Shown: one piece after another, positions 1 to 64,000 of the stretch
Position numbering within the stretch: position 1 is the first letter of the stretch
Layout: every line of letters starts with the position of its first letter
DNA from: an uncultured Clostridia bacterium
GTDB lineage: Bacteria; Bacillota; Clostridia; Christensenellales; UBA1242
Reading direction: 5' to 3'
DNA length: 64,000 nucleotides
Assembly (NCBI GenBank): GCA_944360075.1
Contig: CALVTE010000001.1
Coordinates: 7,054 to 71,053 of the forward strand
Translations under genes and position numbers: made by a program
Notes under the pieces: model-generated
What the model was told of the DNA's origin: nothing
What the model saw: the letters and a program-made list of their open reading frames with translations, nothing else
Databases searched by the model: none

Positions 1-3000
1 TGGCCGTTTGTTGATGACAAAATTGGCTGTTTTGAAAACTATTGTGTAGTTTTTGTTTGTTTGGCTTTCCATAGAGAATGGATATCTGCCAACCGATTCG
101 CCGCTTTGCCTTGTCACCACTCCTGTGATGTCCTCTTGGGTATCGTCAAATTCAAGACCGCCTTCCACCACAAAGGAAAACTCTGGGTCCTCGTCGCCAT
201 AGGTTTTGGAAAGCTGCTGCACGCTGACTTCAAGCTGTTTAGGCAAAATTTTTAAAACTGCTTCAGAAGAATATGTGATTGTGTAGTTTGGATTGTTTTG
301 ATTGTTTAAATCATCAAGATAAATCAAATACTCGCCAACGTCTTCGCCTTGATTACGCTTTGGCTGACCAACAAGGCTCTGCCCCAAAACAATGTTGTTT
401 GCCTTGTATGTGATTTGTGGGTCTTCTTCGCCATAGACTTTGCTTAGCGATGAAATCACAATTTCAACTGGGCGCCTTTCGATTGTGATGGTGTTGTTTT
501 GATAAACAAAACTGAAATTATAGTTGCCAAGTTTTTCTCCGCTGACCACAGGCTGAGTTTGCACAACAACTGTTGATAAACCAACGTTGGTCTGTTGCAG
601 CACAGCGTCAAGTTCTAGAGCAAACTGGTCTTGCGAAAGAGTGTCTGCAAAATTGGCTTGATGCTCAACTTTTAAAGTGCCGTCGTAAACTTTGTCTAAG
701 AAAGAAATTTGAACAACGCTGTTTCTTTTTGTGATTGAAAGGTTTGCGCTGGTAAAGATGATATTGTAATTTGGATTGAAAATTGAGCCTTGCTCTATTG
801 CATACAGTCCAACATCTTCGCCCCCCACCCTGGTCAAACTTCCGCTGATAAGTTGCCCTTCAACATCGTTTTTGAGAGTATATGTCAGCTCTGGGTCGTC
901 ATCGCCATACTGCTTTGTTTGCTCTTGTGCTGTGACGTAAACATCTCTTTGCGTGATTTGACAGTTGGCTGATTGATAGATAATAGAATAATTTTTGTTG
1001 CTCAAAGTGCCAAGGTTTATGGTGTGTGAGCCCACATTATAGTCGTCAATTTGCAGCTGTCCTTGCAAGCTATCACCTTTTAAGAGCCCATCGACTGAAT
1101 AGTCAAAATCAATCTCATCGCCAAAAACTGCCACGGTCTGTTTTGCTTTGACAACAATCTTTTTTGCAACAATATTTCCTGTCAACTCTCTTTCTTGCTC
1201 AATGGTATAATTGTTTTTATCTTCCCCTTCAAGCGAGCAGGTGACTTTGACTTTTTTCATAGTTGCAGCATTGCAATCTTCAAATTCTCCTGTGATTTTG
1301 ACTGAAACGTCTTCGCCTGTGACAATGTTTGTAACTTTATAATCTGAAAAAGTTGCCGCTGTTGTTTGGTCATATTCTTTGTCCAGCACAGAAAGGTTGG
1401 AAATGCTAAGCGGACGTTTTTCAATGGTAAGATAGCGCTCTTCTTGGCTGAGAATGATGTTATAGTTGCTGTTTCGCTCATCCGTTGCCAAAGAGCCAAG
1501 GTTGATTGCATATTTTCCAATTTCCTCGCCCGCCTGACGAGACAAGCTTCCATAAAGCGACTGCCCTTCAACAAGCGCAGTTTTGTCGTATGCAAAAGAA
1601 GGGTCGGCATCGCCATAATATTTTGAAACATTTGCAGGTGTGATGGTCACATCTCGCTTTAAAATCGTGCCTGTTGCCAAAATTGAGGTCTGTCTTGTCA
1701 AAACATACAAGTTTGCATCTTCTCCTGCCAAGCTCATGTTTTCAATGCCTTCAACATCCAAAACTTTGTCTTTTCCGGCGCTGGCATTTGCAAATTTGAT
1801 TTTTAAGCCGCTCAGCCACACTTCATGTTCTTTTTCAACACCGCTAAAGTTGTAGATAACATTTTCGACATCTACATCTGTTGTTCCGTCATAAATCTTG
1901 TCTGCAACTGTGATGGAACTTATTGAAGTATCTTTTGTAAGTTTGACTTCGATTTTGTCGCCTGCGTTGACGGTATAATTTAAAGTTGCGCCGTTGCCCT
2001 TATTCTGCCCATTGACATACCAACCGCCAAAATTGAAGCCACCATTGGTTTTTTTGTTGGTATCAATGCGCAAAATCACTCTTCTGCCTTGGTTGTAAAG
2101 GCCTTCGCCTGTGATTTTTGGTGGGTTTGAGAAATCAGACTCCACTTTGACCTGCACTTTTGAAGAAGAAATCGTGAACTGGGCAAATTCTTCAAAATAG
2201 GCATTGGTGTCAAAAGAATTTTTTCGGCATTTTGCTTTTATCTCAATTTCCGCCCCTTGTGGAGCATCGCTGTTTATGTGGAGATAGTTTCCAACAATTT
2301 TTGCATACTCCTCTCCCGACACAAATTCATACTGGGCAGCGTGAATTTGTTTGCTGTAACTGAGAAGATTGCCTGTGGTGTTGCCAATTTGCAAAACGTC
2401 GTTTGAAGCATTGAGTTTGACGCTTTCGCCAGCGCTGACAATTTCTTTTTCAGAAGAAAATTCAAAGCTCTCAATTTGAGTGTAAAATTTGATTGTAGGC
2501 TGCGACAAAACAAAACTAGAATACTTGCCCACCTCGGTTTGAGACAAAGTTGTAAAACTAAATCTGATCTCAGAGCCTTGGTCGGTTGAAAGTTTTAACA
2601 AGTCGGTGCTGTAAGTTGTTTCTTGGCCGCCGTTATGTGAAGTTGTCACAGTGCAAGAGTTTGTCCCCTGCGACAAGGTCACTTTGATGTTTGATTGATT
2701 GTTGTTGTTTTTTGCTTGAAACGAAAACTCTGCTCGCACATAGAGAACGCCCTTTTCAATCAAGGCATTCATATCGCTGGTTGTGATAACAGCGCCATAG
2801 CCCGAACTGGTTTTGCCAAGCAGCAGCCCAGACGAAGATACGATTGAATAATACTTTCCGCCCTCGTCTGAGACTTTTGCGTTTTGAAGAGTTGAGTTGT
2901 TTGCGTTGTCTCGAAAATAATGCTCAGTTGCATTGCCAACAGAGGCCGTCAAAACAAATTGATTGCCTGAGATGGCTTGAATTGTGGCTTTTGTTGAGTC

Positions 3001-3090
3001 TGGCAAAACAAACAAGCCCGCGAAAAAGAATATGCTAAAAAGAGTTATTAGCAGCGAAAATAGTTTTAATGAAAAACTCTTAATCTTCAT
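1..3090 (-). CDS. Secreted/cell-surface adhesin-like protein with YDG and MBG (YGX-type) repeat domains. Only the N-terminal 1030 codons are present; the ORF continues past position 1.
   Basis: Absent from the ORF track because no stop lies in-window. The minus-strand ATG at 3090-3088 is preceded by GGAG (3100-3097). The frame stays open to nt 1 (3090 nt = 1030 codons). The N-terminus MKIKSFSLKLFSLLITLFSIFFFAG looks like a signal peptide or anchor. Hand translation shows repeated modules YGDADPSFAY (near 1600), YGDDDPELTY (near 900), YGEEDPQITY (near 430) and YGDEDPEFSF (near 190). Each is followed by G.L.R..GE.VG.Y, and they are interleaved with K.YDGT modules. This is the pattern of MBG/YDG domains in giant Firmicutes adhesins. 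Confidence 0.8.
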   Translation of the reverse strand, partial: MKIKSFSLKLFSLLITLFSIFFFAGLFVLPDSTKATIQAISGNQFVLTASVGNATEHYFRDNANNSTLQNAKVSDEGGKYYSIVSSSGLLLGKTSSGYGAVITTSDMNALIEKGVLYVRAEFSFQAKNNNNQSNIKVTLSQGTNSCTVTTSHNGGQETTYSTDLLKLSTDQGSEIRFSFTTLSQTEVGKYSSFVLSQPTIKFYTQIESFEFSSEKEIVSAGESVKLNASNDVLQIGNTTGNLLSYSKQIHAAQYEFVSGEEYAKIVGNYLHINSDAPQGAEIEIKAKCRKNSFDTNAYFEEFAQFTISSSKVQVKVESDFSNPPKITGEGLYNQGRRVILRIDTNKKTNGGFNFGGWYVNGQNKGNGATLNYTVNAGDKIEVKLTKDTSISSITVADKIYDGTTDVDVENVIYNFSGVEKEHEVWLSGLKIKFANASAGKDKVLDVEGIENMSLAGEDANLYVLTRQTSILATGTILKRDVTITPANVSKYYGDADPSFAYDKTALVEGQSLYGSLSRQAGEEIGKYAINLGSLATDERNSNYNIILSQEERYLTIEKRPLSISNLSVLDKEYDQTTAATFSDYKVTNIVTGEDVSVKITGEFEDCNAATMKKVKVTCSLEGEDKNNYTIEQERELTGNIVAKKIVVKAKQTVAVFGDEIDFDYSVDGLLKGDSLQGQLQIDDYNVGSHTINLGTLSNKNYSIIYQSANCQITQRDVYVTAQEQTKQYGDDDPELTYTLKNDVEGQLISGSLTRVGGEDVGLYAIEQGSIFNPNYNIIFTSANLSITKRNSVVQISFLDKVYDGTLKVEHQANFADTLSQDQFALELDAVLQQTNVGLSTVVVQTQPVVSGEKLGNYNFSFVYQNNTITIERRPVEIVISSLSKVYGEEDPQITYKANNIVLGQSLVGQPKRNQGEDVGEYLIYLDDLNNQNNPNYTITYSSEAVLKILPKQLEVSVQQLSKTYGDEDPEFSFVVEGGLEFDDTQEDITGVVTRQSGESVGRYPFSMESQTNKNYTIVFKTANFVINKRP

Positions 3091-3105
3091 ATTCTTCTCC
3101 TTTTT

Positions 3106-6100
3106 TTAAAATCCAAGAGCATCATCTCTTCGTGGTTGCACAATTTGATTTAAAATTGTTGTGTCGCCCTCATAGGTGTCTTGAGGTCTGATAAATGGTG
3201 TTCCATTGCCCATCAAAGTCAACATATTGAGTTTGAGCTCGCCGCTGAAAGCAATCAACGACACTGCCACATTGATCTGTCCGTCAACATAGTTGAAATT
3301 TGGATTGAGCTGACCTTTGTAAATCACTCCATTGCTTTGGAAGTCAAACAGGTTTGCAACTTTGGCAGACAGGTTGAGCACTCCAAGCATATAATAATCC
3401 TCGCCATTGTAGGTATACTTGTATTGTGAATAGTTTGTGCTGATGATATTTTTGATTTGGCTGATGATGTCGGCTGCAATATCTGACAGGCCATACTCAG
3501 CAAAGAAGGAGTTGATTGAGCCGCCTTCAAATTCGTCAAGAGTCAGCCAGTTGTAAATTCGCACGTCGCCAATCAAAGTCAACTTGCTGTCGTAATATTT
3601 ATCGGTTATGTTGACATAAACTGGCTTGAATAAAATACAGCTTAAAAGACTGCTTGCAAAAATGCTGTCTTCCACCGTGACATCTGCCACAAAGGAATCG
3701 TTTGCTTGGCTGTTTAGAATAAGTCCGCCAGCAAATGAATTGCGCAAAATGCAACCTTTGAAAGTGACTTGCGAGTTGATCACTTCTGCAAGCACGTGTG
3801 CATTTTCGATGATGGTGTTGTAAATCAGAATGTTTGTAACATGGTTGCTGATTTGCAAAATCTTGCCTTTTGAGTCAAGTTTTGACAAGGCTGCTTCGTC
3901 TTCAAATTCCCATCCACGCAAAACCACATTGTCTATGACAAGGTTGCTTCGAGTGATGTTGATTTTGTTGTAAGCCTTGTCTCCAGAAAAATCAATCATT
4001 CTGCCATTGCCATAGATGTTATAGTTAAGGCTATGGTTGAAATCTGAGTCTGTGATGGCAATATCGCTGTGCAGAACAAGCGCGCTGAAATTGTCAGTTT
4101 TTTCTTTGTTGATTTTTGCAAGTGCTTTTATGGCAATCTTATACTGCTCAAAATTGTAAACATTGATGCCGTCAACCAGATAGAATGTGTAGGAATCCCA
4201 AACCACATTTGCACCTTCATAAGGTTGAACTTGCGGAGCTGTGATGGTCACAACACCACTGCCCTTGATGGTGACAACACCATTTTGGTCAACGGTTGCA
4301 ATGTCTTCGTCACTTGAAGACCATTCGATTTGCCCAGCAAAGTCCTGCCCACTAGGCTTGGTCGAATATTCCATCACATACTGATTGCTCAGTTTGCCCA
4401 AATCATCCACGAACCTGTTTGCAAACACGCGATACTTGCCATGACCATACTTTTCATCGCCGTCGTTGACGTCAAGTTTCAAACTGATATCGGTGATTTT
4501 TGCATAGAAAGTGAAAGTTTTGCTGTAAGAAATGCCAGTGCCATCAACGGAAATCGTCACTTTGACCTGCCCCGCCTTTTTGCCGCGCAAAACCCAGTGC
4601 AGTTTATCTTGTTGAGCCAGTGAAGCCACCGACTCGTCGCTAAGAGCGAATGAATAGGTATAGCCATCGGCGTAGATTGGTTGTGGGTTGACTTCAAGCA
4701 CCACATAATCTGTTGCATACATGGCATCTCGCGGTGCAGAGAAGGATATGTCTTTGATATTTCTTGTATACTCAATGGTGATTTGTTTTGAAATGGCTGG
4801 ATTGCTCTCAAGGCGAATTGTTATCACAACGGTGCCATAACCGCTGAACGACACACCTCCAAAGGTGTCAACCGTGGCAATAGACTGATCGCTAGAGCTA
4901 TAGACGAGAGTTTTGTTTGAGGCATCTGTTGGAAGAACGCTCGTCTGGATTTGATAGCCTGCCGAAGAAACGTAAACTGGCCCTTCTTCCACCACAATGT
5001 CTGTGGCCTGGCGATTTACAACAATGGTGTAAGTGCCTACAGAGATATTGTTTGCAGAAAGTGTGAAAATTGCTTGACCGCCGTTAAGCGCTTTGATAAG
5101 ACCATTTTCAAAACTGAAAACTGGTTTTTGTTCGTCATTTCGCTCTTCTGTGAGCGTGGTCAAACTCAGCGAAACGTTTTTGTTGTCTTTTGGCACAAAA
5201 CTTTCAAGACTGAGCTGAACTTGCGCCCCTGCATCAAGTCTTAAAACTCCACTATCAAAGGCTTGCAGATTGAGATTTGCTTCGAGCAAAGTATAGTCGC
5301 CTGTGTAATTGAAAATATAGGAAACTGATTTTTCGCCACTGGTGTTGTCTCTGCTTGTGAATGTTATTGTCACAATGCCCGGTTGCTTGAAAGTGATCAC
5401 TCCTTCTTCAACAGAGGCAATGTTTGGGTTGGAAATGAAAACGTCGACCTCTTGGTTTGAGGCATCTGCTGGTGAAATAACGGTGTCAAAGAAAAGCTTG
5501 CTCTGACTGGTCACGTAGCCAATTTGATAGAATTGCAACTCCTGTTCAAAGTCGATGTCAATCCCTTCGACCGGCGTGTTGACTGTCACCGTGCAATCTG
5601 CAAAAATCTCTTCGCCCAAAGAATTTTGGCTATAAGCTCTTATGACAGCACTTCCGCCATAAAGACCTTTGACAAGGATTGTTGAGCCGCTTTGACTGAT
5701 TGAAACCACATCGTTTTGGCCGCCGCCAACTGCAGACTGAGAAAGAATTTTGAAGTGAATATCTTTGTTTGTTGCGTCAAGCGGATAAGTTTGAGTCACA
5801 AAAAGCGAGAAGGACGAGCCTTTTGCAAGGGGTTTTGAATCAACATTCAAAGCAATGCTGCTTAAGTAGCCCATCGTGCTTGTCACACTGACCTGCTTGT
5901 GCAAATTGCTGCCATCCATTGTCGAGATGGTCACAACAACTGTTCCTGCAGACGAGAAAATCACTTTGTTGCCTTCAAGCCTTGCAAAGTCCACCTTTTC
6001 AATTTGATAAGAAAGTGTTTTGTCTGTTGCGCTGTTTGGATAAGCTGTTGCGTTTATAACAGCTGAAGATGATGCAGTGACAATGTTTTCTTCGCTCACA

Positions 6101-9100
6101 ACAATGGATGTCACCTTTTTGATAACGTTGATGGTGATATCATAAGTAAGCCCGTTTGAAAGTTCAAGACGAATGTTGCTGAAGCCGCCATTCAAAGCAG
6201 TTATAGTCAAATTTTTGTCGATGCTGACCACATTGACACCTGTTGTGTGATTTGTTTCTCTTATCAAAATTCGCTTGTTGGTAGTGTCGCTTGGCGTCCA
6301 TTTGGTCACTTCTATTGTGATGCTGTCGCCAACGTTGAGCAGAACTTCTTTGCTCTGGTTGATTTGAGCGTCAAGTGCATCGCCGCCTGTATACCTAAAC
6401 TTAAAGGATTTTGCAACGTTTCCATCACTTGAAGAAACTTCTATTGTCAAAATGCCAGCGCCAATCCAGTGAAGTGTTTTTGTTTGCTCATCGATATCGG
6501 CAATTTCTTGCGCCTCACCGTTTGAATTGTATGAGCTGGTGATTTTGTAGTTGAGCGCCGCTTCTATCACTTCTCCCTTAGACTTGGCATCAAAATTTAG
6601 AGAGGTCAAGTCGGTTGCTGTGACCAAATAGCCGTTGTATTGCTCAAGCTCTCCTGCATAGATAATGTCGTCGACAAGTTGCTCGATAATTATTGCAATT
6701 TGATAGCTCTCTATCATGCCACCCGCTTGGTCATACAAAGTGCAGATGATTTGACACTGACCTTTTTTCAGCGCCTGCAAAATATCTCCATCGATGGAAA
6801 GAAGGTCGCTGCCAGAACTTTGAGCAAATTGGATTTCAAGATGATGATAATCATTGCCCACAGAAGCAAAATCAAGTTTGATTTGACCGCCCACATACAT
6901 TTTTATTTCACCTTGAGTTGGGTCAACAATCTCAATGCCTTCAGCAATCTTTTCAATGGTGAAGAGATAGGTCTTTTCTGGGTCATCTTGGCTTATCGCA
7001 ACAATTTGTGCAACGCCGTTTTGAAGGAAATATAGACTTGTGCCTTCAATATATGCAATTTCTGGAGTAAGCACCTGGAAAACAACATCCTTGTTTGTGG
7101 CATCCACAGGCAGCACGTTTGCTTGCAAAGTCAACATACTGTTTGTGGTGGTGATGTTTGACGGAGTCACTTCAATCGAGTCAACATTTTGATAAACGTT
7201 GATTTCGAAAGTCAAAATCACTGTGGTGGAAACATAAACTGTCAAAGTTGCCTTTCCGCCCGCCACCGCGGTTATGGTTGAGCCCTCTGTTGTCAAAACT
7301 TTGCCTTGCGGACTTGCCGTCTGCTGATTTGAAACGGAAAGCGAAATATTGCGATAGATGCTGTTTGACGGAAAGACTTCTTTGATTGCAACTTCAAACT
7401 GGTCGCCTGCATTTAAGGTTTGCGGCATTGACTGCACCTTGCCATCAACAAGCACACCCACCTGGGCAGAAATAGGATAAGAACCTGTGTATCTGACGCT
7501 GACGCTTTCTGAGTAGCCAGACGTTGTTGTGGCGATAAGTTTTACAAGACCAGACTGGTTAAACCTAAGGGTGTCTCCCAAAATCACTCCCATGTTTTTG
7601 TCGTCAAGCGACCATGTTATGGTTTTGTTGGTGGCATCAGCTGGAAGGCAAGAAGCCGAGAAAGAAAGAGTGTTGAGCGCCGTCACGTATTCTCCATTTT
7701 GCATTTCAAGGTCAAGCAAAATTTCGATATCTTCAACTTCGCGCAAAACTTCAACTTCAAGCTCATAAGATGCTTTTTGTCCGTCAAGCAAAACCAGCGA
7801 GACTTGCACTTGCGCTTTGCCACCGCCAATTCCACGCAGACTGCCATCTGGCAAAATTTCAACAACCTGACCTCTGCCTGCATTGCTTGTTTGACTCAAA
7901 ATTTCAACTTGCACAGCGTTGGCATTTGCATTGCTTGGAAAAACGCTGTAATCAATAACGGACGAAGAGCCATAATCCATAACAATTTTTTCTTGGTTTA
8001 GCACAAAAGTTTTAGCCTTTCCAGCGGTATATTGCACTGAAACGGTTGTAGAGATGTTGCTGTAATCTTTATTTGCAAAAATTTTGATTGTTGCAGTGGT
8101 TGGATTGTCAGTCAAGAAAGTGACATCGCCGTCCTCGTTGACAGAAACTTCATTTGATGATGAATGATAAAAGAATTTGTTGTTTGTGGAGTCTTCTGGG
8201 AAAGACCTTGGCCTGAGAGTGACTGTTTTGTCAGCCGTGACAACATCTTCAATCAAAATGCCTGTTGCAGGGCTTTCAACATAGACCGCGATTTGCTCGG
8301 TGATATACACCCCTTCAGCCTTTTCAACTGAAACTGTGATTGTTGCATCGCCGCCACTGAAAAAGTATAGATAGCCATCTTTGACATAGGCCACATCTTC
8401 GTTTGAAGACGAGAAGGATACCTCTGTGCTTGTGAGATAGCTTGGCTCTACTGTGTAGTCAATGATTTGTGCAGCATCTCCAAGGGTGGCTGTGATGGAA
8501 TATTTTTCAAGTTGCAAGCTGTGAGCATAACCTGCCGTATAAACCACCGTCATGGTTTTGCTAAAACCGCCGTCAACAGTGGTCAAGGTGACCTCCACCT
8601 GCCCCGCACGGCTAAATGAAACTTGCCCAAGACTATTGACCGTTGCAATGCTTTGGTCATCAAGCTGGAAAATCACATTCTTGTTGGTGGCATTGCTTGG
8701 CAAAATTTGATAGCCTATTGAATATGTGCTCTCACCAGTGATGGCATAGGATGTGTTTAAAACAATGTCTTCCACCGGCCGTGTTACAGACAGATTGACA
8801 AAATCGCTATAGCCTCCATCCTCGGTGGTGGCTGAGATTGTGACGTATCCAATTTTTAAGGCTGTAACCAGTCCGTTTTGGTCAACCTCGGCAATACTCT
8901 CATCAGAAGAAGAGAAAATCACGTTTTTGTTTTCTGCCTCATATGGCGAAATTTCCCACGATAGTTGCAAATTTGAGCCAACGTGCATCTCCTGCTGTGG
9001 ACTGCTCAGTTCAATCTGGTGAACTCTGCTGTCAGTCACGTAGAAATAGCAACTTGCTGTTTTGTTGCCGTCAACTGCTGTTGCAGTGATGTATCCCCGA

Positions 9101-9378
9101 CCAAACCCCACAAAAGAAACATTTCCGTCAAGGTCAACTCTTGCAACTTCTTCATTTGTGCTTTGCCAAATCACTTCTTGATTTGTGGCGTTTGTTGGAT
9201 AGATGGTTGCTTCAAGCGAAATGGTCTCGTCGATATTTGCAGTGATTTCGCTTCGATCAAGCTCGATTCTGTCAACAGCAATAGAAACATTGCCAACCAC
9301 AATATCCATTGTGAAGTTGACCAGAATAATGATTACGAGTGGAATTGCCACCATTAAAAATATCATCAGTTTTTTCAT
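3106..9378 (-). CDS. Giant membrane-anchored surface protein with about 17-19 bacterial Ig-like (Big_2) domains and a C-terminal beta-helix-like domain.
   Basis: 2090-aa ORF. The N-terminal hydrophobic segment is MKKLMIFLMVAIPLVIIILVNF. There are many tandem modules with the Big_2 signature, e.g. IYPTNATNQEVIWQSTNEEVARVD, ILPSNATNKNVIFQLDDQSIATVN and VLPTDASNKTLVYSSSDQSIATVD. The last ~420 aa contain short repeated turns (NITRSNLVIDNVVLRG, NILIYNTIIENAHV, VTFKGCILRNSFAGGLIL, VTVEDSIFASS) suggestive of a right-handed beta-helix. The start overlaps the upstream permease stop by 4 nt. Confidence 0.85.
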   Translation of the reverse strand: MKKLMIFLMVAIPLVIIILVNFTMDIVVGNVSIAVDRIELDRSEITANIDETISLEATIYPTNATNQEVIWQSTNEEVARVDLDGNVSFVGFGRGYITATAVDGNKTASCYFYVTDSRVHQIELSSPQQEMHVGSNLQLSWEISPYEAENKNVIFSSSDESIAEVDQNGLVTALKIGYVTISATTEDGGYSDFVNLSVTRPVEDIVLNTSYAITGESTYSIGYQILPSNATNKNVIFQLDDQSIATVNSLGQVSFSRAGQVEVTLTTVDGGFSKTMTVVYTAGYAHSLQLEKYSITATLGDAAQIIDYTVEPSYLTSTEVSFSSSNEDVAYVKDGYLYFFSGGDATITVSVEKAEGVYITEQIAVYVESPATGILIEDVVTADKTVTLRPRSFPEDSTNNKFFYHSSSNEVSVNEDGDVTFLTDNPTTATIKIFANKDYSNISTTVSVQYTAGKAKTFVLNQEKIVMDYGSSSVIDYSVFPSNANANAVQVEILSQTSNAGRGQVVEILPDGSLRGIGGGKAQVQVSLVLLDGQKASYELEVEVLREVEDIEILLDLEMQNGEYVTALNTLSFSASCLPADATNKTITWSLDDKNMGVILGDTLRFNQSGLVKLIATTTSGYSESVSVRYTGSYPISAQVGVLVDGKVQSMPQTLNAGDQFEVAIKEVFPSNSIYRNISLSVSNQQTASPQGKVLTTEGSTITAVAGGKATLTVYVSTTVILTFEINVYQNVDSIEVTPSNITTTNSMLTLQANVLPVDATNKDVVFQVLTPEIAYIEGTSLYFLQNGVAQIVAISQDDPEKTYLFTIEKIAEGIEIVDPTQGEIKMYVGGQIKLDFASVGNDYHHLEIQFAQSSGSDLLSIDGDILQALKKGQCQIICTLYDQAGGMIESYQIAIIIEQLVDDIIYAGELEQYNGYLVTATDLTSLNFDAKSKGEVIEAALNYKITSSYNSNGEAQEIADIDEQTKTLHWIGAGILTIEVSSSDGNVAKSFKFRYTGGDALDAQINQSKEVLLNVGDSITIEVTKWTPSDTTNKRILIRETNHTTGVNVVSIDKNLTITALNGGFSNIRLELSNGLTYDITINVIKKVTSIVVSEENIVTASSSAVINATAYPNSATDKTLSYQIEKVDFARLEGNKVIFSSAGTVVVTISTMDGSNLHKQVSVTSTMGYLSSIALNVDSKPLAKGSSFSLFVTQTYPLDATNKDIHFKILSQSAVGGGQNDVVSISQSGSTILVKGLYGGSAVIRAYSQNSLGEEIFADCTVTVNTPVEGIDIDFEQELQFYQIGYVTSQSKLFFDTVISPADASNQEVDVFISNPNIASVEEGVITFKQPGIVTITFTSRDNTSGEKSVSYIFNYTGDYTLLEANLNLQAFDSGVLRLDAGAQVQLSLESFVPKDNKNVSLSLTTLTEERNDEQKPVFSFENGLIKALNGGQAIFTLSANNISVGTYTIVVNRQATDIVVEEGPVYVSSAGYQIQTSVLPTDASNKTLVYSSSDQSIATVDTFGGVSFSGYGTVVITIRLESNPAISKQITIEYTRNIKDISFSAPRDAMYATDYVVLEVNPQPIYADGYTYSFALSDESVASLAQQDKLHWVLRGKKAGQVKVTISVDGTGISYSKTFTFYAKITDISLKLDVNDGDEKYGHGKYRVFANRFVDDLGKLSNQYVMEYSTKPSGQDFAGQIEWSSSDEDIATVDQNGVVTIKGSGVVTITAPQVQPYEGANVVWDSYTFYLVDGINVYNFEQYKIAIKALAKINKEKTDNFSALVLHSDIAITDSDFNHSLNYNIYGNGRMIDFSGDKAYNKINITRSNLVIDNVVLRGWEFEDEAALSKLDSKGKILQISNHVTNILIYNTIIENAHVLAEVINSQVTFKGCILRNSFAGGLILNSQANDSFVADVTVEDSIFASSLLSCILFKPVYVNITDKYYDSKLTLIGDVRIYNWLTLDEFEGGSINSFFAEYGLSDIAADIISQIKNIISTNYSQYKYTYNGEDYYMLGVLNLSAKVANLFDFQSNGVIYKGQLNPNFNYVDGQINVAVSLIAFSGELKLNMLTLMGNGTPFIRPQDTYEGDTTILNQIVQPRRDDALGF

Positions 9379-10988
9379 GCTTCAATGCTCCTGTATCTTT
9401 TTTCAAGTTTGAAGAAAAGTGCAAACAATTCAATTGCCATAAACGGCACACCAAAACCAAACAGAACAATGTAAATGGCAGGAACAGACACAAACATCGA
9501 AACTGCAATTGCGCCAATGCCCATCAAAACTGCAATAACAAAACCGATTGTGATGCTTGCGTTGACATTTCCGTTTGTTGTGGTGACCTCTTTGCCGTCA
9601 AGGAACATAAACTGCGGACGCCTTATATCGAGATTGATTGAACTTGCGATTGAGCCAATCACAATCATGCACACGGCAAGAGCAATCAGCATGGCATTTG
9701 AGTAAGACAAAAATCCTGCAAAAGAAAGCACAAGGCAGCTTATGATGACGGATGGAATTGAAACCAGCACATACATCAAAAACTTGACCACAATTTGTTT
9801 GGTGAAAGAAACTGGAATGATTTTTGTGTGAAAGAAATTGCCGCCTTCTCTTGTGATTGAAGTTGCAGCAAAAGATGTGCCCATGCTTAAAAACATCAAC
9901 AGCACAAGCACAGCAATGCCCGGCAAAACGCCAGTGCCCACCTGTTCAACGCCAATGTTTGAGGCAATCTGACTTGAAAAGAAAACCATCAGCGGAGTGG
10001 TGATCACGATAGTCAGATATTGAAAAGAATAGTTTGTTGAACGAAAAATGCAAAGAAATTCTCGGAAAAACAAAGCCTTCGACACCGAGCGCTCTTTGAT
10101 TTTTGTTTTGTTGCGATAGATGCTTCCGCCACTTTCAATGTTTTTGAGCAGCAGGTTGAGATAAGACTTTTTTGCAAAAATATAAACCAAAAGGCAAAGC
10201 ACAAGGGCAACCGTTAAATTTACCACCGCGCTTGGCCAAAAACGATACAAAAGCAAACTGTTTTTAAACAGTAATGGCAAATATAGAAAGTTTGAAATAA
10301 ACTTGATATCCAGCACCACCTGACTTTGCAAAATGGAAGAAACATCGGAAGAGCTCATCACTTCCATGAAAAATTTTAAGCCGTAGGTGTAAACTGTAAA
10401 GCCTGCTGCCACGCAAATGATGTAAAGCACAAGCATAACCACAAATTTGTTTTTAAGATAGCCCACCACATACATTGCAGGCACAGACAAGAGCACGCCG
10501 CACAAAAATGGTATCACCGGCAGAAAGATAAGGTTTGGCAAAAGCATAATGTAAAACATTGCCCCTTGCATGGTTTGCACGCCATAGATGATAAAGATAG
10601 GCAAAGTCAAAAAAGTGGTAAAAATAAATTCATAAATAAACAGATATGTGATTTTTGCAAGAAAAATCGTTCGTCCGCTGAGTGGCAATTTCAAAAGGTC
10701 GGAGTCGGAATTATAAAAAAGCGTTTTTGTTGTCAGACTAAGCCCAAAAAACAGCTGCACAATTTGAACAAGACAGCTATAGTAAACAATAAACTCTTGA
10801 GCAAGGTCGGCTTTGACGCAAATTGAAATCAAATTGCTGAAAACATAAACCAAAGCTCCGCCAATGGCCACAACACCCAAAATGGTGATAAGATATTTTA
10901 TCAATTTGGAAAAAATATGCCCCTTTACTCTTATTTTTGGTGCACGATTTAAAAATTCAAGTTTTAAAAGCGTCAAAAATTGGGTCAT
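9375..10988 (-). CDS. Polytopic membrane protein, putative ABC exporter permease partner.
   Basis: 537-aa ORF that is hydrophobic throughout, with roughly 12 or more predicted TM stretches by eye. GGAG lies 4 nt upstream of the ATG. It sits 15 nt downstream of an ABC ATPase gene and overlaps the next gene by 4 nt. Confidence 0.7.
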   Translation of the reverse strand: MTQFLTLLKLEFLNRAPKIRVKGHIFSKLIKYLITILGVVAIGGALVYVFSNLISICVKADLAQEFIVYYSCLVQIVQLFFGLSLTTKTLFYNSDSDLLKLPLSGRTIFLAKITYLFIYEFIFTTFLTLPIFIIYGVQTMQGAMFYIMLLPNLIFLPVIPFLCGVLLSVPAMYVVGYLKNKFVVMLVLYIICVAAGFTVYTYGLKFFMEVMSSSDVSSILQSQVVLDIKFISNFLYLPLLFKNSLLLYRFWPSAVVNLTVALVLCLLVYIFAKKSYLNLLLKNIESGGSIYRNKTKIKERSVSKALFFREFLCIFRSTNYSFQYLTIVITTPLMVFFSSQIASNIGVEQVGTGVLPGIAVLVLLMFLSMGTSFAATSITREGGNFFHTKIIPVSFTKQIVVKFLMYVLVSIPSVIISCLVLSFAGFLSYSNAMLIALAVCMIVIGSIASSINLDIRRPQFMFLDGKEVTTTNGNVNASITIGFVIAVLMGIGAIAVSMFVSVPAIYIVLFGFGVPFMAIELFALFFKLEKRYRSIEA

Positions 10989-11003
10989 TTTTTCTCCATT
11001 TTT

Positions 11004-12137
11004 TTAGTCGTTTTTGTTTTTCTTTTCTTCCGATTTTTCTGTTTCTTGTTCAACTGCCGACAACTTTTTGTTTAGAGTTTTTATCCAAGATTGTATGTTT
11101 TTCTTATAGTTTTCGTCCAGTTGTTTTTTGAAATCCTTTTCTTTGGTTTTGATTGATTGGATTTCTTCTTTTGCCTGTCGCTTTTCTTTTTTGATGGCCT
11201 GAAGTTGAAGAGCTTGCTTTTCTTTAAGCTGCTTTTGCAACTGTTGTCTTTCTTTTTTGGCCTGTCGCTCTTTTTCTTTTATCGCCTTTATTTGCAAAGC
11301 ATTTTGCTCTCTGTTTTGCTTGTGGAGCGCTTGAATTTCTTGCCTTTTTTTCTCTTTTTCAGCCTTGATTTTTTTCTTCGTCTCTTTTTTGTCTTCAAAT
11401 TTTATCACTTGAGCCTTGCTGTCTTTGGTCATATTTAAAAAGTATGTTTCAAGCGGAACTGAACTTTCTGCCATAAATTTTTTCACGTCGATGATTTCCA
11501 TCAGCTGCCCACGATTCATGATGGCAACTCTGTCGCAAAGTTTTTCCACCATGTCGATGTTGTGAGAAGAAAAGAACACGCAGTTGCCCTGCTTTTTATG
11601 CTCTTTCATATACTCTCTGATTTCAAAAGTGCTTTGCGGGTCAAGCCCCATAAGCGGCTCGTCAAGCACCCAAAATTTTGGATTATGTATAAGAGCTGCA
11701 ATAATGCAGATTTTTTGTTTCATACCATGTGAATAAGAGCGAATTTGGTTGTCTATTGCATGGCTCATGCTGAACAAGTTTGCAAATTTTTCTATTCTTT
11801 CTTCGATGATGTCTTTTGGCACTTTGTAGATATTGCCCATATAGTTGACATATTCTCTGCCTGTCAAGTTTTCATAAACGGCATGGTTGTCTGGCACATA
11901 GCCGATGTTGAGTTTGGCCTCGATTGGATTTTTTTGAATGTCATAGCCGCAAACTTTGATTGAACCTTCATCAAAAGGCAAAATGCCGGTCAGACATTTG
12001 ATGGTGGTGCTTTTTCCTGCGCCGTTTTTGCCAAGAAAGCCAAAAATCTCCCCTTCCTCAAGAGTAAGGTTGAGATTTTTCACAGAATAGAAATTTGAAT
12101 TTTTATATCTTTTTGTGAGCCCTACAATTTCTAACAT
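11004..12137 (-). CDS. ABC transporter ATP-binding protein (ABC-2/DrrA-like) with a ~130-aa Lys/Glu/Gln-rich C-terminal extension.
   Basis: Walker A GKNGAGKST, signature YSHGMKQK, Walker B FWVLDEPLMGLD and H-loop SSHN. After about residue 245 the sequence becomes KE/Q-rich, with the internal repeat ALQIKAIKEKERQAKKE / ALQLQAIKKEKRQAKEE. Confidence 0.9.
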   Translation of the reverse strand: MLEIVGLTKRYKNSNFYSVKNLNLTLEEGEIFGFLGKNGAGKSTTIKCLTGILPFDEGSIKVCGYDIQKNPIEAKLNIGYVPDNHAVYENLTGREYVNYMGNIYKVPKDIIEERIEKFANLFSMSHAIDNQIRSYSHGMKQKICIIAALIHNPKFWVLDEPLMGLDPQSTFEIREYMKEHKKQGNCVFFSSHNIDMVEKLCDRVAIMNRGQLMEIIDVKKFMAESSVPLETYFLNMTKDSKAQVIKFEDKKETKKKIKAEKEKKRQEIQALHKQNREQNALQIKAIKEKERQAKKERQQLQKQLKEKQALQLQAIKKEKRQAKEEIQSIKTKEKDFKKQLDENYKKNIQSWIKTLNKKLSAVEQETEKSEEKKNKND

Positions 12138-12247
12138 AAATTCCCCTTGTTAAAACCGCAAAAATTTTAACACAAATTGCTCTAAAAGTCAATACATAAT
12201 TTTTATTATTATAATAAATACATATGTGATAGTTTTAAAAAAGCCTA

Positions 12248-12275
12248 TTGACGGCACGCCAAATTTGGGTATAAT
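12248..12275 (+). promoter_or_regulatory. Sigma-A-type promoter candidate for the 12294 gene.
   Basis: TTGACG (12248-12253), a 16-nt spacer, then TATAAT (12270-12275), 19 nt upstream of the ATG region. Confidence 0.5.
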
Positions 12276-12293
12276 AGAATTAAGGAACAACAT

Positions 12294-14042
12294 ATGAAGA
12301 AAAAATATAGAAACTTTCAGGTAAATTATGGCTATCAAAATCTTAAGGCTTACAAGGCTCTGCCCAGTGAGCATCGGCAGAATTTTTTGAAAGATTTGGA
12401 AAATTTTGCTCTGCACCCACTGATAAATTGTGACAACAGATGGATTTTGTTTTTTGACGATATGAACGAGAAAGACTTTTTTCAAACTCTTGCCAAACAA
12501 GATGTTGTGGGCGCTTTTTCATCTTGCCTTGCACAGCTTAACAGCAATCTTAAAACTGCAAAAGAAAGGCTGGAGACTTACAAAGCCTCAAAAAATGAAG
12601 CAAAAATCAGAAAATATGACAGAAAAATCGCAAATTTGCTGTCAGAAAAAGAAATTTTGCTTGCAGAGACTGAAAAATGCTTGCAGGGCAAACAAATCCA
12701 CATTGCCATTGACGCAAACAATATCTGTGAAAAATACATAAACAACCTCATCAGACTTTGCGACAAACTTTACCGCCAAGGCTATCATGAAATCAAAATT
12801 TTGGTAGCATCTTCTGACAAATCGGTTGACTCAAAAATTGAATATTACTACACTGGCAGACAGCTTGACCAACTGTCAAAACTTCAAGAAAAACTTGACT
12901 TTTACAACAAAAACAATGGCGAAAAGTGCCAACTGAGATTTTGCGAACTGTTGCAAGTGCCAAATTCTCGCCAAGAATATCAGTCACTTTGGACGCTGAA
13001 AAGTGTGAAAAAGGCAAACGAGTTTGTGGAAGAGATCAGAATCACGTCAGAAAACAAAAAACTTACGCCGCTTGAGGCTGCCCTGTTTGCCTATCTTAAA
13101 ATTGCTGGCAGTTTTTTCTACAAAGATGGCGGCCTGTATGACGAAGGCGAACAAACAATGATTGGTGCTTTCTCAGAAAAAGAAGTTGTCTCTTGTGCTG
13201 GTTTTTCTTCTTTATTCAAAATCGCCATCGACGTTTTGGGCAAAGATAATCTTTCTTCGCACTTTGTTGCAACCGAAAACTTTTTTAATGGGCATTGTTT
13301 CAACATTCTCAAAATCATCGACCCTGCCTATAAAATAAAGGGTTTTTATGCTGTGGACGCGCTCAAAGACGCAAAAGAAACAAAAAATTCCACTGCAACT
13401 GGCTTTTCTGGCTTTTTGTCTAGGTTTAATGATTCTCTTTACAGTCCAGACTCCTTTTGGTCGCTCATACTGCCAAATTCAAGAATAGACCAAATTTGTT
13501 ATTCTTTTTCCAGCAGCTTAAAAACTCATACTCACCAAGCCAGAAATCTTCCAAGCGGCAAGCTCAAAAGTTTTGTTGACCAAAAACTTTCTGAAAAAGA
13601 CGAGTTTGTCTCGCTTTATGATGACTCTTGCAATCCTGTGCATTATAAGAGCATTTTGTCTGCCTATCTGAACATGGCAAACAAAATCGGATTTGCTGTA
13701 GACTTTCAGCATTTGGCCGCAATGGTCACTCGCACCTGCATTGATTGTTTGTTGAGCGCCCCATGCAACAGCGTTTCGCCATGGCTTGAACTGCTGGACA
13801 TTGAAAAAATAAAAGAAGATTTTGAAACAAAAGAAAAAGACGATTTTTCACAAAGCGAAATTGATCAACATGTGAAGAAAAAAAATTTAGAGCCGCTATT
13901 TGAATTTTATTCGACAGACAATTTGTATGAAAAAATCTGCCAGGCAAAGGATAATGAAAAATATTTTTCAAAAAAATATTTTGAAACGCTTGAAAAGTTA
14001 AAACAGCTGACCACTCAACTTAACCATGAAATCCAAAGATGA
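12294..14042 (+). CDS. Hypothetical protein with an N-terminal coiled-coil region and a possible transglutaminase-like/papain-fold Cys-His-Asp core.
   Basis: 582-aa ORF, one of the few on the plus strand. The segment EKEVVSCAGFSSLFKIAIDVLG...NGHCFNILKIIDPAYKIKGFYAVDA has the spacing C...H...D seen in transglutaminase-like cysteine protease cores. The assignment is by eye only. Confidence 0.6.
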   Translation: MKKKYRNFQVNYGYQNLKAYKALPSEHRQNFLKDLENFALHPLINCDNRWILFFDDMNEKDFFQTLAKQDVVGAFSSCLAQLNSNLKTAKERLETYKASKNEAKIRKYDRKIANLLSEKEILLAETEKCLQGKQIHIAIDANNICEKYINNLIRLCDKLYRQGYHEIKILVASSDKSVDSKIEYYYTGRQLDQLSKLQEKLDFYNKNNGEKCQLRFCELLQVPNSRQEYQSLWTLKSVKKANEFVEEIRITSENKKLTPLEAALFAYLKIAGSFFYKDGGLYDEGEQTMIGAFSEKEVVSCAGFSSLFKIAIDVLGKDNLSSHFVATENFFNGHCFNILKIIDPAYKIKGFYAVDALKDAKETKNSTATGFSGFLSRFNDSLYSPDSFWSLILPNSRIDQICYSFSSSLKTHTHQARNLPSGKLKSFVDQKLSEKDEFVSLYDDSCNPVHYKSILSAYLNMANKIGFAVDFQHLAAMVTRTCIDCLLSAPCNSVSPWLELLDIEKIKEDFETKEKDDFSQSEIDQHVKKKNLEPLFEFYSTDNLYEKICQAKDNEKYFSKKYFETLEKLKQLTTQLNHEIQR

Positions 14043-14068
14043 TAAGCAAAAAAGGCTTATCATTTTTT
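14041..14068. terminator. Bidirectional hairpin shared by the convergent 12294 gene and murC.
   Basis: GATAAGC (14041-14047), loop AAAAAAG, GCTTATC (14055-14061), followed by ATTTTTT. It overlaps both stop codons. Confidence 0.55.
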
Positions 14069-15412
14069 AAATCGATAGGCAAGAAGAGAGACATCGCCAG
14101 CCCCCATAATCAGAAAAACAACGTCTTTTTGTGCAATTTTGTTTATAAAAGCATGGCATTTTTCGAAATTTGAAAAATATCTGACAGTTTTGTTATATTT
14201 TGAAACACCTTTGGCCAAAAATTTTGATGTGATTTTTGGGATAGGTTTTTCACGAGCAGAATAAATTGGCAAAAGCCATACTTCATCGCAGCAGGCAAAA
14301 CAGCGGCAAAATTCATAATACAAATCACGAGTGCGAGAAAAGGTGTGAGGCTGAAAAACACAAATCAACCTGCCCTGAAAGTTTTGTTTGACTGCCTTTA
14401 TTGTTGCAATAATCTCGTCTGGATGATGAGCGTAGTCATGCAAAACAACTCCGCCTTTAACCTTTCCGATATACTCCAGCCTTCGCTCCACCCCAGCAAA
14501 TTGCCAAAGCGATTGTTTGATCAGGTCAAGGCCTATGCCACAAGCAATGCCCACCGCTATGGCTGCAAGAGCATTGTAAACATTGTGCAGCCCAATCATA
14601 TTCAACTTGAAAAGCCCAAAATTTAAGTCTAAGTAAAACAGCTCAAAACAAATCACTCCATTTTTGCTGCAAACATTTCTTGCCTGCACATCCGCTTTGC
14701 TTTTGAGTGCATAAGACAAAACATTTCGACTTTTCAGCCTTCGCGAAAAAGGGTCGTCATAGTTTACCACCAAAACCCCACTTTTTTTGGTGTTTTTTGC
14801 AAATTTTTCAAAGGATTTATAATAATTTTCTTTGGTTTTAAAATAATCTAGGTGGTCGGGGTCTTCATTTAAAACAACCCCCACATCGCTTTCAAGGCTC
14901 AAAAAACTGTCTTTATACTCACACGCCTCAGTGATAAAAAATTTGCCTTTGCCGCACCTGACATTGCTGCCAAAATTTTTCATGATGCCGCCAACGTGAA
15001 TGACTGGGTCCTTTTTTGCCAAAAAAAACATATAGCCGATCATGGAAGAGGCTGTGGTTTTGCCATGGCTGCCAGCGATTGAAATCGTAAAATATTTTTT
15101 TGTAAGTTCTCCAAGAAGCTCTGACCTTGAAAGAATGATTTTGCCTTGCTTTATGGCGTGTTCAAGCTGCACGTCATTTTTTGCCAAAGCACTTGTGTAG
15201 ACAACAATATCGGCTTGGTCTATCAAATTTGTGTCCAGTTGGTTGACCACCTTGATGCCTTTTGCCTGCAAAGACTGTGTGATGGGCGATATGGCGCTGT
15301 CATACCCCGTCACTTTTTTGCCCTGTTTCAGCAAAATGACTGCCAGCGCCGAAAGGCTTATGCCACCAATGCCCAAAATATGTATTTGCTTTGCCTCGTC
15401 AATAAAATTCAT
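14060..15412 (-). CDS. murC: UDP-N-acetylmuramate--L-alanine ligase.
   Basis: MNFIDEAKQIHILGIGGISLSALAVILLKQGKKVTGYDS is a Mur ligase N-terminus, and ISIAGSHGKTTASSM is the P-loop. The track ORF (541 aa) carries a 91-codon non-homologous extension. I place the start at the internal ATG at 15412, giving 450 aa. Confidence 0.9.
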   Translation of the reverse strand: MNFIDEAKQIHILGIGGISLSALAVILLKQGKKVTGYDSAISPITQSLQAKGIKVVNQLDTNLIDQADIVVYTSALAKNDVQLEHAIKQGKIILSRSELLGELTKKYFTISIAGSHGKTTASSMIGYMFFLAKKDPVIHVGGIMKNFGSNVRCGKGKFFITEACEYKDSFLSLESDVGVVLNEDPDHLDYFKTKENYYKSFEKFAKNTKKSGVLVVNYDDPFSRRLKSRNVLSYALKSKADVQARNVCSKNGVICFELFYLDLNFGLFKLNMIGLHNVYNALAAIAVGIACGIGLDLIKQSLWQFAGVERRLEYIGKVKGGVVLHDYAHHPDEIIATIKAVKQNFQGRLICVFQPHTFSRTRDLYYEFCRCFACCDEVWLLPIYSAREKPIPKITSKFLAKGVSKYNKTVRYFSNFEKCHAFINKIAQKDVVFLIMGAGDVSLLAYRFKK

Positions 15413-15499
15413 ATAAACACTATATGAGTTGACATAGCAAAAAAGTGCTTTGGCAAAAAGTAATTTAACAATAAGGGTGCAACTTTCATATATTTGACT

Positions 15500-16363
15500 A
15501 TGATGAAAAAAGAAGCTTGGCTCGCCCCTTTGACAAGTGTTGGCATTGGCGGGGCCTGCCTTGGAATATTTTTGCCGAAAACAAATGAAGAGCTTGTTGA
15601 TATTGTTGAAAAACTGCAGCAGCAAAATCTTCCATATAAAGTGATTGGAAATGGCACGAATTTGCTTTTTAGTGACGATTTTCATCCTTTTTTTGTGATT
15701 TCAACAAGAAAAATCGCAAAAAAAATGTCAAAAAAAGATAATTTTGTCAAATTATCCTCATCTACCACGTTGTTTGAAGCCTATCAATTTTGTATGAAAA
15801 ATGGTCTGAGCGGCTTTGAAAAACTTTGCTCTATACCCGGCAATATTGGCGGAGCGATTGCAAGCGGAGCAAGTTGTTATGGCTGCAGCATTTTTGATTA
15901 TCTTGAAAAATTAACTATTTTTCAGCGCGGAAAAATCGTTGAAATAGGCAAAAATAAAATTGATTGTGGCTATCATCACTCGGAATTTTTGAAAAACAAT
16001 TTTCTCAGCCCCACAGTCATTTTGTCGGCAAAGTTTAAGCTGCAAAAAGATCAGCCTTGCAAAATTCAAAAAACTTATTTAAACATTTGCTCAAAAAGAA
16101 GACTATCTCAGCCTGCAGGCAAAAGTTATGGCTGCACTTTTAAAAATCCAGAAGGCCAAAGTGCTGGATTTTTGCTTGAAAAAAGTGGCTTAAAAGGTCA
16201 AAGCTGTGGCGGAGCGAAAATTTCTGAAAAACACGCGAATTTTATAATCAACTCTGATAGTGCAAGGTTTGAAGATTTTGAATATCTTATAAACCTTGCA
16301 AGAAAAAAAGTCGAAGAAAATTTTGGAATAACTCTTGAAAACGATGTGGAAATAATAAAATAA
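15500..16363 (+). CDS. murB: UDP-N-acetylenolpyruvoylglucosamine reductase.
   Basis: The N-terminal FAD-binding-type segment is LAPLTSVGIGGACLGIFLPKTNEELVDIVEKLQQQNLPYKVIGNGTNLLFSDD. The C-terminal segment is GCTFKNPEGQSAGFLLEKSGLKGQSCGGAKISEKHANFIIN. The gene is divergent from murC. The start is taken at the first ATG (15500) rather than the TTG at 15494. Confidence 0.9.
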   Translation: MMKKEAWLAPLTSVGIGGACLGIFLPKTNEELVDIVEKLQQQNLPYKVIGNGTNLLFSDDFHPFFVISTRKIAKKMSKKDNFVKLSSSTTLFEAYQFCMKNGLSGFEKLCSIPGNIGGAIASGASCYGCSIFDYLEKLTIFQRGKIVEIGKNKIDCGYHHSEFLKNNFLSPTVILSAKFKLQKDQPCKIQKTYLNICSKRRLSQPAGKSYGCTFKNPEGQSAGFLLEKSGLKGQSCGGAKISEKHANFIINSDSARFEDFEYLINLARKKVEENFGITLENDVEIIK

Positions 16364-16382
16364 AATCGCAAAAAATGCGATT

Positions 16383-17219
16383 TTAATAGCCAAATTGTTT
16401 CAAATTGTTTTCCTTATTGCGCCAGTCATCAACAACCTTTACAAAAATTTTTAGCAGAACTTTTTTGCCAAGCAGTTCTTCGGCAAAGCTGCGAGAGTTT
16501 TGCCCAATCTGTTTGATTGTTTTGCCGCCTTTGCCAATCACGATTGCCTTATGCCTTTCCTTTTCCACCACCACCATTGCTTCAATAACCACAAGCTCTG
16601 GTTTTTCTTCAAATCGTTCAATCACAACTGCCATGCCATGCGGAATTTCATCTGAAAGAAGATTTAAAGCGTTTTGCCTGATTTCTTCACCAATGATAAA
16701 CCTGACACTTTTGTCGGTATAGTAATCTTGGTCAAAAACAAAATTTTTGACTTTGCTCTTCGGCATTTGGTCAATAATGTAGGTTTTCAGCTGATCAAGC
16801 CCCTGCCCTGAAAGAACAGAAACTTCAAAATCTGCCTTGAAAGACTGAAGATTTTTTTTGTCAACTTTTGTTTTTATAAGCACTTTTGGCTGCGGAAGGT
16901 TTTGATAATACCTCATCTCTTCTTCGTCGAGCGCTTTGCTTCCGTCGGCAAGGTATAAAATCAAATCAACGCCAGAGATTGCACTGCGCACATTTTTCAT
17001 CATTGTTTTGTCCAGCTTGTTTTTGCTGCGGTGCACGCCCGGAGTGTCCACCAAAACAACTTGATAATTCTCGCCGTTGACAATTCCCAAAATATTATCC
17101 CTCGTCGTCTGCGGCCGGTTGGTGACGATGGCAACTTTTTGCCCCACCAAAGCATTGACCAAACTGCTTTTTCCTGCATTTGCACGCCCGATGAGCGCAA
17201 CATACCCAAAACTATACAT
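16383..17219 (-). CDS. era: GTPase Era.
   Basis: G1 GRANAGKSS, G3 DTPG, G4 TKVD and a C-terminal KH-like segment VVEKERHKAIVIGKGGKTIKQIG. It overlaps ybeY by 8 nt. Confidence 0.92.
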   Translation of the reverse strand: MYSFGYVALIGRANAGKSSLVNALVGQKVAIVTNRPQTTRDNILGIVNGENYQVVLVDTPGVHRSKNKLDKTMMKNVRSAISGVDLILYLADGSKALDEEEMRYYQNLPQPKVLIKTKVDKKNLQSFKADFEVSVLSGQGLDQLKTYIIDQMPKSKVKNFVFDQDYYTDKSVRFIIGEEIRQNALNLLSDEIPHGMAVVIERFEEKPELVVIEAMVVVEKERHKAIVIGKGGKTIKQIGQNSRSFAEELLGKKVLLKIFVKVVDDWRNKENNLKQFGY

Positions 17220-17694
17220 TTTCGCCTCGTTTTATGTTTAAACTAGCAAGAATTTTCTCGCAAGTTTCGTTCATGATTTTTTCGTCATCCTTTTCAATAT
17301 GGTCATATCCCAGAAGATGCAAAAGACCGTGAAGAGCCAAAAAAGCAATTTCTCTTTTATAGCTATGCCCATACTGCTTTGCTTGAGCCTTTGCTTTTTG
17401 TTTACAAATCACAATATCGCCAAGCCTAAGTAGTCCGTCTGGCGAGGTTTCAGCGGCAAAATCTTGAAGTTTTTGCGGATATTTTATCTCGAGTTGCGGG
17501 AAAGACAGCACGTCAGTGATTTTATCAACCGACCTGTAAGTTTGATTTAACTTTTTTATTTGCTCTTCGCTGACAAAGGTCACTTCAACTTCGCTTTCAA
17601 TTTCAAAATTGTCGGTGGCAATCAGCGCAACTGCGAAAAGTTTTTTTATCAGCCTTTTGCAAAAAATGTTTGCTTTATGGAAAGATATAACCAT
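17212..17694 (-). CDS. ybeY: rRNA maturation endoribonuclease YbeY.
   Basis: Zinc-binding motif HGLLHLLGYDH. AGGAGAAGG lies upstream of the ATG at 17694. Confidence 0.92.
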   Translation of the reverse strand: MVISFHKANIFCKRLIKKLFAVALIATDNFEIESEVEVTFVSEEQIKKLNQTYRSVDKITDVLSFPQLEIKYPQKLQDFAAETSPDGLLRLGDIVICKQKAKAQAKQYGHSYKREIAFLALHGLLHLLGYDHIEKDDEKIMNETCEKILASLNIKRGENV

Positions 17695-18820
17695 AACCTT
17701 CTCCTATGTCTTTTTCTATCGTCAAAGTCAGAAAGATGTAAAAGATTCCCCCTCCTTGTTTGACCGATATTCTCTCACCTTTTATTATCTCATTTTCAGC
17801 AACATAAATCAAGGCTTTTTGACGAAGTTTTTCAAAAATTTCATCTTTTTCTTGTTCAAAATTTCGTGTTATCTCCACCATCTTTGTTTCGTAAAAGGTG
17901 ATTTTGTTGTAAACAAACGGCAAAAGATTGTTTTTTGTAAGATATATGCTGGTTTTTTCGCTTTCAAAGTTTTCAAAAATATTGTCGCTAAGGTTTGAGT
18001 ATATTTCCAGCCCAAAAAGAGTGATGGTGGAACAAGTGATTTTTCTGCCAGTTTTTTCTTCCTTGATTTGATATTCATAAAAAACTTCATTCTCGCTCAG
18101 CCAAACATCCGCTTTGATTTCCGCCTTGGGCGCAACAGGCAATATGTTTCCCTCGCCATCCGTCACATAGGGATAGACAAGCACTTGCCCTTTTTGCACA
18201 ATGTCGCCCACTTTGACGTTGAGAGTGCCTTGCACCAGATTGATTTGCGTGATTTTTCCGTCATATTGGCTCACGATTGGCTGAAAATCCCCCTCCATTT
18301 CCTCTGGCAAAACCGCTTCATTGATATTGACAATCAAACTTTGCCCCACGATTGCAACGCTGACCGAACTTATCTTTTCAAAATTGTCTTTGAGCTCAAT
18401 TTCCAGTTTTTGAGTGTTGATGTTGGATTTAAAATTGCTGGGCGTATGCTCTTTTACAAAATTGACAATCTCTTGCTTTTCAATATCTTTGCAGCCCCAA
18501 ACATCAATCCTAAAAACAAAAGCTTGCTGCACAAAAAACATGGCCAAGCCCAAAACCAGCCCGGCAATCACGCCCCACATTTTGAAAAAATTTTTAAGCC
18601 TTTTTCGCAACCCAAAATGTTTGATTTGCTCTATTTTAACATTGTTTTCCCTCAAAAATTTTTCAAGTTTGTCGGCCTGACGCTCTTCAACCTCAAATTT
18701 TGTGAATTGCTCTTCTTGTTTTATGTCAAACAGTTCAAATTGCTTGCAAATTTTGTTGAAAAGTTTTTCTTTGTTTAAAGTTTTGATTTTAAAATGAGAG
18801 CGATTATACTTTTTCATCAA
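17675..18820 (-). CDS. yqfD: Sporulation protein YqfD.
   Basis: 381 aa with one central TM segment (WGVIAGLVLGLAMFFVQQAF). Its position directly after yqfC and before ybeY-era matches the conserved Firmicutes yqfC-yqfD...ybeY...era arrangement. Confidence 0.75.
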   Translation of the reverse strand: MMKKYNRSHFKIKTLNKEKLFNKICKQFELFDIKQEEQFTKFEVEERQADKLEKFLRENNVKIEQIKHFGLRKRLKNFFKMWGVIAGLVLGLAMFFVQQAFVFRIDVWGCKDIEKQEIVNFVKEHTPSNFKSNINTQKLEIELKDNFEKISSVSVAIVGQSLIVNINEAVLPEEMEGDFQPIVSQYDGKITQINLVQGTLNVKVGDIVQKGQVLVYPYVTDGEGNILPVAPKAEIKADVWLSENEVFYEYQIKEEKTGRKITCSTITLFGLEIYSNLSDNIFENFESEKTSIYLTKNNLLPFVYNKITFYETKMVEITRNFEQEKDEIFEKLRQKALIYVAENEIIKGERISVKQGGGIFYIFLTLTIEKDIGEGYGYIFP

Positions 18821-19080
18821 AACTCTTCCACCCTTTTTATCTGTCCCTCTATTTTCAAGGTGTTGCTGCTGAGTTCGCTTAAAAACAAATTTTCCCCTTC
18901 CACTTCAACTCTGCCTTTTTTGATTTTGAAAGAAATAACAGTTGGCGAAAGCACAGTCAACCCCAAATGGCCTTCCACATACAAAATTGTGCCGGAAAGA
19001 TTGACCATGTTGTAAGAAGATAAAAGATTTTTATCAACACGCCTTAATTGCCCTTTGATTTCCTCAAAAAAATTGAACAT
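18817..19080 (-). CDS. yqfC: Sporulation protein YqfC.
   Basis: The 87-aa product is MFNFFEEIKGQLRRVDKNLLSSYNMVNLSGTILYVEGHLGLTVLSPTVISFKIKKGRVEVEGENL. GGGAGAT lies upstream of the ATG at 19080, and the track start at 19146 lacks an RBS. It overlaps yqfD by 4 nt. Confidence 0.75.
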   Translation of the reverse strand: MFNFFEEIKGQLRRVDKNLLSSYNMVNLSGTILYVEGHLGLTVLSPTVISFKIKKGRVEVEGENLFLSELSSNTLKIEGQIKRVEEF

Positions 19081-19172
19081 ATATCTCCCATTTTTACTTA
19101 AATATATGTTTTTTTTCTGCAGAATATTAAACATTGACAAAGGCAAACAAAAAGATGCACCTTAAGTGCATC

Positions 19173-19733
19173 TTAGTCATCAAATTTATTGAAAATATTG
19201 CCCAGAACCAAGGCTTTAACTTTTGGCGGAAGATTGTTGATTTGCTTTAAAAGATTTTTGTTGACAGCCGCCCGAGAATAAGAGTATTCATTCAAAAAGT
19301 CGTCAAAATCGTCGTCATGGCGTTTTTTTGTTGCAAAAGTTTTTTTCTCTTCTTCAAACGGATTATATCTTTCGCCAAGTTCTTCTTTTGATGAAATTTC
19401 TTCAACCCTTTCTTCAACATTTTCTCTGACTTCTTCTGTGTCTTCCAAACAGTCAATGCTGACAGAATTTGTGACTTTTTGTTGAAGTTTTTGAGTTTTT
19501 GTGGCAACTTTTTGCTGTTTTTTTTCTTTTTTAAGCTGTTTTTTGTTTTTAACAGCGGCTTTGCTTTGCCCTTCGACATAAGTGCCTTCGTTCATTCTTT
19601 TATATTTGTTGATTTCTTCTTCCAGTTTGCTGCTCGAATTTTTTTTGGAAATTTTTTTATAGGCAAACAGTAAAATCAAGATTAGCAAACCGCAAACAGA
19701 ACAAACAACAATAAGTGCAGTCATGTTTCCCAT
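19173..19733 (-). CDS. Hypothetical N-terminally anchored protein with a Lys/Glu-rich linker.
   Basis: 186 aa. The TM segment is ALIVVCSVCGLLILILLFAY, followed by a highly charged low-complexity region. The start abuts the floA stop. Confidence 0.6.
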   Translation of the reverse strand: MGNMTALIVVCSVCGLLILILLFAYKKISKKNSSSKLEEEINKYKRMNEGTYVEGQSKAAVKNKKQLKKEKKQQKVATKTQKLQQKVTNSVSIDCLEDTEEVRENVEERVEEISSKEELGERYNPFEEEKKTFATKKRHDDDFDDFLNEYSYSRAAVNKNLLKQINNLPPKVKALVLGNIFNKFDD

Positions 19734-20773
19734 TATTCATCATCTCCAAAAATATCATCATCAGAGTCGTCATCAACATCCTCTTCTTTGCCAGAAACAA
19801 TGCTTCGTCTAAGAGCGGTGTCTGCCTGCAAGTTCATCAATTTGTAGTAGTCCATCACTGAGAATCGACCCTCTTTGATGGCTTGCGAAATTGCAAGTGG
19901 CACTTGTGATTCGGCTTCCAAAAGGCTAGTTTTTGTTTCTTCAGTCTTAACTCGAGCCCTGATTTCCTTCATTTCTTCAGAATTTTTCACTCTATCAGCT
20001 TGCATTTGTGCAAAAACTCGTTCTTTTTCAGCACGTTTAACTTCCATTTCCATCGCGATGTTGCGCCCGATTGAAATGTTGGAAACTCGGCTTTCCACCA
20101 AAAGATAGGCTGAGCCCGCCGCTGCTTGAGCATTGTCGAGCCCTTCAAGAATAAGTTGAGGATTTGACATAAGTTGTTCTTTGCTGTAAAGCGGGATTTT
20201 TTTGATGGCATGCTCGGTCACAAAAGCTTTGATTTTGTCTGTTGCAAGGCCATAAAGATATTTTGGCAACTGAATTTTGAGAATAAGATTGACATCAACC
20301 ACGAGTTCAATGTTGTCTTTTGTGATTGCCTTGATTTGGCTGATATTTTCGCTCACACTTTCAATGGCACTTTTGACAATTTCAAGAGAATTTTTTGTTT
20401 TCAATTCAAGCGCTGAAGCCAATGAGAAAGGGCAAGGGATAGAAGCATCCTTTGCAAGAGCCATTGCTTGAAGCATATCTTTAACATTTCCGCCCGCCAA
20501 CAAAACAGACTCAATTTCGTTGATTTTGATATTGACTCCCAGCCTTTTTGCCAAAATGTTTGCTTCGACAAGGCTCATAGGGTCAACCTTGCAGTTTTTC
20601 AGCGAGGTAAGTTTTGCCATGGAAATGTGCGCCTTTGCAATTAGTGCAGTAAAATATGCTTTGACAGGCACCACGATAAGAAACAAAATCAATGCGATAA
20701 GTGCCACCCCTCCAATAACGGTAAAGGTTATCTCAACGGCGCCAAAAGCGGCCAGCTGTGAAAAGTTCATCAT
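19733..20773 (-). CDS. floA: Flotillin-like protein FloA (YqfA/UPF0365).
   Basis: N-terminal TM segment, LLAGGNVKDMLQAMALAKDA and the C-terminal EAESQVPLAISQAIKEGRFSVMDYYKLMNLQADTALRRSI closely match the FloA family pattern. There is an acidic tail. Confidence 0.85.
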   Translation of the reverse strand: MMNFSQLAAFGAVEITFTVIGGVALIALILFLIVVPVKAYFTALIAKAHISMAKLTSLKNCKVDPMSLVEANILAKRLGVNIKINEIESVLLAGGNVKDMLQAMALAKDASIPCPFSLASALELKTKNSLEIVKSAIESVSENISQIKAITKDNIELVVDVNLILKIQLPKYLYGLATDKIKAFVTEHAIKKIPLYSKEQLMSNPQLILEGLDNAQAAAGSAYLLVESRVSNISIGRNIAMEMEVKRAEKERVFAQMQADRVKNSEEMKEIRARVKTEETKTSLLEAESQVPLAISQAIKEGRFSVMDYYKLMNLQADTALRRSIVSGKEEDVDDDSDDDIFGDDE

Positions 20774-20885
20774 ATTCTCTCCTTTATGCTTTGATTATAT
20801 CACAAAATCTCGACGTTGTAAATACCCTAAAAGAAAAAAGGTGCCCTTTTGAATTTGACAAAGTCACACCTTAAAACATTTTTGC

Positions 20886-21710
20886 CTATTTTTTTAAAAA
20901 AGAGCGTTGATAGTAAAACAAATACTGCTGAGCGTAGCCAGACAAATCGCCAAACTGCGCAATCAGATTGTTTCTGATTTGCTCTCGATTTGAAAGAGGC
21001 TGATAAAACTTGTTATACATTTGATTTATCCAAGTATCAACTGGAAAAACATCTTTTCTGCCATAGCCAAACAAAAGCACACAGTCGGCCACTTTTGGCC
21101 CCACACCCGAGAGCTTTATCAGATTTTTTCGCAGCTCGGTTGTGCCCAAGCCGCTCCACTCTTGCAGCTGCTTTGGGCTTGTCTGCCTTAAAACGTTATA
21201 AAGATATTGGCTGCGATAGCCGCATCCGATTGACTTAAAAAATTCACAGGAACAAGACAAAAGTTGCTGATAAGTTGGAAATGGAGGCTGCATCAAGGAT
21301 GAAAAATGCCTTCTGAGCCTTGACAAAATCAGTTTTATTCGCCTGATGTTGTTGTTTGCTGAAATGATAAAAGAGATAAGCACTTCAAACAAATCTTGTT
21401 TTAAAATTCTGATTCCATAGCCAAATTTGATAGGCTGAGACAAGATTTTTGTTCTAAAGAGCCGGTCTTTTATTGCTTTGTAATCGGTTTTTAAATCAAA
21501 ATATTCTTCAAAAAAGTCAGCAGATGTGGTAAAAATTTGATAGCAATCATCTTTTTCTTGAATTTTTGCAAAATGTGAACCTGGAAAAACAGTATATCCC
21601 TGCTCAGTTTGCTCAAAACAAAAAACCTGGCCGCACTCCAAGATGTGCTGCGGCTGAAATTGTGATTTGTCGTAAATTTCAATTTTGTTTTTGAATTTTT
21701 TGTATAACAT
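20886..21710 (-). CDS. ogg: 8-oxoguanine DNA glycosylase/AP lyase, OGG1-type (HhH-GPD).
   Basis: LSGVGPKVADCVLLFGYGRKDVFPVDTW parallels the OGG1 active-site segment GVGTKVADC...VPVDVH, including the catalytic Lys and Asp. The start is set at the ATG at 21710, which has GAAGGAGAAA upstream. Confidence 0.85.
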   Translation of the reverse strand: MLYKKFKNKIEIYDKSQFQPQHILECGQVFCFEQTEQGYTVFPGSHFAKIQEKDDCYQIFTTSADFFEEYFDLKTDYKAIKDRLFRTKILSQPIKFGYGIRILKQDLFEVLISFIISANNNIRRIKLILSRLRRHFSSLMQPPFPTYQQLLSCSCEFFKSIGCGYRSQYLYNVLRQTSPKQLQEWSGLGTTELRKNLIKLSGVGPKVADCVLLFGYGRKDVFPVDTWINQMYNKFYQPLSNREQIRNNLIAQFGDLSGYAQQYLFYYQRSFLKK

Positions 21711-21763
21711 TTTCTCCTTCCATGCAAAAGCTGAACAAAAAAAGCAGGACAAGCCTGCCAAAA

Positions 21764-22039
21764 TTATTCTGCAACAACAGAAACAACTTTTTTGCCATTG
21801 CTAAGTCCAAATTTAACAATGCCATCACAAAGAGCAAACAAAGTGTAGTCTTTTCCCATGCCAACGTTTGTGCTAGGGTAAACTTTTGTTCCTTTTTGTC
21901 TTACGATTATGCTGCCTGCAGTCACTTTTTGTCCACCATAAGCTTTCACACCAAGGCGTTTGCTTTGAGAGTCACGGCCGTTTTTAGTGCTTCCACCACC
22001 CTTTTTGTGAGCAAAAAGTTGAGCATTAAACTTAAACAT
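21764..22039 (-). CDS. rpmA: 50S ribosomal protein L27 with a cleavable N-terminal extension.
   Basis: [32 protein letters not shown]. The Firmicutes-type propeptide ends in F-A, immediately before the AHKKG core. Confidence 0.95.
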
Positions 22040-22355
22040 TTTTTACCTCCAATTTTGCAAATTTCTTTTCATCTTCAACAATAGATTTGAAGCTATAGAA
22101 GCAAGTTTCCAAAAGAAATTGAATTTTTTGGCTTGCAGCAACTTTTGGCTGAACCATAATTTTCAAAAAGCCATCGCTAATTTGGCGAAAAGACGCTTTT
22201 TTTTCAATTTCGTCAAGCCCCACAACGGCAAGTTGTGCGATTGTTGAAATTTGGCAGCAAAGCAAATCTTTGCCAAAGTCGTCTTTGCCAGTATGGCCTG
22301 CCACTTCAAATCCAAGATAGAGATTGTTTTGTTTATAAAAAGTGATTGTTGTCAT
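22032..22355 (-). CDS. prp: Ribosomal-processing cysteine protease Prp (L27 N-terminal maturation).
   Basis: 107 aa lying between rplU and rpmA. It carries the GHTG...LCCQIST His/Cys dyad pattern typical of Prp/YsxB. Confidence 0.85.
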
Positions 22356-22364
22356 GACGACACC

Positions 22365-22673
22365 TTACTTTTTGATTGATAAAATTTTAATTTGAGTGAA
22401 TGGTTGTCTATGGCCTTGTTTTTTTCTCTCGTTTTTCTTAGGCTTATACTTGAAAACAACAATTTTGTCGCCCTTGCCGTGAGAAACAACTTCAGCTTCA
22501 CAAACAGCGCCTTTCACTGATGGTGATCCTGCAACAACATTTCCGTTGTCTGAAACAAGAAGAACATCCAAAGTCAATTTTTCGCCAACATTTTTGTCGA
22601 GTTTTTCAACAGAAATGATGTCGCCTTCGCAGACTTTGTATTGTTTTCCACCAGTTTGAACAATAGCAAACAT
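22365..22673 (-). CDS. rplU: 50S ribosomal protein L21.
   Basis: [33 protein letters not shown] lies upstream of the ATG at 22673, and the track start at 22694 is an upstream artefact. Confidence 0.95.
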
Positions 22674-22757
22674 ATTTATACCTCCTCTAACCAAACTCGC
22701 TGTTTAACGGGTGCCTTTGGCGGACTTAAAAAACCCTGCACATGCGGATACCTTGTT

Positions 22758-22786
22758 AATATACCATAATCTGAGATAAAAGTCAA
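22758..22786 (-). promoter_or_regulatory. Sigma-A promoter of rplU-prp-rpmA with an extended -10.
   Basis: On the minus strand: TTGACT (22786-22781), a 17-nt spacer, then TGgTATATT (-10 at 22763-22758). This leaves a ~80-nt leader before rplU. Confidence 0.65.
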
Positions 22787-22849
22787 GAGAAAAGCGATTT
22801 TTGCAAAAAATTGTTTTTGCCAAAGTCAATTTCTTTAAAATCTGCTTTC

Positions 22850-22880
22850 AGCAAAAAAGCTTGCATTTTCAGCAAGCTTT
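22850..22880 (-). terminator. Rho-independent terminator of the 1377-aa surface protein gene.
   Basis: On the minus strand: AAAGCTTGC, loop TGAAAAT, GCAAGCTTT, followed by TTTTGC. It lies 8 nt after the stop. Confidence 0.7.
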
Positions 22881-22887
22881 ATCTTTG

Positions 22888-25800
22888 TTATTTGGTTTTT
22901 TTGCTTTTGTTTTCTTTAACTTTTGAAACGATAAAGTAAACCACAACTCCACCGAGAATCACTGACGCAACTCCAATCAAAACTTTGCCGACAATTTCTG
23001 TGACATTGACAGGCTCGATTGAATCTTCGCCAACTGTAAAGGTGAATTTTACAGCGTCGCTCACGTTTCCAGCAGTATCTTTCACCGTGATGGTCACTTG
23101 ATAGCTGCCTTCTTTTTCAATTGTGTAAGAATAAGCATATTCTCCTTCAACATCCGATGAGTTTTTCACAGTCTCAGGTGCAGAATTTGTGCTTGTGTTT
23201 TTTACTGTGATAGAAATGTTGTCAAGCAGTTCTTCTCTGCTAGAGCCGCCTGGGTCATTGACAGTGACAAGACTTTCGTCAGCAATTTTGAAGTCGATGG
23301 GGTCGCCAACTTCATATTTTGAAGCGATAAACTTGTTGTCAGAATTTTCAATAGTAAGTGTTGGAGCAGAAACGTCACCAACCGACAAAGTGTAAGATTT
23401 TGTTTTTGTGCTGCCTATTGGCTGCCCTGCATAATCTTTTGCTTTGAGAGTGTAAGTGATGGTATATTTGCCATTTCTGTTGAGTTTAAGGTAAATATTT
23501 TCGCCTTCTTGGGTCAAATAAGTTTGGTCGTCTTGAGAAATATTCCAGTCAGAAAGCTTAAGAGTTTTAAGCGTGCTTGTCGTTCCACCAACGTTTGCAA
23601 CAGAAATGCTTACCGTCGAATTGTCAAGGTCAATTTGTCCTTCGCCTGTAACCTCACCGTTAAGTTTTTTAACTAAAACTCTGCTTGTAAGGTCGCCATA
23701 TATCGTTTTTGGATAGTCCGCATCGTCCATATAAAGGTTTACAGCAACTTCGCCTGAAGTGAAAGTAAATTTGCTGCTTTTAACTTCGTGGAGCTCAACA
23801 ACAACTTCGTCATTTGCATATTGTGGCAAACTGTTGATGTCAAGTTTTTTGTCATCACATTCGGCAACAATCACATTTTCTCCATTTTCATCAACTGACC
23901 TATAAATTTTGTAAACTTCGCCAGCCACAGCTGTGCCAGAGCCTTCAAGACTTTCAGTTCCGTCAGCCTTGTAAGCAAGTTGGTCTTGTCCTTCATTGTC
24001 AGTTGTCAAGAAAAGCTTGCCGTTTTCGCCTTCATCAGTCATTGAGAAATATTTTGCATCAGTTGGATAGCTGATAAGGAAAGCGGTGTATTGCAAGGTG
24101 TAAGAGCCCTTTGCGTTGGCTGTGAAAGAACCTTCCCCTTGGTTGAGAACATATTTGTCGTTGTCCGCTTCGGTAACATTGATCATATAGTCAATAGCAT
24201 AATTTTCGCTTGAATAAGCGTCAAAACCGATGTAGCCAAGCTCGTCACTTTCAGCAACTGAGATTTTTGGTTTTGCAAATGTTTCTGTCTGATCAACAAG
24301 AATGTCTTTTTGTGATGAGCCGATGTTTGAAATCTCAATCTTTCCAACAACAGGAATTTCTTCAACTTCATAGACAAAATATGTTGTCACTGAGTGGTTG
24401 CCTGCATCTGTGACAGTCACAGCAGCAATATACGTTCCGCCCACTGAAGGAGTGAACTGACCTGCCATAAGTTGGTAATCGCCAGAGCCTCGGTTTGGCG
24501 TAGCATTCATGCCTGAGCTGTGAACAACAATTTGAGAATCTTCTTCAACTCGGTATACAACAACAGCCGAAGTCATATAGTGAGGCAAGTTGTCGTGATA
24601 AGTCAGTGTTGGCAAAACGATAGTCTTGTCGTTGACATATCCCCCGTCAACATCTGGAGCTGAAACAACTTCATACAAGTATGGAGCCTCTTCATCTTTG
24701 ATATTTGAAACATAGCATTGTTGAGAATAGAAAGCAACATTGCCATAATCGTCAACTGCGTATGAGAAAAATTCGATATATGCTGCATTTTCTGGCTTTT
24801 CTGAAAGGTCAATATCATATTCGTCTTCCCCTTCAAGAATGGTCCAGCCAGAAGAAGAAACAACATTGTGCTCATCTGCTTGAACATACCATTTTTTTGA
24901 AGAAATGTTGATTTTTGAAGCTTCGTTAATCACATATTTGATGTCTTTTGTCTTTTCTCTCACGATTGGCTGTCTGCTTGAGTCAAGATATCTGTAAGCA
25001 GTGTGAAGTTCAACGTATGAGTCTCCTTCGCTAGTTTCTTCGCCATTGGAAGATACTTGATCTGAAGCTGTTGGAGCAGCCAAAGTGATGATGTCATCTT
25101 CAAGATATGAGTTTTTAAGTTCGGTTGAATAGCTGATGGTTGGAACGGTCATATCGTCAGCATTTGCAACAATGTCAAAACTATAGTCAGTTATGCTTTT
25201 GTTGTTTGTTTCAACGTTGTCGTCAGCATAGTAGTAAACATTGTAAGACTCTGTTTTAAATGTTTCACTACTGCTTGCCTCAATGCAGGCATAACCAAGG
25301 TCAATCCATCCTTGTTCGGTGGTTGGTGCGCCATTTTCAAACGCGAAAGCTTCTGCTGTGACAGGGTCTGTCTTTCCATCAGTTACAATAAGATATTTAT
25401 GCTCTTGGAGCCAATTTTTGATGGCGGCGTCATCACTCTCATAAATGCCGGCAAGAATCATTTGATTGCGGATGTAAGCATTGTCGTCATAGATGGCCTT
25501 GTAAACGCTTTTGCCATCCGTTGAATCTGATTTTGCGTTGAAGATAAGGTTGTAGTGGTCATAGCCTTGAATATCATAAACAAGAACACTGCTGTTTGAG
25601 CCTCTTCTGATTTCACGATAAAGGTTCAAATCTTTCTCTTCAACATGGTTATCATGGCCGCCGATTGCAAAAACCACAATATTTCTGTTTTCAGTTTTTG
25701 TTTTCACGTGGCTGAGTGCAGACTTGTAAGATCCGTCTTCATTCTTCACATTTTCAGCCCCTGCATCATAGATATAAGCAGTTGGAGACAGAGTGTCGCG

Positions 25801-27021
25801 CACATTTTTGATTGTAAAACTGTTTGTAGCTTCTTGGCCATAGAAGTCTGTTGCAGCATATTCAATTTTGTAGTCGCCATTTTTTGGAGCGGTAAAGTTG
25901 TTGTCTTCGTCAATAGCGTTCGCAATTGTTTCCACAACATTTCCGTTTTCCAAGCGGTAAACGTTGATCTCGTAAGAAACTGCAACACTTTCGCTTGCTG
26001 GAGAATCACTGGCTGAAGTGGTTGCATTGATTGATGGCAGCGCAGTCTTCACACCAACGATTGCAGAAGACGGTGCAGAAGACGCTCTTGAAATGGTCAA
26101 AGTATAGCCAGATTTGTTATAGCTGTCTTTATAATAGCTATCTTTGACTGAGAAAGTTTTGGTGACAGACTCAATTTGCGCGTCTTTTTGCGCGCCTTTT
26201 TGAAAGAAAGTGTAAACAACATTGAAGGTGCTGCCGTTTGCGCCTTCCAATAGGTCGCCGTCAATGTAATACTTTCCTTCAGCGCTTCTTGCAATCTTGA
26301 CATTTTCTGAGTAGCCTTGGTCGAGAGTGATGGTCATATATTCATTTTCAGTTGCCTCTTCTCCGTCAATTTTGACAGGCACGTTTTCAATTTCGTCGCC
26401 ATTTTTGTCAGTGATTGTTGGGATTGGCAAAATAATGTCTTTGAAAGAGCCATCTTTTTTGCTTAAAGAAAGGTCGTAAACTGAAGGCAAAATGTTTTTG
26501 TCGTTTGTGTCAAAAGTGAAAGTAACATCGTTGATAGTGCAACGAAGGTCTAGAGTGTATGTGTAAGTAACTCCATCATCAGTCACGCTATAAACAATTT
26601 CATATTGCCCAACTCGATCAGCATCAAATTGCACACCTGATTGGAATCCACCTTCTTGCTCAGAAGAATCATAAACCACAGTGCCATCGGCATAGCGAGC
26701 AACAACTTTTGAAGTGACGCCTTCTTCAGAAGCAGTTCCAATGATGTGCGCAGTTGTTGAACCACCATAATAATTTCCTGTTGGAATAGTAAACTTCCCA
26801 CCCTTTGCTACCGTTGTTTCAATGCCGCTTGCATCAACTTCGATTCTGTTTGTGTTTTGAGCAATTTGGCCGTCGCTCAATGTTGGGTTTGAGTCTTGTT
26901 TATAGTTTGCAGCCAAAGTTTGAATAGCCCCCACAGGCACAAAAGACCCGCACAAAACAAGGGCGGCGCCAAAGGCTGCACTTTTGAAAATATTTTTTGT
27001 TTTTAAGTTTTTTCTGTCCAT
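22888..27021 (-). CDS. Large cell-surface protein with a signal peptide, multiple Ig-like/cadherin-like beta domains and a C-terminal TM anchor.
   Basis: 1377 aa. The N-terminus is KSAAFGAALVLCGSFVPVGAIQTLAANY. Recurrent segments of the type ATDFYGQEATNSFTI, TVTDAGNHSVTTYFVYEV and TVKDTAGNVSDAVKFTFTV look like the ends of Ig-like domains. The C-terminus is VLIGVASVILGGVVVYFIV followed by the basic tail SKVKENKSKKTK. Confidence 0.8.
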   Translation of the reverse strand: MDRKNLKTKNIFKSAAFGAALVLCGSFVPVGAIQTLAANYKQDSNPTLSDGQIAQNTNRIEVDASGIETTVAKGGKFTIPTGNYYGGSTTAHIIGTASEEGVTSKVVARYADGTVVYDSSEQEGGFQSGVQFDADRVGQYEIVYSVTDDGVTYTYTLDLRCTINDVTFTFDTNDKNILPSVYDLSLSKKDGSFKDIILPIPTITDKNGDEIENVPVKIDGEEATENEYMTITLDQGYSENVKIARSAEGKYYIDGDLLEGANGSTFNVVYTFFQKGAQKDAQIESVTKTFSVKDSYYKDSYNKSGYTLTISRASSAPSSAIVGVKTALPSINATTSASDSPASESVAVSYEINVYRLENGNVVETIANAIDEDNNFTAPKNGDYKIEYAATDFYGQEATNSFTIKNVRDTLSPTAYIYDAGAENVKNEDGSYKSALSHVKTKTENRNIVVFAIGGHDNHVEEKDLNLYREIRRGSNSSVLVYDIQGYDHYNLIFNAKSDSTDGKSVYKAIYDDNAYIRNQMILAGIYESDDAAIKNWLQEHKYLIVTDGKTDPVTAEAFAFENGAPTTEQGWIDLGYACIEASSSETFKTESYNVYYYADDNVETNNKSITDYSFDIVANADDMTVPTISYSTELKNSYLEDDIITLAAPTASDQVSSNGEETSEGDSYVELHTAYRYLDSSRQPIVREKTKDIKYVINEASKINISSKKWYVQADEHNVVSSSGWTILEGEDEYDIDLSEKPENAAYIEFFSYAVDDYGNVAFYSQQCYVSNIKDEEAPYLYEVVSAPDVDGGYVNDKTIVLPTLTYHDNLPHYMTSAVVVYRVEEDSQIVVHSSGMNATPNRGSGDYQLMAGQFTPSVGGTYIAAVTVTDAGNHSVTTYFVYEVEEIPVVGKIEISNIGSSQKDILVDQTETFAKPKISVAESDELGYIGFDAYSSENYAIDYMINVTEADNDKYVLNQGEGSFTANAKGSYTLQYTAFLISYPTDAKYFSMTDEGENGKLFLTTDNEGQDQLAYKADGTESLEGSGTAVAGEVYKIYRSVDENGENVIVAECDDKKLDINSLPQYANDEVVVELHEVKSSKFTFTSGEVAVNLYMDDADYPKTIYGDLTSRVLVKKLNGEVTGEGQIDLDNSTVSISVANVGGTTSTLKTLKLSDWNISQDDQTYLTQEGENIYLKLNRNGKYTITYTLKAKDYAGQPIGSTKTKSYTLSVGDVSAPTLTIENSDNKFIASKYEVGDPIDFKIADESLVTVNDPGGSSREELLDNISITVKNTSTNSAPETVKNSSDVEGEYAYSYTIEKEGSYQVTITVKDTAGNVSDAVKFTFTVGEDSIEPVNVTEIVGKVLIGVASVILGGVVVYFIVSKVKENKSKKTK

Positions 27022-27288
27022 CGCAAAATCCTTTTATAGTATAAATTTCATAACAATGTTATTTTATAATATTTTCGCTTTTAAGTCAACAAATTTTCTG
27101 CACATATTACAAAAATATTTTGTGGAAAGTCAAGGCTTGTATGCTGTCAAAAAATGACTTTGTTTGTCGAAAAACAAGATATTTTGATTTTTTTGTTTTC
27201 GGCTCGGCACATTTTTTTTTGCATGTGCGTAGTATGTTAATGTGAAAGCAAAATCTTTCATCTTACATAAGAAATATAGGAGGAACAA

Positions 27289-27492
27289 ATGAATTTCTTT
27301 AACGGATGCCAGGGCGGTTTTGGCGGCTGCAACAGCTGCTGCGACCCATGCTCACTCATACTTTGGCTTATCATTTTGCAAAGCCTTTGCGGTTGCAACA
27401 ACAATGGCGGCTGCGGCATGGACGCTTGCACACTTGTGATTCTTTTGCTTTTGTGTGGCGGATGCAATAGTTGCGGCAATTGCGGAAAATAA
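27289..27492 (+). CDS. Cys/Gly-rich small protein (67 aa, 13 Cys) with two hydrophobic segments.
   Basis: AGGAGG lies 6 nt upstream of the ATG. The product is MNFFNGCQGGFGGCNSCCDPCSLILWLIILQSLCGCNNNGGCGMDACTLVILLLLCGGCNSCGNCGK. It has its own terminator immediately downstream and is one of the few plus-strand genes. Confidence 0.65.
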   Translation: MNFFNGCQGGFGGCNSCCDPCSLILWLIILQSLCGCNNNGGCGMDACTLVILLLLCGGCNSCGNCGK

Positions 27493-27502
27493 GTTTAAGC
27501 TC

Positions 27503-27535
27503 AAAAACAGGCAAAAAAAGCCTGTTTTTTGATTT
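27503..27535 (+). terminator. Rho-independent terminator of the Cys-rich peptide gene.
   Basis: AAAACAGGC, loop AAAAAAA, GCCTGTTTT, followed by a T run. Confidence 0.75.
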
Positions 27536-27638
27536 TTTTCAATAAAATTCAACAAAAACCAAATATTTTACAAAATTGCTTTACTTTTTGCTTAAATTAT
27601 TATAACATAAAATAAAGTATATTTTGAGAGGTGCAGTT

Positions 27639-28022
27639 ATGAAATTTGATAAAGATTGCGAAGTTGTTTGGCATGACAGAAAGCGTTTTATGGGAATGCC
27701 ACTATCGTTCACAAGATATTATATCGTCAAAAAAGATAATGAATGGATAAAACTGTTCAGACACAAAGGATTTTTCTCCTCAATTATTGACGAGGTCAAC
27801 CTTTATCGATGCTTTGACGTCTCCCTGCACGCCTCGTTGGCAGACAAAATTTTTGGAACAGGTTCTATCAAAGTTGAAAGTAACGATGCGGGAATGCCAG
27901 AGTTCTATCTTGCACACATTGCAAACCCATACAAAATCCGCGACCTGCTTTCAAACCTTATTGAAATTGAAAGAAAAAAACGCCGTGTCGGAATCACAGA
28001 ATTTCAAGCACCACAAGAATAA
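27639..28022 (+). CDS. Bacterial PH-domain (bPH_2/YdbS-like) protein.
   Basis: 127 aa starting at the ATG at 27639, with GAGAGG upstream. The pattern RYYIVKKDNEWIKLFRHKGFFSSIIDEVNLYRCFDVSL...GTGSIKV resembles the membrane-associated PH-like domain family. The assignment is by eye. Confidence 0.55.
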   Translation: MKFDKDCEVVWHDRKRFMGMPLSFTRYYIVKKDNEWIKLFRHKGFFSSIIDEVNLYRCFDVSLHASLADKIFGTGSIKVESNDAGMPEFYLAHIANPYKIRDLLSNLIEIERKKRRVGITEFQAPQE

Positions 28023-28049
28023 TATTGGTAAAATTTTACTTACAAAATC

Positions 28050-28089
28050 AAAAAAGAACATATTGAAATCGTCAATATGTTCTTTTTTA
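28050..28089. terminator. Bidirectional terminator hairpin.
   Basis: A perfect 12-bp stem AGAACATATTGA / TCAATATGTTCT (28055-28066 and 28072-28083) with loop AATCG. An A run lies before it and a T run after it. Confidence 0.75.
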
Positions 28090-28097
28090 AACTTTCT

Positions 28098-28205
28098 TTA
28101 ATTTTTCTTTGTTTGTTTTTTCTTTGGGCCAAAATACAAGTCGTTCAGTTCATGCAAACTTTTTTTAAGCTCTTTCAGTTGCTTCTCTTCACTAACTTTT
28201 TTCAT
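28098..28205 (-). CDS. Possible 35-aa basic micro-protein downstream of the WG-repeat gene.
   Basis: AAAGGAG lies 6 nt upstream of the ATG at 28205. The product is MKKVSEEKQLKELKKSLHELNDLYFGPKKKQTKKN. The ORF ends just before the bidirectional terminator. It is too short for the ORF track and no homology evidence is available. Confidence 0.3.
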   Translation of the reverse strand: MKKVSEEKQLKELKKSLHELNDLYFGPKKKQTKKN

Positions 28206-28240
28206 ACTAGCTCCTTTTAAATTTGAAATTTTTTGCTCAA

Positions 28241-29113
28241 TTATTCTTTTTCATTCAAACTCCCAAACAGCTTGTCAAGAGTTTCTTTTGCATCAGTTTT
28301 TGCTTGCTCAAACTCTTTCGCTTCCTGTTTTTTGCTTTCAAGCAATTTGCTAAGTTCTTCTATTTCTTCTTTAATTTTAAGCGCATCATCTGGTCCGTTT
28401 GTTTCTTCAATTTTTTGAGCATAATACTTATGTATAATTGAATTTAAAGCTTCAGAAAAACCTTCAGCCAAAAAACATTCTGGTGCTATTTCATTTATTG
28501 CTCCAAGATCTTTCTCTGCAACTCGTAAAGCCTCACTTTCATCTGCAATCTGAAAATCTTTGTTAATATGATACAATTTGTGATTTTTTCCTACTCTAGC
28601 ATAGCCTTCGCTGAAATCCCAAGCAAAATCATACCCTTCGCCATGAAGCTTAAAGTCTTTGTCGTCAACATAATACCATTTGCCATCTTTTTCTACTCTA
28701 GCATAGCCTTTTCTGAAACCTTCAGCCTTATCATATCCTTCACCATGAAGTTTAAAGTCTTTGTTGTCAACATAATACCATTTGCCATCTTCTCTTGCTA
28801 CAGCATAGCCTTCTATGAAATCACCAACCCAATCATACCCTTCGCCATGAAGTTTAAAGTCTTTGTCAACATGATACCATTTGCCATCTTTTATTACTAC
28901 AGCATAGCCGTCGCTGAAATTCCAAGCCATATCATACCCTTCGCCATGAAGCTTAAAGTCTTTGTCTACATAATACCATTTACCATCTTTTTTTACTCTA
29001 GCATAGCCTTCTCTGAAAGCGCTAGCTTCATCATACCCTTCGCCATACCATTTGCCGCCCAAGTCTTGATAAAAGTATTTTCCATCTCTTTTTACAGCCA
29101 TCATAAAATCCAT
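28241..29113 (-). CDS. WG-repeat (KWG-type beta-propeller-like) protein with a C-terminal coiled-coil tail.
   Basis: There are about six tandem ~33-aa units of the form GEGYD.A..F.EGYARV.KDGKWYYVDKDFKLH. AAAGGAGAGAG lies upstream of the ATG. Confidence 0.8.
   Translation of the reverse strand: MDFMMAVKRDGKYFYQDLGGKWYGEGYDEASAFREGYARVKKDGKWYYVDKDFKLHGEGYDMAWNFSDGYAVVIKDGKWYHVDKDFKLHGEGYDWVGDFIEGYAVAREDGKWYYVDNKDFKLHGEGYDKAEGFRKGYARVEKDGKWYYVDDKDFKLHGEGYDFAWDFSEGYARVGKNHKLYHINKDFQIADESEALRVAEKDLGAINEIAPECFLAEGFSEALNSIIHKYYAQKIEETNGPDDALKIKEEIEELSKLLESKKQEAKEFEQAKTDAKETLDKLFGSLNEKE
28560..29070. repeat. Intragenic tandem DNA repeat (~100-nt period) encoding the WG units.
   Basis: Strings such as CCTTCGCCATGAAGCTTAAAGTCTTTGTC and ATACCATTTGCCATCTTT recur at roughly 100-nt intervals on the plus strand. 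Confidence 0.7.
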
Positions 29114-29263
29114 TTTCTCTCTCCTTTATCTTTCTTTCAATGATACTTTTATTATACCCATCTTCTGCAATTTGTCAAGAACTTTTGCTGCTCAACAATC
29201 TTTTCTTGGCTGTTTGATATATTAAATAGAAGACATGATTTTTCAACATAATTTCTTGCCGCT

Positions 29264-30160
29264 TTACTTAAGCTTATCAAGATATTCTTGAAAATGAGTT
29301 GGCAATGCCGCTTCAAAATGCATAACTTCCTTTGTGCGAGGATGGCTAAACTGAATAAAGTAAGAATGCAAAAGTTGCCCTTTCAAGCTCTTTTCTGCCT
29401 TACCATAAACATCATCTCCCACAATTGGATGCCCCATCCACTTGCAATGAACTCGAATTTGATGAGTTCTGCCTGTTTGCAAGGAAAACTCAACCAAGGT
29501 TTTGTTTGAAAAAGTTTTGATAACCTTAAAATCAGTTATTGCTTTTTTTCCAGTTGAAGAAACCACATATTTTTTGCGGTCGGATTTGCTGCGTTCCAAA
29601 AAATTTTCAATATGCCCTTCACTTTCCTTGAAAACACCTTCACAAAGAGCTATGTATTTGCGTTTGCAGGTTTTGTTTTTGATTTGCTCAGCAAGTGATA
29701 GGTGTGCCATATCATTTTTGGCAACAAGCATAAGGCCGGAAGTGTTTTTGTCAAGTCTATGCACAATCCCCGGCCTAAGCACACCGTTGATGCCGCTTAA
29801 GTCCTTCACTTTTTCAAGAAGCCCGTTGACAAGAGTGCCCTCTTTAGTTGACGCACAAGGATGCACCACCAAACCTTGAGGTTTGTTGACCACCAAAAGG
29901 TCTTGGTCTTGATAAACAATTTCAAAATCGATATTTTCAGGCCTAGCTTCCAGCGGAACAAGGTCTTGAAAATCAAAGGATATTCGTTGCCCACTTTTTA
30001 GTTTTTCGCCAGATTTGACCGTTTTGTTTTGCAAAGTGATAAAGCCTTGGTCAATCAAATTTTTGATATGCGAGCGTGAAAAATCTGGATAATGCAGATT
30101 GAAAACAACATCAAGCCTTTTCCCCTTTTCATTTTCATCGACTGTAAAATATCCTTTCAA
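29264..30160 (-). CDS. rluD: 23S rRNA pseudouridine synthase, RluD subfamily (S4 domain plus RluA catalytic domain).
   Basis: N-terminal S4-like segment KRLDVVFNLHYPDFSRSHIKNLIDQGFITLQNK. Catalytic motif HRLDKNTSGLMLVAKN. It overlaps lspA by 4 nt, which is the conserved lspA-rluD pair. Confidence 0.88.
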   Translation of the reverse strand: MKGYFTVDENEKGKRLDVVFNLHYPDFSRSHIKNLIDQGFITLQNKTVKSGEKLKSGQRISFDFQDLVPLEARPENIDFEIVYQDQDLLVVNKPQGLVVHPCASTKEGTLVNGLLEKVKDLSGINGVLRPGIVHRLDKNTSGLMLVAKNDMAHLSLAEQIKNKTCKRKYIALCEGVFKESEGHIENFLERSKSDRKKYVVSSTGKKAITDFKVIKTFSNKTLVEFSLQTGRTHQIRVHCKWMGHPIVGDDVYGKAEKSLKGQLLHSYFIQFSHPRTKEVMHFEAALPTHFQEYLDKLK

Positions 30161-30861
30161 ATTTTCTCCTTATGCTTTTCTTCATTTTTTGATTTTTTTT
30201 GTTTTTTATTGTTTTTTTCGCTGTTTTTATCAGCATTTTCTTTGTTTTTTTCTTTATTATCGCCCTCGTCCAAAATTTCAGCCAGCCCTTCATTGAATTT
30301 CGATGCTTCAGCCCAAGATTCAGCTTCTTTTATTTTTTCAATTTCAATGCGCTTCTTTTCTTTTTTTACAGCAAAAATATATTCGCAAAGAAAATATATC
30401 ACAAGCAAAATCACTCCGATTGTGATTGCACTGTCGGCAATGTTAAATACAGGGAAATTGATAAATTGAAAATTAATGAAATCTCGGACGTAGCCAAAGA
30501 TCACTCTGTCATACAAATTGCCAAGAGAGCCGCCAAAAATCATCCCCATCGCAACAGACAAAAGTGTCAAATATTTATTTTGTTGGTCTTTCAACTTTAA
30601 AAGATAATACCAAACCAGCACACCCAGCAAAACCAAAGTTATCACAATAAGCAAAGCTGTCTGTCCGCCAAGAATTCCACCACTTGCACCATCATTTTGA
30701 ACATGAACAAAATTGATAAAACCTTCAATAAAGGAGGCTTGATCTCCAACATTTGGGATAAGGCTGCCAATCAAAAGATATTTTGTGAGCATATCAAACA
30801 CCAGAACAAGCATAACAACAATGATTGCAACAAAAACCGTCTTAAAAAATTTACTTTTCAA
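30157..30861 (-). CDS. lspA: Lipoprotein signal peptidase II with a ~69-aa Lys/Glu/Asn-rich C-terminal tail.
   Basis: Core motifs VQNDGASGGILGG and FPVFNIADSAITIGVILL. The start is proposed at TTG 30861, which has GGAGGG 8 nt upstream. The track start at 30948 would overlap sepF by about 100 nt. Confidence 0.8.
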   Translation of the reverse strand: MKSKFFKTVFVAIIVVMLVLVFDMLTKYLLIGSLIPNVGDQASFIEGFINFVHVQNDGASGGILGGQTALLIVITLVLLGVLVWYYLLKLKDQQNKYLTLLSVAMGMIFGGSLGNLYDRVIFGYVRDFINFQFINFPVFNIADSAITIGVILLVIYFLCEYIFAVKKEKKRIEIEKIKEAESWAEASKFNEGLAEILDEGDNKEKNKENADKNSEKNNKKQKKSKNEEKHKEKI

Positions 30862-31216
30862 CTTCCATGCCCTCCGGCAAATATAAATACAGTTTGTTTT
30901 CTTCAATCTCATGTCTTGTGGCAGACAGGGCAAAACACACGCCTTCAAAGTATGTCAAAATGCGTTCGGCAAGTGGTTTTTCGCAATATTCAATGGAAAT
31001 AATGCAAGGGTTGCCCTTTTTCAAAATTTCTGCAAAGTCGCGCACTTGCAAATAGCTTTCTGGATAGTAAACTGGCACGCCATCAATCTCTTCCGCCCTT
31101 GATTTGATTTTGCCGTGCTTGATTTTAAAACTAGCCTTAGTTCTATTCTTTTCCGGTTTGTTTTTTTCATCGCTTTCAAAGCCAAGCGCTCTAAAAATTT
31201 TACCCATAAACCCCAT
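30851..31216 (-). CDS. sepF: Cell division protein SepF.
   Basis: The C-terminal DUF552-type core is VPVYYPESYLQVRDFAEILKKGNPCIISIEYCEKPLAERILTYFEGVCFALSATRHEIEENKLYLYLPEG. The ATG at 31216 has GAAGGTG upstream. Confidence 0.8.
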   Translation of the reverse strand: MGFMGKIFRALGFESDEKNKPEKNRTKASFKIKHGKIKSRAEEIDGVPVYYPESYLQVRDFAEILKKGNPCIISIEYCEKPLAERILTYFEGVCFALSATRHEIEENKLYLYLPEGMEVEK

Positions 31217-31399
31217 AAACAGCACCTTCTAAATCAATTTTTTTTATTATAGCACAATCGCAAAGAAAAATAAAAGAAATTTTGCCTCTTCTGCCTTTTA
31301 AAAACAAAAAGATAAAAAATTGGAGAGGGTTTTGCCAAAAAAAATCAATTTTTGCAGATTTTTGCACTGCCATGCTTTCACCTTTTTTGACAAAGAGAT

Positions 31400-31432
31400 A
31401 AAAAAAATGACTGAAAATTCAGCCATTTTTTT
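31400..31432 (-). terminator. Rho-independent terminator after tuf.
   Basis: On the minus strand: ATGGCTGAA, loop TTT, TCAGTCAT (one G-U pair), followed by TTTTTTTT. Confidence 0.7.
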
Positions 31433-31444
31433 CTTTTATCAAAA

Positions 31445-32647
31445 TTATTCAACAATTGTTGAAACAACGCCAGAACCAACTGTTCTGCCACCTTCACGGA
31501 TAGCGAAACGCAGTCCTTGTTCGATAGCGATAGGGTTGATAAGAGTGATTGTCATCTTAACGTGGTCGCCAGGCATAACCATTTCTACGCCCTTTTCAAG
31601 TTCGATAACGCCAGTGATGTCAGTTGTTCTGAAATAGAATTGTGGTCTGTAACCATTGAAGAATGGAGTGTGACGGCCACCTTCTTCTTTCTTAAGAACG
31701 TAAACTTCAGCTGTGAATTTTGTGTGTGGGTGAATTGAACCTGGTTTGCAAAGAACTTGACCTCTTTCGATATCTGTTCTTTGAATTCCACGAAGAAGAA
31801 GACCAGCATTGTCGCCAGCGATTGCAGCGTCAAGAGACTTGTGGAACATTTCAACGCCTGTGATAACAGTTTGTTTTGATGCGCCAAGTCCAACGATTTC
31901 AACAGTGTCGCCAACTTTTACAGTTCCTCTTTCAACTCTACCAGTTGCAACAGTTCCACGACCAGTGATTGTGAAAACGTCTTCAACAGGCATAAGGAAA
32001 GGTTTGTCAGTTTCTCTTTGAGGCTCAGGAATGTAAGAATCAAGAGCGTCAAGAAGTTCTTGAATGCAAGCGCAAGCAGGATCAGAAACGTTGCCAGCTT
32101 GAGCAGCTTCAAGAGCTTTCAAAGCAGAACCTTTGATGATTGGAGTTTTGTCGCCAGGGAAACCATATTCAGTAAGAAGGTCTCTGATTTCCATTTCAAC
32201 AAGTTCAAGAAGTTCAGGGTCGTCAACTTGATCAGTTTTGTTCATAAACACAACGATGTAAGGAACGCCAACCTGTCTTGCAAGAAGGATGTGCTCTCTA
32301 GTTTGAGGCATTGGACCATCTGTTGCAGCAACAACAAGGATAGCACCGTCCATTTGAGCAGCACCTGTGATCATGTTTTTAACGTAGTCTGCGTGTCCTG
32401 GGCAGTCAACGTGAGCATAGTGACGTTTGTCAGTTTCATACTCAACGTGAGCTGTGTTGATTGTAATACCTCTAGCTTTTTCTTCTGGAGCCTTATCAAT
32501 CTCATCATATCTCATTTTTTGAGCGTAACCCTTAGCAGCTGAATACATTGTGATAGCAGCAGTAAGAGTTGTTTTACCATGGTCAACGTGACCAATAGTT
32601 CCAACGTTTACGTGTGGTTTTTTTCTTTCATAAACACCAATAGCCAT
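31445..32647 (-). CDS. tuf: Elongation factor Tu.
   Basis: [18 protein letters not shown] and NKTD motifs, with full-length conservation over 400 aa. Confidence 0.98.
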
Positions 32648-32818
32648 TTTAAAAAATCTCCTTTTTTTATTTTGCTACCATATCATAGCATATTTTTTTG
32701 TAAAAACAAAATGTTTTTGTGACTTTTCACAAATTTTTTGGCTTAAATTGCTCAAAATAAAGGCAAAATTGCATTGTCAAGCAAATTTTAAGCCAGCAAA
32801 TTGATGAAAAATTGATTT

Positions 32819-34894
32819 TTACTTGTTTTTAGCTCGCTCGCCAATAATGGTTTGAGCGATTGATTTTGGAACTTCTTGATATTTCAAAGGTTCCATAACA
32901 TAATTGCCTCTGCCCTGAGTTTGAGAGCGAAGGTCGGTTGCATAGCCAAACATTTCAGCAAGAGGCACTTCTGCATTGACAATTTGAATTCCTGCAGAAG
33001 ATTCTGTGCCAGTAAGCATTCCTCTTCGAGAAGTAAGGTTGCCCATAACTGTTCCAAGATATTCATCTGGCACTTCAACAGACACCTTCATGATAGGCTC
33101 GAGAAGCACAGGGTCTGCATTTCTTGCGCCTTCTTGGAAAGCCATAGAACCAGCAATTTTGAAGGCCATTTCAGAAGAGTCGACTTCGTGGTATGAGCCG
33201 TCAACCAAAGTGACTTTGAAGTCAACAGTTTCATAGCCAGCAAGCACACCGTTCATTCTTGCTTCGTTGATACCATTGTTGATTGGCTGAATATATTCTT
33301 TTGGAACAGAGCCGCCCACCGTTTTGTCTTCAAACTGATAGCCTTGACCTGGCTCGAGAGGTTCCATCTCAATAACGCAGTGTCCGTATTGACCTTTACC
33401 ACCAGACTGACGGATGAATTTTCCTTCAGCCCGAACAGCCTTTTTGATTGCTTCACGATAGCTTACTTGTGGTTTTCCAACAGTTGCTTCAACCTTAAAT
33501 TCACGAAGAAGTCTGTCAACAATGATTTCAAGGTGAAGTTCGCCCATACCAGCAATCAAAGTTTGACCGGTCTCTTGGTTTGTTGAAACTTTGAAAGATG
33601 GGTCTTCGCGAGAAAGTTTTGCAAGAGCAAGAGCCATTTTTTCTTGCATATCTTTTGTTTTTGGCTCGATTGCAAGTTGAATAACAGGTTCTGGGAAATC
33701 CATACTTTCAAGTTGGATAGGATGCTTTTCATCACAAAGAGTATGTCCTGTGATGGTGTCTTTAAGCCCAACGATAGCGGCAATGTCACCTGCCCCAACT
33801 TCGTTGATTTCTTGTCTGTTGTTTGCGTGCATTCGAATAAGTCTGCCCACTCTTTCAGTTTTGCCTGTGTTTGAGTTGTAAACATAAGAGCCTGCAGTCA
33901 GTTTGCCTGAATAAACACGGAAGAAAGTTAAGCCACCAACATAAGGGTCTGTCATGATTTTAAATGCAAGACCAGCAAGTGGAGCATTTTCATCTGGAGC
34001 TCTGTCTTCTTCTTCCCCCGTTTCAGGGTTGATGCCTTTGATATGTTCGATATCAAGTGGACTTGGAAGATATTCAACCATTGCATCCAAAAGCATTTGC
34101 ACGCCTTTGTTTTTGTAAGAAGAGCCGCACAGAACAGGCACAAGAGCCTTGCTGATTGTTGCTTTTCTTATTGCCTTTTTAAGTTCGTCAATTGAAATTT
34201 CTTCTCCCTCAAAATATCTTTCAAGCAAAGCATCATCAGTTTCAACAATTTTTTCAATCATTTTGTTATGTTCATCTTCTGCTTTTGCCTTAAGTTCTGC
34301 AGGAATATCCGAAATTTCGATTTGAGTGCCCATGTCGTCCTTATAAATTTCTGCTTTCATGGTCAAAAGGTCGATAATTCCGCGGAATGTGTCAGCCTCG
34401 CCAATAGGCATTTGGATTGGCAATGGATTTGTTTTAAGTCTTCTTTGTATTGATTCAACGCAGCCAAAGAAGTCTGCAGCATCTCTGTCCATTTTGTTGA
34501 CGTAGATGATGGTTGGCACTTTGTATTTGTTTGATTGACGCCAAACAGTTTCTGTTTGAGGTTGAACTTTGTCACGAGCAGAAAGCACCAAAACAGCACC
34601 ATCAAGCACTTTGAGTGAACGCTCAACTTCAACTGTGAAGTCAACGTGTCCCGGAGTGTCGATAATGTTGATTTTATGCCCTTTCCAAGAGCAAGTTGTG
34701 CAGGCTGAAGTGATTGTGATACCTCTTTCCTGTTCCTGCGCCATCCAGTCCATTGTTGCAGCACCATCGTGAACTTCGCCGATTTTGTGGCTTTTGCCTG
34801 TGTAATACAAAATACGCTCAGTTGTTGTGGTTTTTCCTGCGTCAATGTGCGCCATAATGCCGACATTTCTAGTAAGTTCTAGATTGTTTGCCAT
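32819..34894 (-). CDS. fusA: Elongation factor G.
   Basis: [27 protein letters not shown] and NKMD motifs; 691 aa. Confidence 0.98.
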
Positions 34895-34948
34895 ATTTTT
34901 TTCTCCTATATAGATTTATATCCTTTTTTGATTGGTGATATAAGCCAA

Positions 34949-35233
34949 TTATTTTTCTAAATCTTTAAATTCTTCAAGAAACTCCAGCCATTTTTGTTTC
35001 AATTCATTTTTGTATTGCTCGGTAATGCTGTAATCGCCTAAAGTGTATAAATCATTTTCAGTAAACACAAATTTTGGTTGTTCTCCCCAAAATTTCACAT
35101 TCAAAATGACTGCGATAAAGTCATTTTCTCTGTTGCATTCTATTGAAAGATCTTCACTTGCAACCTTTAATATCTCAGAAAAGAAATTATTAAATGCTGG
35201 CATGTTTCTTGCAAAAATTTCTGTTAAATCCAC
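34949..35233 (-). CDS. Small acidic hypothetical protein inserted between rpsG and fusA.
   Basis: 94 aa starting at GTG 35233, with AAGGAG 5 nt upstream. The product is (M)DLTEIFARNMPAFNNFFSEILKVASEDLSIECNRENDFIAVILNVKFWGEQPKFVFTENDLYTLGDYSITEQYKNELKQKWLEFLEEFKDLEK. The track ORF (151 aa) extends into rpsG in another frame and was trimmed. Confidence 0.6.
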   Translation of the reverse strand: MDLTEIFARNMPAFNNFFSEILKVASEDLSIECNRENDFIAVILNVKFWGEQPKFVFTENDLYTLGDYSITEQYKNELKQKWLEFLEEFKDLEK

Positions 35234-35249
35234 CCTTTCTCCTTTAGTT

Positions 35250-35723
35250 TTACCACTTGAAATGAGCAAATGCCTTGTTTGCTTCAGCCATTCTGTGAAG
35301 TTCATCACGCTTTTTGATTGAAGCGCCAGTTGAGTTGAAAGCGTCCATAATTTCGCCTGCAAGTCTTGCTTGCATTCCTCTTTCGCCAGTTCTTTTTCTT
35401 GCAAAGTTCACAAGCCAGCGGATGGCAAGAGTTTGACGGCGTTCTGGTCTGATTTCCATTGGAACTTGATAAGTTGCTCCGCCCACCCTTCTAGATTTTG
35501 TTTCAAGCACTGGTTTCACATTTTCAAGTGCAGTCAAGAACACTTCAAGTGGTTCTTGTTCAAGTTTTTCTTTTATAATGTCAAAAGCTCCGTAAACAAT
35601 CCTTTGAGCAAGTCCTTTCTTTCCAGATTCCATAACCTGGTTTACAAGTTTTGTAACAACTTTGCTCTTATAAATTGGATCTGGGAGAACATCTTTTTTG
35701 ACAGCACAATTTCTTCTTGGCAT
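35250..35723 (-). CDS. rpsG: 30S ribosomal protein S7.
   Basis: [31 protein letters not shown]...[10 protein letters not shown]; a canonical S7. Confidence 0.97.
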
Positions 35724-35770
35724 AATTTTTTCTCCTTTTAAAATTTTTGTTTTTTCAAAGCAAAGTCATT

Positions 35771-36151
35771 TTACTTTGTTTTCTTTGGGCGTTTTGCGCC
35801 ATATTTTGAACGAGCTTGCTTTCTGTTTTGCACACCAGCTGTGTCAAGTGTGCCTCTGATGATGTGATATCTCACACCAGGAAGGTCCTTAACTCTGCCG
35901 CCCCTAACAAGAACAACGCTGTGCTCTTGAAGGTTGTGTCCAATTCCAGGGATGTAGCAAGTTCCTTCTTGACCATTTGAAAGCTTGACTCTTGCAATTT
36001 TTCGAAGTGCTGAGTTAGGCTTTTTTGGTGTTGCAGTTCTCACTGAAAGGCAAACTCCTCTCTTTTGAGGGCATTCTTCCAAAAGTGGAGCTTTGGATTT
36101 TTTCTCAAAAGTTTCTCTTCCCTTTCTTACAAGTTGGTTGATTGTAGGCAT
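35771..36151 (-). CDS. rpsL: 30S ribosomal protein S12.
   Basis: [12 protein letters not shown]...[10 protein letters not shown]...[19 protein letters not shown]; a canonical S12. Confidence 0.97.
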
Positions 36152-36433
36152 TTCCTTCTCCTTTTAACTCAATTTTCTTGAGAGATTTTGTCGATAAAAA
36201 AGCACGGCCGCTAGTTGTCGTGCACAAAAAACGCTTTTTTCTTTGTAAAACATGAACAAGCACGATTGCCATTTTTGGCAACTCCACCAAAAAGCTTTGG
36301 TGAATCGGCGACTATGGGAAAGGTTTTGCCTTTTTTCAAATGTTTGAAAAGCCACCTGCTGTTTGTTTATGCCTATCTTTTAAGAACTAAGCATTGCTTC
36401 CGACAACGAAGCATACGAGAAGTATTATATATA

Positions 36434-36485
36434 TAAAAAAAAGTTTGTCAAGTTTTTTTGGCAACTTCTGACAAACTTTTTGAAA
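36434..36485 (-). terminator. Terminator of the upstream two-gene membrane-protein unit. A candidate rpsL promoter overlaps it.
   Basis: 10-bp stem AAGTTTGTCA / TGACAAACTT (36441-36450 and 36469-36478). On the minus strand it is followed by TTTTTTTT. The downstream stem arm supplies TTGACA, and TATAAT follows 15 nt later. Confidence 0.55.
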
Positions 36486-36516
36486 TTTTTGATTTGTTTT
36501 CAAGTTGGTTTTTCGC

Positions 36517-36939
36517 TCACTTTTCATCCTCGTCGTTTTGACTGCTAAAAGTCTGGTCATCTTGGGCAAAGTTTTTGGTTGCAGATGATTGATTTTTCTT
36601 CATTTCCACCCTGCGTTGATAGCGGCAAACCTTCTCTTGCAGACTGTTGGAAAATTCTTTGTCATTTTGGTAATCAATGATATAATCAAAGCCAAACAAC
36701 GAACTTGCAAACACCAAACTTGCAGAAAACATCTCCACAACAGCCTTATATTTTTCTGGAAGAATTGGCCTTAAAAGAAAAGGCGCAACAACTCCGCTGA
36801 CAAAAGCAAAGCCAGCCCCCACAATTTTTATAAACGACTTGACTTCTTCCCTATAAGACTTTTTAAGATTTTCTTCAAGAACTTTCAGCATTCTTTCGTC
36901 ATTTGCAACGATGCTTTTTCTTTTTGGTTTATCGTTCAT
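36517..36939 (-). CDS. Hypothetical membrane protein (TM hairpin with charged tails).
   Basis: 140 aa starting at the ATG at 36939, with AGGAGAGGAG upstream. The hydrophobic pair is IVGAGFAFVSGVVAPFLL / FSASLVFASSLFGF. It overlaps the upstream gene by 11 nt. Confidence 0.55.
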   Translation of the reverse strand: MNDKPKRKSIVANDERMLKVLEENLKKSYREEVKSFIKIVGAGFAFVSGVVAPFLLRPILPEKYKAVVEMFSASLVFASSLFGFDYIIDYQNDKEFSNSLQEKVCRYQRRVEMKKNQSSATKNFAQDDQTFSSQNDEDEK

Positions 36940-37411
36940 GCTCCTCTCCTGTGCCAACTTCAATTTGAACACAACTAGACTCTTTCGTTTCCTCACTCAA
37001 ACATCTATCTGAGGCTTTTCTTAGCGCAACAATTTTTTTTGCCTGGGCAAGTGTTTGCTTAAAACATTGTTTTTCATCCTTCTCATTCCCCTTGTTTTTC
37101 AGACCCTTTTCTTTTTGCTCTACCAGCGACTGCAAAATTTTTGCTTGCTTGCCGCTTTGATAGATTTTGCTGGCGGTGTAAACAGACGAAACTGCTGTAA
37201 GGCAAGAAACCCCCGTTTGAAGATAACGCAGCTGCTCCATAGACAGTGATGGAAAGCGCGCTGCAAGTAGCGCCCAACTTGCCACCATCACAAGCCCGCC
37301 CACCAGAGCTTTTGCCATAGTTTTTATCACCTGTCTTGCTGCAAGAACAATTTTTGCATCCGCACTTTTAATAAAATCTTGTGCTTCTTCTTCGTTTAAA
37401 ACAATTTTCAT
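36929..37411 (-). CDS. Hypothetical membrane protein with the same architecture as the downstream neighbour.
   Basis: 160 aa. The hydrophobic pair is ALVGGLVMVASWALLAA / GVSCLTAVSSVYTA, followed by a charged C-terminal region. Confidence 0.55.
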   Translation of the reverse strand: MKIVLNEEEAQDFIKSADAKIVLAARQVIKTMAKALVGGLVMVASWALLAARFPSLSMEQLRYLQTGVSCLTAVSSVYTASKIYQSGKQAKILQSLVEQKEKGLKNKGNEKDEKQCFKQTLAQAKKIVALRKASDRCLSEETKESSCVQIEVGTGEEHER

Positions 37412-37504
37412 ATTTTTTCCTTTTTACAGCAGCATTTTAGCATCATTTTGCTTGCTTGTCAATATCAAAACAAAAAACAGGCATCTTCAAAACGCCTGTT
37501 TTTT

Positions 37505-41628
<4,124 letters not shown>

Positions 41629-41720
41629 GGCCCTATTTTACCAAACTTTTTATCTTTATCAAAATTATTTCAAAATGTTTAGCAAAGTTTTCAAAATTTG
41701 TCAGAATTTTTTTGAATCGC

Positions 41721-41750
41721 CAAAAAAAGCCCTGCGTTAAAACAAGGCTT
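41721..41750 (-). terminator. Rho-independent terminator, read on the minus strand, distal to the repeat array.
   Basis: On the minus strand: AAGCCTTG, loop TTTTAACG, CAGGGCTT, followed by TTTTTTTGG. The T-G wobble is only valid on the minus strand. Confidence 0.6.
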
Positions 41751-41756
41751 TATAGA

Positions 41757-42165
41757 AAAATAGAAACAAGCAGCGCAAGGGGCGAAGGCTTTAGCGGGGC
41801 GGGAGTTTGGTTAGAGCCCCAAATGACCGGACCGAATCAGCCTTCAGCAAACAGCTGCGCGCCATGGCAAATAAAACAAAGTCTGCTGCGGAGATGATTT
41901 AAACAAAATAGAAACAAGCAGCGCAAGGCTCGAAGGCTTTAGCGGGGCGGGAGTTTGGTTTACGCCCAAATGACCGGACCGAATCAGCCTTCAGTAAACA
42001 GCTGCGCGCCATGGCAAATAAAACAGATTCTGCTGCGGAGATGATTTAAACAAAATAGAAACAAGCAGCGCAAGGGGCGAAGGCTTTAGCGGGGCGGGAG
42101 TTTGGTTTACGCCCAAATGACCGAACCGAATCAGCCTTCAGCAAACGCAGCGCTGCGCCGTTTAT
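41757..42165. repeat. Three head-to-tail copies of a ~148-nt GC-rich foldable element. The family is unknown and it may be a structured RNA.
   Basis: Copies lie at 41757-41904, 41905-42051 and 42052-42165; the third lacks the ~40-nt tail. The periods are 148 and 147 nt, with only a handful of substitutions between copies. Each copy contains GAAGGCT...AGCCTTC enclosing GGGGC/GCCCC or GGGCG/CGCCC. Confidence 0.85.
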
Positions 42166-42172
42166 ATTTTGT

Positions 42173-43648
42173 TTAAAGAAGGATGCAAATCACCCCACCC
42201 TTCCCCTCATTCACAATCCTGCCCAGAGTCTTGCGCATTTTTCGTTGAGCTTCGGCGGGCATCATGAGAAGTTTGGAGTTGATGTTATCGCCAACTAGTT
42301 CAGAAAGGGTGCGGCCAAGAATGTTGGTTTGCCAGATGGATTGAGGATCGTTTTCAAATTGGTCGACAAGATTTTTGGCAAGGTCTTGAGATTGGTCTTC
42401 GCTGCCAACAAGCGGGGTGAGCTCTGTTTCAACATCAACACGCATGATGTGAAGACTTGGTGCGGTGGCTTTGATTTTAACGCCGTAGCGAGAGCCTTGT
42501 TTGATGATTTCGGGCTGACCAAGTTCGAAATCGGTTGGCTTTGGCTCAACAACGCCATAGCCAGTTTGGCTGACTTGGTCAAGGGCGTCTTTAAGTTTGT
42601 CGTATTGAATTTTTGCGCTTGCAAGGTCTTTGATGTTGCAAAGAAGTTGATAATCGCTGGCAATTTCAATCCCGCACTGCTGTGAAAGCACTTTATAGAA
42701 AAGACCTTCCTTTGGAATGACGTCAAATTTTATCACTCCTTCGCCCGCTTGAATGTTGGAATAAGTGATAGGGTCAAACGAGTCACTTTCGGCAAAGGCG
42801 ATTTGGTTTTTGTCGGCATCGCTCAGGCGATTGATTTTGCCGCCGAGAGCACGCATTTCAGAGGCGATTTCGCTGATGATTGGACTGTTATAGTCAAGAG
42901 CTCGCAGCCAATCAGGCATAGAAATTCTGATAGACTTGACAGGAAATTCCATCAAAAGATTTTCAAAAATCTTGTCAACATCGCCTTCTTTAAGTTCAAG
43001 CGCATTGAGAGCAATCACTGGCACGTCATACTTTTCTTCAAGAGACGAAGAAAGCTTTTTTGTTTCAGCGGCAGCAGGATGAGCGCTGTTTAAAACAATA
43101 ACGAAAGGTTTGCCGGCAGCTTTAAGTTCTTTTACCACCTTTTCCTCTGCGTCAATATAGTTAGAGCGGCTTATGTCTGTGACCGAACCGTCGGTTGTGA
43201 CCATAATGCCAATCGTTGAATGCTCTTTGATCACCTTGTCGGTGCCAAGAGCGGCGGCTTCTTCAAAAGGGATTTCTTCTTCCGTCCAAGGAGTTTTGAC
43301 AAGCCTTGGTTTTTCGCCTTCCACATGCCCCATCGCACCCGAGATAAGATAGCCCACGCAATCAATCATTCGCACTGACATTTCGGCGTCAGCAACCTTG
43401 ATTTTGACCGCTTCGTTTGGCACAAAATGAGGCTGTGTGGTCATAATTGTTTTGCCATCGGCACTTTGCGGCAATTCGTCAACCGTTCTTTCTTTGGAAT
43501 TTTTTTCAGTGATATTAGGAAGCACAAGTTTTTGCATAAACTGAGTGATAAAAGTTGATTTTCCCACTCTCACAGGCCCAACAACGCCGATATAAATATC
43601 GCCATTGGTTCTTTCCTTAATATCATCATAGATTTCATATTTTTCCAT
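42173..43648 (-). CDS. spoIVA: Stage IV sporulation protein A (spore coat basement-layer ATPase).
   Basis: MEKYEIYDDIKERTNGDIYIGVVGPVRVGKSTFI carries the Walker A motif, and conservation is full-length. GGAGG lies 5 nt upstream of the ATG at 43648. Confidence 0.93.
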   Translation of the reverse strand: MEKYEIYDDIKERTNGDIYIGVVGPVRVGKSTFITQFMQKLVLPNITEKNSKERTVDELPQSADGKTIMTTQPHFVPNEAVKIKVADAEMSVRMIDCVGYLISGAMGHVEGEKPRLVKTPWTEEEIPFEEAAALGTDKVIKEHSTIGIMVTTDGSVTDISRSNYIDAEEKVVKELKAAGKPFVIVLNSAHPAAAETKKLSSSLEEKYDVPVIALNALELKEGDVDKIFENLLMEFPVKSIRISMPDWLRALDYNSPIISEIASEMRALGGKINRLSDADKNQIAFAESDSFDPITYSNIQAGEGVIKFDVIPKEGLFYKVLSQQCGIEIASDYQLLCNIKDLASAKIQYDKLKDALDQVSQTGYGVVEPKPTDFELGQPEIIKQGSRYGVKIKATAPSLHIMRVDVETELTPLVGSEDQSQDLAKNLVDQFENDPQSIWQTNILGRTLSELVGDNINSKLLMMPAEAQRKMRKTLGRIVNEGKGGVICILL

Positions 43649-43671
43649 AATAACCTCCAATGATACATCTT

Positions 43672-43700
43672 ATCTTATGAGAGGGCTATGGCAAATATAA
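43672..43700 (-). promoter_or_regulatory. Sigma-E-type (mother-cell) promoter candidate for spoIVA.
   Basis: On the minus strand: TTATATT, a 14-nt spacer, then CATAAGAT. Compare the published Bacillus sigma-E consensus ZHATAXX-14-CATACAHT. The ATA core and spacing match, and 6 of 8 positions match in the -10. Confidence 0.4.
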
Positions 43701-43754
43701 CAAAAATTCAACAAAAAAACCGCACCTTTTTGGCGCGGGAAGATAAAAATTCAA

Positions 43755-44063
43755 CTATAAACTTGAACTTTCTTTGTATGGCACATATGCAATGGCCTGC
43801 TTTGCAAGTTCAACTTGGCCATCCTCAAATCTGCCTTCGTTGGCAATCAGCGTCGACAAAAGCAAAAAGTGTTCAATCACATGGCCAATTTCAAACAGAC
43901 TTTCATCATTCAAAATTGGGTGACACTTATCCACTAGTTCGCAAAGAAATGTCACATCTTTTTCTTGGCATAAAAACTTGACATAGCGCAGTTGCTGCTC
44001 ATGGTCTTGCTTTTTAAGTTTGTTGTAAATCACTCTCATATCACATTTTTCAGTCTTTGTCAT
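43755..44063 (-). CDS. Hypothetical small protein.
   Basis: 102 aa starting at the ATG at 44063, with GGGAG 5 nt upstream. It is followed by a hairpin plus T run (CCGCGCC...GGTGCGG TTTTTTT). I recognised no motif. Confidence 0.55.
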   Translation of the reverse strand: MTKTEKCDMRVIYNKLKKQDHEQQLRYVKFLCQEKDVTFLCELVDKCHPILNDESLFEIGHVIEHFLLLSTLIANEGRFEDGQVELAKQAIAYVPYKESSSL

Positions 44064-44065
44064 AA

Positions 44066-44422
44066 CTACTCCCATTCTTGATTGCCCGACTCTTTTGTTT
44101 GCTCTTTTTGTTTTCTCATCGCTTGCACCTGCTTGTTTTCTGCAACGCTTTTATAAAGTTTTGTCACAAGTTCTTGCGGCAATCGGTCTTTATATCTCTC
44201 GGCAATAGTAAAGGTTATTCTTGGCTCATCATAAACACAAATTTGCTCAACAACAAAGTTAAGTTCTTGTTTTTGGTCTTCACCGTTATAATACTCTAAA
44301 ATCTCTTGAATTTTGTTGGCGTAGTCCAAAAAAATCAAAAGGTTTGTTTTGCTTTCTCTTATCTCGTCTTCCTGCTGCTGCGAAAGCACATCTTCGTTGG
44401 CTGGTTTGTTTTTATCACTCAT
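44066..44422 (-). CDS. Hypothetical acidic protein.
   Basis: 118 aa, rich in Glu and Gln at both ends. It lies between plsY and spoIVA. I recognised no motif. Confidence 0.55.
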   Translation of the reverse strand: MSDKNKPANEDVLSQQQEDEIRESKTNLLIFLDYANKIQEILEYYNGEDQKQELNFVVEQICVYDEPRITFTIAERYKDRLPQELVTKLYKSVAENKQVQAMRKQKEQTKESGNQEWE

Positions 44423-44458
44423 CTTTCACCTCTTTACGCTGTCAGTATAATACACATT

Positions 44459-45220
44459 TTACCGTTTGTCAAGGTCTGATTTTTCTTGAGAAGGCTCATT
44501 TTCGATGACAATTTCTTTTTCCACCTTTTGCTCGATAATCTCTTCATTTATAATCTCTTCACCCTTCTTTTTGCAGAAGGCTTGTTTCAGTTTTTGCTTG
44601 AAATCAATTTTGTTTTCTGTGCCTTTGATAAGCCTTTGGATGTTTGCTCTATGCCTAGCGAGCGTCAAGATGATAAGAAGCCAAACAATCGCGGTGATAG
44701 CCCAGGCGTAAGGCACCGCCACAACCCAAATATAAATTGTTGTGGCGATTGCGTTGCCGCCAAGATATAAAAAGGAAATCACAGAGCCATATTCAATGAA
44801 AATAAACAGAATAAAGCAGACTGCAAACCATGCAAGTGCAACATACCACGTTGGCGAAAAAAGGAAGATGCCGGCAAAGCAGGCAACGCCTTTTCCGCCT
44901 TTAAATTTGCTCCACAGAGGAAAGTTGTAGCCAAGAAGAACAAAGGCTCCGGCAAAATAGTGAATCATTGGCGCAAATTCAGGCAGAATTATGCTTGCAA
45001 TAAGGCAGACAAGCCCTGATTTGACAACCTCTGCAACAAAGGTTAAAATTGCCATAACAAAGCCAAAACTACGCAGCATATTCATGGTGCCTGGATTGCC
45101 GCTGCCGATTTTTGTTATATCTTTTCGTTTGACATTCCAAGCCAAAATTTTGGAAAAATTGATTGTTCCAATCAGATAACTGACAATTGCCACCAGTGCA
45201 AAGTATAAAACATTTATCAT
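44459..45220 (-). CDS. plsY: Glycerol-3-phosphate acyltransferase PlsY with a ~48-aa charged C-terminal tail.
   Basis: GSGNPGTMN motif, multi-TM core and HRANIQRLIKGTE near the usual C-terminus. An extra tail follows: DFKQKLKQAFCKKKGEEIINEEIIEQKVEKEIVIENEPSQEKSDLDKR. It overlaps der by 4 nt. Confidence 0.88.
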   Translation of the reverse strand: MINVLYFALVAIVSYLIGTINFSKILAWNVKRKDITKIGSGNPGTMNMLRSFGFVMAILTFVAEVVKSGLVCLIASIILPEFAPMIHYFAGAFVLLGYNFPLWSKFKGGKGVACFAGIFLFSPTWYVALAWFAVCFILFIFIEYGSVISFLYLGGNAIATTIYIWVVAVPYAWAITAIVWLLIILTLARHRANIQRLIKGTENKIDFKQKLKQAFCKKKGEEIINEEIIEQKVEKEIVIENEPSQEKSDLDKR

Positions 45221-46527
45221 TTTTTCTCCTCCTTGCCACGCACGATGAGTTTTATCGGACAGCCAGAAAAATCCACTCGCTCGCGCAGTCTGTTTTCAAG
45301 ATAGCGCCGATACGCAAAATTGACCAGTGTGGCATCATTTACAAACACCACAAAAGTTGGAGGATTAGTGGAAGGCTGCGTGATATATTGCACTTTCACC
45401 ACTCTGCCCTTATGCGTTGGCGGTTGATGATTGAGTATGGCATCATGCAGAATCTCGTTGAGTAGTCCTGTTGTGATGCGTTTGCTTGCATTTTGATAGG
45501 ATTTTTCTGCAAGTTGCATGATTTGTCCCACTCCTTGTCCAGTAAGCGCGGACACATAAATTGACTGATAATAGGCCATAAAAGCCAAATCTTTTTGCAG
45601 CATCTTTTCAAAGGCTGTTTTGTCACCCTTTTTGATGTCCCATTTGTTGATGACAATCACAGAAGGTTTGCCAGCCTCATGCACCATGCCAGCAATTCGC
45701 ACATCTTGCTCTGAAAGTTTTTCTTGGCTGCCATCAAACACAACAAGCACAATATCAGCCTCTTCAATCGCCGTCAAACTTCGCAAAACAGAATAGCCTT
45801 CAATCGACGCTTTTTCAACCCCGCGCTGACGCCTTAGCCCTGCGGTGTCAACAAAGGCATAGTCTTTTTTGTTAAACTTAAACGGCACCAAAACGCTGTC
45901 TCTTGTTGTGCCTTCCACATTGCTGACAAGCACTCTGTTTGACCCCACAAGCTTGTTGACAAGGCTGCTTTTGCCAACATTTGGGCGGCCTACAATGGCG
46001 ATTTTCACCATTTTGTCATCTTCTTTTGCCGACTTTTCTGGGAAAAACGAAACAATTTGGTCAAGCACGTCACCAATCCCCTTGCTTTGCTCAAGCGAAA
46101 GAGGAAAAGGCTGCCCCAGCCCCAAACTGTAAAACTCATAGGTTTGTTCCACTTCAAAATTATCGAGTTTGTTGACCACCAAAACGATTGGAGTTTTTGA
46201 CCTTTTCAAGATTTTTGCCACTTCCTCATCATTGGCAGTCAGCCCTGTTCTGCCATCCACCAAAAAGACAATCACGTCGGCCTGCTCTATGGCAATTTGT
46301 GCTTGCAGGCTGATGTCTGATTGAAAAACATCCTCGCTTTTTGGGTCAAGTCCGCCAGTGTCAACCAGCAAAAAATTATGCCCACACCACTCTGCATCAG
46401 CATAAATCCTGTCTCTAGTCACGCCCGGGGTGTCGTCAACAATGCTTATTCTTTTTCCGCAGATTTTGTTGAAAAAGGTGCTTTTGCCAACATTTGGGCG
46501 CCCAACAATGGCCACAATCGGTTTCAT
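45217..46527 (-). CDS. der: Ribosome-associated GTPase Der (EngA).
   Basis: Two tandem G domains (GRPNVGKST and GRPNVGKSS, DTGG/DTAG, NKLD/NKWD) plus a C-terminal KH-like domain. Confidence 0.95.
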   Translation of the reverse strand: MKPIVAIVGRPNVGKSTFFNKICGKRISIVDDTPGVTRDRIYADAEWCGHNFLLVDTGGLDPKSEDVFQSDISLQAQIAIEQADVIVFLVDGRTGLTANDEEVAKILKRSKTPIVLVVNKLDNFEVEQTYEFYSLGLGQPFPLSLEQSKGIGDVLDQIVSFFPEKSAKEDDKMVKIAIVGRPNVGKSSLVNKLVGSNRVLVSNVEGTTRDSVLVPFKFNKKDYAFVDTAGLRRQRGVEKASIEGYSVLRSLTAIEEADIVLVVFDGSQEKLSEQDVRIAGMVHEAGKPSVIVINKWDIKKGDKTAFEKMLQKDLAFMAYYQSIYVSALTGQGVGQIMQLAEKSYQNASKRITTGLLNEILHDAILNHQPPTHKGRVVKVQYITQPSTNPPTFVVFVNDATLVNFAYRRYLENRLRERVDFSGCPIKLIVRGKEEKK

Positions 46528-46601
46528 ACCAAAATATTAACATATTTAAAAAAGATTATCAACTAAATTGCGATAATCTTAAAATTATTCTTTTGCTGCT
46601 G

Positions 46602-47546
46602 TCAAATAAACAAAATTTTCATGACCAAAAAATTGAAAGCATTTTCGCTGAGCATTTGTCCCGACTTGATTTTATAGTCAATTTCTTCAAGAAGATTGAA
46701 GATTTTTTTCAGCTGCATTTTTGAAAAATTTTGTTGCTGCTGACGGATTTTTTTGACAGCGTATTCCTTTATGCCCAAACTTTGAGCAAGTTCTTGATCA
46801 GACTGCTGAGAAATTGAAATGAAAAACATTCTGCGAAAATGGTTTGCAACCAGCGAGATAATCCCCTGCTCTTTGGCAAGCAGGCTGGCAAGTTGCACCG
46901 CCCTGTCGACATTCCGCTCGCCAAGGGCTTGTGTGAGCTCAAAAACTGCAAATTCGTTTTCTTTGCTCACGCACTTTTCAACCATGTTTTTGGTGATAAG
47001 CGGATTTTCAAGGTCAACAAAGCAAAGCTTGTCAAGTTCGTTGATGGCCTTGGTCAAAAAGCCATTGCAATATTCAAGCAAAGCAGAAACAGCTTCTTGC
47101 GTGATTTGTTTGCCCCTCTTTGCAAGCTCGTTGACCAGCACGGCCTGAGCCATTTTCTGGTCAAATCTGCGGCAATCAACAAACTCGCACTGCTCTTTCA
47201 AAAGCCCAAACTTGTTTTCAAAGTCATAAATCACCACCACTGTGCTTTTTGGCATCTGCTCAAACCCCGCCCCAATTTTTTTAAGTTCCACCGTTGTGAC
47301 TTTTGTGATGTTTTTTAAAAGTATAAGTCGTTTTTGGTCAATCAGTGGCAAAACCTCTGTTGCATCCAAAAACCTGTCGCAAGAAAAGTTGTCATCATCA
47401 AACTTGACAAGATTGAACTCTTCCATGCTGATATGGCAGGCGTTTTTGACCATGGCAAAAGCCTTGTCGAAAAGAAACAGGTCGTCCCCTTGCAACAGAT
47501 AAACATTTTTAAGTTGTTTGTTCAACCTTGCCTTTAAAGTTTTCAA
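46602..47546 (-). CDS. holA: DNA polymerase III delta subunit.
   Basis: 314 aa. The N-terminus is VYLLQGDDLFLFDKA, typical of HolA. It lies immediately downstream of comEC with a 4-nt overlap, as in other Firmicutes. Confidence 0.75.
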   Translation of the reverse strand: MKTLKARLNKQLKNVYLLQGDDLFLFDKAFAMVKNACHISMEEFNLVKFDDDNFSCDRFLDATEVLPLIDQKRLILLKNITKVTTVELKKIGAGFEQMPKSTVVVIYDFENKFGLLKEQCEFVDCRRFDQKMAQAVLVNELAKRGKQITQEAVSALLEYCNGFLTKAINELDKLCFVDLENPLITKNMVEKCVSKENEFAVFELTQALGERNVDRAVQLASLLAKEQGIISLVANHFRRMFFISISQQSDQELAQSLGIKEYAVKKIRQQQQNFSKMQLKKIFNLLEEIDYKIKSGQMLSENAFNFLVMKILFI

Positions 47547-49606
47547 TCAAGCCCCCGAATAGATAGATTTTCTTCAAGCAGAATGGAAAAATTGCCATAT
47601 TCTTCAAAACTCAAATTGCCCTTACTTGCAAAGTTTGAAACCACTTTGGCTTTGCTGTTTGGCAAATTTGATTGGTTGTTGCCTACAAATATAATATCAT
47701 AATCATTCTGATTTACCAAATCAATAAGCGCCATATTTTCAACATTTTGAGCAAGCAAAACTTTGCTTCCGTCAAACTCAATCACAAAGGCCTTTTGCTG
47801 GTAGCTGACTTTGAAAGAGCCAATTTGCAAGGGCTGAAGAGAAACTTCAATTTGCTCTTCATCGGCCTTGTCAATGTTTGGACTGAGAATAGCCCTTGCG
47901 CCGTAATCTTTCCAAATCTTGACATCGGAAGAAGACAAATTTTCTGACAAATAAAAATCAACTTGATAGTTTTGGTCTAGTGAAGAAAAGGTTTGATAGT
48001 AGTAGTCATCGCCGTAGCAAAGACAATCACCTTCTTTGGAAGTGAAAACTATCATTTGACCTTGATACGAATTTACAAAAGAGATGGAGGCAAAGTTGTT
48101 TAAAACAAGGCTTGGAAAAATAAGAGAAAGGCAAAGAGCGAAAGCAACAAAACTTGCAGTCAAAAACCTTCCAAGCGGCCTAAGCACATAAAAGGAAGAA
48201 AGTGTGAAGAAGAAAACAACAATAAACACACTGATTGAAACAGAAAATGGCTTGAGAGGCACTTGCAGCGAAGTTGAAGCAAAGAATGAAGCGATTTGGA
48301 ACACCAAATTAAGAAAAAAGTCAAAAATTGAAAACAAGGGCGCGATAAATGGCATTATAACAACCAAAAACGCCATCACAAACATAAGCGGAAAGATAAG
48401 CGAAAAAATTGGAATAATCAAAAGGTTTGCAAAAACAGAAAGAAAGTTGAAAGATGAAAAGAAAGAAGCCGTGAAAGGCAAAATCCCAAATTGAGCAGCC
48501 ACTGAAACCGCCGTCAGCTGAGCAATCTTGTTGGGCATAACATGGCTAAGAACTCTTGTGAAAGGTTTTGCCAAAAGCAGGATGAACATAACGCAGAAAA
48601 ACGACATCAAAAAGCCCACGTCGATTGCTGAGAGAGGACTGAACAGCACAATAACAAACCCGGCAATGGCAAGAGCGTTCAAGCCATCATAAGGTCGATT
48701 GCAAATTCTTGACAGGCATAGAATAAGAGCCATGATGGTTGCCCTGACAACTGAAGGTGTGAAGCCGCAAAGATAACAATAGCAAAGCAGAACCAGAGCG
48801 ATGATTATCAGATTGACAAATTTGTTGGAGCGAAAAAGTTTGAGAAACAGCATAAGCGCGCCAACAATAAAAGAAATATGCAAACCGCTGACCGTCAGCA
48901 CGTGAACAATGCCGCTGTTGCGATAAACCTGCGACACCTCTTCTTCAATCATGCTTTGGTCACCAAACAAAACAGCGTAAGCGATATAGGCATTTTTCTC
49001 TTCCATATTTTGCAGCAGGGCGGTTTTGACTTTATCGCGAAACTGCTCGTCAATGTTCATCTGCCCAGAAGTGACCACCACCTTTGAGGCCTGCACCGAA
49101 GATGAGTAGCCCACGCCGCTACGGTAGTTTGACAGAGAAAAAACGCCTAGATTAAAACCTTTGACCTTTTCAACTTCGGCTTCAAACGACAAACTGTCGC
49201 CAACTTCAAAATCACACTCTCCAGAAACAAACACCTTCAAATTTTTGCTGCTTTGTCCGTCAATAGAAACATTTTCAAGCACAACCGACGAGTAAGACTC
49301 TTCTTGAACAAAATTTTTATCGCTCACTCTGCCCACCACCAAAACCTGGCCTTGATAGTCAGGGTTATCAAAAAATTGCATGCCTAAAAAGAAACACCCG
49401 TTGCCCGCAAAGAAAAATATTGCGATGAGCAAAATTGGCAAAATCTTTTTATAGCAGATTGAGACAATAATAACAAAAAGAAAAACAATGGCAACAATTA
49501 TAATCGCCTCAGCCACCGCTTCATACAAACTTTTGGCAATCCCCGCTCCAAGCAAAAGTGCAAGAAAGCAATAGAAGGGATAGCGAAAATTTATAAACTT
49601 TTTCAC
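47543..49606 (-). CDS. comEC: DNA internalization competence protein ComEC/Rec2. The C-terminal domain lacks metallo-beta-lactamase His motifs.
   Basis: N-terminal OB/DUF4131-like region. The competence domain carries VLFGDQSMIEEEVSQVYRNSGIVHVLTVSGLHISFI and many TM segments. There is no HxHxDH motif and no His at all in the last ~330 residues. Confidence 0.85.
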   Translation of the reverse strand: MKKFINFRYPFYCFLALLLGAGIAKSLYEAVAEAIIIVAIVFLFVIIVSICYKKILPILLIAIFFFAGNGCFFLGMQFFDNPDYQGQVLVVGRVSDKNFVQEESYSSVVLENVSIDGQSSKNLKVFVSGECDFEVGDSLSFEAEVEKVKGFNLGVFSLSNYRSGVGYSSSVQASKVVVTSGQMNIDEQFRDKVKTALLQNMEEKNAYIAYAVLFGDQSMIEEEVSQVYRNSGIVHVLTVSGLHISFIVGALMLFLKLFRSNKFVNLIIIALVLLCYCYLCGFTPSVVRATIMALILCLSRICNRPYDGLNALAIAGFVIVLFSPLSAIDVGFLMSFFCVMFILLLAKPFTRVLSHVMPNKIAQLTAVSVAAQFGILPFTASFFSSFNFLSVFANLLIIPIFSLIFPLMFVMAFLVVIMPFIAPLFSIFDFFLNLVFQIASFFASTSLQVPLKPFSVSISVFIVVFFFTLSSFYVLRPLGRFLTASFVAFALCLSLIFPSLVLNNFASISFVNSYQGQMIVFTSKEGDCLCYGDDYYYQTFSSLDQNYQVDFYLSENLSSSDVKIWKDYGARAILSPNIDKADEEQIEVSLQPLQIGSFKVSYQQKAFVIEFDGSKVLLAQNVENMALIDLVNQNDYDIIFVGNNQSNLPNSKAKVVSNFASKGNLSFEEYGNFSILLEENLSIRGLD

Positions 49607-49711
49607 AAGTTATGATTTTAGCAAATAAAACAAAATTTGAAAAACATTTTTGGTTTTTTGCAGAATTTTTTGCAATTTTAGCGATTTTTTTGAAATAATT
49701 GTTGAAAAAAC

Positions 49712-49736
49712 AAAAAAAAGCGGGCAAAAAGCCCGC
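49712..49736 (-). terminator. Rho-independent terminator distal to the solo repeat element.
   Basis: On the minus strand: GCGGGC, loop TTTTT, GCCCGC, followed by TTTTTTTT. Confidence 0.75.
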
Positions 49737-49744
49737 CTAGTTTA

Positions 49745-49908
49745 CTTATATATTACAGACCGCAGAGAAACAAGCGAGGCAAGGCTCGAAAAATGCTCAA
49801 GGCCAGGAGTTTAGCTTTTCTAAATGACTGGTTTTGTGCGTTTTTCAGTAAACGATGCAAGAAAAATTACAAGTAATTTTTCGGTCGCGCCGTTTATCTG
49901 TAGTCTGA
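49745..49908. repeat. Diverged solo copy of the 41.7-kb element, bracketed by a perfect 25-nt direct repeat.
   Basis: It shares AGAAACAAGC, GCAAGG(CTCGAA), GGAGTTT, AAATGAC.GG, TTCAGTAAAC and GCGCCGTTTAT, in the same order as the array copies. It is flanked by GCGGGCAAAAAGCCCGCCTAGTTTA at 49720-49744 and 49909-49933. Confidence 0.7.
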
Positions 49909-49930
49909 GCGGGCAAAAAGCCCGCCTAGT

Positions 49931-50179
49931 TTATTTATCTTCTTCATCCTTATCTTGCGACTTGGCTTCATCATCTTTGTCTGTTTTGTTCTCTGATGAA
50001 CTTTTTGGCATAGACACCACACCAAAAACCACCAAGATTCCAGCGATTGCCATGATTATCCCAGACACAACTTCGCTTTGAATTGAAAAACCAAAACAAT
50101 CACCCAGTGCTTGCAGCAGCACCACAACCGCACCTGATAAAGCCGTCCAAAAGCTATAAGATTTAATCTTGTCCTTCAT
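49931..50179 (-). CDS. Phage holin (phi LC3 / holin_1-like).
   Basis: 82 aa. KSYSFWTALSGAVVVLLQALGDCFGF and VVSGIIMAIAGILVVFGVV form two TM segments, followed by a charged tail. GGAGG lies upstream inside the bhlA 3' end. Confidence 0.7.
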   Translation of the reverse strand: MKDKIKSYSFWTALSGAVVVLLQALGDCFGFSIQSEVVSGIIMAIAGILVVFGVVSMPKSSSENKTDKDDEAKSQDKDEEDK

Positions 50180-50393
50180 CGTCTTGTGCCTCCAAAAATT
50201 GTTTTATTTCGTCAATATCCTGTTCGATGCGCTCCATTTTTGCCAAATGCAAAGTCAGCTGCGCGATGGTCTGGCGATAGGCCTCTTCGCGTTTTTCGCT
50301 GTCTTTAAGTTGCCAAAAAAACAGAAACACAAACAAAACGGCAAAAATTCCATTGCTGATTATCACTCTTAAAAATTCTTCCCAAAACTGCAT
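50163..50393 (-). CDS. bhlA: BhlA/UviB-family holin-like peptide.
   Basis: 76 aa. GIFAVLFVFLFFWQLKDSEKREEAY matches the BhlA pattern (GPFAVLF..LLFY..K....RE), and a coiled-coil tail follows. Confidence 0.7.
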   Translation of the reverse strand: MQFWEEFLRVIISNGIFAVLFVFLFFWQLKDSEKREEAYRQTIAQLTLHLAKMERIEQDIDEIKQFLEAQDDEGQD

Positions 50394-50494
50394 TTTGCAA
50401 AAGATTTGTCATTTCTAGCCAATTTTGAATTTTTCATAGCACCTCCACGAAAAATGTTTTGCAAACAAACTTTTGTCAGAATTGAAAGTGCTGA

Positions 50495-51973
50495 TTAGTT
50501 CTCAACGCACGCATTAAGCACAAAGGAAGAAATTTTTGAGCCCGCTTGGTCGGAAGAAATCGCAACGGAAAATTCGTCGCCATAGACCCCTGCAGGAATT
50601 TGCTGCAAAACCGAAGAGCCTTCAACCGAAAACTCCTTGGTTTGTTGGTCGCTTGTGATGACAACTTTGCATGGCAAAATGGATTTTATCAAAAAGGAAA
50701 TGATTTTTTTCTTTTTTCCATAAATGCCAAGATTTGTTTTCACGCTCTGCCATTTTGCCGGCAAAACAGCGCCAAATGATTTGCCAGAAAAAGAAAGTTG
50801 GCCGATTTTGCCTTGACTCTGACCATTAAAGCAAGCAACAAGTTTGCATTTGTAAGGATTGTTTAAGGCAAGCATCTGCTTAATGTCCACTCCCCGAACA
50901 ATCTCAACATGGCCGCTTTGCTCATCATAAACAAGCAAGGCATTGTTGCAAAACTGCAAGCTTTCGCATCCCACACTGTCGCCGTCAAAATCCATCTTGC
51001 AAGCCAGAAAATATTTGCCTTCAAAGCACTGGCCTGTGCAGTTTGCGTTGAAAGGTGAAAGCTTTTTTATCTCTGGGCAGTCAATACTGTGCACAGACGA
51101 ACCATTGAAATATTTTAGCCCTGACTTTTCCAAAAAATAAATTCGATCTCCGCTGTGAGCGATTGAATTTGGATAGATATAACTGTCCGATTGATAGAGA
51201 TGAGTGATAGAAAATTCGCTATCAGAAGAATACTCAGAAATTCTTGTTATGCCATACTCTCTGAAAATATAAACATAATCGTTGAAAGATATAAGTTTGG
51301 TCAAATTGCCTCTTCCATCAGTGAAATCCAAATTTGCACAAAGCTGATCGCTCCACTGCAAAACGTCAAGATTATCGCTATAAACAAGCCGTCCTCGAGC
51401 CTGAGCTGTGATGGCAAAAAGCCTGCCAAAGTGCGAACATAGCGAAATCATCTGCGGCGCTGACTGGCTGGTCTGCTGATTTTGCCCCACCAGCACCAAA
51501 AGGTTTTGACCTGGCCCTGAAAAAATCATTGAGTCAACCCCTTCAATTTTATATTTCATCCCAATCGGAGTGTCCGAAAACTGAGTGTTTATAACAAGGG
51601 TTGCCGGCCTTGAGGAAAACAAATTGTCATAGCAAACTTTGGCTTGGTCGTTGAAATACATGCAATAATACTTGTTTTCGTCACTGTCTTGGTCATACCA
51701 CTCAAAATCCCATAATGCCGTGACCTGATTTCCACTTATTGCCACAGTGGTTTCGTTTTCAAGGTTGGTTTTGGAAATAGGACTGGCAAAATCATCAAAG
51801 CCATAACCGCTTTCAAGTGCGCCGCTTTTTGTGCGGAAGTTATAGCAATGCTCTGTCAAATTGAAATCGCATAAACTTTGCTCTTTTTCTGTTTGAAATG
51901 GCGAAGAAAACATATCAAAAACAAATGTTTTTTTGCTGGTAGATTTTGTTTTTAGCCTGTTTTTGTAAAACAT
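50495..51973 (-). CDS. Large phage structural protein. By position it may be a tail-hub/head-completion protein analogous to P22 gp10.
   Basis: 492 aa starting at the ATG at 51973, with AAGGAGGAGGTGG upstream and an ATGA overlap with the preceding gene. It is beta-rich and Cys-rich. The function is inferred only from gene order after capsid and adaptor. Confidence 0.55.
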   Translation of the reverse strand: MFYKNRLKTKSTSKKTFVFDMFSSPFQTEKEQSLCDFNLTEHCYNFRTKSGALESGYGFDDFASPISKTNLENETTVAISGNQVTALWDFEWYDQDSDENKYYCMYFNDQAKVCYDNLFSSRPATLVINTQFSDTPIGMKYKIEGVDSMIFSGPGQNLLVLVGQNQQTSQSAPQMISLCSHFGRLFAITAQARGRLVYSDNLDVLQWSDQLCANLDFTDGRGNLTKLISFNDYVYIFREYGITRISEYSSDSEFSITHLYQSDSYIYPNSIAHSGDRIYFLEKSGLKYFNGSSVHSIDCPEIKKLSPFNANCTGQCFEGKYFLACKMDFDGDSVGCESLQFCNNALLVYDEQSGHVEIVRGVDIKQMLALNNPYKCKLVACFNGQSQGKIGQLSFSGKSFGAVLPAKWQSVKTNLGIYGKKKKIISFLIKSILPCKVVITSDQQTKEFSVEGSSVLQQIPAGVYGDEFSVAISSDQAGSKISSFVLNACVEN

Positions 51974-52524
51974 CAAAGCCACCTCCTCCTTGGCATTTTC
52001 CCATGAGGTGAAAGGCGACAAATCAGTTCTAAAGAATTTTTGAAACGCTCTTCAAAAATGTCCGCATCGTCAAAACGGCTTTGCATAAACAAAAACTCTC
52101 TTGCAACACCATAGGCAAAAATCCGCTCAGGCAAAAAACTGTCAACTTGGTCAGTTATGCTCAAAACTGGTGGCAAAATGCTATAGCAAACGATTGCTTT
52201 TTTGCAAAGAACAAAAATGTGGTCATCAAATTGCTTAAAACGCATTTTTCTGCCTAGCCCATTTTTGACATACAAAATTTTGTAAGGCTTAGCTGAAAAT
52301 TGACTGAGCAAAATTTTGCCATTTGCAACATCAAACTGCTCAATTTTTTTGATGGGCACAAATTCGCTTGCAACTTCATTGTTGACAAGGTTGAAACACT
52401 TTACAAGCCTGTCGGCAATTTCTTGCTCGCAGCTTTCAAGCGTCGAGCCTTGTTCCAGTTTTTGCGCAAGAGCTTGCTGCTCTATGAAATCACAGGATAG
52501 TTTTATTATATCTTTTACTAGCAT
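51973..52524 (-). CDS. Phage head-tail adaptor/connector-like protein, inferred by position and size.
   Basis: 183 aa. The N-terminal helical segment VKDIIKLSCDFIEQQALAQKLEQG...EQEIADRLVKCFNLVNNEVASEF resembles gp6/gp4-type head-completion proteins. It overlaps both neighbours. Confidence 0.45.
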   Translation of the reverse strand: MLVKDIIKLSCDFIEQQALAQKLEQGSTLESCEQEIADRLVKCFNLVNNEVASEFVPIKKIEQFDVANGKILLSQFSAKPYKILYVKNGLGRKMRFKQFDDHIFVLCKKAIVCYSILPPVLSITDQVDSFLPERIFAYGVAREFLFMQSRFDDADIFEERFKNSLELICRLSPHGKMPRRRWL

Positions 52525-52862
52525 AGTGCCTCCTTAAATTTGTTTACTTCTTGTTTCAGCATTTGGTTGTAAAGATTCTCGTTATATTTGTCAATCTCAG
52601 CAATAATTTTGTCCGAGTTTTCTCTTCTGGTTTTTAGGGCAAACTCGACAGCGCGCTCATCCAGGCAAGGATAAGGCAAAGTAAAGCAATAACTTCCTCC
52701 CACTTGTTCAACGCTATGCACCTCGTATTTTTGTTTTTTTAGATTGAAAACCACTCGATAACTCGGATCGACCTGCTTTAGCCTTTGACAGACAAAAAGG
52801 TTGTCGCTGTCAATAAAAACATAGTCTTTGTGGCTGTGAAAAACAAAATCTTCTTTTCTCAT
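52518..52862 (-). CDS. Hypothetical phage protein.
   Basis: 114 aa starting at the ATG at 52862, with GGGGG upstream. I recognised no motif. Confidence 0.5.
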   Translation of the reverse strand: MRKEDFVFHSHKDYVFIDSDNLFVCQRLKQVDPSYRVVFNLKKQKYEVHSVEQVGGSYCFTLPYPCLDERAVEFALKTRRENSDKIIAEIDKYNENLYNQMLKQEVNKFKEALC

Positions 52863-52915
52863 TTTTACCCCCAAATTAAAAGATAAAAAGGCAAAACTGT
52901 TTGCCTTTTATCTTA

Positions 52916-54118
52916 TTATAAACCAGAATCATCAGCGCCTGAAGCAGAACCTGAACCGATTGTGGAATTGATTTTTGTCAGAAGTGCTTGTCCACAAGGT
53001 TTGTCGCAGATAAGTTCAGCATATTTAACCAATGTTGCACTGTATGCAGGTTGGTCGGCGTTTTGCCTTAAAATTCTGCCGTTTTCACCTTCCAGCCACT
53101 TCCAGTCGCAAAGTTGATGAAGAGTGAAATCTTTTGTGCTTAAAAGGAACATTTTGCCGCTGTCAACAAATCTGTCTGCCACAACAGGAATGCCGTTGTG
53201 AGAGATGGTTTTAAAGCCCCCTTCCAAATCCATCACATCGATGTTGCGCTTGCAAGCTGAAAGATATTGCTGATAAGCTCTGCGAATTTCGGCAGTTGTT
53301 GCAATATAGTCAACTTGCGAATCGTGATTGAAATCAAGTTCGTCAATAGCCTCTTGAATAAGAGTGTCGGAAATATCTTGATTTGACGAAGGAGCAGAAA
53401 CGTAAGGCTTAAGCCATGGATAATCAGCCACGCTTACTCCATAAAGAGAAGTGTTTGTGGTGTCAAAAATTTTGCCAAGCCCAGTGATTTCATATCCTTT
53501 TGAGCCTTGGCAGTAAATTTTGTCGCCAGTTTTGATAGTTGCAGTGCCCTCAAAGTTGAAAGTTTTGTTGACTCTGTCAACATAAGTGATTTTTAGCTGT
53601 TTTGCGTTCACGCTTTCGCCAGTGTAAACATCAACAAGCATACCTTCAATAAGATTGTTGACCTTGTCGCAAGTGACAGTTTGACCGCTGGCTGTTGAAA
53701 CGGTTGCAAGCAGACCTGAGCCATCGCCATAAAGCATTCTGCCAAGATTGAAAGCGCTTGCTTTGACAAGTCCTTCCATTTCGTCAGAAAGAAGGTTTAC
53801 AAAAGCGCCCAAGTTGTTTGCAGAGGCTCTGATTGCCTTGTCTGAAAGTTCGATTTTTCCATACAAGTTTTTAAGCTCGGCAGTAAATTGCACATAACTG
53901 TTGCCTGAAGATTTTGGCAGTGATGCAGTTTCGCTTCCTGCTCCCACACCGCCGTTGATGCCAAAAGGTGCAAGTTTGCGGATTTCTTTTCCCCAAACAT
54001 CTTTGCTTGACATTTTGATTTTTGCCAAAAGTGGATTTGATCTTACGTTGAGTTGGTTGGCAACAACACCAAGATAAACATTTTTCAATGCACTTTCGGC
54101 CGATGTTAAAGTTACCAT
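52916..54118 (-). CDS. Phage major capsid protein (HK97-fold type).
   Basis: 400 aa. GKIELSDKAIRASANNLGAFVNLLSDEMEGLVKASAFNLGRMLYGDGSGLL follows the HK97-family pattern (...s.e.l.d....l...l...l......E...l.GdG.g...G). AAAGGAGAAA lies upstream, and the gene follows a scaffold gene. Confidence 0.75.
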   Translation of the reverse strand: MVTLTSAESALKNVYLGVVANQLNVRSNPLLAKIKMSSKDVWGKEIRKLAPFGINGGVGAGSETASLPKSSGNSYVQFTAELKNLYGKIELSDKAIRASANNLGAFVNLLSDEMEGLVKASAFNLGRMLYGDGSGLLATVSTASGQTVTCDKVNNLIEGMLVDVYTGESVNAKQLKITYVDRVNKTFNFEGTATIKTGDKIYCQGSKGYEITGLGKIFDTTNTSLYGVSVADYPWLKPYVSAPSSNQDISDTLIQEAIDELDFNHDSQVDYIATTAEIRRAYQQYLSACKRNIDVMDLEGGFKTISHNGIPVVADRFVDSGKMFLLSTKDFTLHQLCDWKWLEGENGRILRQNADQPAYSATLVKYAELICDKPCGQALLTKINSTIGSGSASGADDSGL

Positions 54119-54181
54119 AATTTCTCCTTTTTTTAAGTTTTTTTAAGTTTTTTTGCAAGAAAAAAGTCGAAATCTGAAAAT

Positions 54182-54847
54182 TTAGTTAAACATTTTGCTC
54201 ACAATCTCTTTTGCTTCGGCCAAGGAAGATGGAGTGTCAGGGCTTAAGCTTGACACTCTTTCTCCGCCTTGTGAAGAAATGACATAAGGTGGTTTGTGCT
54301 TTTCGAGATTGTTGAGATATTCTTGAATAACTTGATTTCGCACTTGCTCGTCCGACAAAACATATTTGTTTACAATCGGGTCGCTGGCTTTTGGTTTTGT
54401 TCCAGTCAAATGATCCAAAACCACCCCTGCCCATGCGACTTGATAGGGGTCGGCTACAGTTGAAGAAGCATGGATTTTTTGCTTGATTTCTTCTTCAAAC
54501 TGTTTTGCATCATCATTTGCCAAAAGGAATGATTCAAGATTGCTTTGAATTTGTTGACTATGCTCTTCCTGCTTTTGTTCAAACTCGATTTGTCCCTGTG
54601 TTTGGTCAGGCTGAGCCGTTTCTTTGCCTTCTTGAGCCATTTTGTCTTTTTGCATTTGACTGAGCTGTTGGCATTTTTTGGTAAACTCGCTCTGCAAATT
54701 GTTATAGGCCTCTAACAACTTATCTGCAGATTTGAATTTGCCATATTGCCCCTGAGAGCCGACTTCACTCGCAGCACTCTCTTCACTCGTTATGTTTATA
54801 ACATTTGCCGGTTCCACAGTCGGTTGTTCTCTGTTTTCTTCTTCCAT
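54182..54847 (-). CDS. Phage scaffolding protein.
   Basis: 221 aa, Gln/Glu-rich and predicted helical. It lies between portal and capsid. AGGAGG lies upstream, and the start is 1 nt after the portal stop. Confidence 0.65.
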   Translation of the reverse strand: MEEENREQPTVEPANVINITSEESAASEVGSQGQYGKFKSADKLLEAYNNLQSEFTKKCQQLSQMQKDKMAQEGKETAQPDQTQGQIEFEQKQEEHSQQIQSNLESFLLANDDAKQFEEEIKQKIHASSTVADPYQVAWAGVVLDHLTGTKPKASDPIVNKYVLSDEQVRNQVIQEYLNNLEKHKPPYVISSQGGERVSSLSPDTPSSLAEAKEIVSKMFN

Positions 54848-54848
54848 T

Positions 54849-56693
54849 TTAGCCTCCTATTTGTTTTTTATGTTCGCGTATATGCTCCAAGAAAATTTCT
54901 TCAAGCCTCGCGTTATCTTTTTTTGCCTTTTCAAAATCTTGTCCAAGCATAAAGGCGATATGCTCGTTGATATGCAGTTTATGCTCATCAATTTCCATGG
55001 TTTTGCAGACCACACCATCAAGCATTTTCAGATTTTCGCTTGCCGCCTTTTTGATGTGCAGTTCATTCAGATCTTGAGCATTTTCCCAAATGCCGAGCCC
55101 CAGCATCTCCATAATTTTGCATTTTGTGGTGTTTGAGATTTTGCCTTGCTCGTCTTGCAAAAGGCCGTTATCCAAAAGTTTGAAAACCATGTCTCGTTTT
55201 TGCGACGGCAAATTCAAGTTGTCCGTTTGCGCCGACAGGGTTATATCATCACTCGTGATATCGCTGCTTGAAAAATAAAACATATCCACCTGCCCATTTT
55301 CACCCACAATTTTTGCCAGTCTTGGAAAGAGTGCAAACTGCCGATATAACTTCAAAATATATCCAGCAAGCATTTTGCAGGCGTTTTTTATGCTTTCACT
55401 TGTTGCATTAAGCCTTGCTTCGTCTTGGCTAATCATAAGTTCAAGCGCCACACCACTTATGTTGGCAGAGGCATAATCTGTGCCAAGAGTCTCGCTCACG
55501 CCGCTGATTTTTGTAAATTCTTCCAGCAATTTTTCTTCTTCGTCATCAATGCCGTTTGGCAAGTTTTCTCCTTCCAAAAATTTTGGAGCCACCGAACCTT
55601 GCCTATACACCAAAATTTTGCCTGGGCAAAGGCCTTCATCTTCCAAATTGTCAAGGTCAACCGAGCCATCTTCCACGCTAAGCACACCCATTGAAAGCCT
55701 GTTGACAAACTCGTGCTTGCGGTTTTTTATGGCATTGTAAGCCCGTTGGACTGGAATAAGTCGCTCGATGATGCTTGCGCCCCAAAAACAGCCCGGCTCT
55801 TCGGTGCAAGTTTGTCTGATAAATGGAAAGTCTCGCTCTTTGTCGGTGCCAAGCTTGTAAGGCAGCGGCCCATCATAAACCAATTTGTCACCCGCAACTA
55901 TAACAAGTCTGCCTTCTGGAAATTGAGCATTTGGTCTTGAGTATTTTTCAATCACGATTGCGCTGTCAGCCTTGCCGCTTTCAATGATTTTTGGCACTGT
56001 TCCATTTGAGCCCAGCCCGCCAATGCCTTCAACTGTGCTGCCAAGGGCAAAAGTGTTGATGGTTTTGCCTTCAGTTTCAACGCCATACATCTGCTTGATT
56101 TGGTCGATTGAATATGCCTTTGCGTGAATTATGCTTTGGCACTGGTCAATATCTTCACAAACAGTCGAGTCGGGATAGATTTCAAAAGGGCTGAGCACCG
56201 ACACTTCAACTTCGCCGCTTCTGACCTCTCTGCCCTTTTCATCTTTGCCAACAACAGTGCCTTTTGACGGGTTCCAGCCCACTTTATAAAAAGCTGTTCC
56301 GCAAACTTCCGCCCATTTGATTGCTTTGTTGACAAGCTCTGGCAAATTGAGTTTGTTTTTGACCGCTTCAAAAATCTTTTTGCTCACCTTTGCCGAATGC
56401 TTGTCTCGCTCATCATTTGTGGCTGGAATGATGGCAATATCTGGCTTTATGTTGGCAAGTTTGGCATAACGAATATCAAAAATTGGCGCTATATGGTTGA
56501 AAACTTCTCTCTCTTGCCAAAAAAATTGTTTTTCGCTCTCTTCAATGCCGCCATAACCCACCGAACAAAATTGATTGCCCATCAAAAAGTTCATATTCAT
56601 CTTCCAGATAAGGTCAAAACTTTTTCTTGCCTGTGCTCTTTTTTCAAAATCTTCCAAAATTTGCCTTACCAATTTGTTTTCTTCTTTTTTCAT
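54849..56693 (-). CDS. Phage portal protein.
   Basis: 614 aa. The N-terminal segment RKSFDLIWKMNMNFLMGNQF and the later segment VSVLSPFEIYPDS...SIIHAKAYSIDQIKQMYG follow common portal patterns. Its position before scaffold and capsid is consistent. Confidence 0.75.
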   Translation of the reverse strand: MKKEENKLVRQILEDFEKRAQARKSFDLIWKMNMNFLMGNQFCSVGYGGIEESEKQFFWQEREVFNHIAPIFDIRYAKLANIKPDIAIIPATNDERDKHSAKVSKKIFEAVKNKLNLPELVNKAIKWAEVCGTAFYKVGWNPSKGTVVGKDEKGREVRSGEVEVSVLSPFEIYPDSTVCEDIDQCQSIIHAKAYSIDQIKQMYGVETEGKTINTFALGSTVEGIGGLGSNGTVPKIIESGKADSAIVIEKYSRPNAQFPEGRLVIVAGDKLVYDGPLPYKLGTDKERDFPFIRQTCTEEPGCFWGASIIERLIPVQRAYNAIKNRKHEFVNRLSMGVLSVEDGSVDLDNLEDEGLCPGKILVYRQGSVAPKFLEGENLPNGIDDEEEKLLEEFTKISGVSETLGTDYASANISGVALELMISQDEARLNATSESIKNACKMLAGYILKLYRQFALFPRLAKIVGENGQVDMFYFSSSDITSDDITLSAQTDNLNLPSQKRDMVFKLLDNGLLQDEQGKISNTTKCKIMEMLGLGIWENAQDLNELHIKKAASENLKMLDGVVCKTMEIDEHKLHINEHIAFMLGQDFEKAKKDNARLEEIFLEHIREHKKQIGG

Positions 56694-56920
56694 CTTTCTT
56701 CTCCACCTTTTTTCCTTAATTTCTTGCCGTATTTGAAGGGACTTTCAATCCCTTTTGGAATTTGCATCTGTCCAAGCAGCTGATACATTTCTTTCAAACA
56801 TTGCTCGCAAAAACAAAGGTCTTTTTTCAGCACCCCTTTTGTGGCAAAGCTGTATTTCGCCCAATTTGAACATCCTGAAAATTCGCATTTTGTCAAATGA
56901 CCACACTGACTAACTCTCAT
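56690..56920 (-). CDS. Small Cys-rich zinc-ribbon-like protein occupying the position where a large terminase would be expected.
   Basis: 76 aa: MRVSQCGHLTKCEFSGCSNWAKYSF...DLCFCEQCLKEM, with a basic tail. It overlaps both neighbours. Confidence 0.5.
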   Translation of the reverse strand: MRVSQCGHLTKCEFSGCSNWAKYSFATKGVLKKDLCFCEQCLKEMYQLLGQMQIPKGIESPFKYGKKLRKKGGEER

Positions 56921-57194
56921 CTTCTGCCTCCTTTAACAGTTTCAAAAGCCGCTTTTCTTCCTTTTCAAGCTCCTCGTCACTCATAAGCGAGATTTTTTCT
57001 TGATAGGTTTGATAATATCGCTCAAGCAAAATTTTGACAGCACTCACATCGGGGCTGAAATGTTTTTTTGTCACCTTTTTTTTGACAAGTTTTTCTTCCC
57101 CTTCGTCAAGCGCATATTCTTCAACAACTTCGTCTGCGCTGTAGCCAAGAGCTTTTTTGAGAAGTGCTTTTCTGATTTTGTCTTCGTCGTTCAT
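56910..57194 (-). CDS. Small DNA-binding / terminase small-subunit-like protein.
   Basis: 94 aa. KKALGYSADEVVEEYALDEGEEKLVKKKVTKKHFSPDVSAVKILLE resembles the A.G...E......dg....k....k..PDv.A..f.L pattern seen in many small terminase subunits. AAGGAG lies upstream. The assignment is by eye. Confidence 0.4.
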   Translation of the reverse strand: MNDEDKIRKALLKKALGYSADEVVEEYALDEGEEKLVKKKVTKKHFSPDVSAVKILLERYYQTYQEKISLMSDEELEKEEKRLLKLLKEAEDES

Positions 57195-57222
57195 TTTTTC
57201 TCCTTGCGACTTTTATGCCACA

Positions 57223-57251
57223 ATTATATGGGGCAAAAGTCTGTCTTTCAA
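57223..57251 (-). promoter_or_regulatory. Sigma-A promoter candidate for the phage-like module, flanked by a 10-bp direct repeat.
   Basis: On the minus strand: TTGAAA (57251-57246), a 17-nt spacer, then TATAAT (57228-57223). AATTGTGGCA occurs twice, at 57268-57259 upstream of the -35 and at 57225-57216 overlapping the -10 and start site. Confidence 0.5.
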
Positions 57252-57330
57252 ACCTTACTGCCACAATTTTTCAAATTTTTGTAACATCGCAAGCAAAAAA
57301 CACTAAACTGATAATGTAGAGGTTTGTCAA

Positions 57331-58086
57331 ATGGATAAGTTTTTACAATATGAAAATTTAAGTTATTTTTATCAAACAAAAGAAAGCGAAATTCACGCCC
57401 TAGACAACGTCAATTTTTTTGTCAAACGAAACAGTTTTTCTTCGCTTGTTGGCCCAAGTGGCTGCGGAAAAACCACCATGCTTTCACTGACCGCAGGACT
57501 GCTTGAGCCCTCTGGCGGGCAAATTCTTTTGGAAGGCAAAAAAATCGAAAAAAATGACGGAAGAATTGGATATATGTTTCAACGAGACCATTTGTTTGAG
57601 TGGCGCACGATATGGCAAAACATTATTTTGGGGCTTCAAATTCAAAAAAAACATAAGGATGAAAAAGCCCTAGCTTTTGCCGAAGAGCTGCTCAAAAAAT
57701 ACGACCTTTACAACTTTAAAAACAAAAAGCCTCGCCAACTTAGCGGGGGTATGCGGCAAAGAGTGGCACTTATCAGAACGCTGGTGCTCAATCCCTCTCT
57801 CTTATTGCTCGACGAGCCTTTTTCAGCTCTAGACTTTCAAACAAGGCTGAATGTGTGCGACGATGTTTATCAAATCATCAAAAGCGAAGAAAAAACTGCG
57901 CTGCTTGTCACGCATGATATTTCAGAAGCGCTTTCCATGTCGGATAAAATCATAATTTTGTCGCCACGGCCCGCCACTGTCAAAAAGCAAATTGAGCTTG
58001 ATTTTGAAGGCTCCACCCCGCTAAAAAAGCGTGAGGCTGAAAACTTTGGCAAGTATTTTGAATTGATTTGGAGAAATCTAAGCTGA
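57331..58086 (+). CDS. ABC importer ATP-binding protein (NitT/TauT: nitrate/sulfonate/taurine family).
   Basis: Walker A GPSGCGKTT, signature LSGGMRQRV, Walker B LLLLDEPFSALD and H-loop THD. This is SsuB/TauB-like. Confidence 0.9.
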   Translation: MDKFLQYENLSYFYQTKESEIHALDNVNFFVKRNSFSSLVGPSGCGKTTMLSLTAGLLEPSGGQILLEGKKIEKNDGRIGYMFQRDHLFEWRTIWQNIILGLQIQKKHKDEKALAFAEELLKKYDLYNFKNKKPRQLSGGMRQRVALIRTLVLNPSLLLLDEPFSALDFQTRLNVCDDVYQIIKSEEKTALLVTHDISEALSMSDKIIILSPRPATVKKQIELDFEGSTPLKKREAENFGKYFELIWRNLS

Positions 58087-58889
58087 TGAAAAACAAAACA
58101 AGCTACTCAAAGGCCCACGCAAAATATTTGAAAAAACTAAAGACCGACAAAACCATAGTCATCTTCTGGAGAGTGGTTGTGATTGCCTTGTTTTTAGGGC
58201 TTTGGCAACTGCTTGCAGACACTGGAATAATTGACCCCTTTTTCTTTTCAAGTCCGTCCAGAATATTTGAAACGATTTTCTCTCTTGCCAGCTCTGGAAA
58301 TTTGTTTATTCACATTTGGACCTCGCTTTACGAAACGATTATCGGCTTTGTGCTTGCCACGCTGATTGGAGTTTTTTTGGCCATCCTTCTGTGGTGGAGC
58401 GAGCGGGCTCGAAAAGTGATGGAACCATACCTTATCGTTTTGAACAGTTTGCCAAAAATTGCACTTGGCCCAATGATTATTCTGTGGGTGGGCTCTGGCC
58501 CAGGAGCAACAATTGTGATGTGCGTGCTGATTTGCATTATCATAACAATAATTTCTATGCTCAACGCCTTTGTCAGCTGCGACCACGATAAAATTCTGCT
58601 TATGAAATCCATGCACGCCAGCAAATTCCAAATTCTTTTCAAGCTGGTGTTGCCAAATGCCCTGCCAGAGTTTATTTCAGTTTTGAAAATCAATGTTGGA
58701 ATGAGCTGGGTGGGCACAATTATGGGCGAATATCTGTCAAGTCGGGCCGGCCTTGGTTATCTTATCAACTACGGCTCGCAAGTGCTGCAGCTTGACATTG
58801 TGATGGCAAGCATAGTGATTTTATGCCTGCTTGCCGGCGGAATGTATGCTCTTGTGCTTCCTTTTGAAAAAAAGTATAAAAAAGGCTAA
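58086..58889 (+). CDS. ABC importer permease (SsuC/TauC-like, BPD_transp_1).
   Basis: Six TM segments. The EAA-loop-like region is MKSMHASKFQILFKLVLPNALPEFISVLKINVGMSWVGTIMGE. The ATG at 58086 overlaps the ATPase stop by 1 nt, and the track TTG at 58068 is an alternative start. Confidence 0.85.
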   Translation: MKNKTSYSKAHAKYLKKLKTDKTIVIFWRVVVIALFLGLWQLLADTGIIDPFFFSSPSRIFETIFSLASSGNLFIHIWTSLYETIIGFVLATLIGVFLAILLWWSERARKVMEPYLIVLNSLPKIALGPMIILWVGSGPGATIVMCVLICIIITIISMLNAFVSCDHDKILLMKSMHASKFQILFKLVLPNALPEFISVLKINVGMSWVGTIMGEYLSSRAGLGYLINYGSQVLQLDIVMASIVILCLLAGGMYALVLPFEKKYKKG

Positions 58890-59863
58890 AGATTTCCCCC
58901 TTTTGACAAAGCTTTGTTTGAAAAATTTTCCTTAAGCATGATGGCAAGCAGCAAAAGTGAAATCGCACTTGCAACAGGCTCTAGAAAAGTCACAATAAAG
59001 TCAAAACCGGCAAAACTTAGCGCGAAAGGCAAAATAATGCTGAAAAAAAAGAGCGAAAAACCCTTTCTTTTGCCAAGCAAAATGTGAAAATTGCAAACCA
59101 GCGAAAAAAGCGTTGTCAAACTCCCCAAAAAAATCAGCAATTCCAAAGCCGTCTTTTGCCAAGAATGCAAGATTGTCAAAAAGGGCATGGCTAAGGTCAA
59201 ACTGTCTTGATTTTCAAGTAGAACAGTATTTGCAAAAAACAAGATAAGCACGAGAAGCAATGCCGCAAAAAACGCAACTCGTGCTTTTTCTTTCTGAGAT
59301 AGCTTTTGGCCTAAAGATGCCACCAAAACGCAGCTGTTTGACGCGTTTAGCGTGCAGTAGAGCAAACTGTAAAACAGGGCTGGGAAGGGCAAAATTGCAT
59401 TTGAAAAAGAAAGGTCAAATTTCAAATTTGCCACCAGTAAAAATATAAAAACAATGGTCGAGATGGGCACGAGAAAATTGCTAAGCCTTCCAAAAGTTTT
59501 GACCCCTTTTTTCAAAACAACCGAGCAAAGGGCAAAAATGACAAAGAAAACTATGATTTTGAAAGGCGTTGAGATTCTAAGACTTTCTTGCAGCGAAGCA
59601 AACATGGCCGAAGAAAATATCACATAGACAACACAATTTAGTAGTAAAAACAACCTTGAAGATAAAATTTTTTCAACAGTTTTGCTGCTTAGACCAAGCA
59701 AAAATTTAAAAAGAAAATAGAAGAAAAACAGCAAACAAAAAATTCCAAGATAAGACCATAGGCCAAATCTTGAAAAAAACACCACAAGCTCTTTGCCGCT
59801 AAGCAGGCCTGGCCCGATAACTGTTCCTGCAATGGCAAAGATAATGGAAAGTTTGCCTGCCAT
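58886..59863 (-). CDS. YkvI-family / amino-acid-permease-like membrane protein.
   Basis: 325 aa starting at the ATG at 59863. The N-terminus SIIFAIAGTVIGPGLLSGKELVVFFSRFG resembles the YkvI motif (G..VGAGFASGQE...FF). It has about 10 TM segments. Confidence 0.5.
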   Translation of the reverse strand: MAGKLSIIFAIAGTVIGPGLLSGKELVVFFSRFGLWSYLGIFCLLFFFYFLFKFLLGLSSKTVEKILSSRLFLLLNCVVYVIFSSAMFASLQESLRISTPFKIIVFFVIFALCSVVLKKGVKTFGRLSNFLVPISTIVFIFLLVANLKFDLSFSNAILPFPALFYSLLYCTLNASNSCVLVASLGQKLSQKEKARVAFFAALLLVLILFFANTVLLENQDSLTLAMPFLTILHSWQKTALELLIFLGSLTTLFSLVCNFHILLGKRKGFSLFFFSIILPFALSFAGFDFIVTFLEPVASAISLLLLAIMLKENFSNKALSKGGNL

Positions 59864-59915
59864 AAAACTATCTTTATTTAAAACAATCAAAATTGATAAC
59901 CAAAAGGAGAAGAAT

Positions 59916-60128
59916 ATGATATCAAATCACTATAGACAAGGCTCATTTGTCGACCTTCGCCCCTGCCGCTGTCCATCATTTGGCGGCTGTTTGTTCCCTT
60001 CCCCCTGCTTTACCTGCCCACCACCCTATCCTTTCGAGCAGAATTGTCATAACTGTGGCTGCACGGTAAACACTATTTATTTTCTTACCGGACTTTTGTG
60101 GGGCTGCGGTTTATACAATCGCTGCTAA
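59916..60128 (+). CDS. Cys/Pro-rich small protein (70 aa, 10 Cys) with a C-terminal hydrophobic segment.
   Basis: AAAAGGAG lies 6 nt upstream of the ATG at 59916. The product is MISNHYRQGSFVDLRPCRCPSFGGCLFPSPCFTCPPPYPFEQNCHNCGCTVNTIYFLTGLLWGCGLYNRC. A terminator hairpin follows. The track ORF start at 59793 lies inside the opposite-strand membrane gene and was trimmed. Confidence 0.55.
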   Translation: MISNHYRQGSFVDLRPCRCPSFGGCLFPSPCFTCPPPYPFEQNCHNCGCTVNTIYFLTGLLWGCGLYNRC

Positions 60129-60140
60129 ATGTTGAAAAAC

Positions 60141-60172
60141 AAAAAAATAACGCATCAATAGCGTTATTTTCT
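60141..60172. terminator. Bidirectional terminator between the Cys-rich peptide gene and pepF.
   Basis: ATAACGC, loop ATCAATA, GCGTTAT, with an A7 run before it and TTT after it. An outer ATGTTGA/TCAACAT pairing is also possible. Confidence 0.65.
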
Positions 60173-60177
60173 CAACA

Positions 60178-61944
60178 TTAGCCCTGTTTTTGCCAATCCT
60201 TTAAAATTGTTTTTAAGTAGTCAAATGATATCTCGTAAGCCTTGCCACTCTCAAGGTCGCAGCCCGAATTTTTCAAAATTTGCACCGGCCCATCGCTCGA
60301 ACCTGCACTTAAAAATTTGAAATAGTCTTGCACTGCGTTTTTTTCTCCGCTCAAAATTCTGTTTGCAAAATTGATAGCGCAAATCAGCCCTGTTGCATAT
60401 TTGTAAACATAAAATTCTGAGAAAAAGTGAGGTATTCTTGCCCATTCATACATAACTTCTTTGACCAATTTGACTTTGCCAAAGTATTGTTTGTTGAGCT
60501 GGTAATACTGCTCGCACAAAAGGTCTTTTGTCAAAGGCTGTCCCTTTTCATGCAAACTATGGATAATCTCTTCAAATTCGGCAAACATGGTTTGGCGGAA
60601 AATTGTTGATTTGACATTGTCAAAAAGTTTGTTGTAAAGTGAAATTTTTTGTTTTTTTGAGCAGTTTTGCAATAGATAATGCATCAAAAGCATTTCGTTT
60701 GTTGTGCTGGCGATTTCTGCCAAGAAAATTGTGTAGTCTGCTGTTGGACGAGGCTGCGACAAATTGGAAAAATAAGTGTGCATAGCGTGGCCTAGTTCGT
60801 GAGCAAGCGTGAACACAGAATCCAAGTCTCCCTCAAAGTTTGTAAGCACAAATGGGTGGCAGTCGTAAATTCCGTTTTCATAAGCTCCCGAACGCTTGTT
60901 CTGGCTTGGCATAACGTCAATCCAGCGTTCATCTTTGGCCTTTTGCAGCAATCCGACATACTCTTCCCCTAATGGAGCTAGTGCTTTTTTCAAAAGCTCT
61001 ATTGCTTCGTCATAGCTATATCGCTCTTTTGCCTTGCTTGGCAAAAGAGCCATGCAATCATAAATGGCAAAATCTTTCAGCCCCAGTTCTTTCTTTTTTA
61101 GATCAAAAAATTTGAACAGCACAGGCAAATTTTCATGCACTTTTTCAATCAGTGTTTGATAAACTTTTTTGTCAACCTCTTCTCCAAAAAGCGCCTCGTC
61201 AAGCGCCGAAGGATATTTTCTGACCTTTGCAAAATAGCAGTCTGCCTTAACCTTGTTGATATAATTTTGCGTGAAAGTGTTGATATATTTGCCAAAAGTT
61301 CCATTCAACACTGTAAAACTTTGTTTTCTTAAAGTCCTGTCTTTTGAACGCATAAAAGTGCCGTAATTTGAATTGTTGAGGCTATAGCTCTTGCCTGAGC
61401 TGTCACAGATTTTGCCAAAAGAGATGTCAACATCGCTAAGATTTCTCATCACTGCTGAGTAGCCAAAAAAATCCATGCCAGACAAAAGCTGCTCTTGGTC
61501 ATCGGTAAGGTTGTGCACTTTTGTTTTTTTGATCCATTCAAAATCGCGCTTATAGTCCTTGAATTTTTTGTCGCTTATGATCTCGTCCAAAAGTTTGTCT
61601 GGCAATTTTTTAAGTTGGGTGGACAAAAGAGAGGTTTCTGTGGAAAATTTTGTGTTGAAATTGACAAGTTTTTGATAGAGTTTGTTGCTTTGATTGTTGT
61701 CAAGCTGCTCATCTCGCTTCATGTGAATATAAAGAAAGGTTGGCTCGAAGATTTTTGCAAACTCTTCATCTAGTTTAAGATAATCCAGTATCGCTTTCTT
61801 GTTTGTCAGTTTGCCTTCAAATTTTTTAAATAAAGGGATGTATTTTTCAAATTTTTCAAGCCTTTTTTCAAATTCTTCGTCGCCACTGCATAGGCAAGAT
61901 TTATCCCATTTATATTTTTCTGCAATTTGGCTTCGTTTTTTCAT
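60178..61944 (-). CDS. pepF: Oligoendopeptidase F (M3B).
   Basis: Zinc motif HELGHAMH with a downstream E (LAEIAST). It is 588 aa with typical PepF length and layout. Confidence 0.9.
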   Translation of the reverse strand: MKKRSQIAEKYKWDKSCLCSGDEEFEKRLEKFEKYIPLFKKFEGKLTNKKAILDYLKLDEEFAKIFEPTFLYIHMKRDEQLDNNQSNKLYQKLVNFNTKFSTETSLLSTQLKKLPDKLLDEIISDKKFKDYKRDFEWIKKTKVHNLTDDQEQLLSGMDFFGYSAVMRNLSDVDISFGKICDSSGKSYSLNNSNYGTFMRSKDRTLRKQSFTVLNGTFGKYINTFTQNYINKVKADCYFAKVRKYPSALDEALFGEEVDKKVYQTLIEKVHENLPVLFKFFDLKKKELGLKDFAIYDCMALLPSKAKERYSYDEAIELLKKALAPLGEEYVGLLQKAKDERWIDVMPSQNKRSGAYENGIYDCHPFVLTNFEGDLDSVFTLAHELGHAMHTYFSNLSQPRPTADYTIFLAEIASTTNEMLLMHYLLQNCSKKQKISLYNKLFDNVKSTIFRQTMFAEFEEIIHSLHEKGQPLTKDLLCEQYYQLNKQYFGKVKLVKEVMYEWARIPHFFSEFYVYKYATGLICAINFANRILSGEKNAVQDYFKFLSAGSSDGPVQILKNSGCDLESGKAYEISFDYLKTILKDWQKQG

Positions 61945-61947
61945 GTT

Positions 61948-62652
61948 TCACCTCAAAAAATATTTGTCTAAATAAAAATTTTTCCACGGTATTTTGGTCG
62001 CATCTGGTGGGCAAGCAAAAATCATTTTCTGCTTGGTGGTTGGGTGCATAAACTCCAGCCTTCCCGCCCAGAGCCCAAGGTTGTCGGTTGCGCCAGCCAA
62101 GGTTTTTCCATACTTTTTATCGCCATAAAGTGGGCAATTTATTCCTGCAAACTGCACTCGAATTTGATGAGAGCGGCCGCTGATGAGCTCCACTTGGCAC
62201 AAATTCAAATTGCCTTCTGTTTGCAAGATTTTATATCTAAGTTCCGCCCTTTTTGCTCCACTTTCACTTATCGGCACAATTTTGACAATATTTTCTTTTT
62301 CATCTTTTTTCAGATAGTTGACAAGAGTGGCTTCTTTGTCTTTCAAAGGGCCGCTGGCCACGCAGAAATAGGTTTTTCTCATTTGATTTTGCCTTATCTG
62401 CTCACTCAGCCTTGCTGCCGCCTTTGAATTTCTTGCAAAAACCATAATGCCGCCAGTGGGTCTATCCAGCCTATGCACAAGACCAATGAAAGCCTCGCCT
62501 GGTTTGTTGTATTTTTCTTTAACATATTCTTTGACCATGCTCAGCATATCTTTATCGCCCGAACTATCTTCTTGAGATGGCACATTTTGCGGCTTGATTG
62601 CCACAACGATTTGATTGTCTTCAAAAAGAATTTGCAAGTCTTTTGCTTCCAT
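61948..62652 (-). CDS. RluA-family pseudouridine synthase.
   Basis: Catalytic motif HRLDRPTGGIMVFARN, plus GRSHQIRVQFA. The start is set at the ATG at 62652, with AAAGGTGA upstream. The track start would overlap the upstream gene. Confidence 0.85.
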   Translation of the reverse strand: MEAKDLQILFEDNQIVVAIKPQNVPSQEDSSGDKDMLSMVKEYVKEKYNKPGEAFIGLVHRLDRPTGGIMVFARNSKAAARLSEQIRQNQMRKTYFCVASGPLKDKEATLVNYLKKDEKENIVKIVPISESGAKRAELRYKILQTEGNLNLCQVELISGRSHQIRVQFAGINCPLYGDKKYGKTLAGATDNLGLWAGRLEFMHPTTKQKMIFACPPDATKIPWKNFYLDKYFLR

Positions 62653-62677
62653 ATTTTTTTCACCTTTCAAAATAATT

Positions 62678-63526
62678 TTATTTAAAAACTTTAAGTCCTC
62701 TTGCGCCACAAGGCAAAACAAGTCCGTCTTGGCAGGAAAGTCCAATCTCGTCGGCATCGATATTGCCAGAGCCAAAACAAAGCGACAAAATGTTTTTTAA
62801 AACAGTGGGCTGAAGCCCAGTTGTATAGGACGAAATCAGCACAAAAAGAGGGTTTTTTGACAGAATTTTTTTGCAGAGCATAACAAAATCAAAAAGATTG
62901 TCTTCCAGCTTCCAGGTCTGCCCATTCGTGCCACGACCATAACTTGGCGGATCCATTATGATGGCATCATAACTATTTCCTCGTCTGATTTCTCGTTCGA
63001 TAAACTTTGTGCAGTCATCAATCAAAAATCTTATGGTGGAAATATTGTTGAGTCGTGCATTTTCCTTCGCCATTTCAACAATGCCTTTGCTGGCATCAAC
63101 GTGCGTCACCTCCGCTCCCGCTTTGGCACAAACCACACTTGCCCCACCAGAATAGGCAAACAAGTTGAGCACTTTGATTTTTCTACCAGAATTTCTTATA
63201 AGGCTGTCAACGTCCTGCCAGTTGACTGCCTGCTCAGGAAAAAGGCCGGTATGTTTGAAGCCCATCGGTTTGACAACAAACTTCAGCCCCTGCCAAGAGA
63301 TGTTCCACTGCTGCGGCAACTGACCAAAAATTTGCCACTGACCACCGCCAGAGGAGCTGCGCCTGTATACGGCGTCAATTTTTGCCAGTTTTTCAAGTGG
63401 CTTGTCTGTCTTCCAAATCACCTGTGGGTCGGGTCGGATCAGCATATAATCGCCCCATTTTTCAAGTTTTTCTCCCATATTTGTGGAAATAACTTGATAA
63501 TCTTTCCAATTTTGTGCAATTTTCAT
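62678..63526 (-). CDS. Class I SAM-dependent methyltransferase, likely an rRNA methyltransferase (RlmI/RlmK C-terminal-domain-like).
   Basis: Motif I VLNLFAYSGGASV. An acidic residue follows beta-2 (THVDAS). Motif IV is IIMDPPSYGRG. Confidence 0.75.
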   Translation of the reverse strand: MKIAQNWKDYQVISTNMGEKLEKWGDYMLIRPDPQVIWKTDKPLEKLAKIDAVYRRSSSGGGQWQIFGQLPQQWNISWQGLKFVVKPMGFKHTGLFPEQAVNWQDVDSLIRNSGRKIKVLNLFAYSGGASVVCAKAGAEVTHVDASKGIVEMAKENARLNNISTIRFLIDDCTKFIEREIRRGNSYDAIIMDPPSYGRGTNGQTWKLEDNLFDFVMLCKKILSKNPLFVLISSYTTGLQPTVLKNILSLCFGSGNIDADEIGLSCQDGLVLPCGARGLKVFK

Positions 63527-63551
63527 AACAATTCCTTAAATAAAGTATAAC

Positions 63552-63596
63552 AAAAAGACAACTTTAAATCAAGCAAACAAAGTTGTCTTTTTTTGT
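63552..63596 (-). terminator. Rho-independent terminator after ileS.
   Basis: 10-bp stem AGACAACTTT / AAAGTTGTCT (63556-63565 and 63579-63588). On the minus strand it is followed by TTTTTGTT. Confidence 0.7.
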
Positions 63597-63599
63597 TTT

Positions 63600-64000
63600 T
63601 TAAACTTTTTCGATATACACTGTCAAAACTTTTTGGCCTTGCAACTCCGTCTTAAACTGGCCGCCACTGCCCACTTCAATCTGGTCGGCAAGCAAAGTTT
63701 TTTGCAGACTTGTTTTGTTTTGCATCACAAGTTGCTCCTCTTGCGGCTCGCCTTCCAGCCAAATTTTGATGTGATCAGTCACGTTGAAGCCACTGTCTTT
63801 GCGCAGGTTTTGCACCTTGCTTACAAATTCACTGATAAAGCCCTTGTCGAGCAAATCTTTTGTTAATGTTGTGTCAAGAATAACAGTTATCACTCCGTTT
63901 GTTGCAGAAGAGTAGCCCTCTTTGTTGACCAAACTGATAAGCAAATCTTCTTTGCCAATTTCAATCTCTTGTCCGTCAACTTCAAATTTGAAACTCTTGC
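63600..64000 (-). CDS. ileS: Isoleucine--tRNA ligase, C-terminal end. The gene is partial and continues beyond 64000.
   Basis: The frame is open to the window edge. ...FKFEVDGQEIEIGKEDLLISLVNKEGYSSATNGVITVILDTTLTKDLLDKGFISEFVSKVQNLRKDSGFNVTDHIKIW matches the C-terminal region of type-2 IleRS (..LDT.LT.EL..EG.ARE.V..IQ.LRK..G..VTDRI). Confidence 0.75.
   Translation of the reverse strand, partial: KSFKFEVDGQEIEIGKEDLLISLVNKEGYSSATNGVITVILDTTLTKDLLDKGFISEFVSKVQNLRKDSGFNVTDHIKIWLEGEPQEEQLVMQNKTSLQKTLLADQIEVGSGGQFKTELQGQKVLTVYIEKV

Follow-up and report, generated by a model that had tools for sequence, protein, structure and literature searches.

Why would an ABC transporter be encoded in one gene string with a giant surface protein? 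In the window (the whole stretch of DNA analyzed here, 64,000 nucleotides from an uncultured Clostridia bacterium), the open-reading-frame list and translations placed four genes on the minus strand in the order ATPase, permease, giant and adhesin, with gaps of 15, −4 and 15 nt, exactly matching the string, coordinates and gaps described in an earlier note on this DNA (Table 1). The start codon of the giant overlaps the permease stop by 4 nt. A candidate promoter, identified by consensus match, lies ~27 nt upstream of the ATPase start codon and is followed by an AAGGGGA ribosome-binding site, and a consensus scan of the minus strand found no terminator-like sites separating the four genes.

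Table 1. Positions of the operon and its parts in the window.
Feature	Position	Strand	Basis
Candidate promoter (TTGACT, 17 nt, TG-extended TAAAAT)	12164–12192	−	Consensus scan and sequence
ABC ATPase, 377 aa	11004–12137	−	PF00005 match
Polytopic permease, 537 aa, putative fused ABC-2-like membrane domain	9375–10988	−	Hydropathy, sub-threshold Pfam
2090-aa giant, whole gene	3106–9378	−	ORF list and translation
Giant, N-terminal membrane anchor, residues 1–24	9307–9378	−	Conservation, shared motif
Giant, stalk of 19 tandem Big_2-like Ig domains, residues 28 to ~1731	4186–9297	−	Iterated HMM
Giant, C-terminal head, residues 1732–2090 (~355 aa)	3109–4185	−	AF2 model, Foldseek
MBG_2/YDG adhesin, 5′ part, 1030 codons	1–3090	−	Pfam; gene runs past window edge

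The ATPase matched ABC_tran (PF00005) in Pfam with an E value of 5e-29 and comprises a nucleotide-binding domain (NBD; approximately residues 1–240) and a K/E/Q-rich C-terminal tail of ~140 aa. Its catalytic motifs are intact (Walker A GKNGAGKS at 36, signature YSHGMKQ at 135 and Walker B FWVLDE at 155), and its orthologs are 65–95% identical across 46 related loci. The nearest NCBIfam models were DrrA and GldA, both below cut-off, and the closest solved bacterial structures were ABC-2-type NBDs, such as those of NosF, Rv1218c and LptB. By these matches, the protein is an ATPase of the ABC-2/type V kind, which includes members that act on partner proteins; the NosDFY and CcmABCD structures were among the matches. 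The permease, for which we found 116 homologs, has ~12 membrane helices by hydropathy and only short extracellular loops. It scored 19.2 bits against PF16949 ABC_tran_2 (sub-threshold, with a cut-off of 25.7), and its second half (residues 310–445) gave a weak match to ABC2_membrane_4 (E 0.012). The structure search that the earlier note had recommended for this protein returned half-length matches to type V ABC membrane domains (CcmB, PmtD, NosY, KpsM, ABCG and Rv1217c), but none was significant and the AF2 model itself was poor (pLDDT 59).

The giant matched Big_2 (Pfam, E 3e-62), and an iterated Big_2-like HMM counted 19 Ig-like domains at residues 28–1716, at the top of the previously estimated range of about 17–19; the same count was obtained in 33 of 38 orthologs. 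Identity among these domains is only 23%, and no tandem repeats were found in the DNA of the stalk. The stalk is a fixed set of old domains that have diverged from one another, not a variable array of near-identical repeats, and typical Ig-domain dimensions would give it a length of ~70 nm. The sole terminal membrane helix of the protein is a single hydrophobic segment at the N terminus (residues 1–35). The anchor within it (residues 1–24, MKKLMIFLMVAIPLVIIILVNFTM) is the best-conserved 24-residue stretch of the giant, with 72% conservation against 42% for the whole protein, the top rank among 2067 sliding windows. From there conservation drops outward, to 61% in Ig1 and 53% in Ig2, and further along the distal domains to the head, the least conserved part (37%). 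Third-codon positions of the anchor are not unusually conserved, which indicates that selection acts on the peptide and not on the nucleotides, and the motif MKKxxIxxxxx[IV]P[LIV] is common to 110 of 120 relatives from the short-stalk family, which has more than 1000 members. Cleavable signal peptides, including that of the neighboring adhesin, have no comparable conservation.

The head yielded a confident AF2 model (pLDDT 91.2, pTM 0.90) of a right-handed parallel beta-helix, which carries a helical insert and a beta module at its C terminus, and its best Foldseek matches in PDB and BFVD were right-handed parallel beta-helix proteins (probability 1.0, E ~1e-3), which bore out a fold that the earlier note had only guessed. 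The head thereby resembles the pectate-lyase superfamily (PL1/3/9 lyases, AlgE/AlgG epimerases and phage tailspike depolymerases), with pectate lyases, tailspikes and the alginate epimerases AlgE4 and AlgG among the top matches. It differs from that superfamily in that the overlap is weak (TM 0.3–0.4, ~11% identity), no sequence-level match was found in Pfam or PDB, and no catalytic constellation was identified in it. Only 65 relatives of the head were found among 1.84 billion representative proteins, and most of its invariant residues are G, N, Y or P, which look structural, as expected for a beta-helix. Because the match is at the level of fold only, the enzymatic activity that had been ascribed to the head is unproven; the head probably binds a glycan and possibly cuts one.

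The adhesin matched MBG_2 (E 6.5e-66) and YDG (E 2e-24) in Pfam, and its visible part opens with a signal peptide, continues with a unique ~390-aa N-terminal domain and then enters the repeat rod. Its C terminus could be read from two full-length orthologs (1733 and 1734 aa), which end in a membrane helix and a lysine-rich tail. In line with what the earlier note saw in the visible parts, an LPXTG motif was absent from the C-terminal part of the giant, and it was likewise absent from these full-length adhesin orthologs. In 34 related loci, the gene after the giant is again the adhesin, and the most divergent clade (L057, L003/L004) lacks it; the adhesin is an accessory part of the system.

Whether the ABC genes belong with the giant was addressed by a neighborhood search across 48 species-level MAG loci with permease orthologs of 41–91% identity. 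A giant ortholog was the next gene after the permease in all 45 loci in which the sequence continues, with no orthologous permease found without one, and the ATPase came ahead of the permease in all 46 loci that were informative on this point. The giant starts −4 to +3 nt from the permease stop in 39 of 44 loci; its Shine-Dalgarno sequence falls within the 3′ end of the permease gene. Genes flanking the operon differed among the three loci inspected, which suggests that the cluster moves as a unit. The pairing also recurred farther afield: three of the four permease relatives inspected at 30–33% identity precede short-stalk proteins (~800–930 aa) with the same anchor. At ~31–33% permease identity, there are one 795-aa anchor–Big_2–head protein in L064 (whose permease relative had an hhalign probability of 100), three tandem paralogs of 905, 844 and 838 aa behind a single ABC pair in L066, and one 934-aa protein in L067. 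No Big_2 neighbor was found in L006 (permease 30% identical) or in L007–L010 (23–25%). Two family members appear to lack an adjacent ABC pair: P0160 (852 aa), which carries the anchor and lies behind feoAB, and P0151, which stands alone, although on a 3-kb contig. The conserved order, the differing flanks, the tight junction and the short-stalk recurrence strongly support a dedicated ABC module functionally coupled to a stalk-plus-head protein. The two checks against incidental adjacency proposed in the earlier note both favored the pairing, as no orthologous permease lacked a giant and the head is a beta-helix.

How might the parts work together? We tentatively favor, as a possibility approaching an even chance, a mechanism in which the ABC-2 module acts on the anchor of the giant to deploy or control the fiber. 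The uncleaved N-terminal helix would hold the giant in the membrane, the 19-Ig stalk would project from it with the beta-helix head at the tip, and the MBG/YDG rod would be anchored the opposite way, by its C-terminal helix. The ATPase and the 12-helix ABC-2-like permease would form a transporter-like motor whose client is not a small solute but the conserved anchor helix and the membrane-proximal Ig domains, and ATP hydrolysis would be spent to insert, to extract and hand over, or otherwise to deploy the fiber across the envelope or, in a near variant of this mechanism, to switch the conformation of the fiber. We infer physical contact between permease and anchor, a role for the ATPase cycle in export, anchoring or regulation, and a ligand for the head. 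The three clients behind one ABC pair in L066 fit an ABC module that recognizes its clients. Also in favor are the conserved linkage and tight junction, the conservation of the anchor, the intact motifs of the ATPase and its kinship with ABC modules that act on partner proteins, and the fact that the operon came with no glycan-synthesis genes, solute-binding protein, membrane-fusion protein or sortase signal in the inspected neighborhoods. Counting against the mechanism are the poor permease model with its non-significant fold matches, the apparent lack of an adjacent ABC pair at P0160 and P0151, and the lack of a Big_2 neighbor in L006 and L007–L010. In addition, Sec/YidC alone can in principle insert an N-terminal signal-anchor protein, and with 19 Ig domains in between, it is hard to picture how the head could be controlled mechanically from the membrane.

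ABC modules that work on anchored or extracytoplasmic partners have precedents: CcmAB acts on membrane-anchored CcmE, NosFY acts on the beta-helix protein NosD, and LptB2FG works with the anchor helix of LptC. In NosDFY, the ABC module acts on its partner protein and pumps no solute. It resembles the present operon in grouping the genes for an ABC-2-type ATPase and permease with one for an extracytoplasmic right-handed beta-helix protein. Among solved bacterial structures, NosF ranks with the NBDs nearest to the ATPase (E 1.7e-36), and NosY gave a half-length fold match with the permease model that was not significant (probability 0.89, TMt 0.53). However, NosY is a 6-helix homodimer rather than a fused 12-helix protein, and NosD docks directly on NosY, whereas here 19 Ig domains part the beta-helix from the membrane and the protein has its own anchor. 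The nos gene context is missing here, no NosD Pfam match was found, and NosD is absent from the top 50 fold matches of the head. What CcmAB(CD)–CcmE and LptB2FG–LptC have in common with this operon is the concept that the N-terminal membrane helix of an extracytoplasmic partner takes part in the cycle of a non-canonical ABC module. CcmB (7f02_B) was the highest-probability match to the permease model (probability 0.97, E 0.34), and LptB is a close NBD relative of the ATPase. Their membrane subunits nevertheless have no sequence-level relationship to this permease, and the partners here are fibers of 800–2100 aa in monoderm Clostridia rather than a heme chaperone or an LPS bridge. In type I secretion (LapA/LapBCE, SiiE/SiiCDF), a giant Ig-rich adhesin likewise adjoins its dedicated ABC transporter, but those systems have a fused TMD–NBD exporter, a membrane-fusion protein, a TolC-like outer-membrane channel and a C-terminal secretion signal, none of which is found here, where the NBD is a separate protein, MFP and OMP genes are missing, and the anchor is N-terminal. 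Gram-positive fibrillar adhesins with sortase or C-terminal anchoring also present a distal functional domain on a tandem Ig-like or MBG stalk; unlike them, the giant is N-terminally anchored without LPXTG, has a fixed, divergent 19-domain stalk and comes with a dedicated ABC pair.

Alternatively, the ABC pair could simply export a small molecule, lipid or antimicrobial compound, as ordinary ABC-2 exporters do, sharing an operon with the fibers through a common envelope or colonization program and never contacting the fiber. The wider PF16949/PF09847 family is found as stand-alone ATPase–permease pairs in unrelated contexts, the closest solved fused 12-helix analog hinted at by Foldseek (Rv1217c/Rv1218c) was deposited as an efflux pump, and P0160 carries the anchor without the pair. 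We regard this explanation as unlikely, as it accounts neither for a membrane helix being better conserved than any other part of the giant, nor for a pairing that holds from 91% to 31% permease identity despite varied flanks and stalk lengths, nor for the conserved stop/start juxtaposition.

It also seems improbable that a stable ABC–anchor complex plays no part in biogenesis and instead works as a mechanotransducer or sensor, in which ATP would alter the fiber (by extension, release or shedding) or load or ligand would be sensed, as in FtsEX–PcsB or NosDFY. The conservation of the anchor and Ig1–2 fits this explanation equally well, the type V precedents NosDFY and CcmABCD are among the structural neighbors, and a fixed 19-domain stalk suggests a calibrated length. 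Yet force transmission along that stalk is implausible. The three tandem clients of L066 argue against a strict 1:1 machine, the extracellular loops of the permease are short, and no sensor kinase or regulator was linked to the operon in the inspected neighborhoods.

ABC-2 transporters are the classical exporters of glycopolymers, and the AlgE4, AlgG and pectate-lyase matches of the head would suit a system in which the ABC-2 pair exports a lipid-linked polysaccharide or teichoic-acid-like polymer that the head trims, epimerizes or cleaves outside, like AlgG or AlgE. We consider this quite unlikely: no glycosyltransferase or other glycan- or polymer-synthesis genes were found in the inspected neighborhoods, a result that also gives no support to the glycan processing raised in the earlier note; the head would be ~70 nm away from the exporter; its similarity to those enzymes is at the fold level only, in the least conserved part of the giant; and known glycan exporters are 6-helix homodimers rather than fused 12-helix proteins. 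Finally, an incidental adjacency of functionally unrelated genes, for which nothing speaks beyond how common ABC genes generally are in Firmicutes genomes, is effectively refuted by a linkage kept in every informative locus across species, hosts and differing flanks, by recurrence in distant lineages and by the conserved stop/start juxtaposition.

Our literature search returned no description of this ABC-module/anchored-fiber pairing. As part of the best explanation, in which the ABC-2 module would act on the anchor, we propose that the operon is a conserved cell-surface fiber apparatus of uncultured gut Clostridia, built on a conserved and so far undescribed pairing of an ABC module with a membrane-anchored surface fiber.

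The four genes of the operon follow one another on the minus strand with spacings of 15 nt, a 4-nt overlap and 15 nt, and the ORF list and translations bore out both the gene order and the spacing that an earlier note had claimed. Ahead of the ATPase gene lie consensus matches to a promoter (TTGACT, 17 nt, TG-TAAAAT) and a ribosome-binding site (AAGGGGA), and no terminator-like hairpin was found on the minus strand between the four genes.

Genes of the operon, from the ATPase to the adhesin that runs off the window edge
Gene	Position	Strand	Product
ATPase	11004-12137	-	377 aa (ORF list, translation)
Permease	9375-10988	-	537 aa (ORF list, translation)
Giant	3106-9378	-	2090 aa (ORF list, translation)
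Adhesin	1-3090	-	1030 codons, reading frame open at window edge

The rest of the window belongs to the core chromosome of a sporulating bacterium of the class Clostridia, with genes encoding Era, YbeY, YqfD, FloA, EF-Tu, EF-G, LigA, PcrA, SpoIVA, Der and ComEC, and Rfam and tRNA scans of the window returned no match. Divergent from the operon promoter region is a gene (12294-14042, plus strand) encoding a 582-aa protein whose only match was a weak one to a P-loop NTPase (NPHP3_N, E 2e-4), and which may be a STAND-like NTPase. The minus strand also carries a second large protein of 1377 aa (22888-27021), unannotated except for a weak Big_13 Ig-like match near its C terminus; a 290-aa protein built from WG_beta_rep repeats (28241-29113, E 6e-25); and two ORFs, of 508 aa (50495-52021) and 186 aa (19173-19733), for which Pfam gave no match at the thresholds applied.

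The central idea of the earlier note, that a dedicated ABC module is coupled to a stalk-plus-head protein, was well supported by comparative genomics. Using the permease as query, as the note had proposed, we scanned one genome per GTDB species for orthologues and scored their neighbours by script, which yielded 48 loci (41–91% identity), all in MAGs of uncultured gut Clostridia from human, mouse, rabbit and other samples. The ATPase was upstream of the permease in all 46 informative loci, and an orthologue of the giant (2050–2158 aa) came next after the permease in 45 out of 45. The adhesin followed the giant in 34 loci and was absent only from the most divergent clade (loci L057 and L003/L004), with its presence uncertain in L046, a member of that clade with little sequence downstream of the giant. 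The genes flanking the operon differed among the three loci with neighbourhoods listed. In 39 of 44 loci the start of the giant lay between -4 and +3 nt from the permease stop, with the Shine–Dalgarno sequence of the giant (AGGAG or GAGG, 8–11 nt ahead of the ATG in the window and at the equivalent position in the 44 loci) inside the 3′ end of the permease gene. At the C terminus of the permease, conserved residues (..RY..IEA, window 9375-9400) coincide with this Shine–Dalgarno sequence. Because the translation signal of the giant overlaps the end of the permease gene, part of the C-terminal conservation of the permease may be imposed by the giant gene.

Some of these loci had unusual features of their own. 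In L003 and L004 (11626-18003), two separate records, the giant is encoded in two pieces, a 192-aa ORF containing the anchor and two Ig domains and a 1921-aa ORF. This could mean that the gene is really split, that a frameshift has occurred or that the two records share an assembly error. In both, a protein of 2829–2833 aa with no Pfam match is encoded nearby. A related MAG (L005, 1-6745) encodes a 3330-aa giant protein with no Pfam match and, behind it, a 269-aa protein and a distinct ABC_tran and ABC2_membrane pair, a few kb upstream of its copy of the studied operon; this may be a second pairing of a giant protein with an ABC module in the same lineage.

The giant starts with a single membrane helix (residues 1–24), followed by a stalk for which an iterated HMM resolved 19 Big_2-like Ig domains (residues 28–1716), in keeping with the approximately 17–19 Ig-like domains noted earlier. 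The protein scored 206.9 bits against Big_2 (PF02368, cut-off 22.8) and thus belongs to that family. A recently expanded repeat array was rejected as the origin of the stalk because the Ig domains were only 23% identical to one another, and TRF detected no DNA tandem repeats within the operon. Nineteen Ig domains were detectable in 33 of 38 giant orthologues and 18–20 in the remaining ones, a number that holds even though overall identity of the giant drops to about 29%. The stalk is a fixed, positionally orthologous set of domains, not a variable repeat array, and from typical Ig-domain dimensions we infer a length of ~70 nm for 19 domains.

When 38 orthologues were compared in 24-residue windows, conservation of the giant peaked (rank 1 of 2067) at the N-terminal membrane helix MKKLMIFLMVAIPLVIIILVNFT, which was 72% identical, compared with 42% over the whole protein. 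Conservation then fell along the giant, from 61% in Ig1 and 53% in Ig2 to 27–47% in the distal domains and 37% in the head. Third-codon positions were no more conserved in the anchor helix (0.43–0.47) than elsewhere (0.47–0.53), implying selection on the peptide, not on RNA, and we therefore rejected nucleotide-level constraint as the source of the N-terminal conservation. The anchor motif, MKKxxIxxxxx[IV]P[LIV][IV][IV], was also found at the start of distant short-stalk relatives, and by comparison with this anchor the adhesin was poorly conserved both in its ordinary signal peptide and in its C-terminal helix. An anchor helix that is sequence-specific and contains a proline, combined with conserved domains next to the membrane, suggests a specific membrane partner, and the obvious candidate is the co-encoded, translationally juxtaposed permease.

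At the other end of the giant is a head of 355 aa, for which an alignment built from exhaustive search matches produced a confident AF2 model (pLDDT 91.2, pTM 0.90) containing a right-handed parallel beta-helix, a helical insert and a C-terminal beta module. Foldseek, the check proposed for the last ~420 aa of the giant, found this fold with probability 1.0 (E about 1e-3), the best matches, among them 7xks, 2pyh and 4nk6, being pectate lyases, the alginate epimerases AlgE4 and AlgG, GH110 and phage tailspikes, and the head thus has the right-handed parallel beta-helix of the pectate lyase superfamily and carbohydrate-active beta-helix enzymes. Of the beta-helix-like enzyme head postulated earlier, the fold was confirmed and the enzymatic activity was not, because the confident beta-helix model matched these structures with TM-scores of only 0.3–0.4 and about 11% identity. 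The head had no Pfam match and, in a profile search of PDB sequences, no PDB match. The catalytic marks of such families include a Ca-binding Asp and an Arg/Lys base in PL1/3/9 and a DPHD-type motif in epimerases; D101, R106 and E143 (head numbering) were the only near-invariant polar candidates in the head, and invariance elsewhere fell mostly on G, N, Y and P, as is typical of structural beta-helix positions. The head probably binds glycan, or possibly cleaves it, at a distance set by the stalk. It is also rare, with 65 relatives among 1.84 billion representative proteins in the exhaustive search (a word-indexed homologue search gave only two fragments), nearly all of them giants of ~2050–2100 aa or Big_2-head proteins of 400–900 aa.

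The ATPase scored 102 bits against the ABC nucleotide-binding domain (PF00005, cut-off 25, E 5e-29) and has intact Walker A (GKNGAGKS, residue 36), signature (YSHGMKQ, 135) and Walker B (FWVLDE, 155) motifs, with an SH dipeptide at residue 191 corresponding to the H-loop. Its best NCBIfam models were DrrA and GldA, both under their cut-offs, and its nearest solved bacterial relatives were the nucleotide-binding domains of TM0544, NosF, Rv1218c and LptB. To judge from these features, the protein is a canonical nucleotide-binding domain of the DrrA/ABC-2 kind. Its C-terminal ~140 aa (window 11004-11420) form a K/E/Q-rich tail that is probably a coiled coil. The tail is found in only some orthologues, being absent, present or longer depending on the species (ORF lengths of 241–524 aa), and the nucleotide-binding domain remains 65–95% identical despite this variability.

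The permease, with ~12 hydrophobic helices and short loops, was harder to place. It scored 19.2 bits against PF16949 (ABC_tran_2), under the cut-off of 25.7, and its second half gave a weak, sub-threshold match to ABC2_membrane_4 (E 0.012); precomputed matches to PF16949 or PF09847 (12TM_1) exist on some orthologues and distant relatives. Because of the sub-threshold scores and these matches on relatives, we consider the permease a divergent relative of the ABC-2 membrane families, not a scored member. Its AF2 model was poor (pLDDT 59), and Foldseek with this model returned no match at E <= 0.001. The higher-probability matches, half-length and non-significant, were all to type V ABC membrane domains (CcmB, PmtD, NosY, KpsM and ABCG, with probabilities of 0.8–0.97, and the fused Rv1217c); the type V transmembrane fold consists of two 6-helix halves with elbow and re-entrant helices. 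A profile search of the permease against PDB sequences gave nothing meaningful. Together, the ~12 helices, the sub-threshold PF16949 and ABC2_membrane_4 scores and the half-length type V matches weakly suggest a divergent, fused ABC-2-like permease.

The adhesin begins with a signal peptide, followed by a unique N-terminal domain (~390 aa) for which a profile search found no PDB relative, and then by repeats that belong to MBG_2 (PF18676, 219 bits) and YDG (PF18657, 86 bits; cut-offs 25). A metagenome scan with the N-terminal domain identified two contigs with complete adhesin genes (L059, which also has the whole operon, and L060), encoding orthologues of 1733 and 1734 aa that both terminate in a membrane helix and a lysine-rich tail. 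The adhesin C terminus that the earlier note had sought was thereby obtained from orthologues, and it had no LPXTG-type sorting signal; the lack of such a signal, reported for the visible parts of the two proteins, therefore holds for the giant and for both full-length adhesin orthologues. Sortase substrates carry a C-terminal LPXTG-like motif, then a hydrophobic helix and a basic tail; the adhesin shares the helix and K-rich tail without the motif, and sortase anchoring was ruled out for lack of it. With the N-terminal membrane helix of the giant and the C-terminal one of the adhesin, the two fibres are anchored at opposite ends, each with its distinctive domain displayed distally.

More distant permease homologues extended the pairing to shorter fibres. 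In three lineages with 31–33% permease identity, the ATPase and permease are followed by short-stalk anchor-Big_2(-head) proteins: one of 795 aa in L064 (permease homology by hhalign, probability 100, E 1.4e-61), one of 934 aa in L067, and, behind a single ATPase–permease pair in L066 (9654-17468), three tandem paralogues of 905, 844 and 838 aa. Two of these paralogues match the head profile. The third does not, and has a weak Pfam Beta_helix match instead, a pattern suggesting that heads have been swapped within the family. With the 795-aa protein as seed, a search gave >1000 database matches; among the 120 matches listed, 110 had the anchor motif and 111 matched the head profile, and their database names, where given, were only 'Ig-like domain-containing protein'. 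One group (P0203-P0299) consists of very abundant proteins of ~965–970 aa with anchor motif and head, in dozens of 90%-identity clusters. The contigs that carry them reach 1.28 Mb, and a common organism is the probable source of the group. Because two short family members, both on short contigs, had no adjacent ABC pair, we describe the coupling as frequent in the short-stalk family and do not claim universality.

Several ABC modules work on partner proteins, not solutes, including CcmAB with CcmE, NosFY with NosD, LptB2FG with LptC, LolCDE and also FtsEX, and the NosDFY and CcmABCD structures were among the nearest structural neighbours of the ATPase and permease. NosDFY combines a NosD-family beta-helix protein (PF05048) with a 6-helix NosY homodimer in a nos gene context. 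Membership in that system was ruled out by the lack of a NosD Pfam match, the fused 12-helix permease and the lack of nos genes, and NosD was not among the best 50 fold matches of the head; the likeness is one of logic only, an ABC-2 module with an extracytoplasmic beta-helix protein. The type I systems that secrete giant adhesins use a fused TMD-NBD exporter, a membrane-fusion protein, an outer-membrane channel and a C-terminal secretion signal or RTX repeats, whereas the membrane helix of the giant is N-terminal and its C terminus is a beta-helix; they were ruled out because the NBD and permease are separate genes and no membrane-fusion or outer-membrane protein genes occur in the window or related loci. 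Type VII mechanotransmission by FtsEX or MacB relies on a 4-helix permease with a large extracytoplasmic domain, and was ruled out by the ~12 helices, short loops and lack of an FtsX or MacB_PCD Pfam match.

We rate the operon as a partner-coupled ABC-2 system serving N-anchored Ig-stalk/beta-helix fibres. The ABC-2-like module would recognise the anchor helix and proximal Ig domains of the fibre or fibres, and ATP hydrolysis would deploy the fibre by inserting it, extracting it and handing it over, or passing it through the wall; in a closely related variant, the module would switch the state of the fibre. This deployment of anchored clients, taken as a whole, is a serious possibility that falls a little short of being probable. 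The three clients behind one ABC pair in L066 favour a client-handling role over a fixed 1:1 machine, and thus speak against a stable mechanotransducer or sensor complex of that kind, which we consider unlikely. Equally unlikely is that the ABC pair exports a small molecule or lipid independently of the fibres and has only the operon in common with them. In favour of this rival, classical PF16949 members related to the permease at 23–25% identity are plain ATPase–permease pairs with no Big_2 neighbour, and one relative at 30% identity is followed by a patatin gene. Export of a glycopolymer with extracellular processing by the head is improbable, being weakened by the lack of glycan-synthesis genes near the operon and by how weakly the head is conserved. 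Chance can be dismissed almost entirely; the adjacency of ABC pair and giant is meaningful, not incidental.

Our literature search found no description of this ABC/fibre pairing or of the function of PF16949 or PF09847. It is conceivable, if rather doubtful, that the ABC-2 pair and the MKKxxIxxxxxIPL anchor constitute a previously unrecognised ATP-driven system that deploys or actuates anchored Ig-stalk/beta-helix fibres in monoderm Clostridia. This would be a new class of ABC machine that handles proteins, either as a secretion/assembly system or as a surface motor, with stalk length genetically set per lineage at about 4–6 or 19 Ig domains. If the ABC module acts on the fibre anchor, it would be a Gram-positive, fibre-handling addition to the small set comprising CcmAB, NosFY, LolCDE and FtsEX, and would explain how long surface fibres are displayed without sortase signals in widespread uncultured gut Clostridia of human, mouse and rabbit. 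Because the anchor-Big_2-head family is large (>1000 matches) and those of its members that are named carry only a generic name, a functional assignment would annotate many genes; it would also indicate what determines gut colonisation through binding to the host or to glycans. The strictly conserved 19-domain stalk offers a clean system in which to ask why selection acts on fibre length.

Follow-up and report, generated by a model that had tools for sequence, protein, structure and literature searches.

Introduction

The spacer between spoIVA and pcrA in the 64,000-nt stretch of DNA analysed here (the window) contains a GC-rich tandem array of hairpin-forming units. This raises the question of whether the array is an RNA locus, a regulator of spoIVA, an artefact or the product of mobile DNA. 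The answer that we consider likely is that a MITE-like insertion landed at spoIVA, was amplified in place and is read through as part of the spoIVA 3' UTR. The evidence is drawn from the anatomy of the array, the covariation of its fold, the insertion sites of related copies and the state of the locus in other strains and species.

Anatomy of the spoIVA Array

The window contains a single array of this type at 41757-42153, with a period of 147, 2.7 copies, 94% matches and a score of 708 (TRF). TRF and copy-to-copy alignments agree with the tandem arrangement and copy boundaries given in a preliminary description of this DNA. The GC-richness that it reported relative to the surroundings is borne out as well (51.6% GC in the array and 40.0% in the whole window). 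By Pfam, the array is flanked by SpoIVA (42173-43660, minus strand) and a PcrA/UvrD helicase (39469-41628, minus strand). On the pcrA side it is bounded by the spoIVA intrinsic terminator (41721..41750, minus strand), which is present in all strains compared. This terminator has a 10-bp stem (AAAGCCUUGU-loop-GCAGGGCUUU) followed by U7, with a fold of -12.6 kcal/mol.

A more natural phase for the repeat unit starts at TTTAAAC (41898, 42045). With this phase, the body of unit 1 (41751..41852, plus strand) consists of a degenerate left arm, TATAGAAAAATAGAAAC, the 5' half of helix P2, the long hairpin P3 and the end CAGCAAAC. It has no right arm, and cmsearch gives 61.7 bits at 41748-41902. The 45-nt tail 1 (41853..41897, plus strand) consists of a degenerate 3' half of P2, AGCTGCGCGCC, and a remnant of an ancestral terminator's loop, 3' stem and spacer. 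The body of unit 2 (41898..41999, plus strand) has a full left arm, TTTAAACAAAATAGAAAC, the 5' half of P2 and P3, again with no right arm. It is followed by a 45-nt tail 2 (42000..42044, plus strand) that differs from tail 1 at about three positions. In copies 1 and 2, the tail thus stands in the place of the right arm.

The third copy was previously described as having lost the tail. The tail is indeed missing, but the copy has its own distinct 3' end, GCAGCGCTGCGCCGTTTATATTTTGTTTAAA, which reaches 42177 and cannot be put down to mere loss. This end is the inverted-repeat partner of the 5' end of the same copy. Unit 3 (42045..42177, plus strand) is therefore a complete 133-nt element closed by an 18-28-nt inverted repeat (TTTAAACAAAATAGAAACAAGCAGCGC ... 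GCGCTGCGCCGTTTATATTTTGTTTAAA), a feature that had been overlooked, and its right arm overlaps the spoIVA stop codon (42173-42175). The unit scores 112.8 bits with cmsearch. It folds into one long branched hairpin (-61 kcal/mol, z -7.6), in which P1 pairs 42045-42062 with 42160-42177, P2 pairs 42065-42071 with 42150-42156, and the outer stem of P3 pairs 42079-42085 with 42133-42139. Orthologous single copies in four other contigs (L020, L026, L055 and L056) have the same ends as unit 3.

The array is enclosed by the spoIVA stop codon on one side and the first minus-strand terminator on the other, a position from which the preliminary description had placed it in the spoIVA 3' UTR. This assignment stands. 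On sequence grounds, the array would be read through as spoIVA 3' UTR in antisense orientation, and any effect on spoIVA would presumably be exerted through the stability or processing of the mRNA 3' end.

Conserved Fold and Covariation

A consensus structure was obtained with RNAalifold from a MAFFT alignment of 16 copies representing about 6 lineages. P1 is the outer stem and P2 a short helix, and P3 is a long hairpin whose internal loop is a tandem GA/GA. A further hairpin, P4, is optional and absent from the array subfamily. Compensatory double changes are present in 30 of the 53 consensus pairs. At the consensus positions 94.9% of cells are paired, compared with 32-49% in controls with the partners slid by 1-3 columns. 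The slid controls contain 9-11 covarying pairs, and none of 500 shuffles reaches the observed level. The covariation is strongly significant with both kinds of control.

Several details of the earlier fold are altered by the family consensus. The stem GAAGGCT/AGCCTTC is real and forms the base of P3, which covaries across the family. An inner hairpin, GGGGC/GCCCC in one copy and GGGCG/CGCCC in the others, had been taken as evidence of compensatory change. This is not upheld, as its 3' bases form the apical loop of P3 in the consensus. That loop varies freely across strains, with at least five forms (TTAGAGCCCC, TTAGAGCCC, TTTACGCCC, TTTATGCCC and TTTATGTCC), and the 5' G-run is constant. The proposed pairing of the 5' GCAGCGC with a segment just 3' of the stem corresponds to P2 (GCAGCGC with GCGCTGC) and is supported by covariation in the family, but an intact partner is present only in the complete copy 3. 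The alternative pairing with CTGCTGC in the tail, from which mutually exclusive folds had been suggested, is not supported; this sequence is a remnant of the 3' stem of the old terminator and not part of a switch. The earlier view that the array is non-coding holds, as the sole recurrent ORF (start AAATGAC) changes its amino acids with the covarying stem.

The two strands of the element are not equivalent. G·U exceeds A·C at consensus pairs, with 32 and 6 cells, respectively, in eight representatives and 16 and 7 distinct sites. The excess is present in every lineage, and the conserved wobble pairs are all G·U. One invariant G·U lies inside a covarying helix, next to the conserved tandem GA/GA loop. 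An excess of G·U over A·C on one strand argues that the window's plus strand, which is antisense to spoIVA, is under selection to fold as a single strand. The plus strand also has the higher covariance-model score, but the model was itself derived from this strand; the argument is circular and is not counted as strand evidence. The conserved 5' motif served as the search key, and its invariance, which is part of the conserved core, reflects ascertainment bias.

The P1 arms, 15-28 nt across the family, differ in sequence between subfamilies with their pairing kept, and the internal motifs and the invariant G·U are conserved. Variable terminal stems with conserved internal motifs are unusual for a classical MITE and point to selection on a single-stranded fold, of either RNA or ssDNA. 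Such selection is compatible with a mobile element, though not with a simple transposon recognised by its double-stranded terminal inverted repeats.

On the opposite strand, the 5' junction motif (CGAGCCTTGC...GCTTG TTTCT) gives a weak terminator-like hairpin followed by a U-rich tract, which is flagged repeatedly. It occurs in all copies (e.g., window 41915-41932 and 49771-49788, minus strand), and the terminator-like signal is probably incidental.

A Second Copy and a Dispersed Family

Two family loci are found within the window by cmsearch. The second, which was missed in the preliminary description, is a diverged member at 49750..49907 (plus strand), between comEC and the holin end of a prophage. 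By alignment it is of the main-subfamily type with the extra hairpin P4, and it scores 169 bits with cmsearch. It is bracketed by a 31-bp target duplication of the holin-gene terminator hairpin. The left copy, AGCGGGCAAAAAGCCCGCCTAGTTTACTTAT, is at 49719..49749, and the right copy, at 49908..49938, overlaps the holin stop codon (49931-49933). The two are identical at 30/31 nt, with a score of 57 compared with a shuffled maximum of 25. The L020 sequence stops about 50 bp short of the site corresponding to this copy. The adjoining prophage-like region (49931-56693, minus strand) contains a phage holin (49931-50179), a BhlA-family holin (50163-50393), several ORFs without a Pfam match (50495-54118) and a P22-like portal (54849-56693).

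Membership in a dispersed, insertion-like family had likewise gone unrecognised. One scan of a genome collection, with a pattern common to all four window copies, returned 26 true loci and 3 obvious chance matches. The hosts are at least eight uncultured Clostridia, Firmicutes or Christensenella MAGs, with up to 8 loci of the main subfamily per MAG. A metagenome scan added 8 further true copies. The array's own subfamily has no match in the metagenome scan and is found only at spoIVA. Viral contigs gave no family matches, and blastn of annotated plasmids and phages gave nothing relevant.

The elements are 133-175 nt, most commonly about 175 nt, and composites reach 370 nt. The composite forms (250-370 nt) have one or two additional modules that look like the core in miniature; these forms are found at L007 1189-1559, L012 4954-5324, L015 4210-4465, L027 5642-5899 and L039 803-1173. 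These modules (a hairpin, then ...AAAC[A/G]AGCG-hairpin-GCGTAGTTTGT...) interrupt the P3 stem of the standard element. Either related mini-elements inserted into one another to give the composites, or the composites form a modular subfamily.

Other copies differ in their arrangement. At L009 1-199 (minus strand), in another MAG, a family member without P4 is present in at least two head-to-tail copies (period 128); the array extends past the start of the locus, so the copy count is a minimum. In L033, two copies (3962-4115 and 5605-5760) lie 1.6 kb apart, with an acpS-like gene, a MazF/PemK-like toxin gene and a small ORF between them; the close relative L045 lacks only the first copy. Copies in L014 and L021, and in L013 and L022, are identical over 158 nt within unrelated flanks, in MAGs labelled as representatives of different species. 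Such identity suggests recent activity of the elements or their exchange among lineages. In a Christensenella sp. MAG (L016 3955-4110), the 3' P1 arm (…TTGGAGGGCTAAATG) supplies a Shine-Dalgarno-like GGAGG and abuts the ATG of a downstream 243-aa ORF, and P1 folding could occlude the ribosome-binding site of this ORF.

Insertion Sites of the Family

Ten copies are flanked by a direct duplication of the locus-specific terminator hairpin (21-31 bp), with duplication scores of 42-57 compared with shuffled maxima of 21-37. The copy in L038 has a 35-bp hairpin duplication, and the right-hand duplicate has been lost at the orthologous site in L005; hairpin duplications therefore decay. In total, 11 copies have a duplicated hairpin of 21-35 bp, and its sequence is different at every locus.

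L045 provides a clean empty site. Its flanks are 92-97% identical to those of L033, L044 and L008, which contain an element at the same point, and the missing element is 153 nt. In these three loci the insert is exact from P1 arm to P1 arm and duplicates nothing; it lies where the terminator ACACGAGGTTTTCCTCGTGT has its 5' foot. The hairpin duplications and the empty site therefore identify insertions at hairpin feet, in the arrangements E-H, H-E or H-E-H, where E is the element and H the hairpin. No flanking duplication is detected around the spoIVA array when the same test is made against shuffles. Because this subfamily was found only at spoIVA and has no flanking duplication, its origin by insertion rests on its absence from relatives and on its family membership.

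The strongly supported structure raises the alternative that the family consists of plus-strand genes for a functional structured small RNA, ribozyme or protein-binding RNA. The array would then be a multi-copy RNA locus, and spread by duplication would be secondary. The level of pairing and covariation agrees with this, as do the G·U excess on one strand, the invariant G·U beside the tandem GA/GA loop and the sense terminator directly after the L033, L044 and L008 copies. However, no consistent sigma-70-like promoter is predicted on the plus strand in or near the array or three other copies. Orientation relative to the neighbouring genes is mixed (about 7 sense, 8 antisense), with no bias with respect to host genes or terminator polarity. 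The target duplications and the presence or absence of copies among close relatives are not congruent with a conserved RNA gene, nor is the spoIVA locus, where there are one to three copies in some genomes and none in 90%-identity relatives. The conserved 5' motif also owes part of its conservation to its use as the search key. An origin as RNA genes is thus unlikely, and a MITE-like insertion is preferred.

Strain and Species History at spoIVA

SpoIVA orthologues and their contigs were graded by identity to the window. Among contigs of the same species (SpoIVA identity of 99% or higher), the window, L048 and L049 have three units in a spoIVA-pcrA spacer of 544 or 541 nt. L047 and L050, which are identical and come from two samples, have two units in a spacer of 396 nt. 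The short contigs L052 and L053 have one unit, flush with the terminator. These single-unit contigs are short and of low coverage and are possibly collapsed, yet they carry a private variant common to two samples. L030 and L051 have scaffold gaps (N) within the array. Unit number within the species is thus 1, 2 or 3. In the sister species (SpoIVA identity of 94%; L055, L056, L020 and L026), the spacer is 270 nt and contains one complete unit with no tail and a different terminator. At 90-92% SpoIVA identity (L057-L061), there is no element but an AT-rich spacer and a terminator, and synteny with pcrA is kept in L058-L061.

The N-gaps inside the array in two assemblies could be taken to mean that the array is an assembly artefact or a meaningless minisatellite. 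Four independent assemblies nevertheless resolve 2 or 3 units with distinct SNP patterns, and homologues of the unit in other genomes share a conserved structure. Because independent metagenome assemblies of the same species carry the array, it is no artefact of assembly, and we regard this explanation as practically negligible. The spoIVA copy is a lineage-specific arrival and not a conserved part of the locus, because it is absent at 90-92% SpoIVA identity.

Strains differ in which units of the array carry which variants, a pattern that points to continuing unequal exchange or conversion. At 19/22 nt (p about 0.001), the tail is identical to the sequence that flanks the sister species' single copy on its terminator side. 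The matched flank consists of the terminator loop, 3' stem and spacer that adjoin the single copy. The repeat unit is therefore composed of the element body and part of the old flank. This composition, read from the sequence, has the signature of in-place tandem duplication rather than repeated transposition.

The following course of events would account for the locus. A small (about 133-175 nt), non-coding, hairpin-shaped mobile element, of a family that integrates at the foot of intrinsic-terminator hairpins in uncultured Clostridia, would have inserted between the spoIVA stop codon and the terminator in a recent common ancestor of the window's species and its sister species. Later, in the window's species, the element body without its right arm would have been amplified in place, taking with it about 45 nt of flank from the side of the old terminator. 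Unequal recombination or slippage during replication would have produced the tandem duplication, and the array would since have kept expanding, contracting and undergoing gene conversion, giving strains with 1-3 units and mosaic variants. The array, without a promoter of its own, would be transcribed passively and in antisense orientation, lengthening the spoIVA 3' UTR by a long structured segment, with the transcript ending at the terminator at 41721-41750.

The array might instead have grown by repeated insertion into a duplicated terminator hairpin (H-E-H-E-H, in a CRISPR-like manner) and not by unequal recombination. Whole-hairpin duplication is typical of the family, the tails between units are derived from a terminator, and L009 is a second tandem case (period 128). 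Growth of this kind is not congruent with the units themselves, however. Units 1 and 2 are incomplete at the right arm, and their tails have no 5' half of the hairpin. Tails 1 and 2 are nearly identical to one another yet strongly different from the terminal terminator, there is no hairpin between unit 3 and spoIVA, and the mosaic variants indicate exchange between units. Repeated insertion is accordingly judged very unlikely relative to amplification of a single insertion.

Between the two species, the element is 88% identical and spoIVA coding DNA is 86% identical. The element is therefore no less conserved than the coding DNA, and some host-level constraint may act on it. Close to the view implied by the preliminary description, the array could be a dedicated cis-regulatory element of the spoIVA 3' UTR, such as a signal for stability or localisation of the mother-cell mRNA. 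It is always read through before the terminator, is kept in at least three species with its structure intact and 88% identity, and its minus strand also forms a strong fold (-161 kcal/mol, z -4.6). A cis-regulatory element would be expected to be present at orthologous positions across the clade that shares the gene context, but the element is missing from the spoIVA loci at 90-92% protein identity (L057-L061). In addition, copy number is polymorphic within the species, members of the same family lie beside unrelated genes in both orientations, and the strand favoured by G·U is antisense to spoIVA. A dedicated regulatory role is for these reasons highly improbable. The array is a young, polymorphic passenger of the spoIVA 3' UTR and not a conserved regulator.

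Classification and Comparison with Known Systems

The family shares some but not all properties of MITEs. The elements are of MITE size (133-175 nt), have no coding capacity and have terminal inverted repeats in the form of the P1 arms. Multiple dispersed copies are present for the main subfamily but not for that of the array, which was found only at spoIVA. A short target site duplication of fixed length is not found; the duplication is either 0 bp or 21-35 bp and corresponds to the target hairpin. Duplication of a variable inverted repeat on insertion, as in IS1630, is seen in 11 copies. This likeness is one of behaviour and not of membership, because no transposase was found in about 300 kb. 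The array is therefore filed as a small palindromic MITE-like insertion sequence whose local amplification has produced a variable-number tandem repeat. A classical double-stranded DNA transposon model does not account for two features, the subfamily-variable terminal stems and the strand-biased conserved fold. The preliminary description had named as its refutation two outcomes taken together, an absence of covariation and copies that behave like a simple minisatellite or a fragment of a known IS or MITE. MITE-type and variable-number behaviour were found, but the covariation is present and strongly significant.

Other identities were rejected. The earlier failure to match the array to an RNA family is repeated here with Rfam, as there are no matches at the gathering score in the window and 7 family loci. 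At E<=10 the array has only chance matches, the best being a miRNA model with 25 bits and a threshold of 98. CRISPR arrays have repeats of 21-48 bp and unique spacers of similar size. The array consists of head-to-tail 147-nt units without unique spacers and is not a CRISPR array, as already concluded in the preliminary description. Type III toxin-antitoxin (ToxI-like) repeats are about 36-45 nt long, occur in tandem and immediately precede a toxN-type endoribonuclease gene; the period of 147 nt and the neighbours, spoIVA and pcrA, exclude this type. A group IIC intron is excluded by the size of the elements (133-175 nt, with composites to 370), by the lack of an Rfam intron match and by the lack of an ORF. 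Integron attC sites are excluded because GAGAAAC/GTTTRTC does not fit the boxes RYYYAAC/GTTRRRY.

Several known systems resemble the family in part. IS1630 of Mycoplasma fermentans, an IS30-family element (Calcutt et al. 1999), reportedly duplicates inverted-repeat targets that vary in length and sequence. Recognition would therefore be by structure and not by sequence. The reported target duplication resembles the H-E-H signature of the family. Unlike IS1630, which is an autonomous insertion sequence encoding a transposase, the elements here have no ORF, and no IS30-like partner with matching ends is found in about 300 kb.

EFAR repeats of Enterococcus are classed with bacterial MITEs. They are about 170 bp, with modular sequence types and stem-loop folds, and integrate into stem-loop targets of 24-37 bp. 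EFAR insertion is reported to delete most of the target stem-loop, whereas the target is duplicated in the family described here.

YPAL/RU-2 of Yersinia (De Gregorio et al. 2006, summarised in PMC2229807) is a non-coding palindrome of about 168 bp with inverted repeats that are internal rather than strictly terminal. Its target site duplications are 3-26 bp, its targets span or adjoin dyad symmetries, and it is co-transcribed with its neighbours (PMC2229807). The similarity to the family lies in size, the non-coding palindrome, duplication of variable length and a dyad-symmetry target. The elements described here differ in host phylum, in duplicating a whole terminator hairpin (21-35 bp) or nothing, and in their invariant G·U, strand-biased fold, nested extra modules and tandem arrays. 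We know of no sequence relationship between YPAL/RU-2 and the family.

Group IIC introns insert just downstream of terminator stem-loops or inverted repeats and recognise structure and a few bases (PMC1702495). Their insertion is precise and without duplication, as in the filled/empty pair L033/L045, unlike most main-family copies, which have a hairpin duplication. These introns are ribozymes with domains I-VI, domain V being a catalytic hairpin; they are at least about 600 nt long and usually contain a reverse transcriptase ORF.

The spoIVA array can also be compared with small intergenic tandem arrays. The MIRU-VNTR of mycobacteria are arrays of this kind that differ in copy number between strains. 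BOX in pneumococcus and BrickBuilt in P. gingivalis are small non-coding intergenic repeats with head-to-tail arrays, often co-transcribed with their flanks (PMC3184786; PMC4596501). The units of MIRU-VNTR, BOX and BrickBuilt are 23-100 bp and, unlike those of the spoIVA array, are unrelated to the family. To our knowledge, none has been reported to derive from an element that duplicates terminator hairpins.

Mobilisation and Significance

The insertion sites suggest that the family may be mobilised by a structure-specific enzyme, which would nick a DNA hairpin or cruciform at its feet. Nicking there would yield either no duplication or duplication of the whole hairpin. No candidate for such an enzyme was found. 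Within the approximately 300 kb examined, there is no autonomous element or transposase with matching ends, and 306 kb contain no long shared repeats or solitary termini that would mark an autonomous partner.

A more far-reaching reading, which we hold to be rather doubtful, is that the family represents a new kind of non-autonomous mobile element. Its substrate would be its own single-stranded fold, as RNA or ssDNA of one strand, and the enzyme would read the geometry of hairpin feet. Such a substrate would account for integration at any intrinsic terminator with zero or whole-hairpin duplication. The enzyme would in that case recognise the conserved junction motifs together with the invariant G·U and the tandem GA/GA loop, and the nested modules would be elements inserted into each other's hairpins. 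Formally, this resembles repeat duplication by Cas1-Cas2 or the variable target site duplications of target-primed reverse transcription.

For spoIVA biology, the MITE-like array is of little consequence. As a variable-number tandem repeat it is a ready strain-typing marker for this uncultured gut-type Clostridia species, and it explains the assembly breaks at spoIVA-pcrA. It also opens the way to a family of small structured elements, so far undescribed, that target terminator hairpins and often duplicate them. The family remodels gene 3' ends and terminators in poorly studied Clostridia/Christensenellales-like genomes. The strand-biased covarying fold with its conserved loops suggests a structure-recognising mobilisation machinery. 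If identified, this machinery could extend the known repertoire by an integrase or retroelement that targets hairpins independently of sequence.

Other Features of the Window

A 102-nt tandem repeat with 4.7 copies and 81% identity is present at 28571-29046, within the ORF at 28241-29113 (minus strand). This repeat is coding, forming part of a 290-aa protein of WG-containing beta repeats, and is unrelated to the spoIVA array. Two very large minus-strand ORFs, at 3106-9378 (2090 aa) and 22888-27021 (1377 aa), contain Ig-like domains (Big_2 and Big_13) and probably encode surface proteins.

Follow-up and report, generated by a model that had tools for sequence, protein, structure and literature searches.

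We report here that an insert of 158-164 nt, lying between the stop codon of a phage-type holin gene and its terminator in the window (the whole stretch of 64,000 nucleotides of uncultured Clostridia DNA that was analysed), is very probably a non-autonomous DNA transposon (MITE) that has the ends of an IS1182-family subgroup, is directed to the feet of hairpins and leaves the hairpin duplicated. The insert has the size of a MITE and carries no transposase gene, its terminal inverted repeats make up the closing stem of the window copy, and it is flanked by a target-site duplication of 25 nt (exact) or 31 nt (one mismatch). Dispersed copies exist at ~59 loci and the window copy is polymorphic between strains, with 4 empty and 6 filled alleles. 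The ends are common to autonomous IS of 1.56-1.66 kb, which were found in other genomes than the MITE hosts. With regard to the IS1182 family itself, a DDE transposase is encoded by one of these full-length elements (L149) and none in the window, insertion takes place at the stem-loop foot without primary-sequence specificity, the target hairpins of the MITE being all different, and the stem-loop is duplicated, which is not the IS1272-type outcome of a deleted stem-loop and no duplication. Elements of this kind are already known; what is new is this member family, with the details of its hairpin-length duplications and conserved core.

The target was the stop codon and terminator of the holin gene (49931-50179, minus strand, 82 aa, Phage_holin_1, phrog_297), and the gene downstream of the duplicated terminator is comEC (Competence domain, 47543-49606, minus strand). 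The 25-mer GCGGGCAAAAAGCCCGCCTAGTTTA has two exact occurrences within the window, at 49720-49744 and 49909-49933, with 0 exact repeats of this kind expected from 100 shuffles, so the perfect duplication described in an earlier, sequence-only reading of this DNA is real. At one mismatch the repeat extends to 31 nt (49719-49749 and 49908-49938), and these are the left and right target-site duplications. When folded, both flanking copies give an identical 6-bp GC hairpin (GCGGGC-AAAAA-GCCCGC at 49720-49736 on the left, 49909-49925 on the right). The left hairpin is followed on the minus strand by a T run of eight (49712-49719), making a working-looking terminator that a consensus scan places at 49738-49718, and the right copy spans the holin stop codon (49931-49933, minus strand); the sequence and the terminator scan agree with the earlier statement that the T run accompanies the left hairpin only and that the stop codon belongs to the right copy.

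There are 164 nt between the 25-nt copies, and the element itself (49750-49907, plus strand) holds short chance ORFs only and no credible ORF. Its closing stem (ACAGACCGCAGAGAAAC / GTTTATCTGTAGTCTGA) pairs ~49756-49775 with 49889-49907, a tip hairpin at 49809-49825 has GA/GA internal-loop motifs on either side, and an optional extra hairpin can be drawn at 49861-49882. The right end, read as the reverse complement, is TCAGACTACAGATAAA, in which 13 of 16 bases agree with the IS1182-type terminal repeat. As the outer left terminal repeat of full-length copies is absent and the right end has three mismatches against the 16-mer, the window copy may now be immobile.

An exact-protein look-up of the holin retrieved ten metagenome-assembly contigs from the same species, all with conserved gene order. 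Six of these (L001-L004, L006 and L010) carry the insert with a sequence identical to that of the window, and the other four (L005, L007, L008 and L009) have no insert and a single TAAACTAGGCGGGCTTTTTGCCCGC followed directly by the T run. The empty-site contigs are shorter by 188-189 bp, the spacing between holin and comEC being 325 nt in filled and 136-137 nt in empty alleles, and the comEC promoter region downstream of the insertion site is unaltered. Because four of the ten same-species contigs carry the empty site, the insert at the holin site is a presence/absence polymorphism whose target duplication has the length of the hairpin. The sequence-only reading had proposed that an original stop codon plus terminator became duplicated around an insert, and had advised a search for empty sites in related strains; such a site, with one hairpin, its T run and no insert, is what these four contigs contain. 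On parsimony the polarity of the change would be gain of the insert, the alternative being deletion between the repeats.

In order to describe the family more widely, species-representative genomes were scanned once with a pattern of three tip and stem motifs. This returned 71 loci, of which ~59, with motifs spanning 46-51 nt, are true copies, the remaining matches having longer spans, coming from unrelated phyla and being due to chance. The true copies are spread over some 20 MAGs of uncultured Clostridia, several of which are labelled Catabacter, Christensenella or Caccopulliclostridium, with up to ~16 copies in a single genome, and a covariance model of the element (R1, described below) has 73 matches within the scan loci. 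A typical copy was also seen in L021 (CALXSB010000017.1), a contig from a bin labelled uncultured Rickettsiales, which is probably a binning or labelling error. In the main subfamily 22 copies lie between direct repeats of 13-31 nt (median 20), the repeated sequence being a different hairpin at each locus, and in their reconstructed empty sites a GC-rich hairpin stands between an A run and a T run, which makes a bidirectional intrinsic terminator. By context, 11 sites lie between convergent genes, eight after a gene antisense to the element and four after a sense gene. Since locus-specific hairpin repeats are shown by 22 copies, the 25-31 nt duplication in the window is the rule of the family and not a local accident. 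The targeting of terminator hairpins, which had been suggested from the two loci of the window, is also borne out by the different hairpin that is duplicated at each of these 22 other loci.

These observations bear on an origin of the holin-site arrangement, repeat, insert and repeat, with no mobile element at all, by local tandem duplication, by replication slippage or as the remnant of a phage attachment site. Such an origin would suit a site at the edge of a phage-like gene block and a family that forms local tandem arrays elsewhere, however the 164-nt insert is homologous to dispersed copies in many genomes, the order hairpin, element, hairpin recurs with different hairpins at 22 loci and the empty allele is a clean single hairpin. 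We consider it hardly credible, and the simple local tandem duplication that the sequence-only reading had held out as an alternative is refuted by the empty allele, the 22 hairpin loci and the R1 homology taken together.

Evidence for the parent of the element comes from its ends. Full-length copies of the subfamily have TCAGACTGTAGACAAA or close variants at both ends (the family consensus), and exact TCAGACTGTAGACAAA is present in 12 MITE copies. Viral contigs scanned for TCAGACTGTAGACAAA gave 87 loci, with inverted pairs 1563-1657 bp apart in L097, L122, L136, L137 and L149. A 513-aa ORF inside one such pair (L149, 2941-4482) is an IS1182-family transposase, with 465.8 bits to NCBIfam NF033551 at a cut-off of 270 and the Pfam domains DUF772, DDE_Tnp_1_6 and DDE_Tnp_1, and related plasmid sequences carry the same annotation. 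The target behaviour of these ends is also that of the MITE, with a hairpin ending <=2 nt from the junction in 60 of 73 distinct TCAGACTGTAGACAAA outer flanks compared with 9 of 73 in a control taken 70 nt farther out. Exact duplications of the hairpin, 17, 19 and 20 bp long, flank three full-length copies, and a fourth full-length pairing has one of 24 bp whose two ends were not confirmed on one contig. Three of six full-length copies (L122, L137 and L149) lie between two different hairpins, as do a few copies of the MITE (L022, L044 and L060), which could reflect either insertion between neighbouring hairpins with loss of the spacer or later recombination of copies. Two mini-elements of 49 and 62 bp (L155, 4098-4146; L162, 11084-11145) were also observed, which contain little beyond two terminal repeats and each of which lies between two different hairpins. 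As a negative control, degenerate 17-mers of the left-end variant (TCAGYKTGTMGACAAAT) found chance matches in coding sequence of the viral contigs with no adjacent hairpin.

The window and 62 loci of MITE-bearing genomes yielded neither a transposase gene nor a full-length IS; in those loci both extra terminal-repeat motifs and multi-copy ORFs were used in the search for a partner and neither gave one. The IS1182 link therefore rests on identical termini and on target behaviour in other genomes, and mobilisation in trans by an IS1182-type transposase would be the corresponding route in this host. Two core-motif patterns had 0 matches in the viral contigs. The covariance model detected no structured core within the full-length IS copies or in their vicinity, so in those elements the core is not IS-derived.

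An IS30-family transposase of IS1630 type was the first parent that we considered, because of the literature on long inverted-repeat duplications, and the subterminal TGTAGA of the element resembles the IS30 tip. In Mycoplasma, IS1630 (duplications of 16-26 bp) and ISMhom-1, both of the IS30 family, are the other documented instance of variable-length inverted-repeat duplication (PMC2853133, PMC3317919, PMC7648426), and ISMhom-1 likewise inserts at the 3' ends of genes (PMC7648426). They differ from the present element in transposase family and in their ends, and are autonomous at ~1.2-1.4 kb. This candidate was dropped on finding the IS1182-type relatives, and mobilisation by an IS30-type enzyme is highly improbable given that the exact 16-bp termini sit on elements with an IS1182-family transposase and that no IS30-type gene was seen.

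Derivation from an IS200/IS605 element (PATE) or from a group II intron, the kinds of parent to which the sequence-only reading had pointed, is something to which we attach next to no weight. Both use or target hairpins, and class C group II introns insert after terminators, but both insert without a target duplication, in contrast to the long duplications seen here; the element shares its terminal inverted repeats with a DDE-transposase IS, and there is no Rfam match to the element, intron models included. In place of that suggestion the ends point to a DDE-transposase IS of the IS1182 family. Retroposition (SINE-like, target-primed) was likewise rejected because both ends are precise, the hairpins are specific to each locus and a DDE-type partner exists.

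For a MITE with IS1182-type ends we propose the following sequence of events. The transposase of the subgroup would read no target sequence; the ends of the element would be joined to a DNA stem-loop, one at each foot, and this stem-loop would most plausibly be a cruciform that the palindrome of an intrinsic terminator has extruded, a target geometry that we infer. Joining at feet that lie on opposite strands, followed by gap repair, would duplicate the whole hairpin, and for this reason the duplication would match the hairpin in length (family, 13-31 bp; window copy, 25-31 bp). The holin terminator would have been struck in some strains only, which would leave the hairpin on the stop-codon side without a T run and the other copy with its T run. 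In filled strains the holin transcript would accordingly meet a hairpin without a U run and then the sequence of the element; transcription probably continues across the element, antisense to it, and ends 189 nt farther on at the second hairpin, and read-through of this sort would provide the holin transcript with a 3' end that is long and structured.

IS1272 and the composite transposon TnSha1 of staphylococci (IS1182 family) enter terminator hairpins confirmed by RNA-seq with no primary-sequence preference, part of the stem-loop being deleted and no duplication being formed (PMC4923244). In the model of Wan et al. stem-loop-replacing transposition takes place at a cruciform, and an alternative pathway b joins the 5' feet and duplicates the whole stem-loop (PMC5678879). 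The present elements are like IS1272 and TnSha1 in the transposase family of their full-length relatives, in their 16-bp terminal inverted repeats, in insertion at the foot of a stem-loop and in having as targets terminators or other stem-loops without shared primary sequence. Unlike IS1272 they usually duplicate the hairpin, in which they match the whole-stem-loop-duplication pathway of PMC5678879; the window element further differs from IS1272 in being non-coding and 158-164 nt long and in having a covarying rod-like core that the full-length IS copies lack. Correia, ERIC, RUP/BOX and bcr1 elements (PMC3184786, PMC10969869) are similarly small, non-coding and dispersed between genes with terminal inverted repeats, and are predicted to form long RNA stem-loops that are often in 3' untranslated regions, whereas their duplications are short and fixed (TA, 2-9 bp) and here the target hairpin sets the length.

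The holin locus therefore offers a clean natural case of structure-guided transposition, in which a hairpin sets the duplication length and both alleles segregate in one species, and our data support the published IS1182 whole-stem-loop-duplication pathway for full-length elements as well as for a miniature derivative. The insertions part stop codons from terminators and add a very stable hairpin of 130-150 nt to 3' ends, and for this reason they may alter termination and mRNA stability in uncultured gut Clostridia. With regard to annotation, duplicated terminators around a structured insert can mark this class of element.

The window holds a second locus of the same family at spoIVA (42173-43660, minus strand). 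Tandem Repeats Finder reports 147 nt x 2.7 units at 41757-42153, and the array (41757-42176, plus strand) comprises a complete unit 3 (42046-42176) together with units 2 (41915-42040) and 1 (41766-41865), in both of which the closing stem is without its 3' half. Unit 3 has the spoIVA stop codon (42173-42175) inside its closing stem, and downstream of the array a minus-strand terminator-like hairpin with T run (41722-41752), read from the sequence, would end the spoIVA transcription unit. The array is thus bracketed by a minus-strand stop codon and a minus-strand terminator, the placement that had been claimed for it. Exact look-ups of SpoIVA and of a neighbouring 106-aa protein matched no record.

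A MAFFT alignment of the three array units and the holin-site insert reproduced every shared block listed in the sequence-only reading. Covariance model R1, built from an alignment of 30 diverse relatives with the window insert and array unit 3 among them, scores the insert (49755-49908) at 118.5 bits (E ~1e-25) and unit 3 at 95 bits, units 2 and 1 being partial matches of 46 and 32 bits. These scores show a likeness far beyond chance, which disposes of the possibility, raised together with the proposal of such a model including the holin copy, that the likeness might be no better than chance. The rewriting of stems is genuine (GAAGGCT/AGCCTTC to GAAAAATGC/GCGTTTTTC, CGG/CCG to CAG/CTG) and belongs to a family-wide covariation, so that blocks, scores and covariation all uphold the view of the insert as a diverged member of the structured family of the array with pairing-preserving changes.

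Among same-species contigs (L082-L085) the array has two or three units, and contigs from two other species (L070 and L079) have a single element copy at the same spoIVA position. L084, which is empty at the holin site, retains a three-unit array at spoIVA; because of this and of the strain-dependent unit number we regard the spoIVA copy as old and amplifying locally and the holin copy as recent. Local tandem arrays of partial copies are present at L061 2832-3038 and L018 958-1232 as well as in the window (41757-42040), the first of these consisting of three 70-nt partial units that have lost the inner stem entirely (junction GGCTC|AGTAAAC). Nested in three element copies, whose long stem it splits, is a second small hairpin repeat, GGGTTCCCTGAAAATCGTAAGATTTTTAGGG beside GTGGCTTAGCCAC (L033, ~5674-5910; L045, ~581-900; L059, ~4200-4482), which was also seen as a short tandem run in L048. 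It has the look of a further mobile hairpin family, one that inserts into the element described here.

The spoIVA copies of the window, L070 and L079 belong to a set of short copies with other closing-stem sequences and no flanking hairpin repeat (L053, L052, L062, L078, L043, L064, L061, L026, L069, L054, L076, L016, L070, L079 and window 42046-42176). At all 14 informative loci these adjoin or run into the stop codon of an opposite-strand gene (-15 to +4 nt), in one relative orientation, and the genes beside them include spoIVA, argS (twice), recR, clpP and an ABC transporter. The terminator is often farther on, with degenerate partial copies or small tandem arrays on the far side. The position of the short copies may fit an IS1272-type replacement of the terminator stem-loop, which leaves their orientation bias unaccounted for.

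The conservation of the core raises the question as to whether the element is more than a transposon. In the alignment of 30 copies the consensus is rod-like with 47 pairs, one or more compensatory double changes occur in 33 of these, and the paired fraction of cells is 94.6%, compared with 78.5% in column shuffles and 35-44% when the partner is slid by 1-3 columns. The covariation score is 0.462 against 0.159 in the control, and 0 of 500 shuffles equalled the observed paired fraction or covariation score. On the plus strand G·T cells outnumber A·C cells by 99 to 12 (43 to 12 once two invariant G·T columns are set aside). All 30 copies fold better as the plus strand than as its complement, and the GC skew of the window would give a mutational bias opposite to the plus-strand G·T excess. 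Across subfamilies the core motifs are better conserved than the termini. A pure double-strand (cruciform) role does not predict the strand asymmetry, therefore selection on a single strand, of RNA or of DNA, is possible. With respect to these figures, the 30 copies are mutually related and the search pattern forced three conserved motifs, so the invariance of those motifs is partly ascertainment.

One might read the element as a functional structured RNA in the first place (a small RNA, or a 3'-end or antisense regulatory module), with its spread and terminal repeats secondary, and selection on a plus-strand RNA fold would then account for the conserved core. The 33 compensatory pairs of 47, the 94.6% of cells paired, the plus-strand G·T excess and consistently better plus-strand fold, and the greater conservation of core motifs than of termini are all what this would lead one to expect, as is the single orientation of the short copies at opposite-strand stop codons (14/14) and the presence of the spoIVA copy in three genomes. 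We nevertheless think it unlikely. Foldback transposons also keep their arms complementary, part of the motif invariance is ascertainment, and in the orientation that agrees with the flanking genes the mRNA would contain the complement, which folds less well, and not the plus strand; there is also no Rfam match and no convincing promoter. Furthermore such a role would leave the hairpin duplications and IS ends unexplained and could be true only in addition to the transposon reading. The negative results come from Rfam 15, which gave 0 matches over the whole window at the gathering score and sub-threshold chance matches only at both loci at permissive E-values, from ARAGORN, which recognised no tRNA and no tmRNA, and from a consensus promoter scan of both strands, which showed no convincing promoter.

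The sequence-only reading had argued from structure kept despite sequence turnover to a functional RNA or DNA structure. Its premise stands, as the covariation is clear, and the step to a functional RNA does not follow, since covariation in a foldback transposon, whose arms stay complementary anyway, is by itself no proof of one. While the MITE with IS1182-type ends is our preferred account of the element as a whole, there is a minor chance that its rod-like core is a single-strand module (RNA or DNA) selected on the plus strand and more than transposon filler. One possibility for such a core is a domesticated antisense or 3'-end element that has replaced the terminators of housekeeping genes (spoIVA, argS, recR and clpP) in fixed orientation; another possibility is that the core imitates the hairpin target from within the element, and that the transposase would need such a mimic to mobilise it.

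Several other features of the window were recorded. The holin gene belongs to a phage-like block (49931-56693) between comEC and an ABC transporter, with two holins, a major head protein, a portal and several proteins without family match, and no polymerase, terminase or integrase was recognised among its scanned ORFs. As all the same-species contigs examined have this block, it may be a remnant that has been domesticated and not an active prophage. A 102-nt tandem repeat at 28571-29046 (4.7 copies, ~81% matching) lies within the gene of a WG-repeat protein (ORF 28241-29113, minus strand) and is a coding repeat unrelated to the MITE. Finally, CAAAAAAATTCTGNCAAA (minus strand) recurs between terminators and the start of the next gene at 41697-41728, 49650-49690, 62856-62887 and 26404-26435, and is probably an A-tract with a -35 promoter element.

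Follow-up and report, generated by a model that had tools for sequence, protein, structure and literature searches.

A conserved ten-gene podovirus-type operon of Christensenellales as a candidate locus for a domesticated gene transfer agent-like particle

What is a compact set of phage structural genes, ending in holins, doing among the core genes of a Clostridia chromosome? The operon in question lies in a 64-kb window (the whole stretch of DNA analyzed here), the remainder of which is core chromosome carrying tuf, fusA, ligA, pcrA, spoIVA, and yqfD. The initial annotation described an intact-looking head module between comEC and an ABC importer and proposed that it might be a capsid-forming satellite, a domesticated particle-forming module, or a recent deletion remnant. 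To evaluate these and other readings, we examined the layout of the operon, the identity of its products, its conservation among relatives, and the whereabouts of the missing large terminase (TerL).

The operon consists of ten tightly packed ORFs (g1 to g10) that run from position 57194 to 49931 on the minus strand, on which every feature given coordinates here lies. In order from g1 to g10, their junctions measure -11, -4, +1, +63, +53, -7, -1, +101, and -17 nt. A GGAG-type Shine-Dalgarno sequence precedes nine of the ten starts; the good ribosome-binding sites claimed for all ten ORFs are therefore found on all except BhlA (g9). A single promoter had been placed ahead of the operon, and this sigma-70-type site, TTGAAA-17-TATAAT (57223..57251), scores 11/12, the top value between 49500 and 57500. 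Both of its hexamers are enriched in 66 nonredundant regions upstream of the first gene in relatives. The repeat AATTGTGGCA reported to flank the promoter is real, but the window shares its second copy with a single close relative, L008. Seven nucleotides upstream of the -35 hexamer lies a TGGCAGT box (57257..57263), whose conservation emerged from motif counts and by-eye alignment: TGGCAG or GGCAGT occurs in 25-26 of the 66 nonredundant upstream regions, against 0.6-0.8 expected. The box is a possible regulator site. We rejected its interpretation as a sigma-54 -24/-12 promoter, since the spacing exceeds that of such promoters by 1-2 bases and a canonical -10 lies downstream. Within the operon, a terminator scan detected a hairpin with a 10-bp stem right after the stop of the capsid gene (52886..52909). 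The operon terminator is present in two copies (49718..49938), a 31-nt repeat at 49908-49938 and 49719-49749, with a T-run on the distal copy only. Rfam and tRNA scans of the 64-kb window returned no matches.

Profile searches upheld the portal and capsid assignments. The 614-aa product of g3 (54849..56693) matches P22_portal (PF16510) at 2.4e-16 (59.8 bits; cutoff, 26.1), as well as phrog_156 at 9e-37, and is thus a portal of the P22 type. The 400-aa product of g5 (52916..54118) matches the NCBIfam profile NF033394 (capsid_maj_Podo) at 1e-77 and phrog_14242 at 9e-56, identifying it as a major capsid protein of the podovirus type; actinophage proteins, for the most part annotated as capsid proteins, share 28-31% identity with it. 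Between these two genes, in the place of gene 8 in P22, lies g4 (54182..54847), whose 221-aa product is probably the scaffolding protein by position; it has no family match in Pfam or PHROG. The 94-aa product of g1 (56910..57194) had been called TerS-like, and phrog_309 (terminase small subunit) is indeed matched by 46 of 49 g1 orthologues. The match is confined to profile positions 197-265 of 319, so the label holds for the C-terminal third of the profile, and the N-terminal DNA-binding part is missing from g1. The next protein, g2 (76 aa; 56690..56920), was correctly described as Cys-rich: it is zinc-ribbon-like by its cysteine pattern, and C12, C17, C38, and C41 are invariant in 88 of 88 orthologues, while profile searches of Pfam, PHROG, and PDB found it no relative. 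A search of the operon for a hidden ATPase matched no P-loop family; the one string resembling a Walker A motif lies within the portal. Finally, g6 (52518..52862) encodes a conserved 114-aa protein at the position of orf69 in P22, as judged by synteny. Intact orthologues occur in 77 of 79 loci; Pfam and PHROG gave nothing informative, and a profile search against PDB came back empty.

The genes downstream extend the operon beyond the head. At the position of P22 gp4, g7 (51973..52524) encodes a 183-aa probable head-to-tail adaptor, with weak matches among 60 orthologues to phrog_2941 (virion structural protein; 12 of 60) and phrog_2377 (adaptor Ad1; 4 of 60). Comparison with P22 gp4 by hhalign was negative, and a single-sequence structure model was unusable (pLDDT 38). 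The scaffold and adaptor labels are retained as probable, on gene position and weak matches. The 492-aa product of g8 (50495..51973) yielded an AlphaFold2 model with a pLDDT of 88.6 and a pTM of 0.88. When this model was compared with PDB by Foldseek, the best match was the Pa223 tail (9nwi_Y; E, 1e-19; TM, 0.74/0.71), followed by GP4, VP1, the SU10 nozzle, P22 gp10 (8eap_D; E, 9e-12), and T7 gp12; the top 27 matches were all podovirus or crAss-like short-tail assemblies. At the level of sequence, the g8 profile matches the SU10 tail protein marginally (7z47_G; E, 0.0097) and P22 gp10 not at all, so the latter relationship is visible in the fold only. By its predicted fold, g8 is a podovirus tail nozzle or hub protein of the beta-propeller-based class of P22 gp10 and T7 gp12. 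The gp10 assignment thus gains the agreement of fold and map position, whereas the claim that the module has no tail fails, and the operon would cover head, neck, and nozzle rather than the head alone. The last two genes are holin-type genes, as first proposed: g9 (50163..50393) encodes a 76-aa holin-like protein of the BhlA/UviB family (PF10960, 8.7e-14; phrog_2429), and g10 (49931..50179) encodes an 82-aa holin of the Phage_holin_1 class (PF04531, 4.8e-5, above the cutoff; phrog_297, 4e-11). No endolysin or receptor-binding protein is present in cis.

The analogy drawn earlier with the P22 order 3-2-1-8-5-4-10 is therefore a good one. The P22 module (3-2-1-8-5-orf69-4-10-26) has the same order as the present operon, the same Pfam portal family, a nozzle of the gp10 fold, and an annotated stem-loop after gene 5, at the position of our post-capsid hairpin. 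Unlike P22, the window has no TerL in cis, needle (gp26), ejection proteins, tailspike, integrase, or lysogeny, immunity, or replication modules, and g7 and g8 have no sequence similarity to gp4 and gp10. A P22-like order that ends after the gp10 position could be the remnant of a prophage recently cut by a deletion and now in neutral decay. We examined the distribution of the operon among relatives. The capsid is encoded by 173 GTDB species representatives. In 80 of the 80 loci kept, from species-level genomes of gut Christensenellales, the ten genes occur in identical order; all ten ORFs are complete in 60 of the 80, nearly all of the remainder being cut by contig ends. The ORFs are intact across 79 species-level loci, with L055 as the one exception, and their lengths are almost constant over 76-136 loci. 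This architecture is kept down to 61% capsid identity. In the closer loci (70-97% capsid identity to the window), the flanks are shared as well, with the ABC importer upstream and comEC-holA-der-plsY downstream.

Selection on the ten genes points the same way. At synonymous divergences that are near saturation (dS, 0.4-1.4), their dN/dS values range from 0.02 to 0.26, with g1 at 0.02-0.03, the capsid at 0.02-0.04, the portal at 0.04-0.05, g6 at 0.05-0.06, and the scaffold-position gene g4 at the top of the operon with 0.21-0.26. In the flanks, the ABC importer, comEC, and holA have values of 0.04-0.14, and the uncharacterized x334 has 0.23-0.25. Purifying selection on the operon is as strong as that on the adjacent housekeeping genes. 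Moreover, the operon has diverged in step with its host flank (Mantel r = 0.91, a value reached in 0 of 999 permutations). Across an additional set of loci, TerL-anchored and others, GC content ranges from 0.29 to 0.64, as would fit a long stay in hosts that differ in composition. The conserved order, shared flanks, selection, and co-divergence refute the recent deletion remnant, to which we give almost no credence. They show that this is not a decaying prophage, in line with the earlier remark that one seldom looks so well preserved, and, with the order kept in 80 genomes, give strong support to a domesticated particle module.

Could the operon instead be one portion of a temperate podophage that still functions, with its other modules located outside the window or split off by misassembly? 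In the cultured Maliibacterium massiliense (LR026983.1, 2215459-2236634), a contiguous relative is longer, has additional large proteins and small genes upstream, and could be a real prophage. However, independent assemblies from many samples agree on the host-gene junctions on both sides of the operon, and the window and the 10 kb beyond its upper end hold housekeeping genes, including ileS and nifU/iscS in the latter. Pfam and PHROG scans found no integrase, replication, or lysogeny genes among the ten genes or in the flanks. We consider a functional podophage highly improbable. Nor is the operon a circulating phage: IMG/VR has 12 relatives among 2.9 million viral contigs, and in the GenBank phage collection, relatives are limited to actinophage and uncultured Caudoviricetes records at no more than 31% identity.

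If the operon is a domesticated particle module, where is its large terminase? As the initial annotation held, no TerL, lysin, or integrase is recognizable, either in the 64-kb window (searched for TerL by tblastn) or over the next 10 kb past its upper end. Relatives account for the TerL that the P22-like order leads one to expect and that is absent here. In many of them, TerL is the first gene of the operon, directly before the 94-aa gene. One example is L196, which has the order TerL, g1, g2, portal, scaffold, major capsid protein, g6, g7, g8, a 386-aa protein, DUF7934, BhlA, and holin; it lies among host genes, with gyrB, gyrA, and SSB upstream. In other relatives, TerL is encoded in a separate chromosomal locus among housekeeping genes, where it is intact away from the head genes. 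The TerL family is large, with at least 5,020 proteins. TerL look-ups and a metagenome scan found no TerL contig overlapping any head-only locus, and the look-ups found no single genome with head operon and TerL in separate loci. A search for a motif common to the regions upstream of TerL and of g1 found none, and just 4 of 76 regions upstream of TerL have Spo0A boxes. The two genes found between nozzle and BhlA in some relatives, namely, that for the 386-aa protein in L196 and DUF7934 in many, are absent from the window.

Since the capsid module is compact and has a TerS-like gene but lacks TerL in cis, it might also be a capsid-forming satellite that takes its terminase, and perhaps fibers, from a helper phage. 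The cf-PICIs are such elements: these islands are mobile, carry att sites together with an integrase and a replication module, and rely on the tails of a helper phage. The present operon resembles them as a small capsid and portal module in a bacterial chromosome. In contrast to them, scans of the operon and its flanks found no integrase, replication, or regulatory module; there is no tRNA. Its syntenic site is the same throughout the closer clades, even between species with near-saturated synonymous divergence, and its divergence follows the host flank. It also encodes what is predicted to be its own nozzle, and contiguous relatives have their own TerL. We consider a satellite very unlikely.

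Gene transfer agents (GTAs) offer a closer parallel. RcGTA and other alphaproteobacterial GTAs are phage-derived structural clusters with vertical inheritance; purifying selection acts on them, their TerS is truncated, and their auxiliary genes lie at separate loci. RcGTA, from Proteobacteria, is of the siphovirus kind: it has a long tail and an HK97-type prohead protease, and its main cluster includes TerL. Like RcGTA, the present cluster has no replication or integration genes, is vertically inherited, is subject to purifying selection, and has a truncated TerS, most likely with auxiliary genes elsewhere; unlike RcGTA, it is of the podovirus type and has no TerL in the main cluster. The FpGTA of Faecalibacterium prausnitzii is a two-locus, podovirus-like GTA whose particles measure about 40 nm, have no visible tail, and contain 8.4-8.9 kb of host DNA (PMC12946183, Nat Commun 2026). 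Compared with the present operon at the level of genes, FpGTA is likewise a chromosomal set of roughly ten ORFs from a gut Clostridia species, with a TerS-like protein lacking a DNA-binding domain, a portal, a capsid, and proteins of the short-tailed-phage type, and its functions are divided over more than one locus, as those of the present system most likely are. The differences are that FpGTA operon I includes TerL, which is not in cis here; that a Prp-type protease gene lies between its portal and capsid genes, where the present operon has the scaffold-position gene; and that its lysis genes form a separate operon II, whereas BhlA and holin end the structural operon here. The FpGTA capsid (RCH50849.1) is named "N4-gp56 family" in a proteomics table (PMC12946183); we compared it by this name only, and the window capsid has no match to that family at an E value of ≤0.01. 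Distant capsid representatives come from Borkfalkia, Coproplasma, "Subdoligranulum CAG:314," and Maliibacterium, with none from Faecalibacterium. Probably, then, the two capsids belong to different families and the two systems are independent domestications.

Taken together, the gene content and its conservation suggest that the operon is probably the structural and lysis part of a domesticated, vertically inherited, podovirus-derived GTA-like viriform of Christensenellales, whose DNA-packaging motor is most likely encoded elsewhere. It is a chromosomal, phage-derived structural cluster free of integration, replication, and lysogeny modules; its structural genes are vertically inherited under purifying selection; and of the packaging parts, the TerS-like g1 without its DNA-binding part is in the window, and relatives encode TerL either in cis or at another locus. 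Upon induction, a subpopulation of cells would build small capsids on the portal with the help of the scaffold-position protein. A large terminase from elsewhere in the genome, which in relatives is the first gene of the operon or sits at a second locus, where its neighbors encode a sigma-like regulator and a surface protein with LRRs, would dock via g1. Host DNA would then be packaged by headful with little sequence preference, as we infer from the missing DNA-binding domain of g1. The portal would be closed by adaptor (g7) and nozzle (g8), and release of the particles would fall to BhlA and holin, along with a wall hydrolase whose gene lies elsewhere.

A domesticated particle might also serve a function other than gene transfer, such as PBSX-like killing or lysis, or a DNA-free or cargo capsid set free by holin lysis, possibly with no cognate TerL in the clade. 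Compatible with this are the absence in cis of TerL, DUF7934, and the LRR protein (TerL also being absent from the 10 kb beyond the window) and the PHROGs class of BhlA/UviB-type proteins, which is bacteriocin production or immunity. PBSX itself has been treated as a GTA-like element that need not deliver DNA (PMC12946183). However, constraint on the TerS-like g1 and on the portal is among the tightest in the operon, which is hard to explain without DNA packaging, and the large TerL family stays intact when away from head genes. We therefore regard a nontransfer particle as unlikely.

Under the favored GTA-like reading, the neighborhood of the operon may carry meaning of its own, as ComEC is the channel that recipients of alphaproteobacterial GTAs require for DNA uptake. 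GTA-like packaging of 4.1-kb (HGM11616) and 6.3-kb (QANA01) fragments has been reported for genera placed in Christensenellaceae, with the locus left unnamed (PMC12946183, 2026); the operon alone measures 7.3 kb against these fragment sizes. Tentatively, then, the operon could represent a podovirus-type GTA that is independent of FpGTA, was domesticated long ago, and is present across the order Christensenellales, with a structural part that has repeatedly been uncoupled from its terminase. Such a GTA would account genetically for the 4-6 kb GTA-like packaging that human fecal VLPs show for genera of Christensenellaceae; in the clade of the window, adjacency to comEC might link production with uptake.

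Christensenellales are widespread, heritable, health-associated gut bacteria, most of which are uncultured. For this group, the ten-gene operon provides a concrete candidate locus for the published packaging of short, random chromosomal fragments (PMC12946183), and one relative that can be tested, Maliibacterium massiliense, is already in culture. Confirmation would make the operon a second podovirus-type GTA of gut Firmicutes, apparently of independent origin, and would suggest that capsid-mediated gene flow is common and selected in these bacteria. The linked and unlinked terminase arrangements would then form a natural series for following how domesticated viruses are rewired.

Ten minus-strand ORFs, running from 57194 to 49931 of the window, encode proteins of 94, 76, 614, 221, 400, 114, 183, 492, 76, and 82 amino acids (aa), with successive junctions of -11, -4, +1, +63, +53, -7, -1, +101, and -17 nt. 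The 7.3-kb operon is preceded by the best promoter-like match of the region (TTGAAA-17-TATAAT, 57251 to 57223, 11 of 12 positions), which is flanked by a AATTGTGGCA repeat; comEC, holA, der, and plsY follow it, and genes for an ABC ATPase and permease diverge from its 5' side. ORFs, junctions, promoter, repeat, and host neighbors were all verified, as the initial annotation had them; its claim of good Shine-Dalgarno (SD) sequences holds for nine of the ten starts, which carry a GGAG-type ribosome-binding site, and fails for one. The bhlA gene, whose own start has no SD, is overlapped at its 5' end by an ORF of 22 codons (50371-50436, minus strand) that has a good one. This short ORF may serve translational coupling or encode a small lysis regulator; in two relatives (L002 and L003), gene calling places a 35-aa gene at the equivalent spot. 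The remaining window is core chromosome of a spore former (tuf, fusA, ligA, pcrA, spoIVA, yqfD, era, and a murein ligase gene), with two giant Ig-repeat surface proteins (3106-9378 and 22888-27021, minus strand) of 2,090 aa with five Big_2 domains, its exact sequence absent from records, and 1,377 aa with a Big_13 domain. Scans of the window for tRNAs and Rfam families returned zero matches.

Family profiles support the proposed portal and capsid. The 614-aa protein scores 59.8 bits with Pfam PF16510, for which the cutoff is 26.1, and matches phrog_156 in PHROG (9e-37); by these profiles, it is a P22-type portal. The 400-aa protein matches NCBIfam NF033394 (1e-77) and phrog_14242 (9e-56), shares 28 to 31% identity with actinophage proteins, the majority of them annotated as capsid proteins, and is a podovirus-type major capsid protein. 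A small-terminase profile is matched by the 94-aa protein in 46 of 49 orthologs, over the C-terminal third only, identifying a small terminase (TerS)-like protein without the DNA-binding part. Four cysteines of the 76-aa second product are invariant across 88 orthologs, and a search for its relatives found none known. The 221-aa protein is labeled scaffold by gene position, and the 183-aa protein adaptor by position and weak PHROG matches. The 114-aa protein yielded no assignment, and the products of the final two genes belong to the BhlA/UviB family and to the Phage_holin_1 holins. For the 492-aa protein, an AlphaFold2 model built from a 57-sequence alignment was confident (pLDDT, 88.6; pTM, 0.88), and its top PDB matches were all podovirus or crAss-like short-tail assemblies: Pa223 (E value, 1e-19; TM score, 0.74), GP4, VP1, SU10, P22 gp10, and T7 gp12. 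On this predicted structure, the operon codes for neck and nozzle as well as head; its gp10 had been correctly assigned, and the idea of a head module without tail genes must be dropped. The P22-like gene order also stands (P22 genes 1-8-5-orf69-4-10), and a hairpin follows the capsid gene, as in P22.

Three boxes upstream of the operon are kept across clades, with strong enrichment over background. TGGCAGT (57257-57263) precedes the -35 element by 7 nt, TGTTAC (about 57280-57290) lies some 20 nt further upstream, and AAAGTTGC falls downstream of the -10 element, before the SD. This signal may in part belong to the promoter of the divergent ABC importer. Between the holin gene and comEC lies a 31-nt direct repeat (49719-49749 and 49908-49938, copies 189 bp apart) that includes the operon terminator hairpin. 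In L008 and L009, both close relatives, the holin-comEC gap is shorter by about 190 bp, and other relatives carry a variable insert of 0 to 4.5 kb at this spot; the duplicated terminator may mark where a cassette was lost.

An intact module among host genes had been read as a recent deletion remnant, a capsid-forming satellite, or a domesticated particle module. Capsid relatives number in the thousands, on long chromosomal contigs; with each GTDB species represented by a single genome, 173 species were found to carry one. We compared the 80 best loci (capsid identity, 97% down to 61%), every one from an uncultured Clostridia or Christensenellales MAG. The ten genes share one order in these 80 loci, and all ten ORFs are complete in 60, the others being nearly all cut by contig ends. 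The sole real exception is L055 (UMGS1812, 1-4965), where the first four genes, through the scaffold-position gene, were undetected upstream of an intact capsid gene despite 4.9 kb of contig; either a genuine deletion or an assembly error could account for this. ORF lengths are nearly constant (portal, 504 to 669 aa; capsid, 380 to 425; nozzle, 418 to 506), and the flanking genes (ABC importer and comEC-holA-der-plsY) are the same in loci at 70 to 97% capsid identity. In one assembly (L005, 18836-20595), comEC is broken into two ORFs of 294 and 286 aa beside an intact operon.

Between the window and the two closest species (dS, 0.4 to 1.4), dN/dS was 0.02 to 0.03 for the TerS-like gene, 0.05 to 0.13 for the four-cysteine gene, 0.04 to 0.05 for the portal, 0.21 to 0.26 for the scaffold-position gene, 0.02 to 0.04 for the capsid, 0.05 to 0.06 for the 114-aa gene, 0.10 for the adaptor-position gene, 0.07 for the nozzle, 0.04 to 0.13 for bhlA, and 0.12 to 0.22 for the holin; the flanking ABC importer gave 0.04 to 0.05, and comEC and holA gave 0.09 to 0.14. 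Across 45 species, portal and capsid distances follow those of the adjacent ABC importer (Mantel r = 0.91; 0 of 999 permutations as high). Relatives are rare in viral collections: IMG/VR has only 12, and matches in the GenBank phage collection are limited to actinophage and uncultured Caudoviricetes records, none above 31% identity. Intact order, low dN/dS, codivergence with the flanks, and this rarity therefore refute a deletion remnant; neutral decay of a prophage is ruled out, in keeping with the earlier impression that this is not a decaying prophage. Synteny, codivergence, and the few viral relatives make a mobile satellite very unlikely. A domesticated particle operon, vertically inherited and under selection, is thus favored, and we regard it as highly probable. 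The capsid family comprises 406 clusters at 50% identity (E ≤ 1e-30), and loci fetched later range in GC from 0.29 to 0.64. Named relatives are "Candidatus Borkfalkia," "Candidatus Coproplasma," "Subdoligranulum sp. CAG:314," and the cultured Maliibacterium massiliense, all of which we take to be Christensenellales in GTDB.

The initial annotation was also right that there is no large terminase (TerL): none was found in the window or in the 10 kb past its upper end, where the genes are ileS, a CBS protein gene, nifU, iscS, a thioredoxin gene, thiF, and clpX. One Christensenellales subclade encodes, directly 5' of the operon, a TerL of 479 aa (Terminase_6N/6C) and a protein of 833 aa; used as the seed of a metagenome scan, this TerL retrieved at least 460 relatives. 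Where these loci reach far enough, TerL is in most cases followed at once by the 94-aa gene, portal, scaffold-position gene, capsid, and the rest. The clearest contiguous case, L196, lies downstream of gyrB, gyrA, and SSB and reads sigma-like gene, divergent 264-aa gene, TerL, TerS-like gene, four-cysteine gene, portal, scaffold, capsid, 114-aa-type gene, adaptor-position gene, nozzle, 386-aa protein, DUF7934, BhlA, and holin. The window clade has a head-only arrangement without the 386-aa protein and DUF7934. In other genomes, TerL lies remote from the head genes, between groESL and the hrcA-grpE-dnaK operon, where it keeps its sigma-like and divergent neighbors and is followed by a DUF285/BspA leucine-rich-repeat (LRR) protein of variable length (747 to 873 aa). 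Two metagenome contigs, L101 (5143-14041) and L105 (5158-14058), share 8.9-kb TerL blocks that are 94% identical (two unknown genes, sigma-like gene, TerL, and a 744-aa protein); their flanks differ on both sides, and the head operon continues in only one, so linkage has been broken at shallow evolutionary depth. Relatives with TerL contiguous or at a second locus explain its absence from the window, and no genome among the loci compared was found to hold both halves at separate loci.

TerL is accompanied, with or without an attached head operon, by a small sigma-70 region-4/DUF1492 (ArpU-like) protein and a divergent 228- to 286-aa protein without known domains (L088, 8507-9753; L079, 378-1816; L101, 8321-9834; L196, 8467-9904), probably the regulatory pair of the element. 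DUF285/BspA-type LRR proteins of 545 to 873 aa, with repeats about 42% identical in common, come right after the holin or TerL, depending on the clade (L001 to L003, 14271-15908; L088, 11794-14277; L097; L099; L085, 20886-21167); they are candidate receptor-binding proteins of the particle, and the window has none. A longer contiguous relative occurs in the closed genome of cultured M. massiliense (L194; LR026983.1, 2215459-2236634), in the order TerL, 172 aa, 254 aa, portal (680 aa), 405 aa, capsid, 136 aa, 189 aa, 477 aa, 807 aa, DUF7934, and 704 aa. This locus may represent either the ancestral phage form or a gene transfer agent (GTA).

A literature search found no published description of this locus. 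Nanopore sequencing of fecal virus-like particles showed GTA-like packaging of fragments of about 4.1 kb for HGM11616 and 6.3 kb for QANA01, both placed in Christensenellaceae, with no locus named for them (PMC12946183); these data independently support a GTA reading, and such fragments are too short to carry the 7.3-kb operon. The operon would work like FpGTA, the podovirus-like, two-locus GTA of Faecalibacterium whose TerS lacks a DNA-binding domain (PMC12946183), and, more distantly, like RcGTA. Yet it is apparently not orthologous to FpGTA, as judged from FpGTA protein names rather than sequences: the FpGTA capsid is named "N4-gp56 family," whereas ours is capsid_maj_Podo with no N4-gp56 match, and FpGTA has a Prp protease between portal and capsid, where the window has the scaffold-position gene.

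A particle-building operon, a TerS-like protein without a DNA-binding domain, holins within the operon, strict vertical inheritance, and the lack of replication, integration, or immunity genes together define a GTA or viriform kind of element. The identities of portal, capsid, nozzle, TerS-like protein, and holins are directly supported, as are conservation, selection, and synteny. Small capsids would be assembled, and a TerL acting in trans would fill them with host DNA; the adaptor-position and nozzle proteins would close the portal, BhlA and the holin would act with an unlinked wall hydrolase to release the particles, and an LRR protein encoded elsewhere would bind the receptor. The chief alternative is that the domesticated particle has another role or that it has lost its terminase in this clade. 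Against it, the TerS-like gene and portal are under very strong constraint, which argues for DNA packaging as the function still selected, and we favor, with moderate confidence, a DNA-packaging GTA with TerL in trans. The operon is best filed as a GTA-like domesticated virus, derived from a podovirus, with relatives in several Christensenellales families and a terminase that has repeatedly become unlinked.
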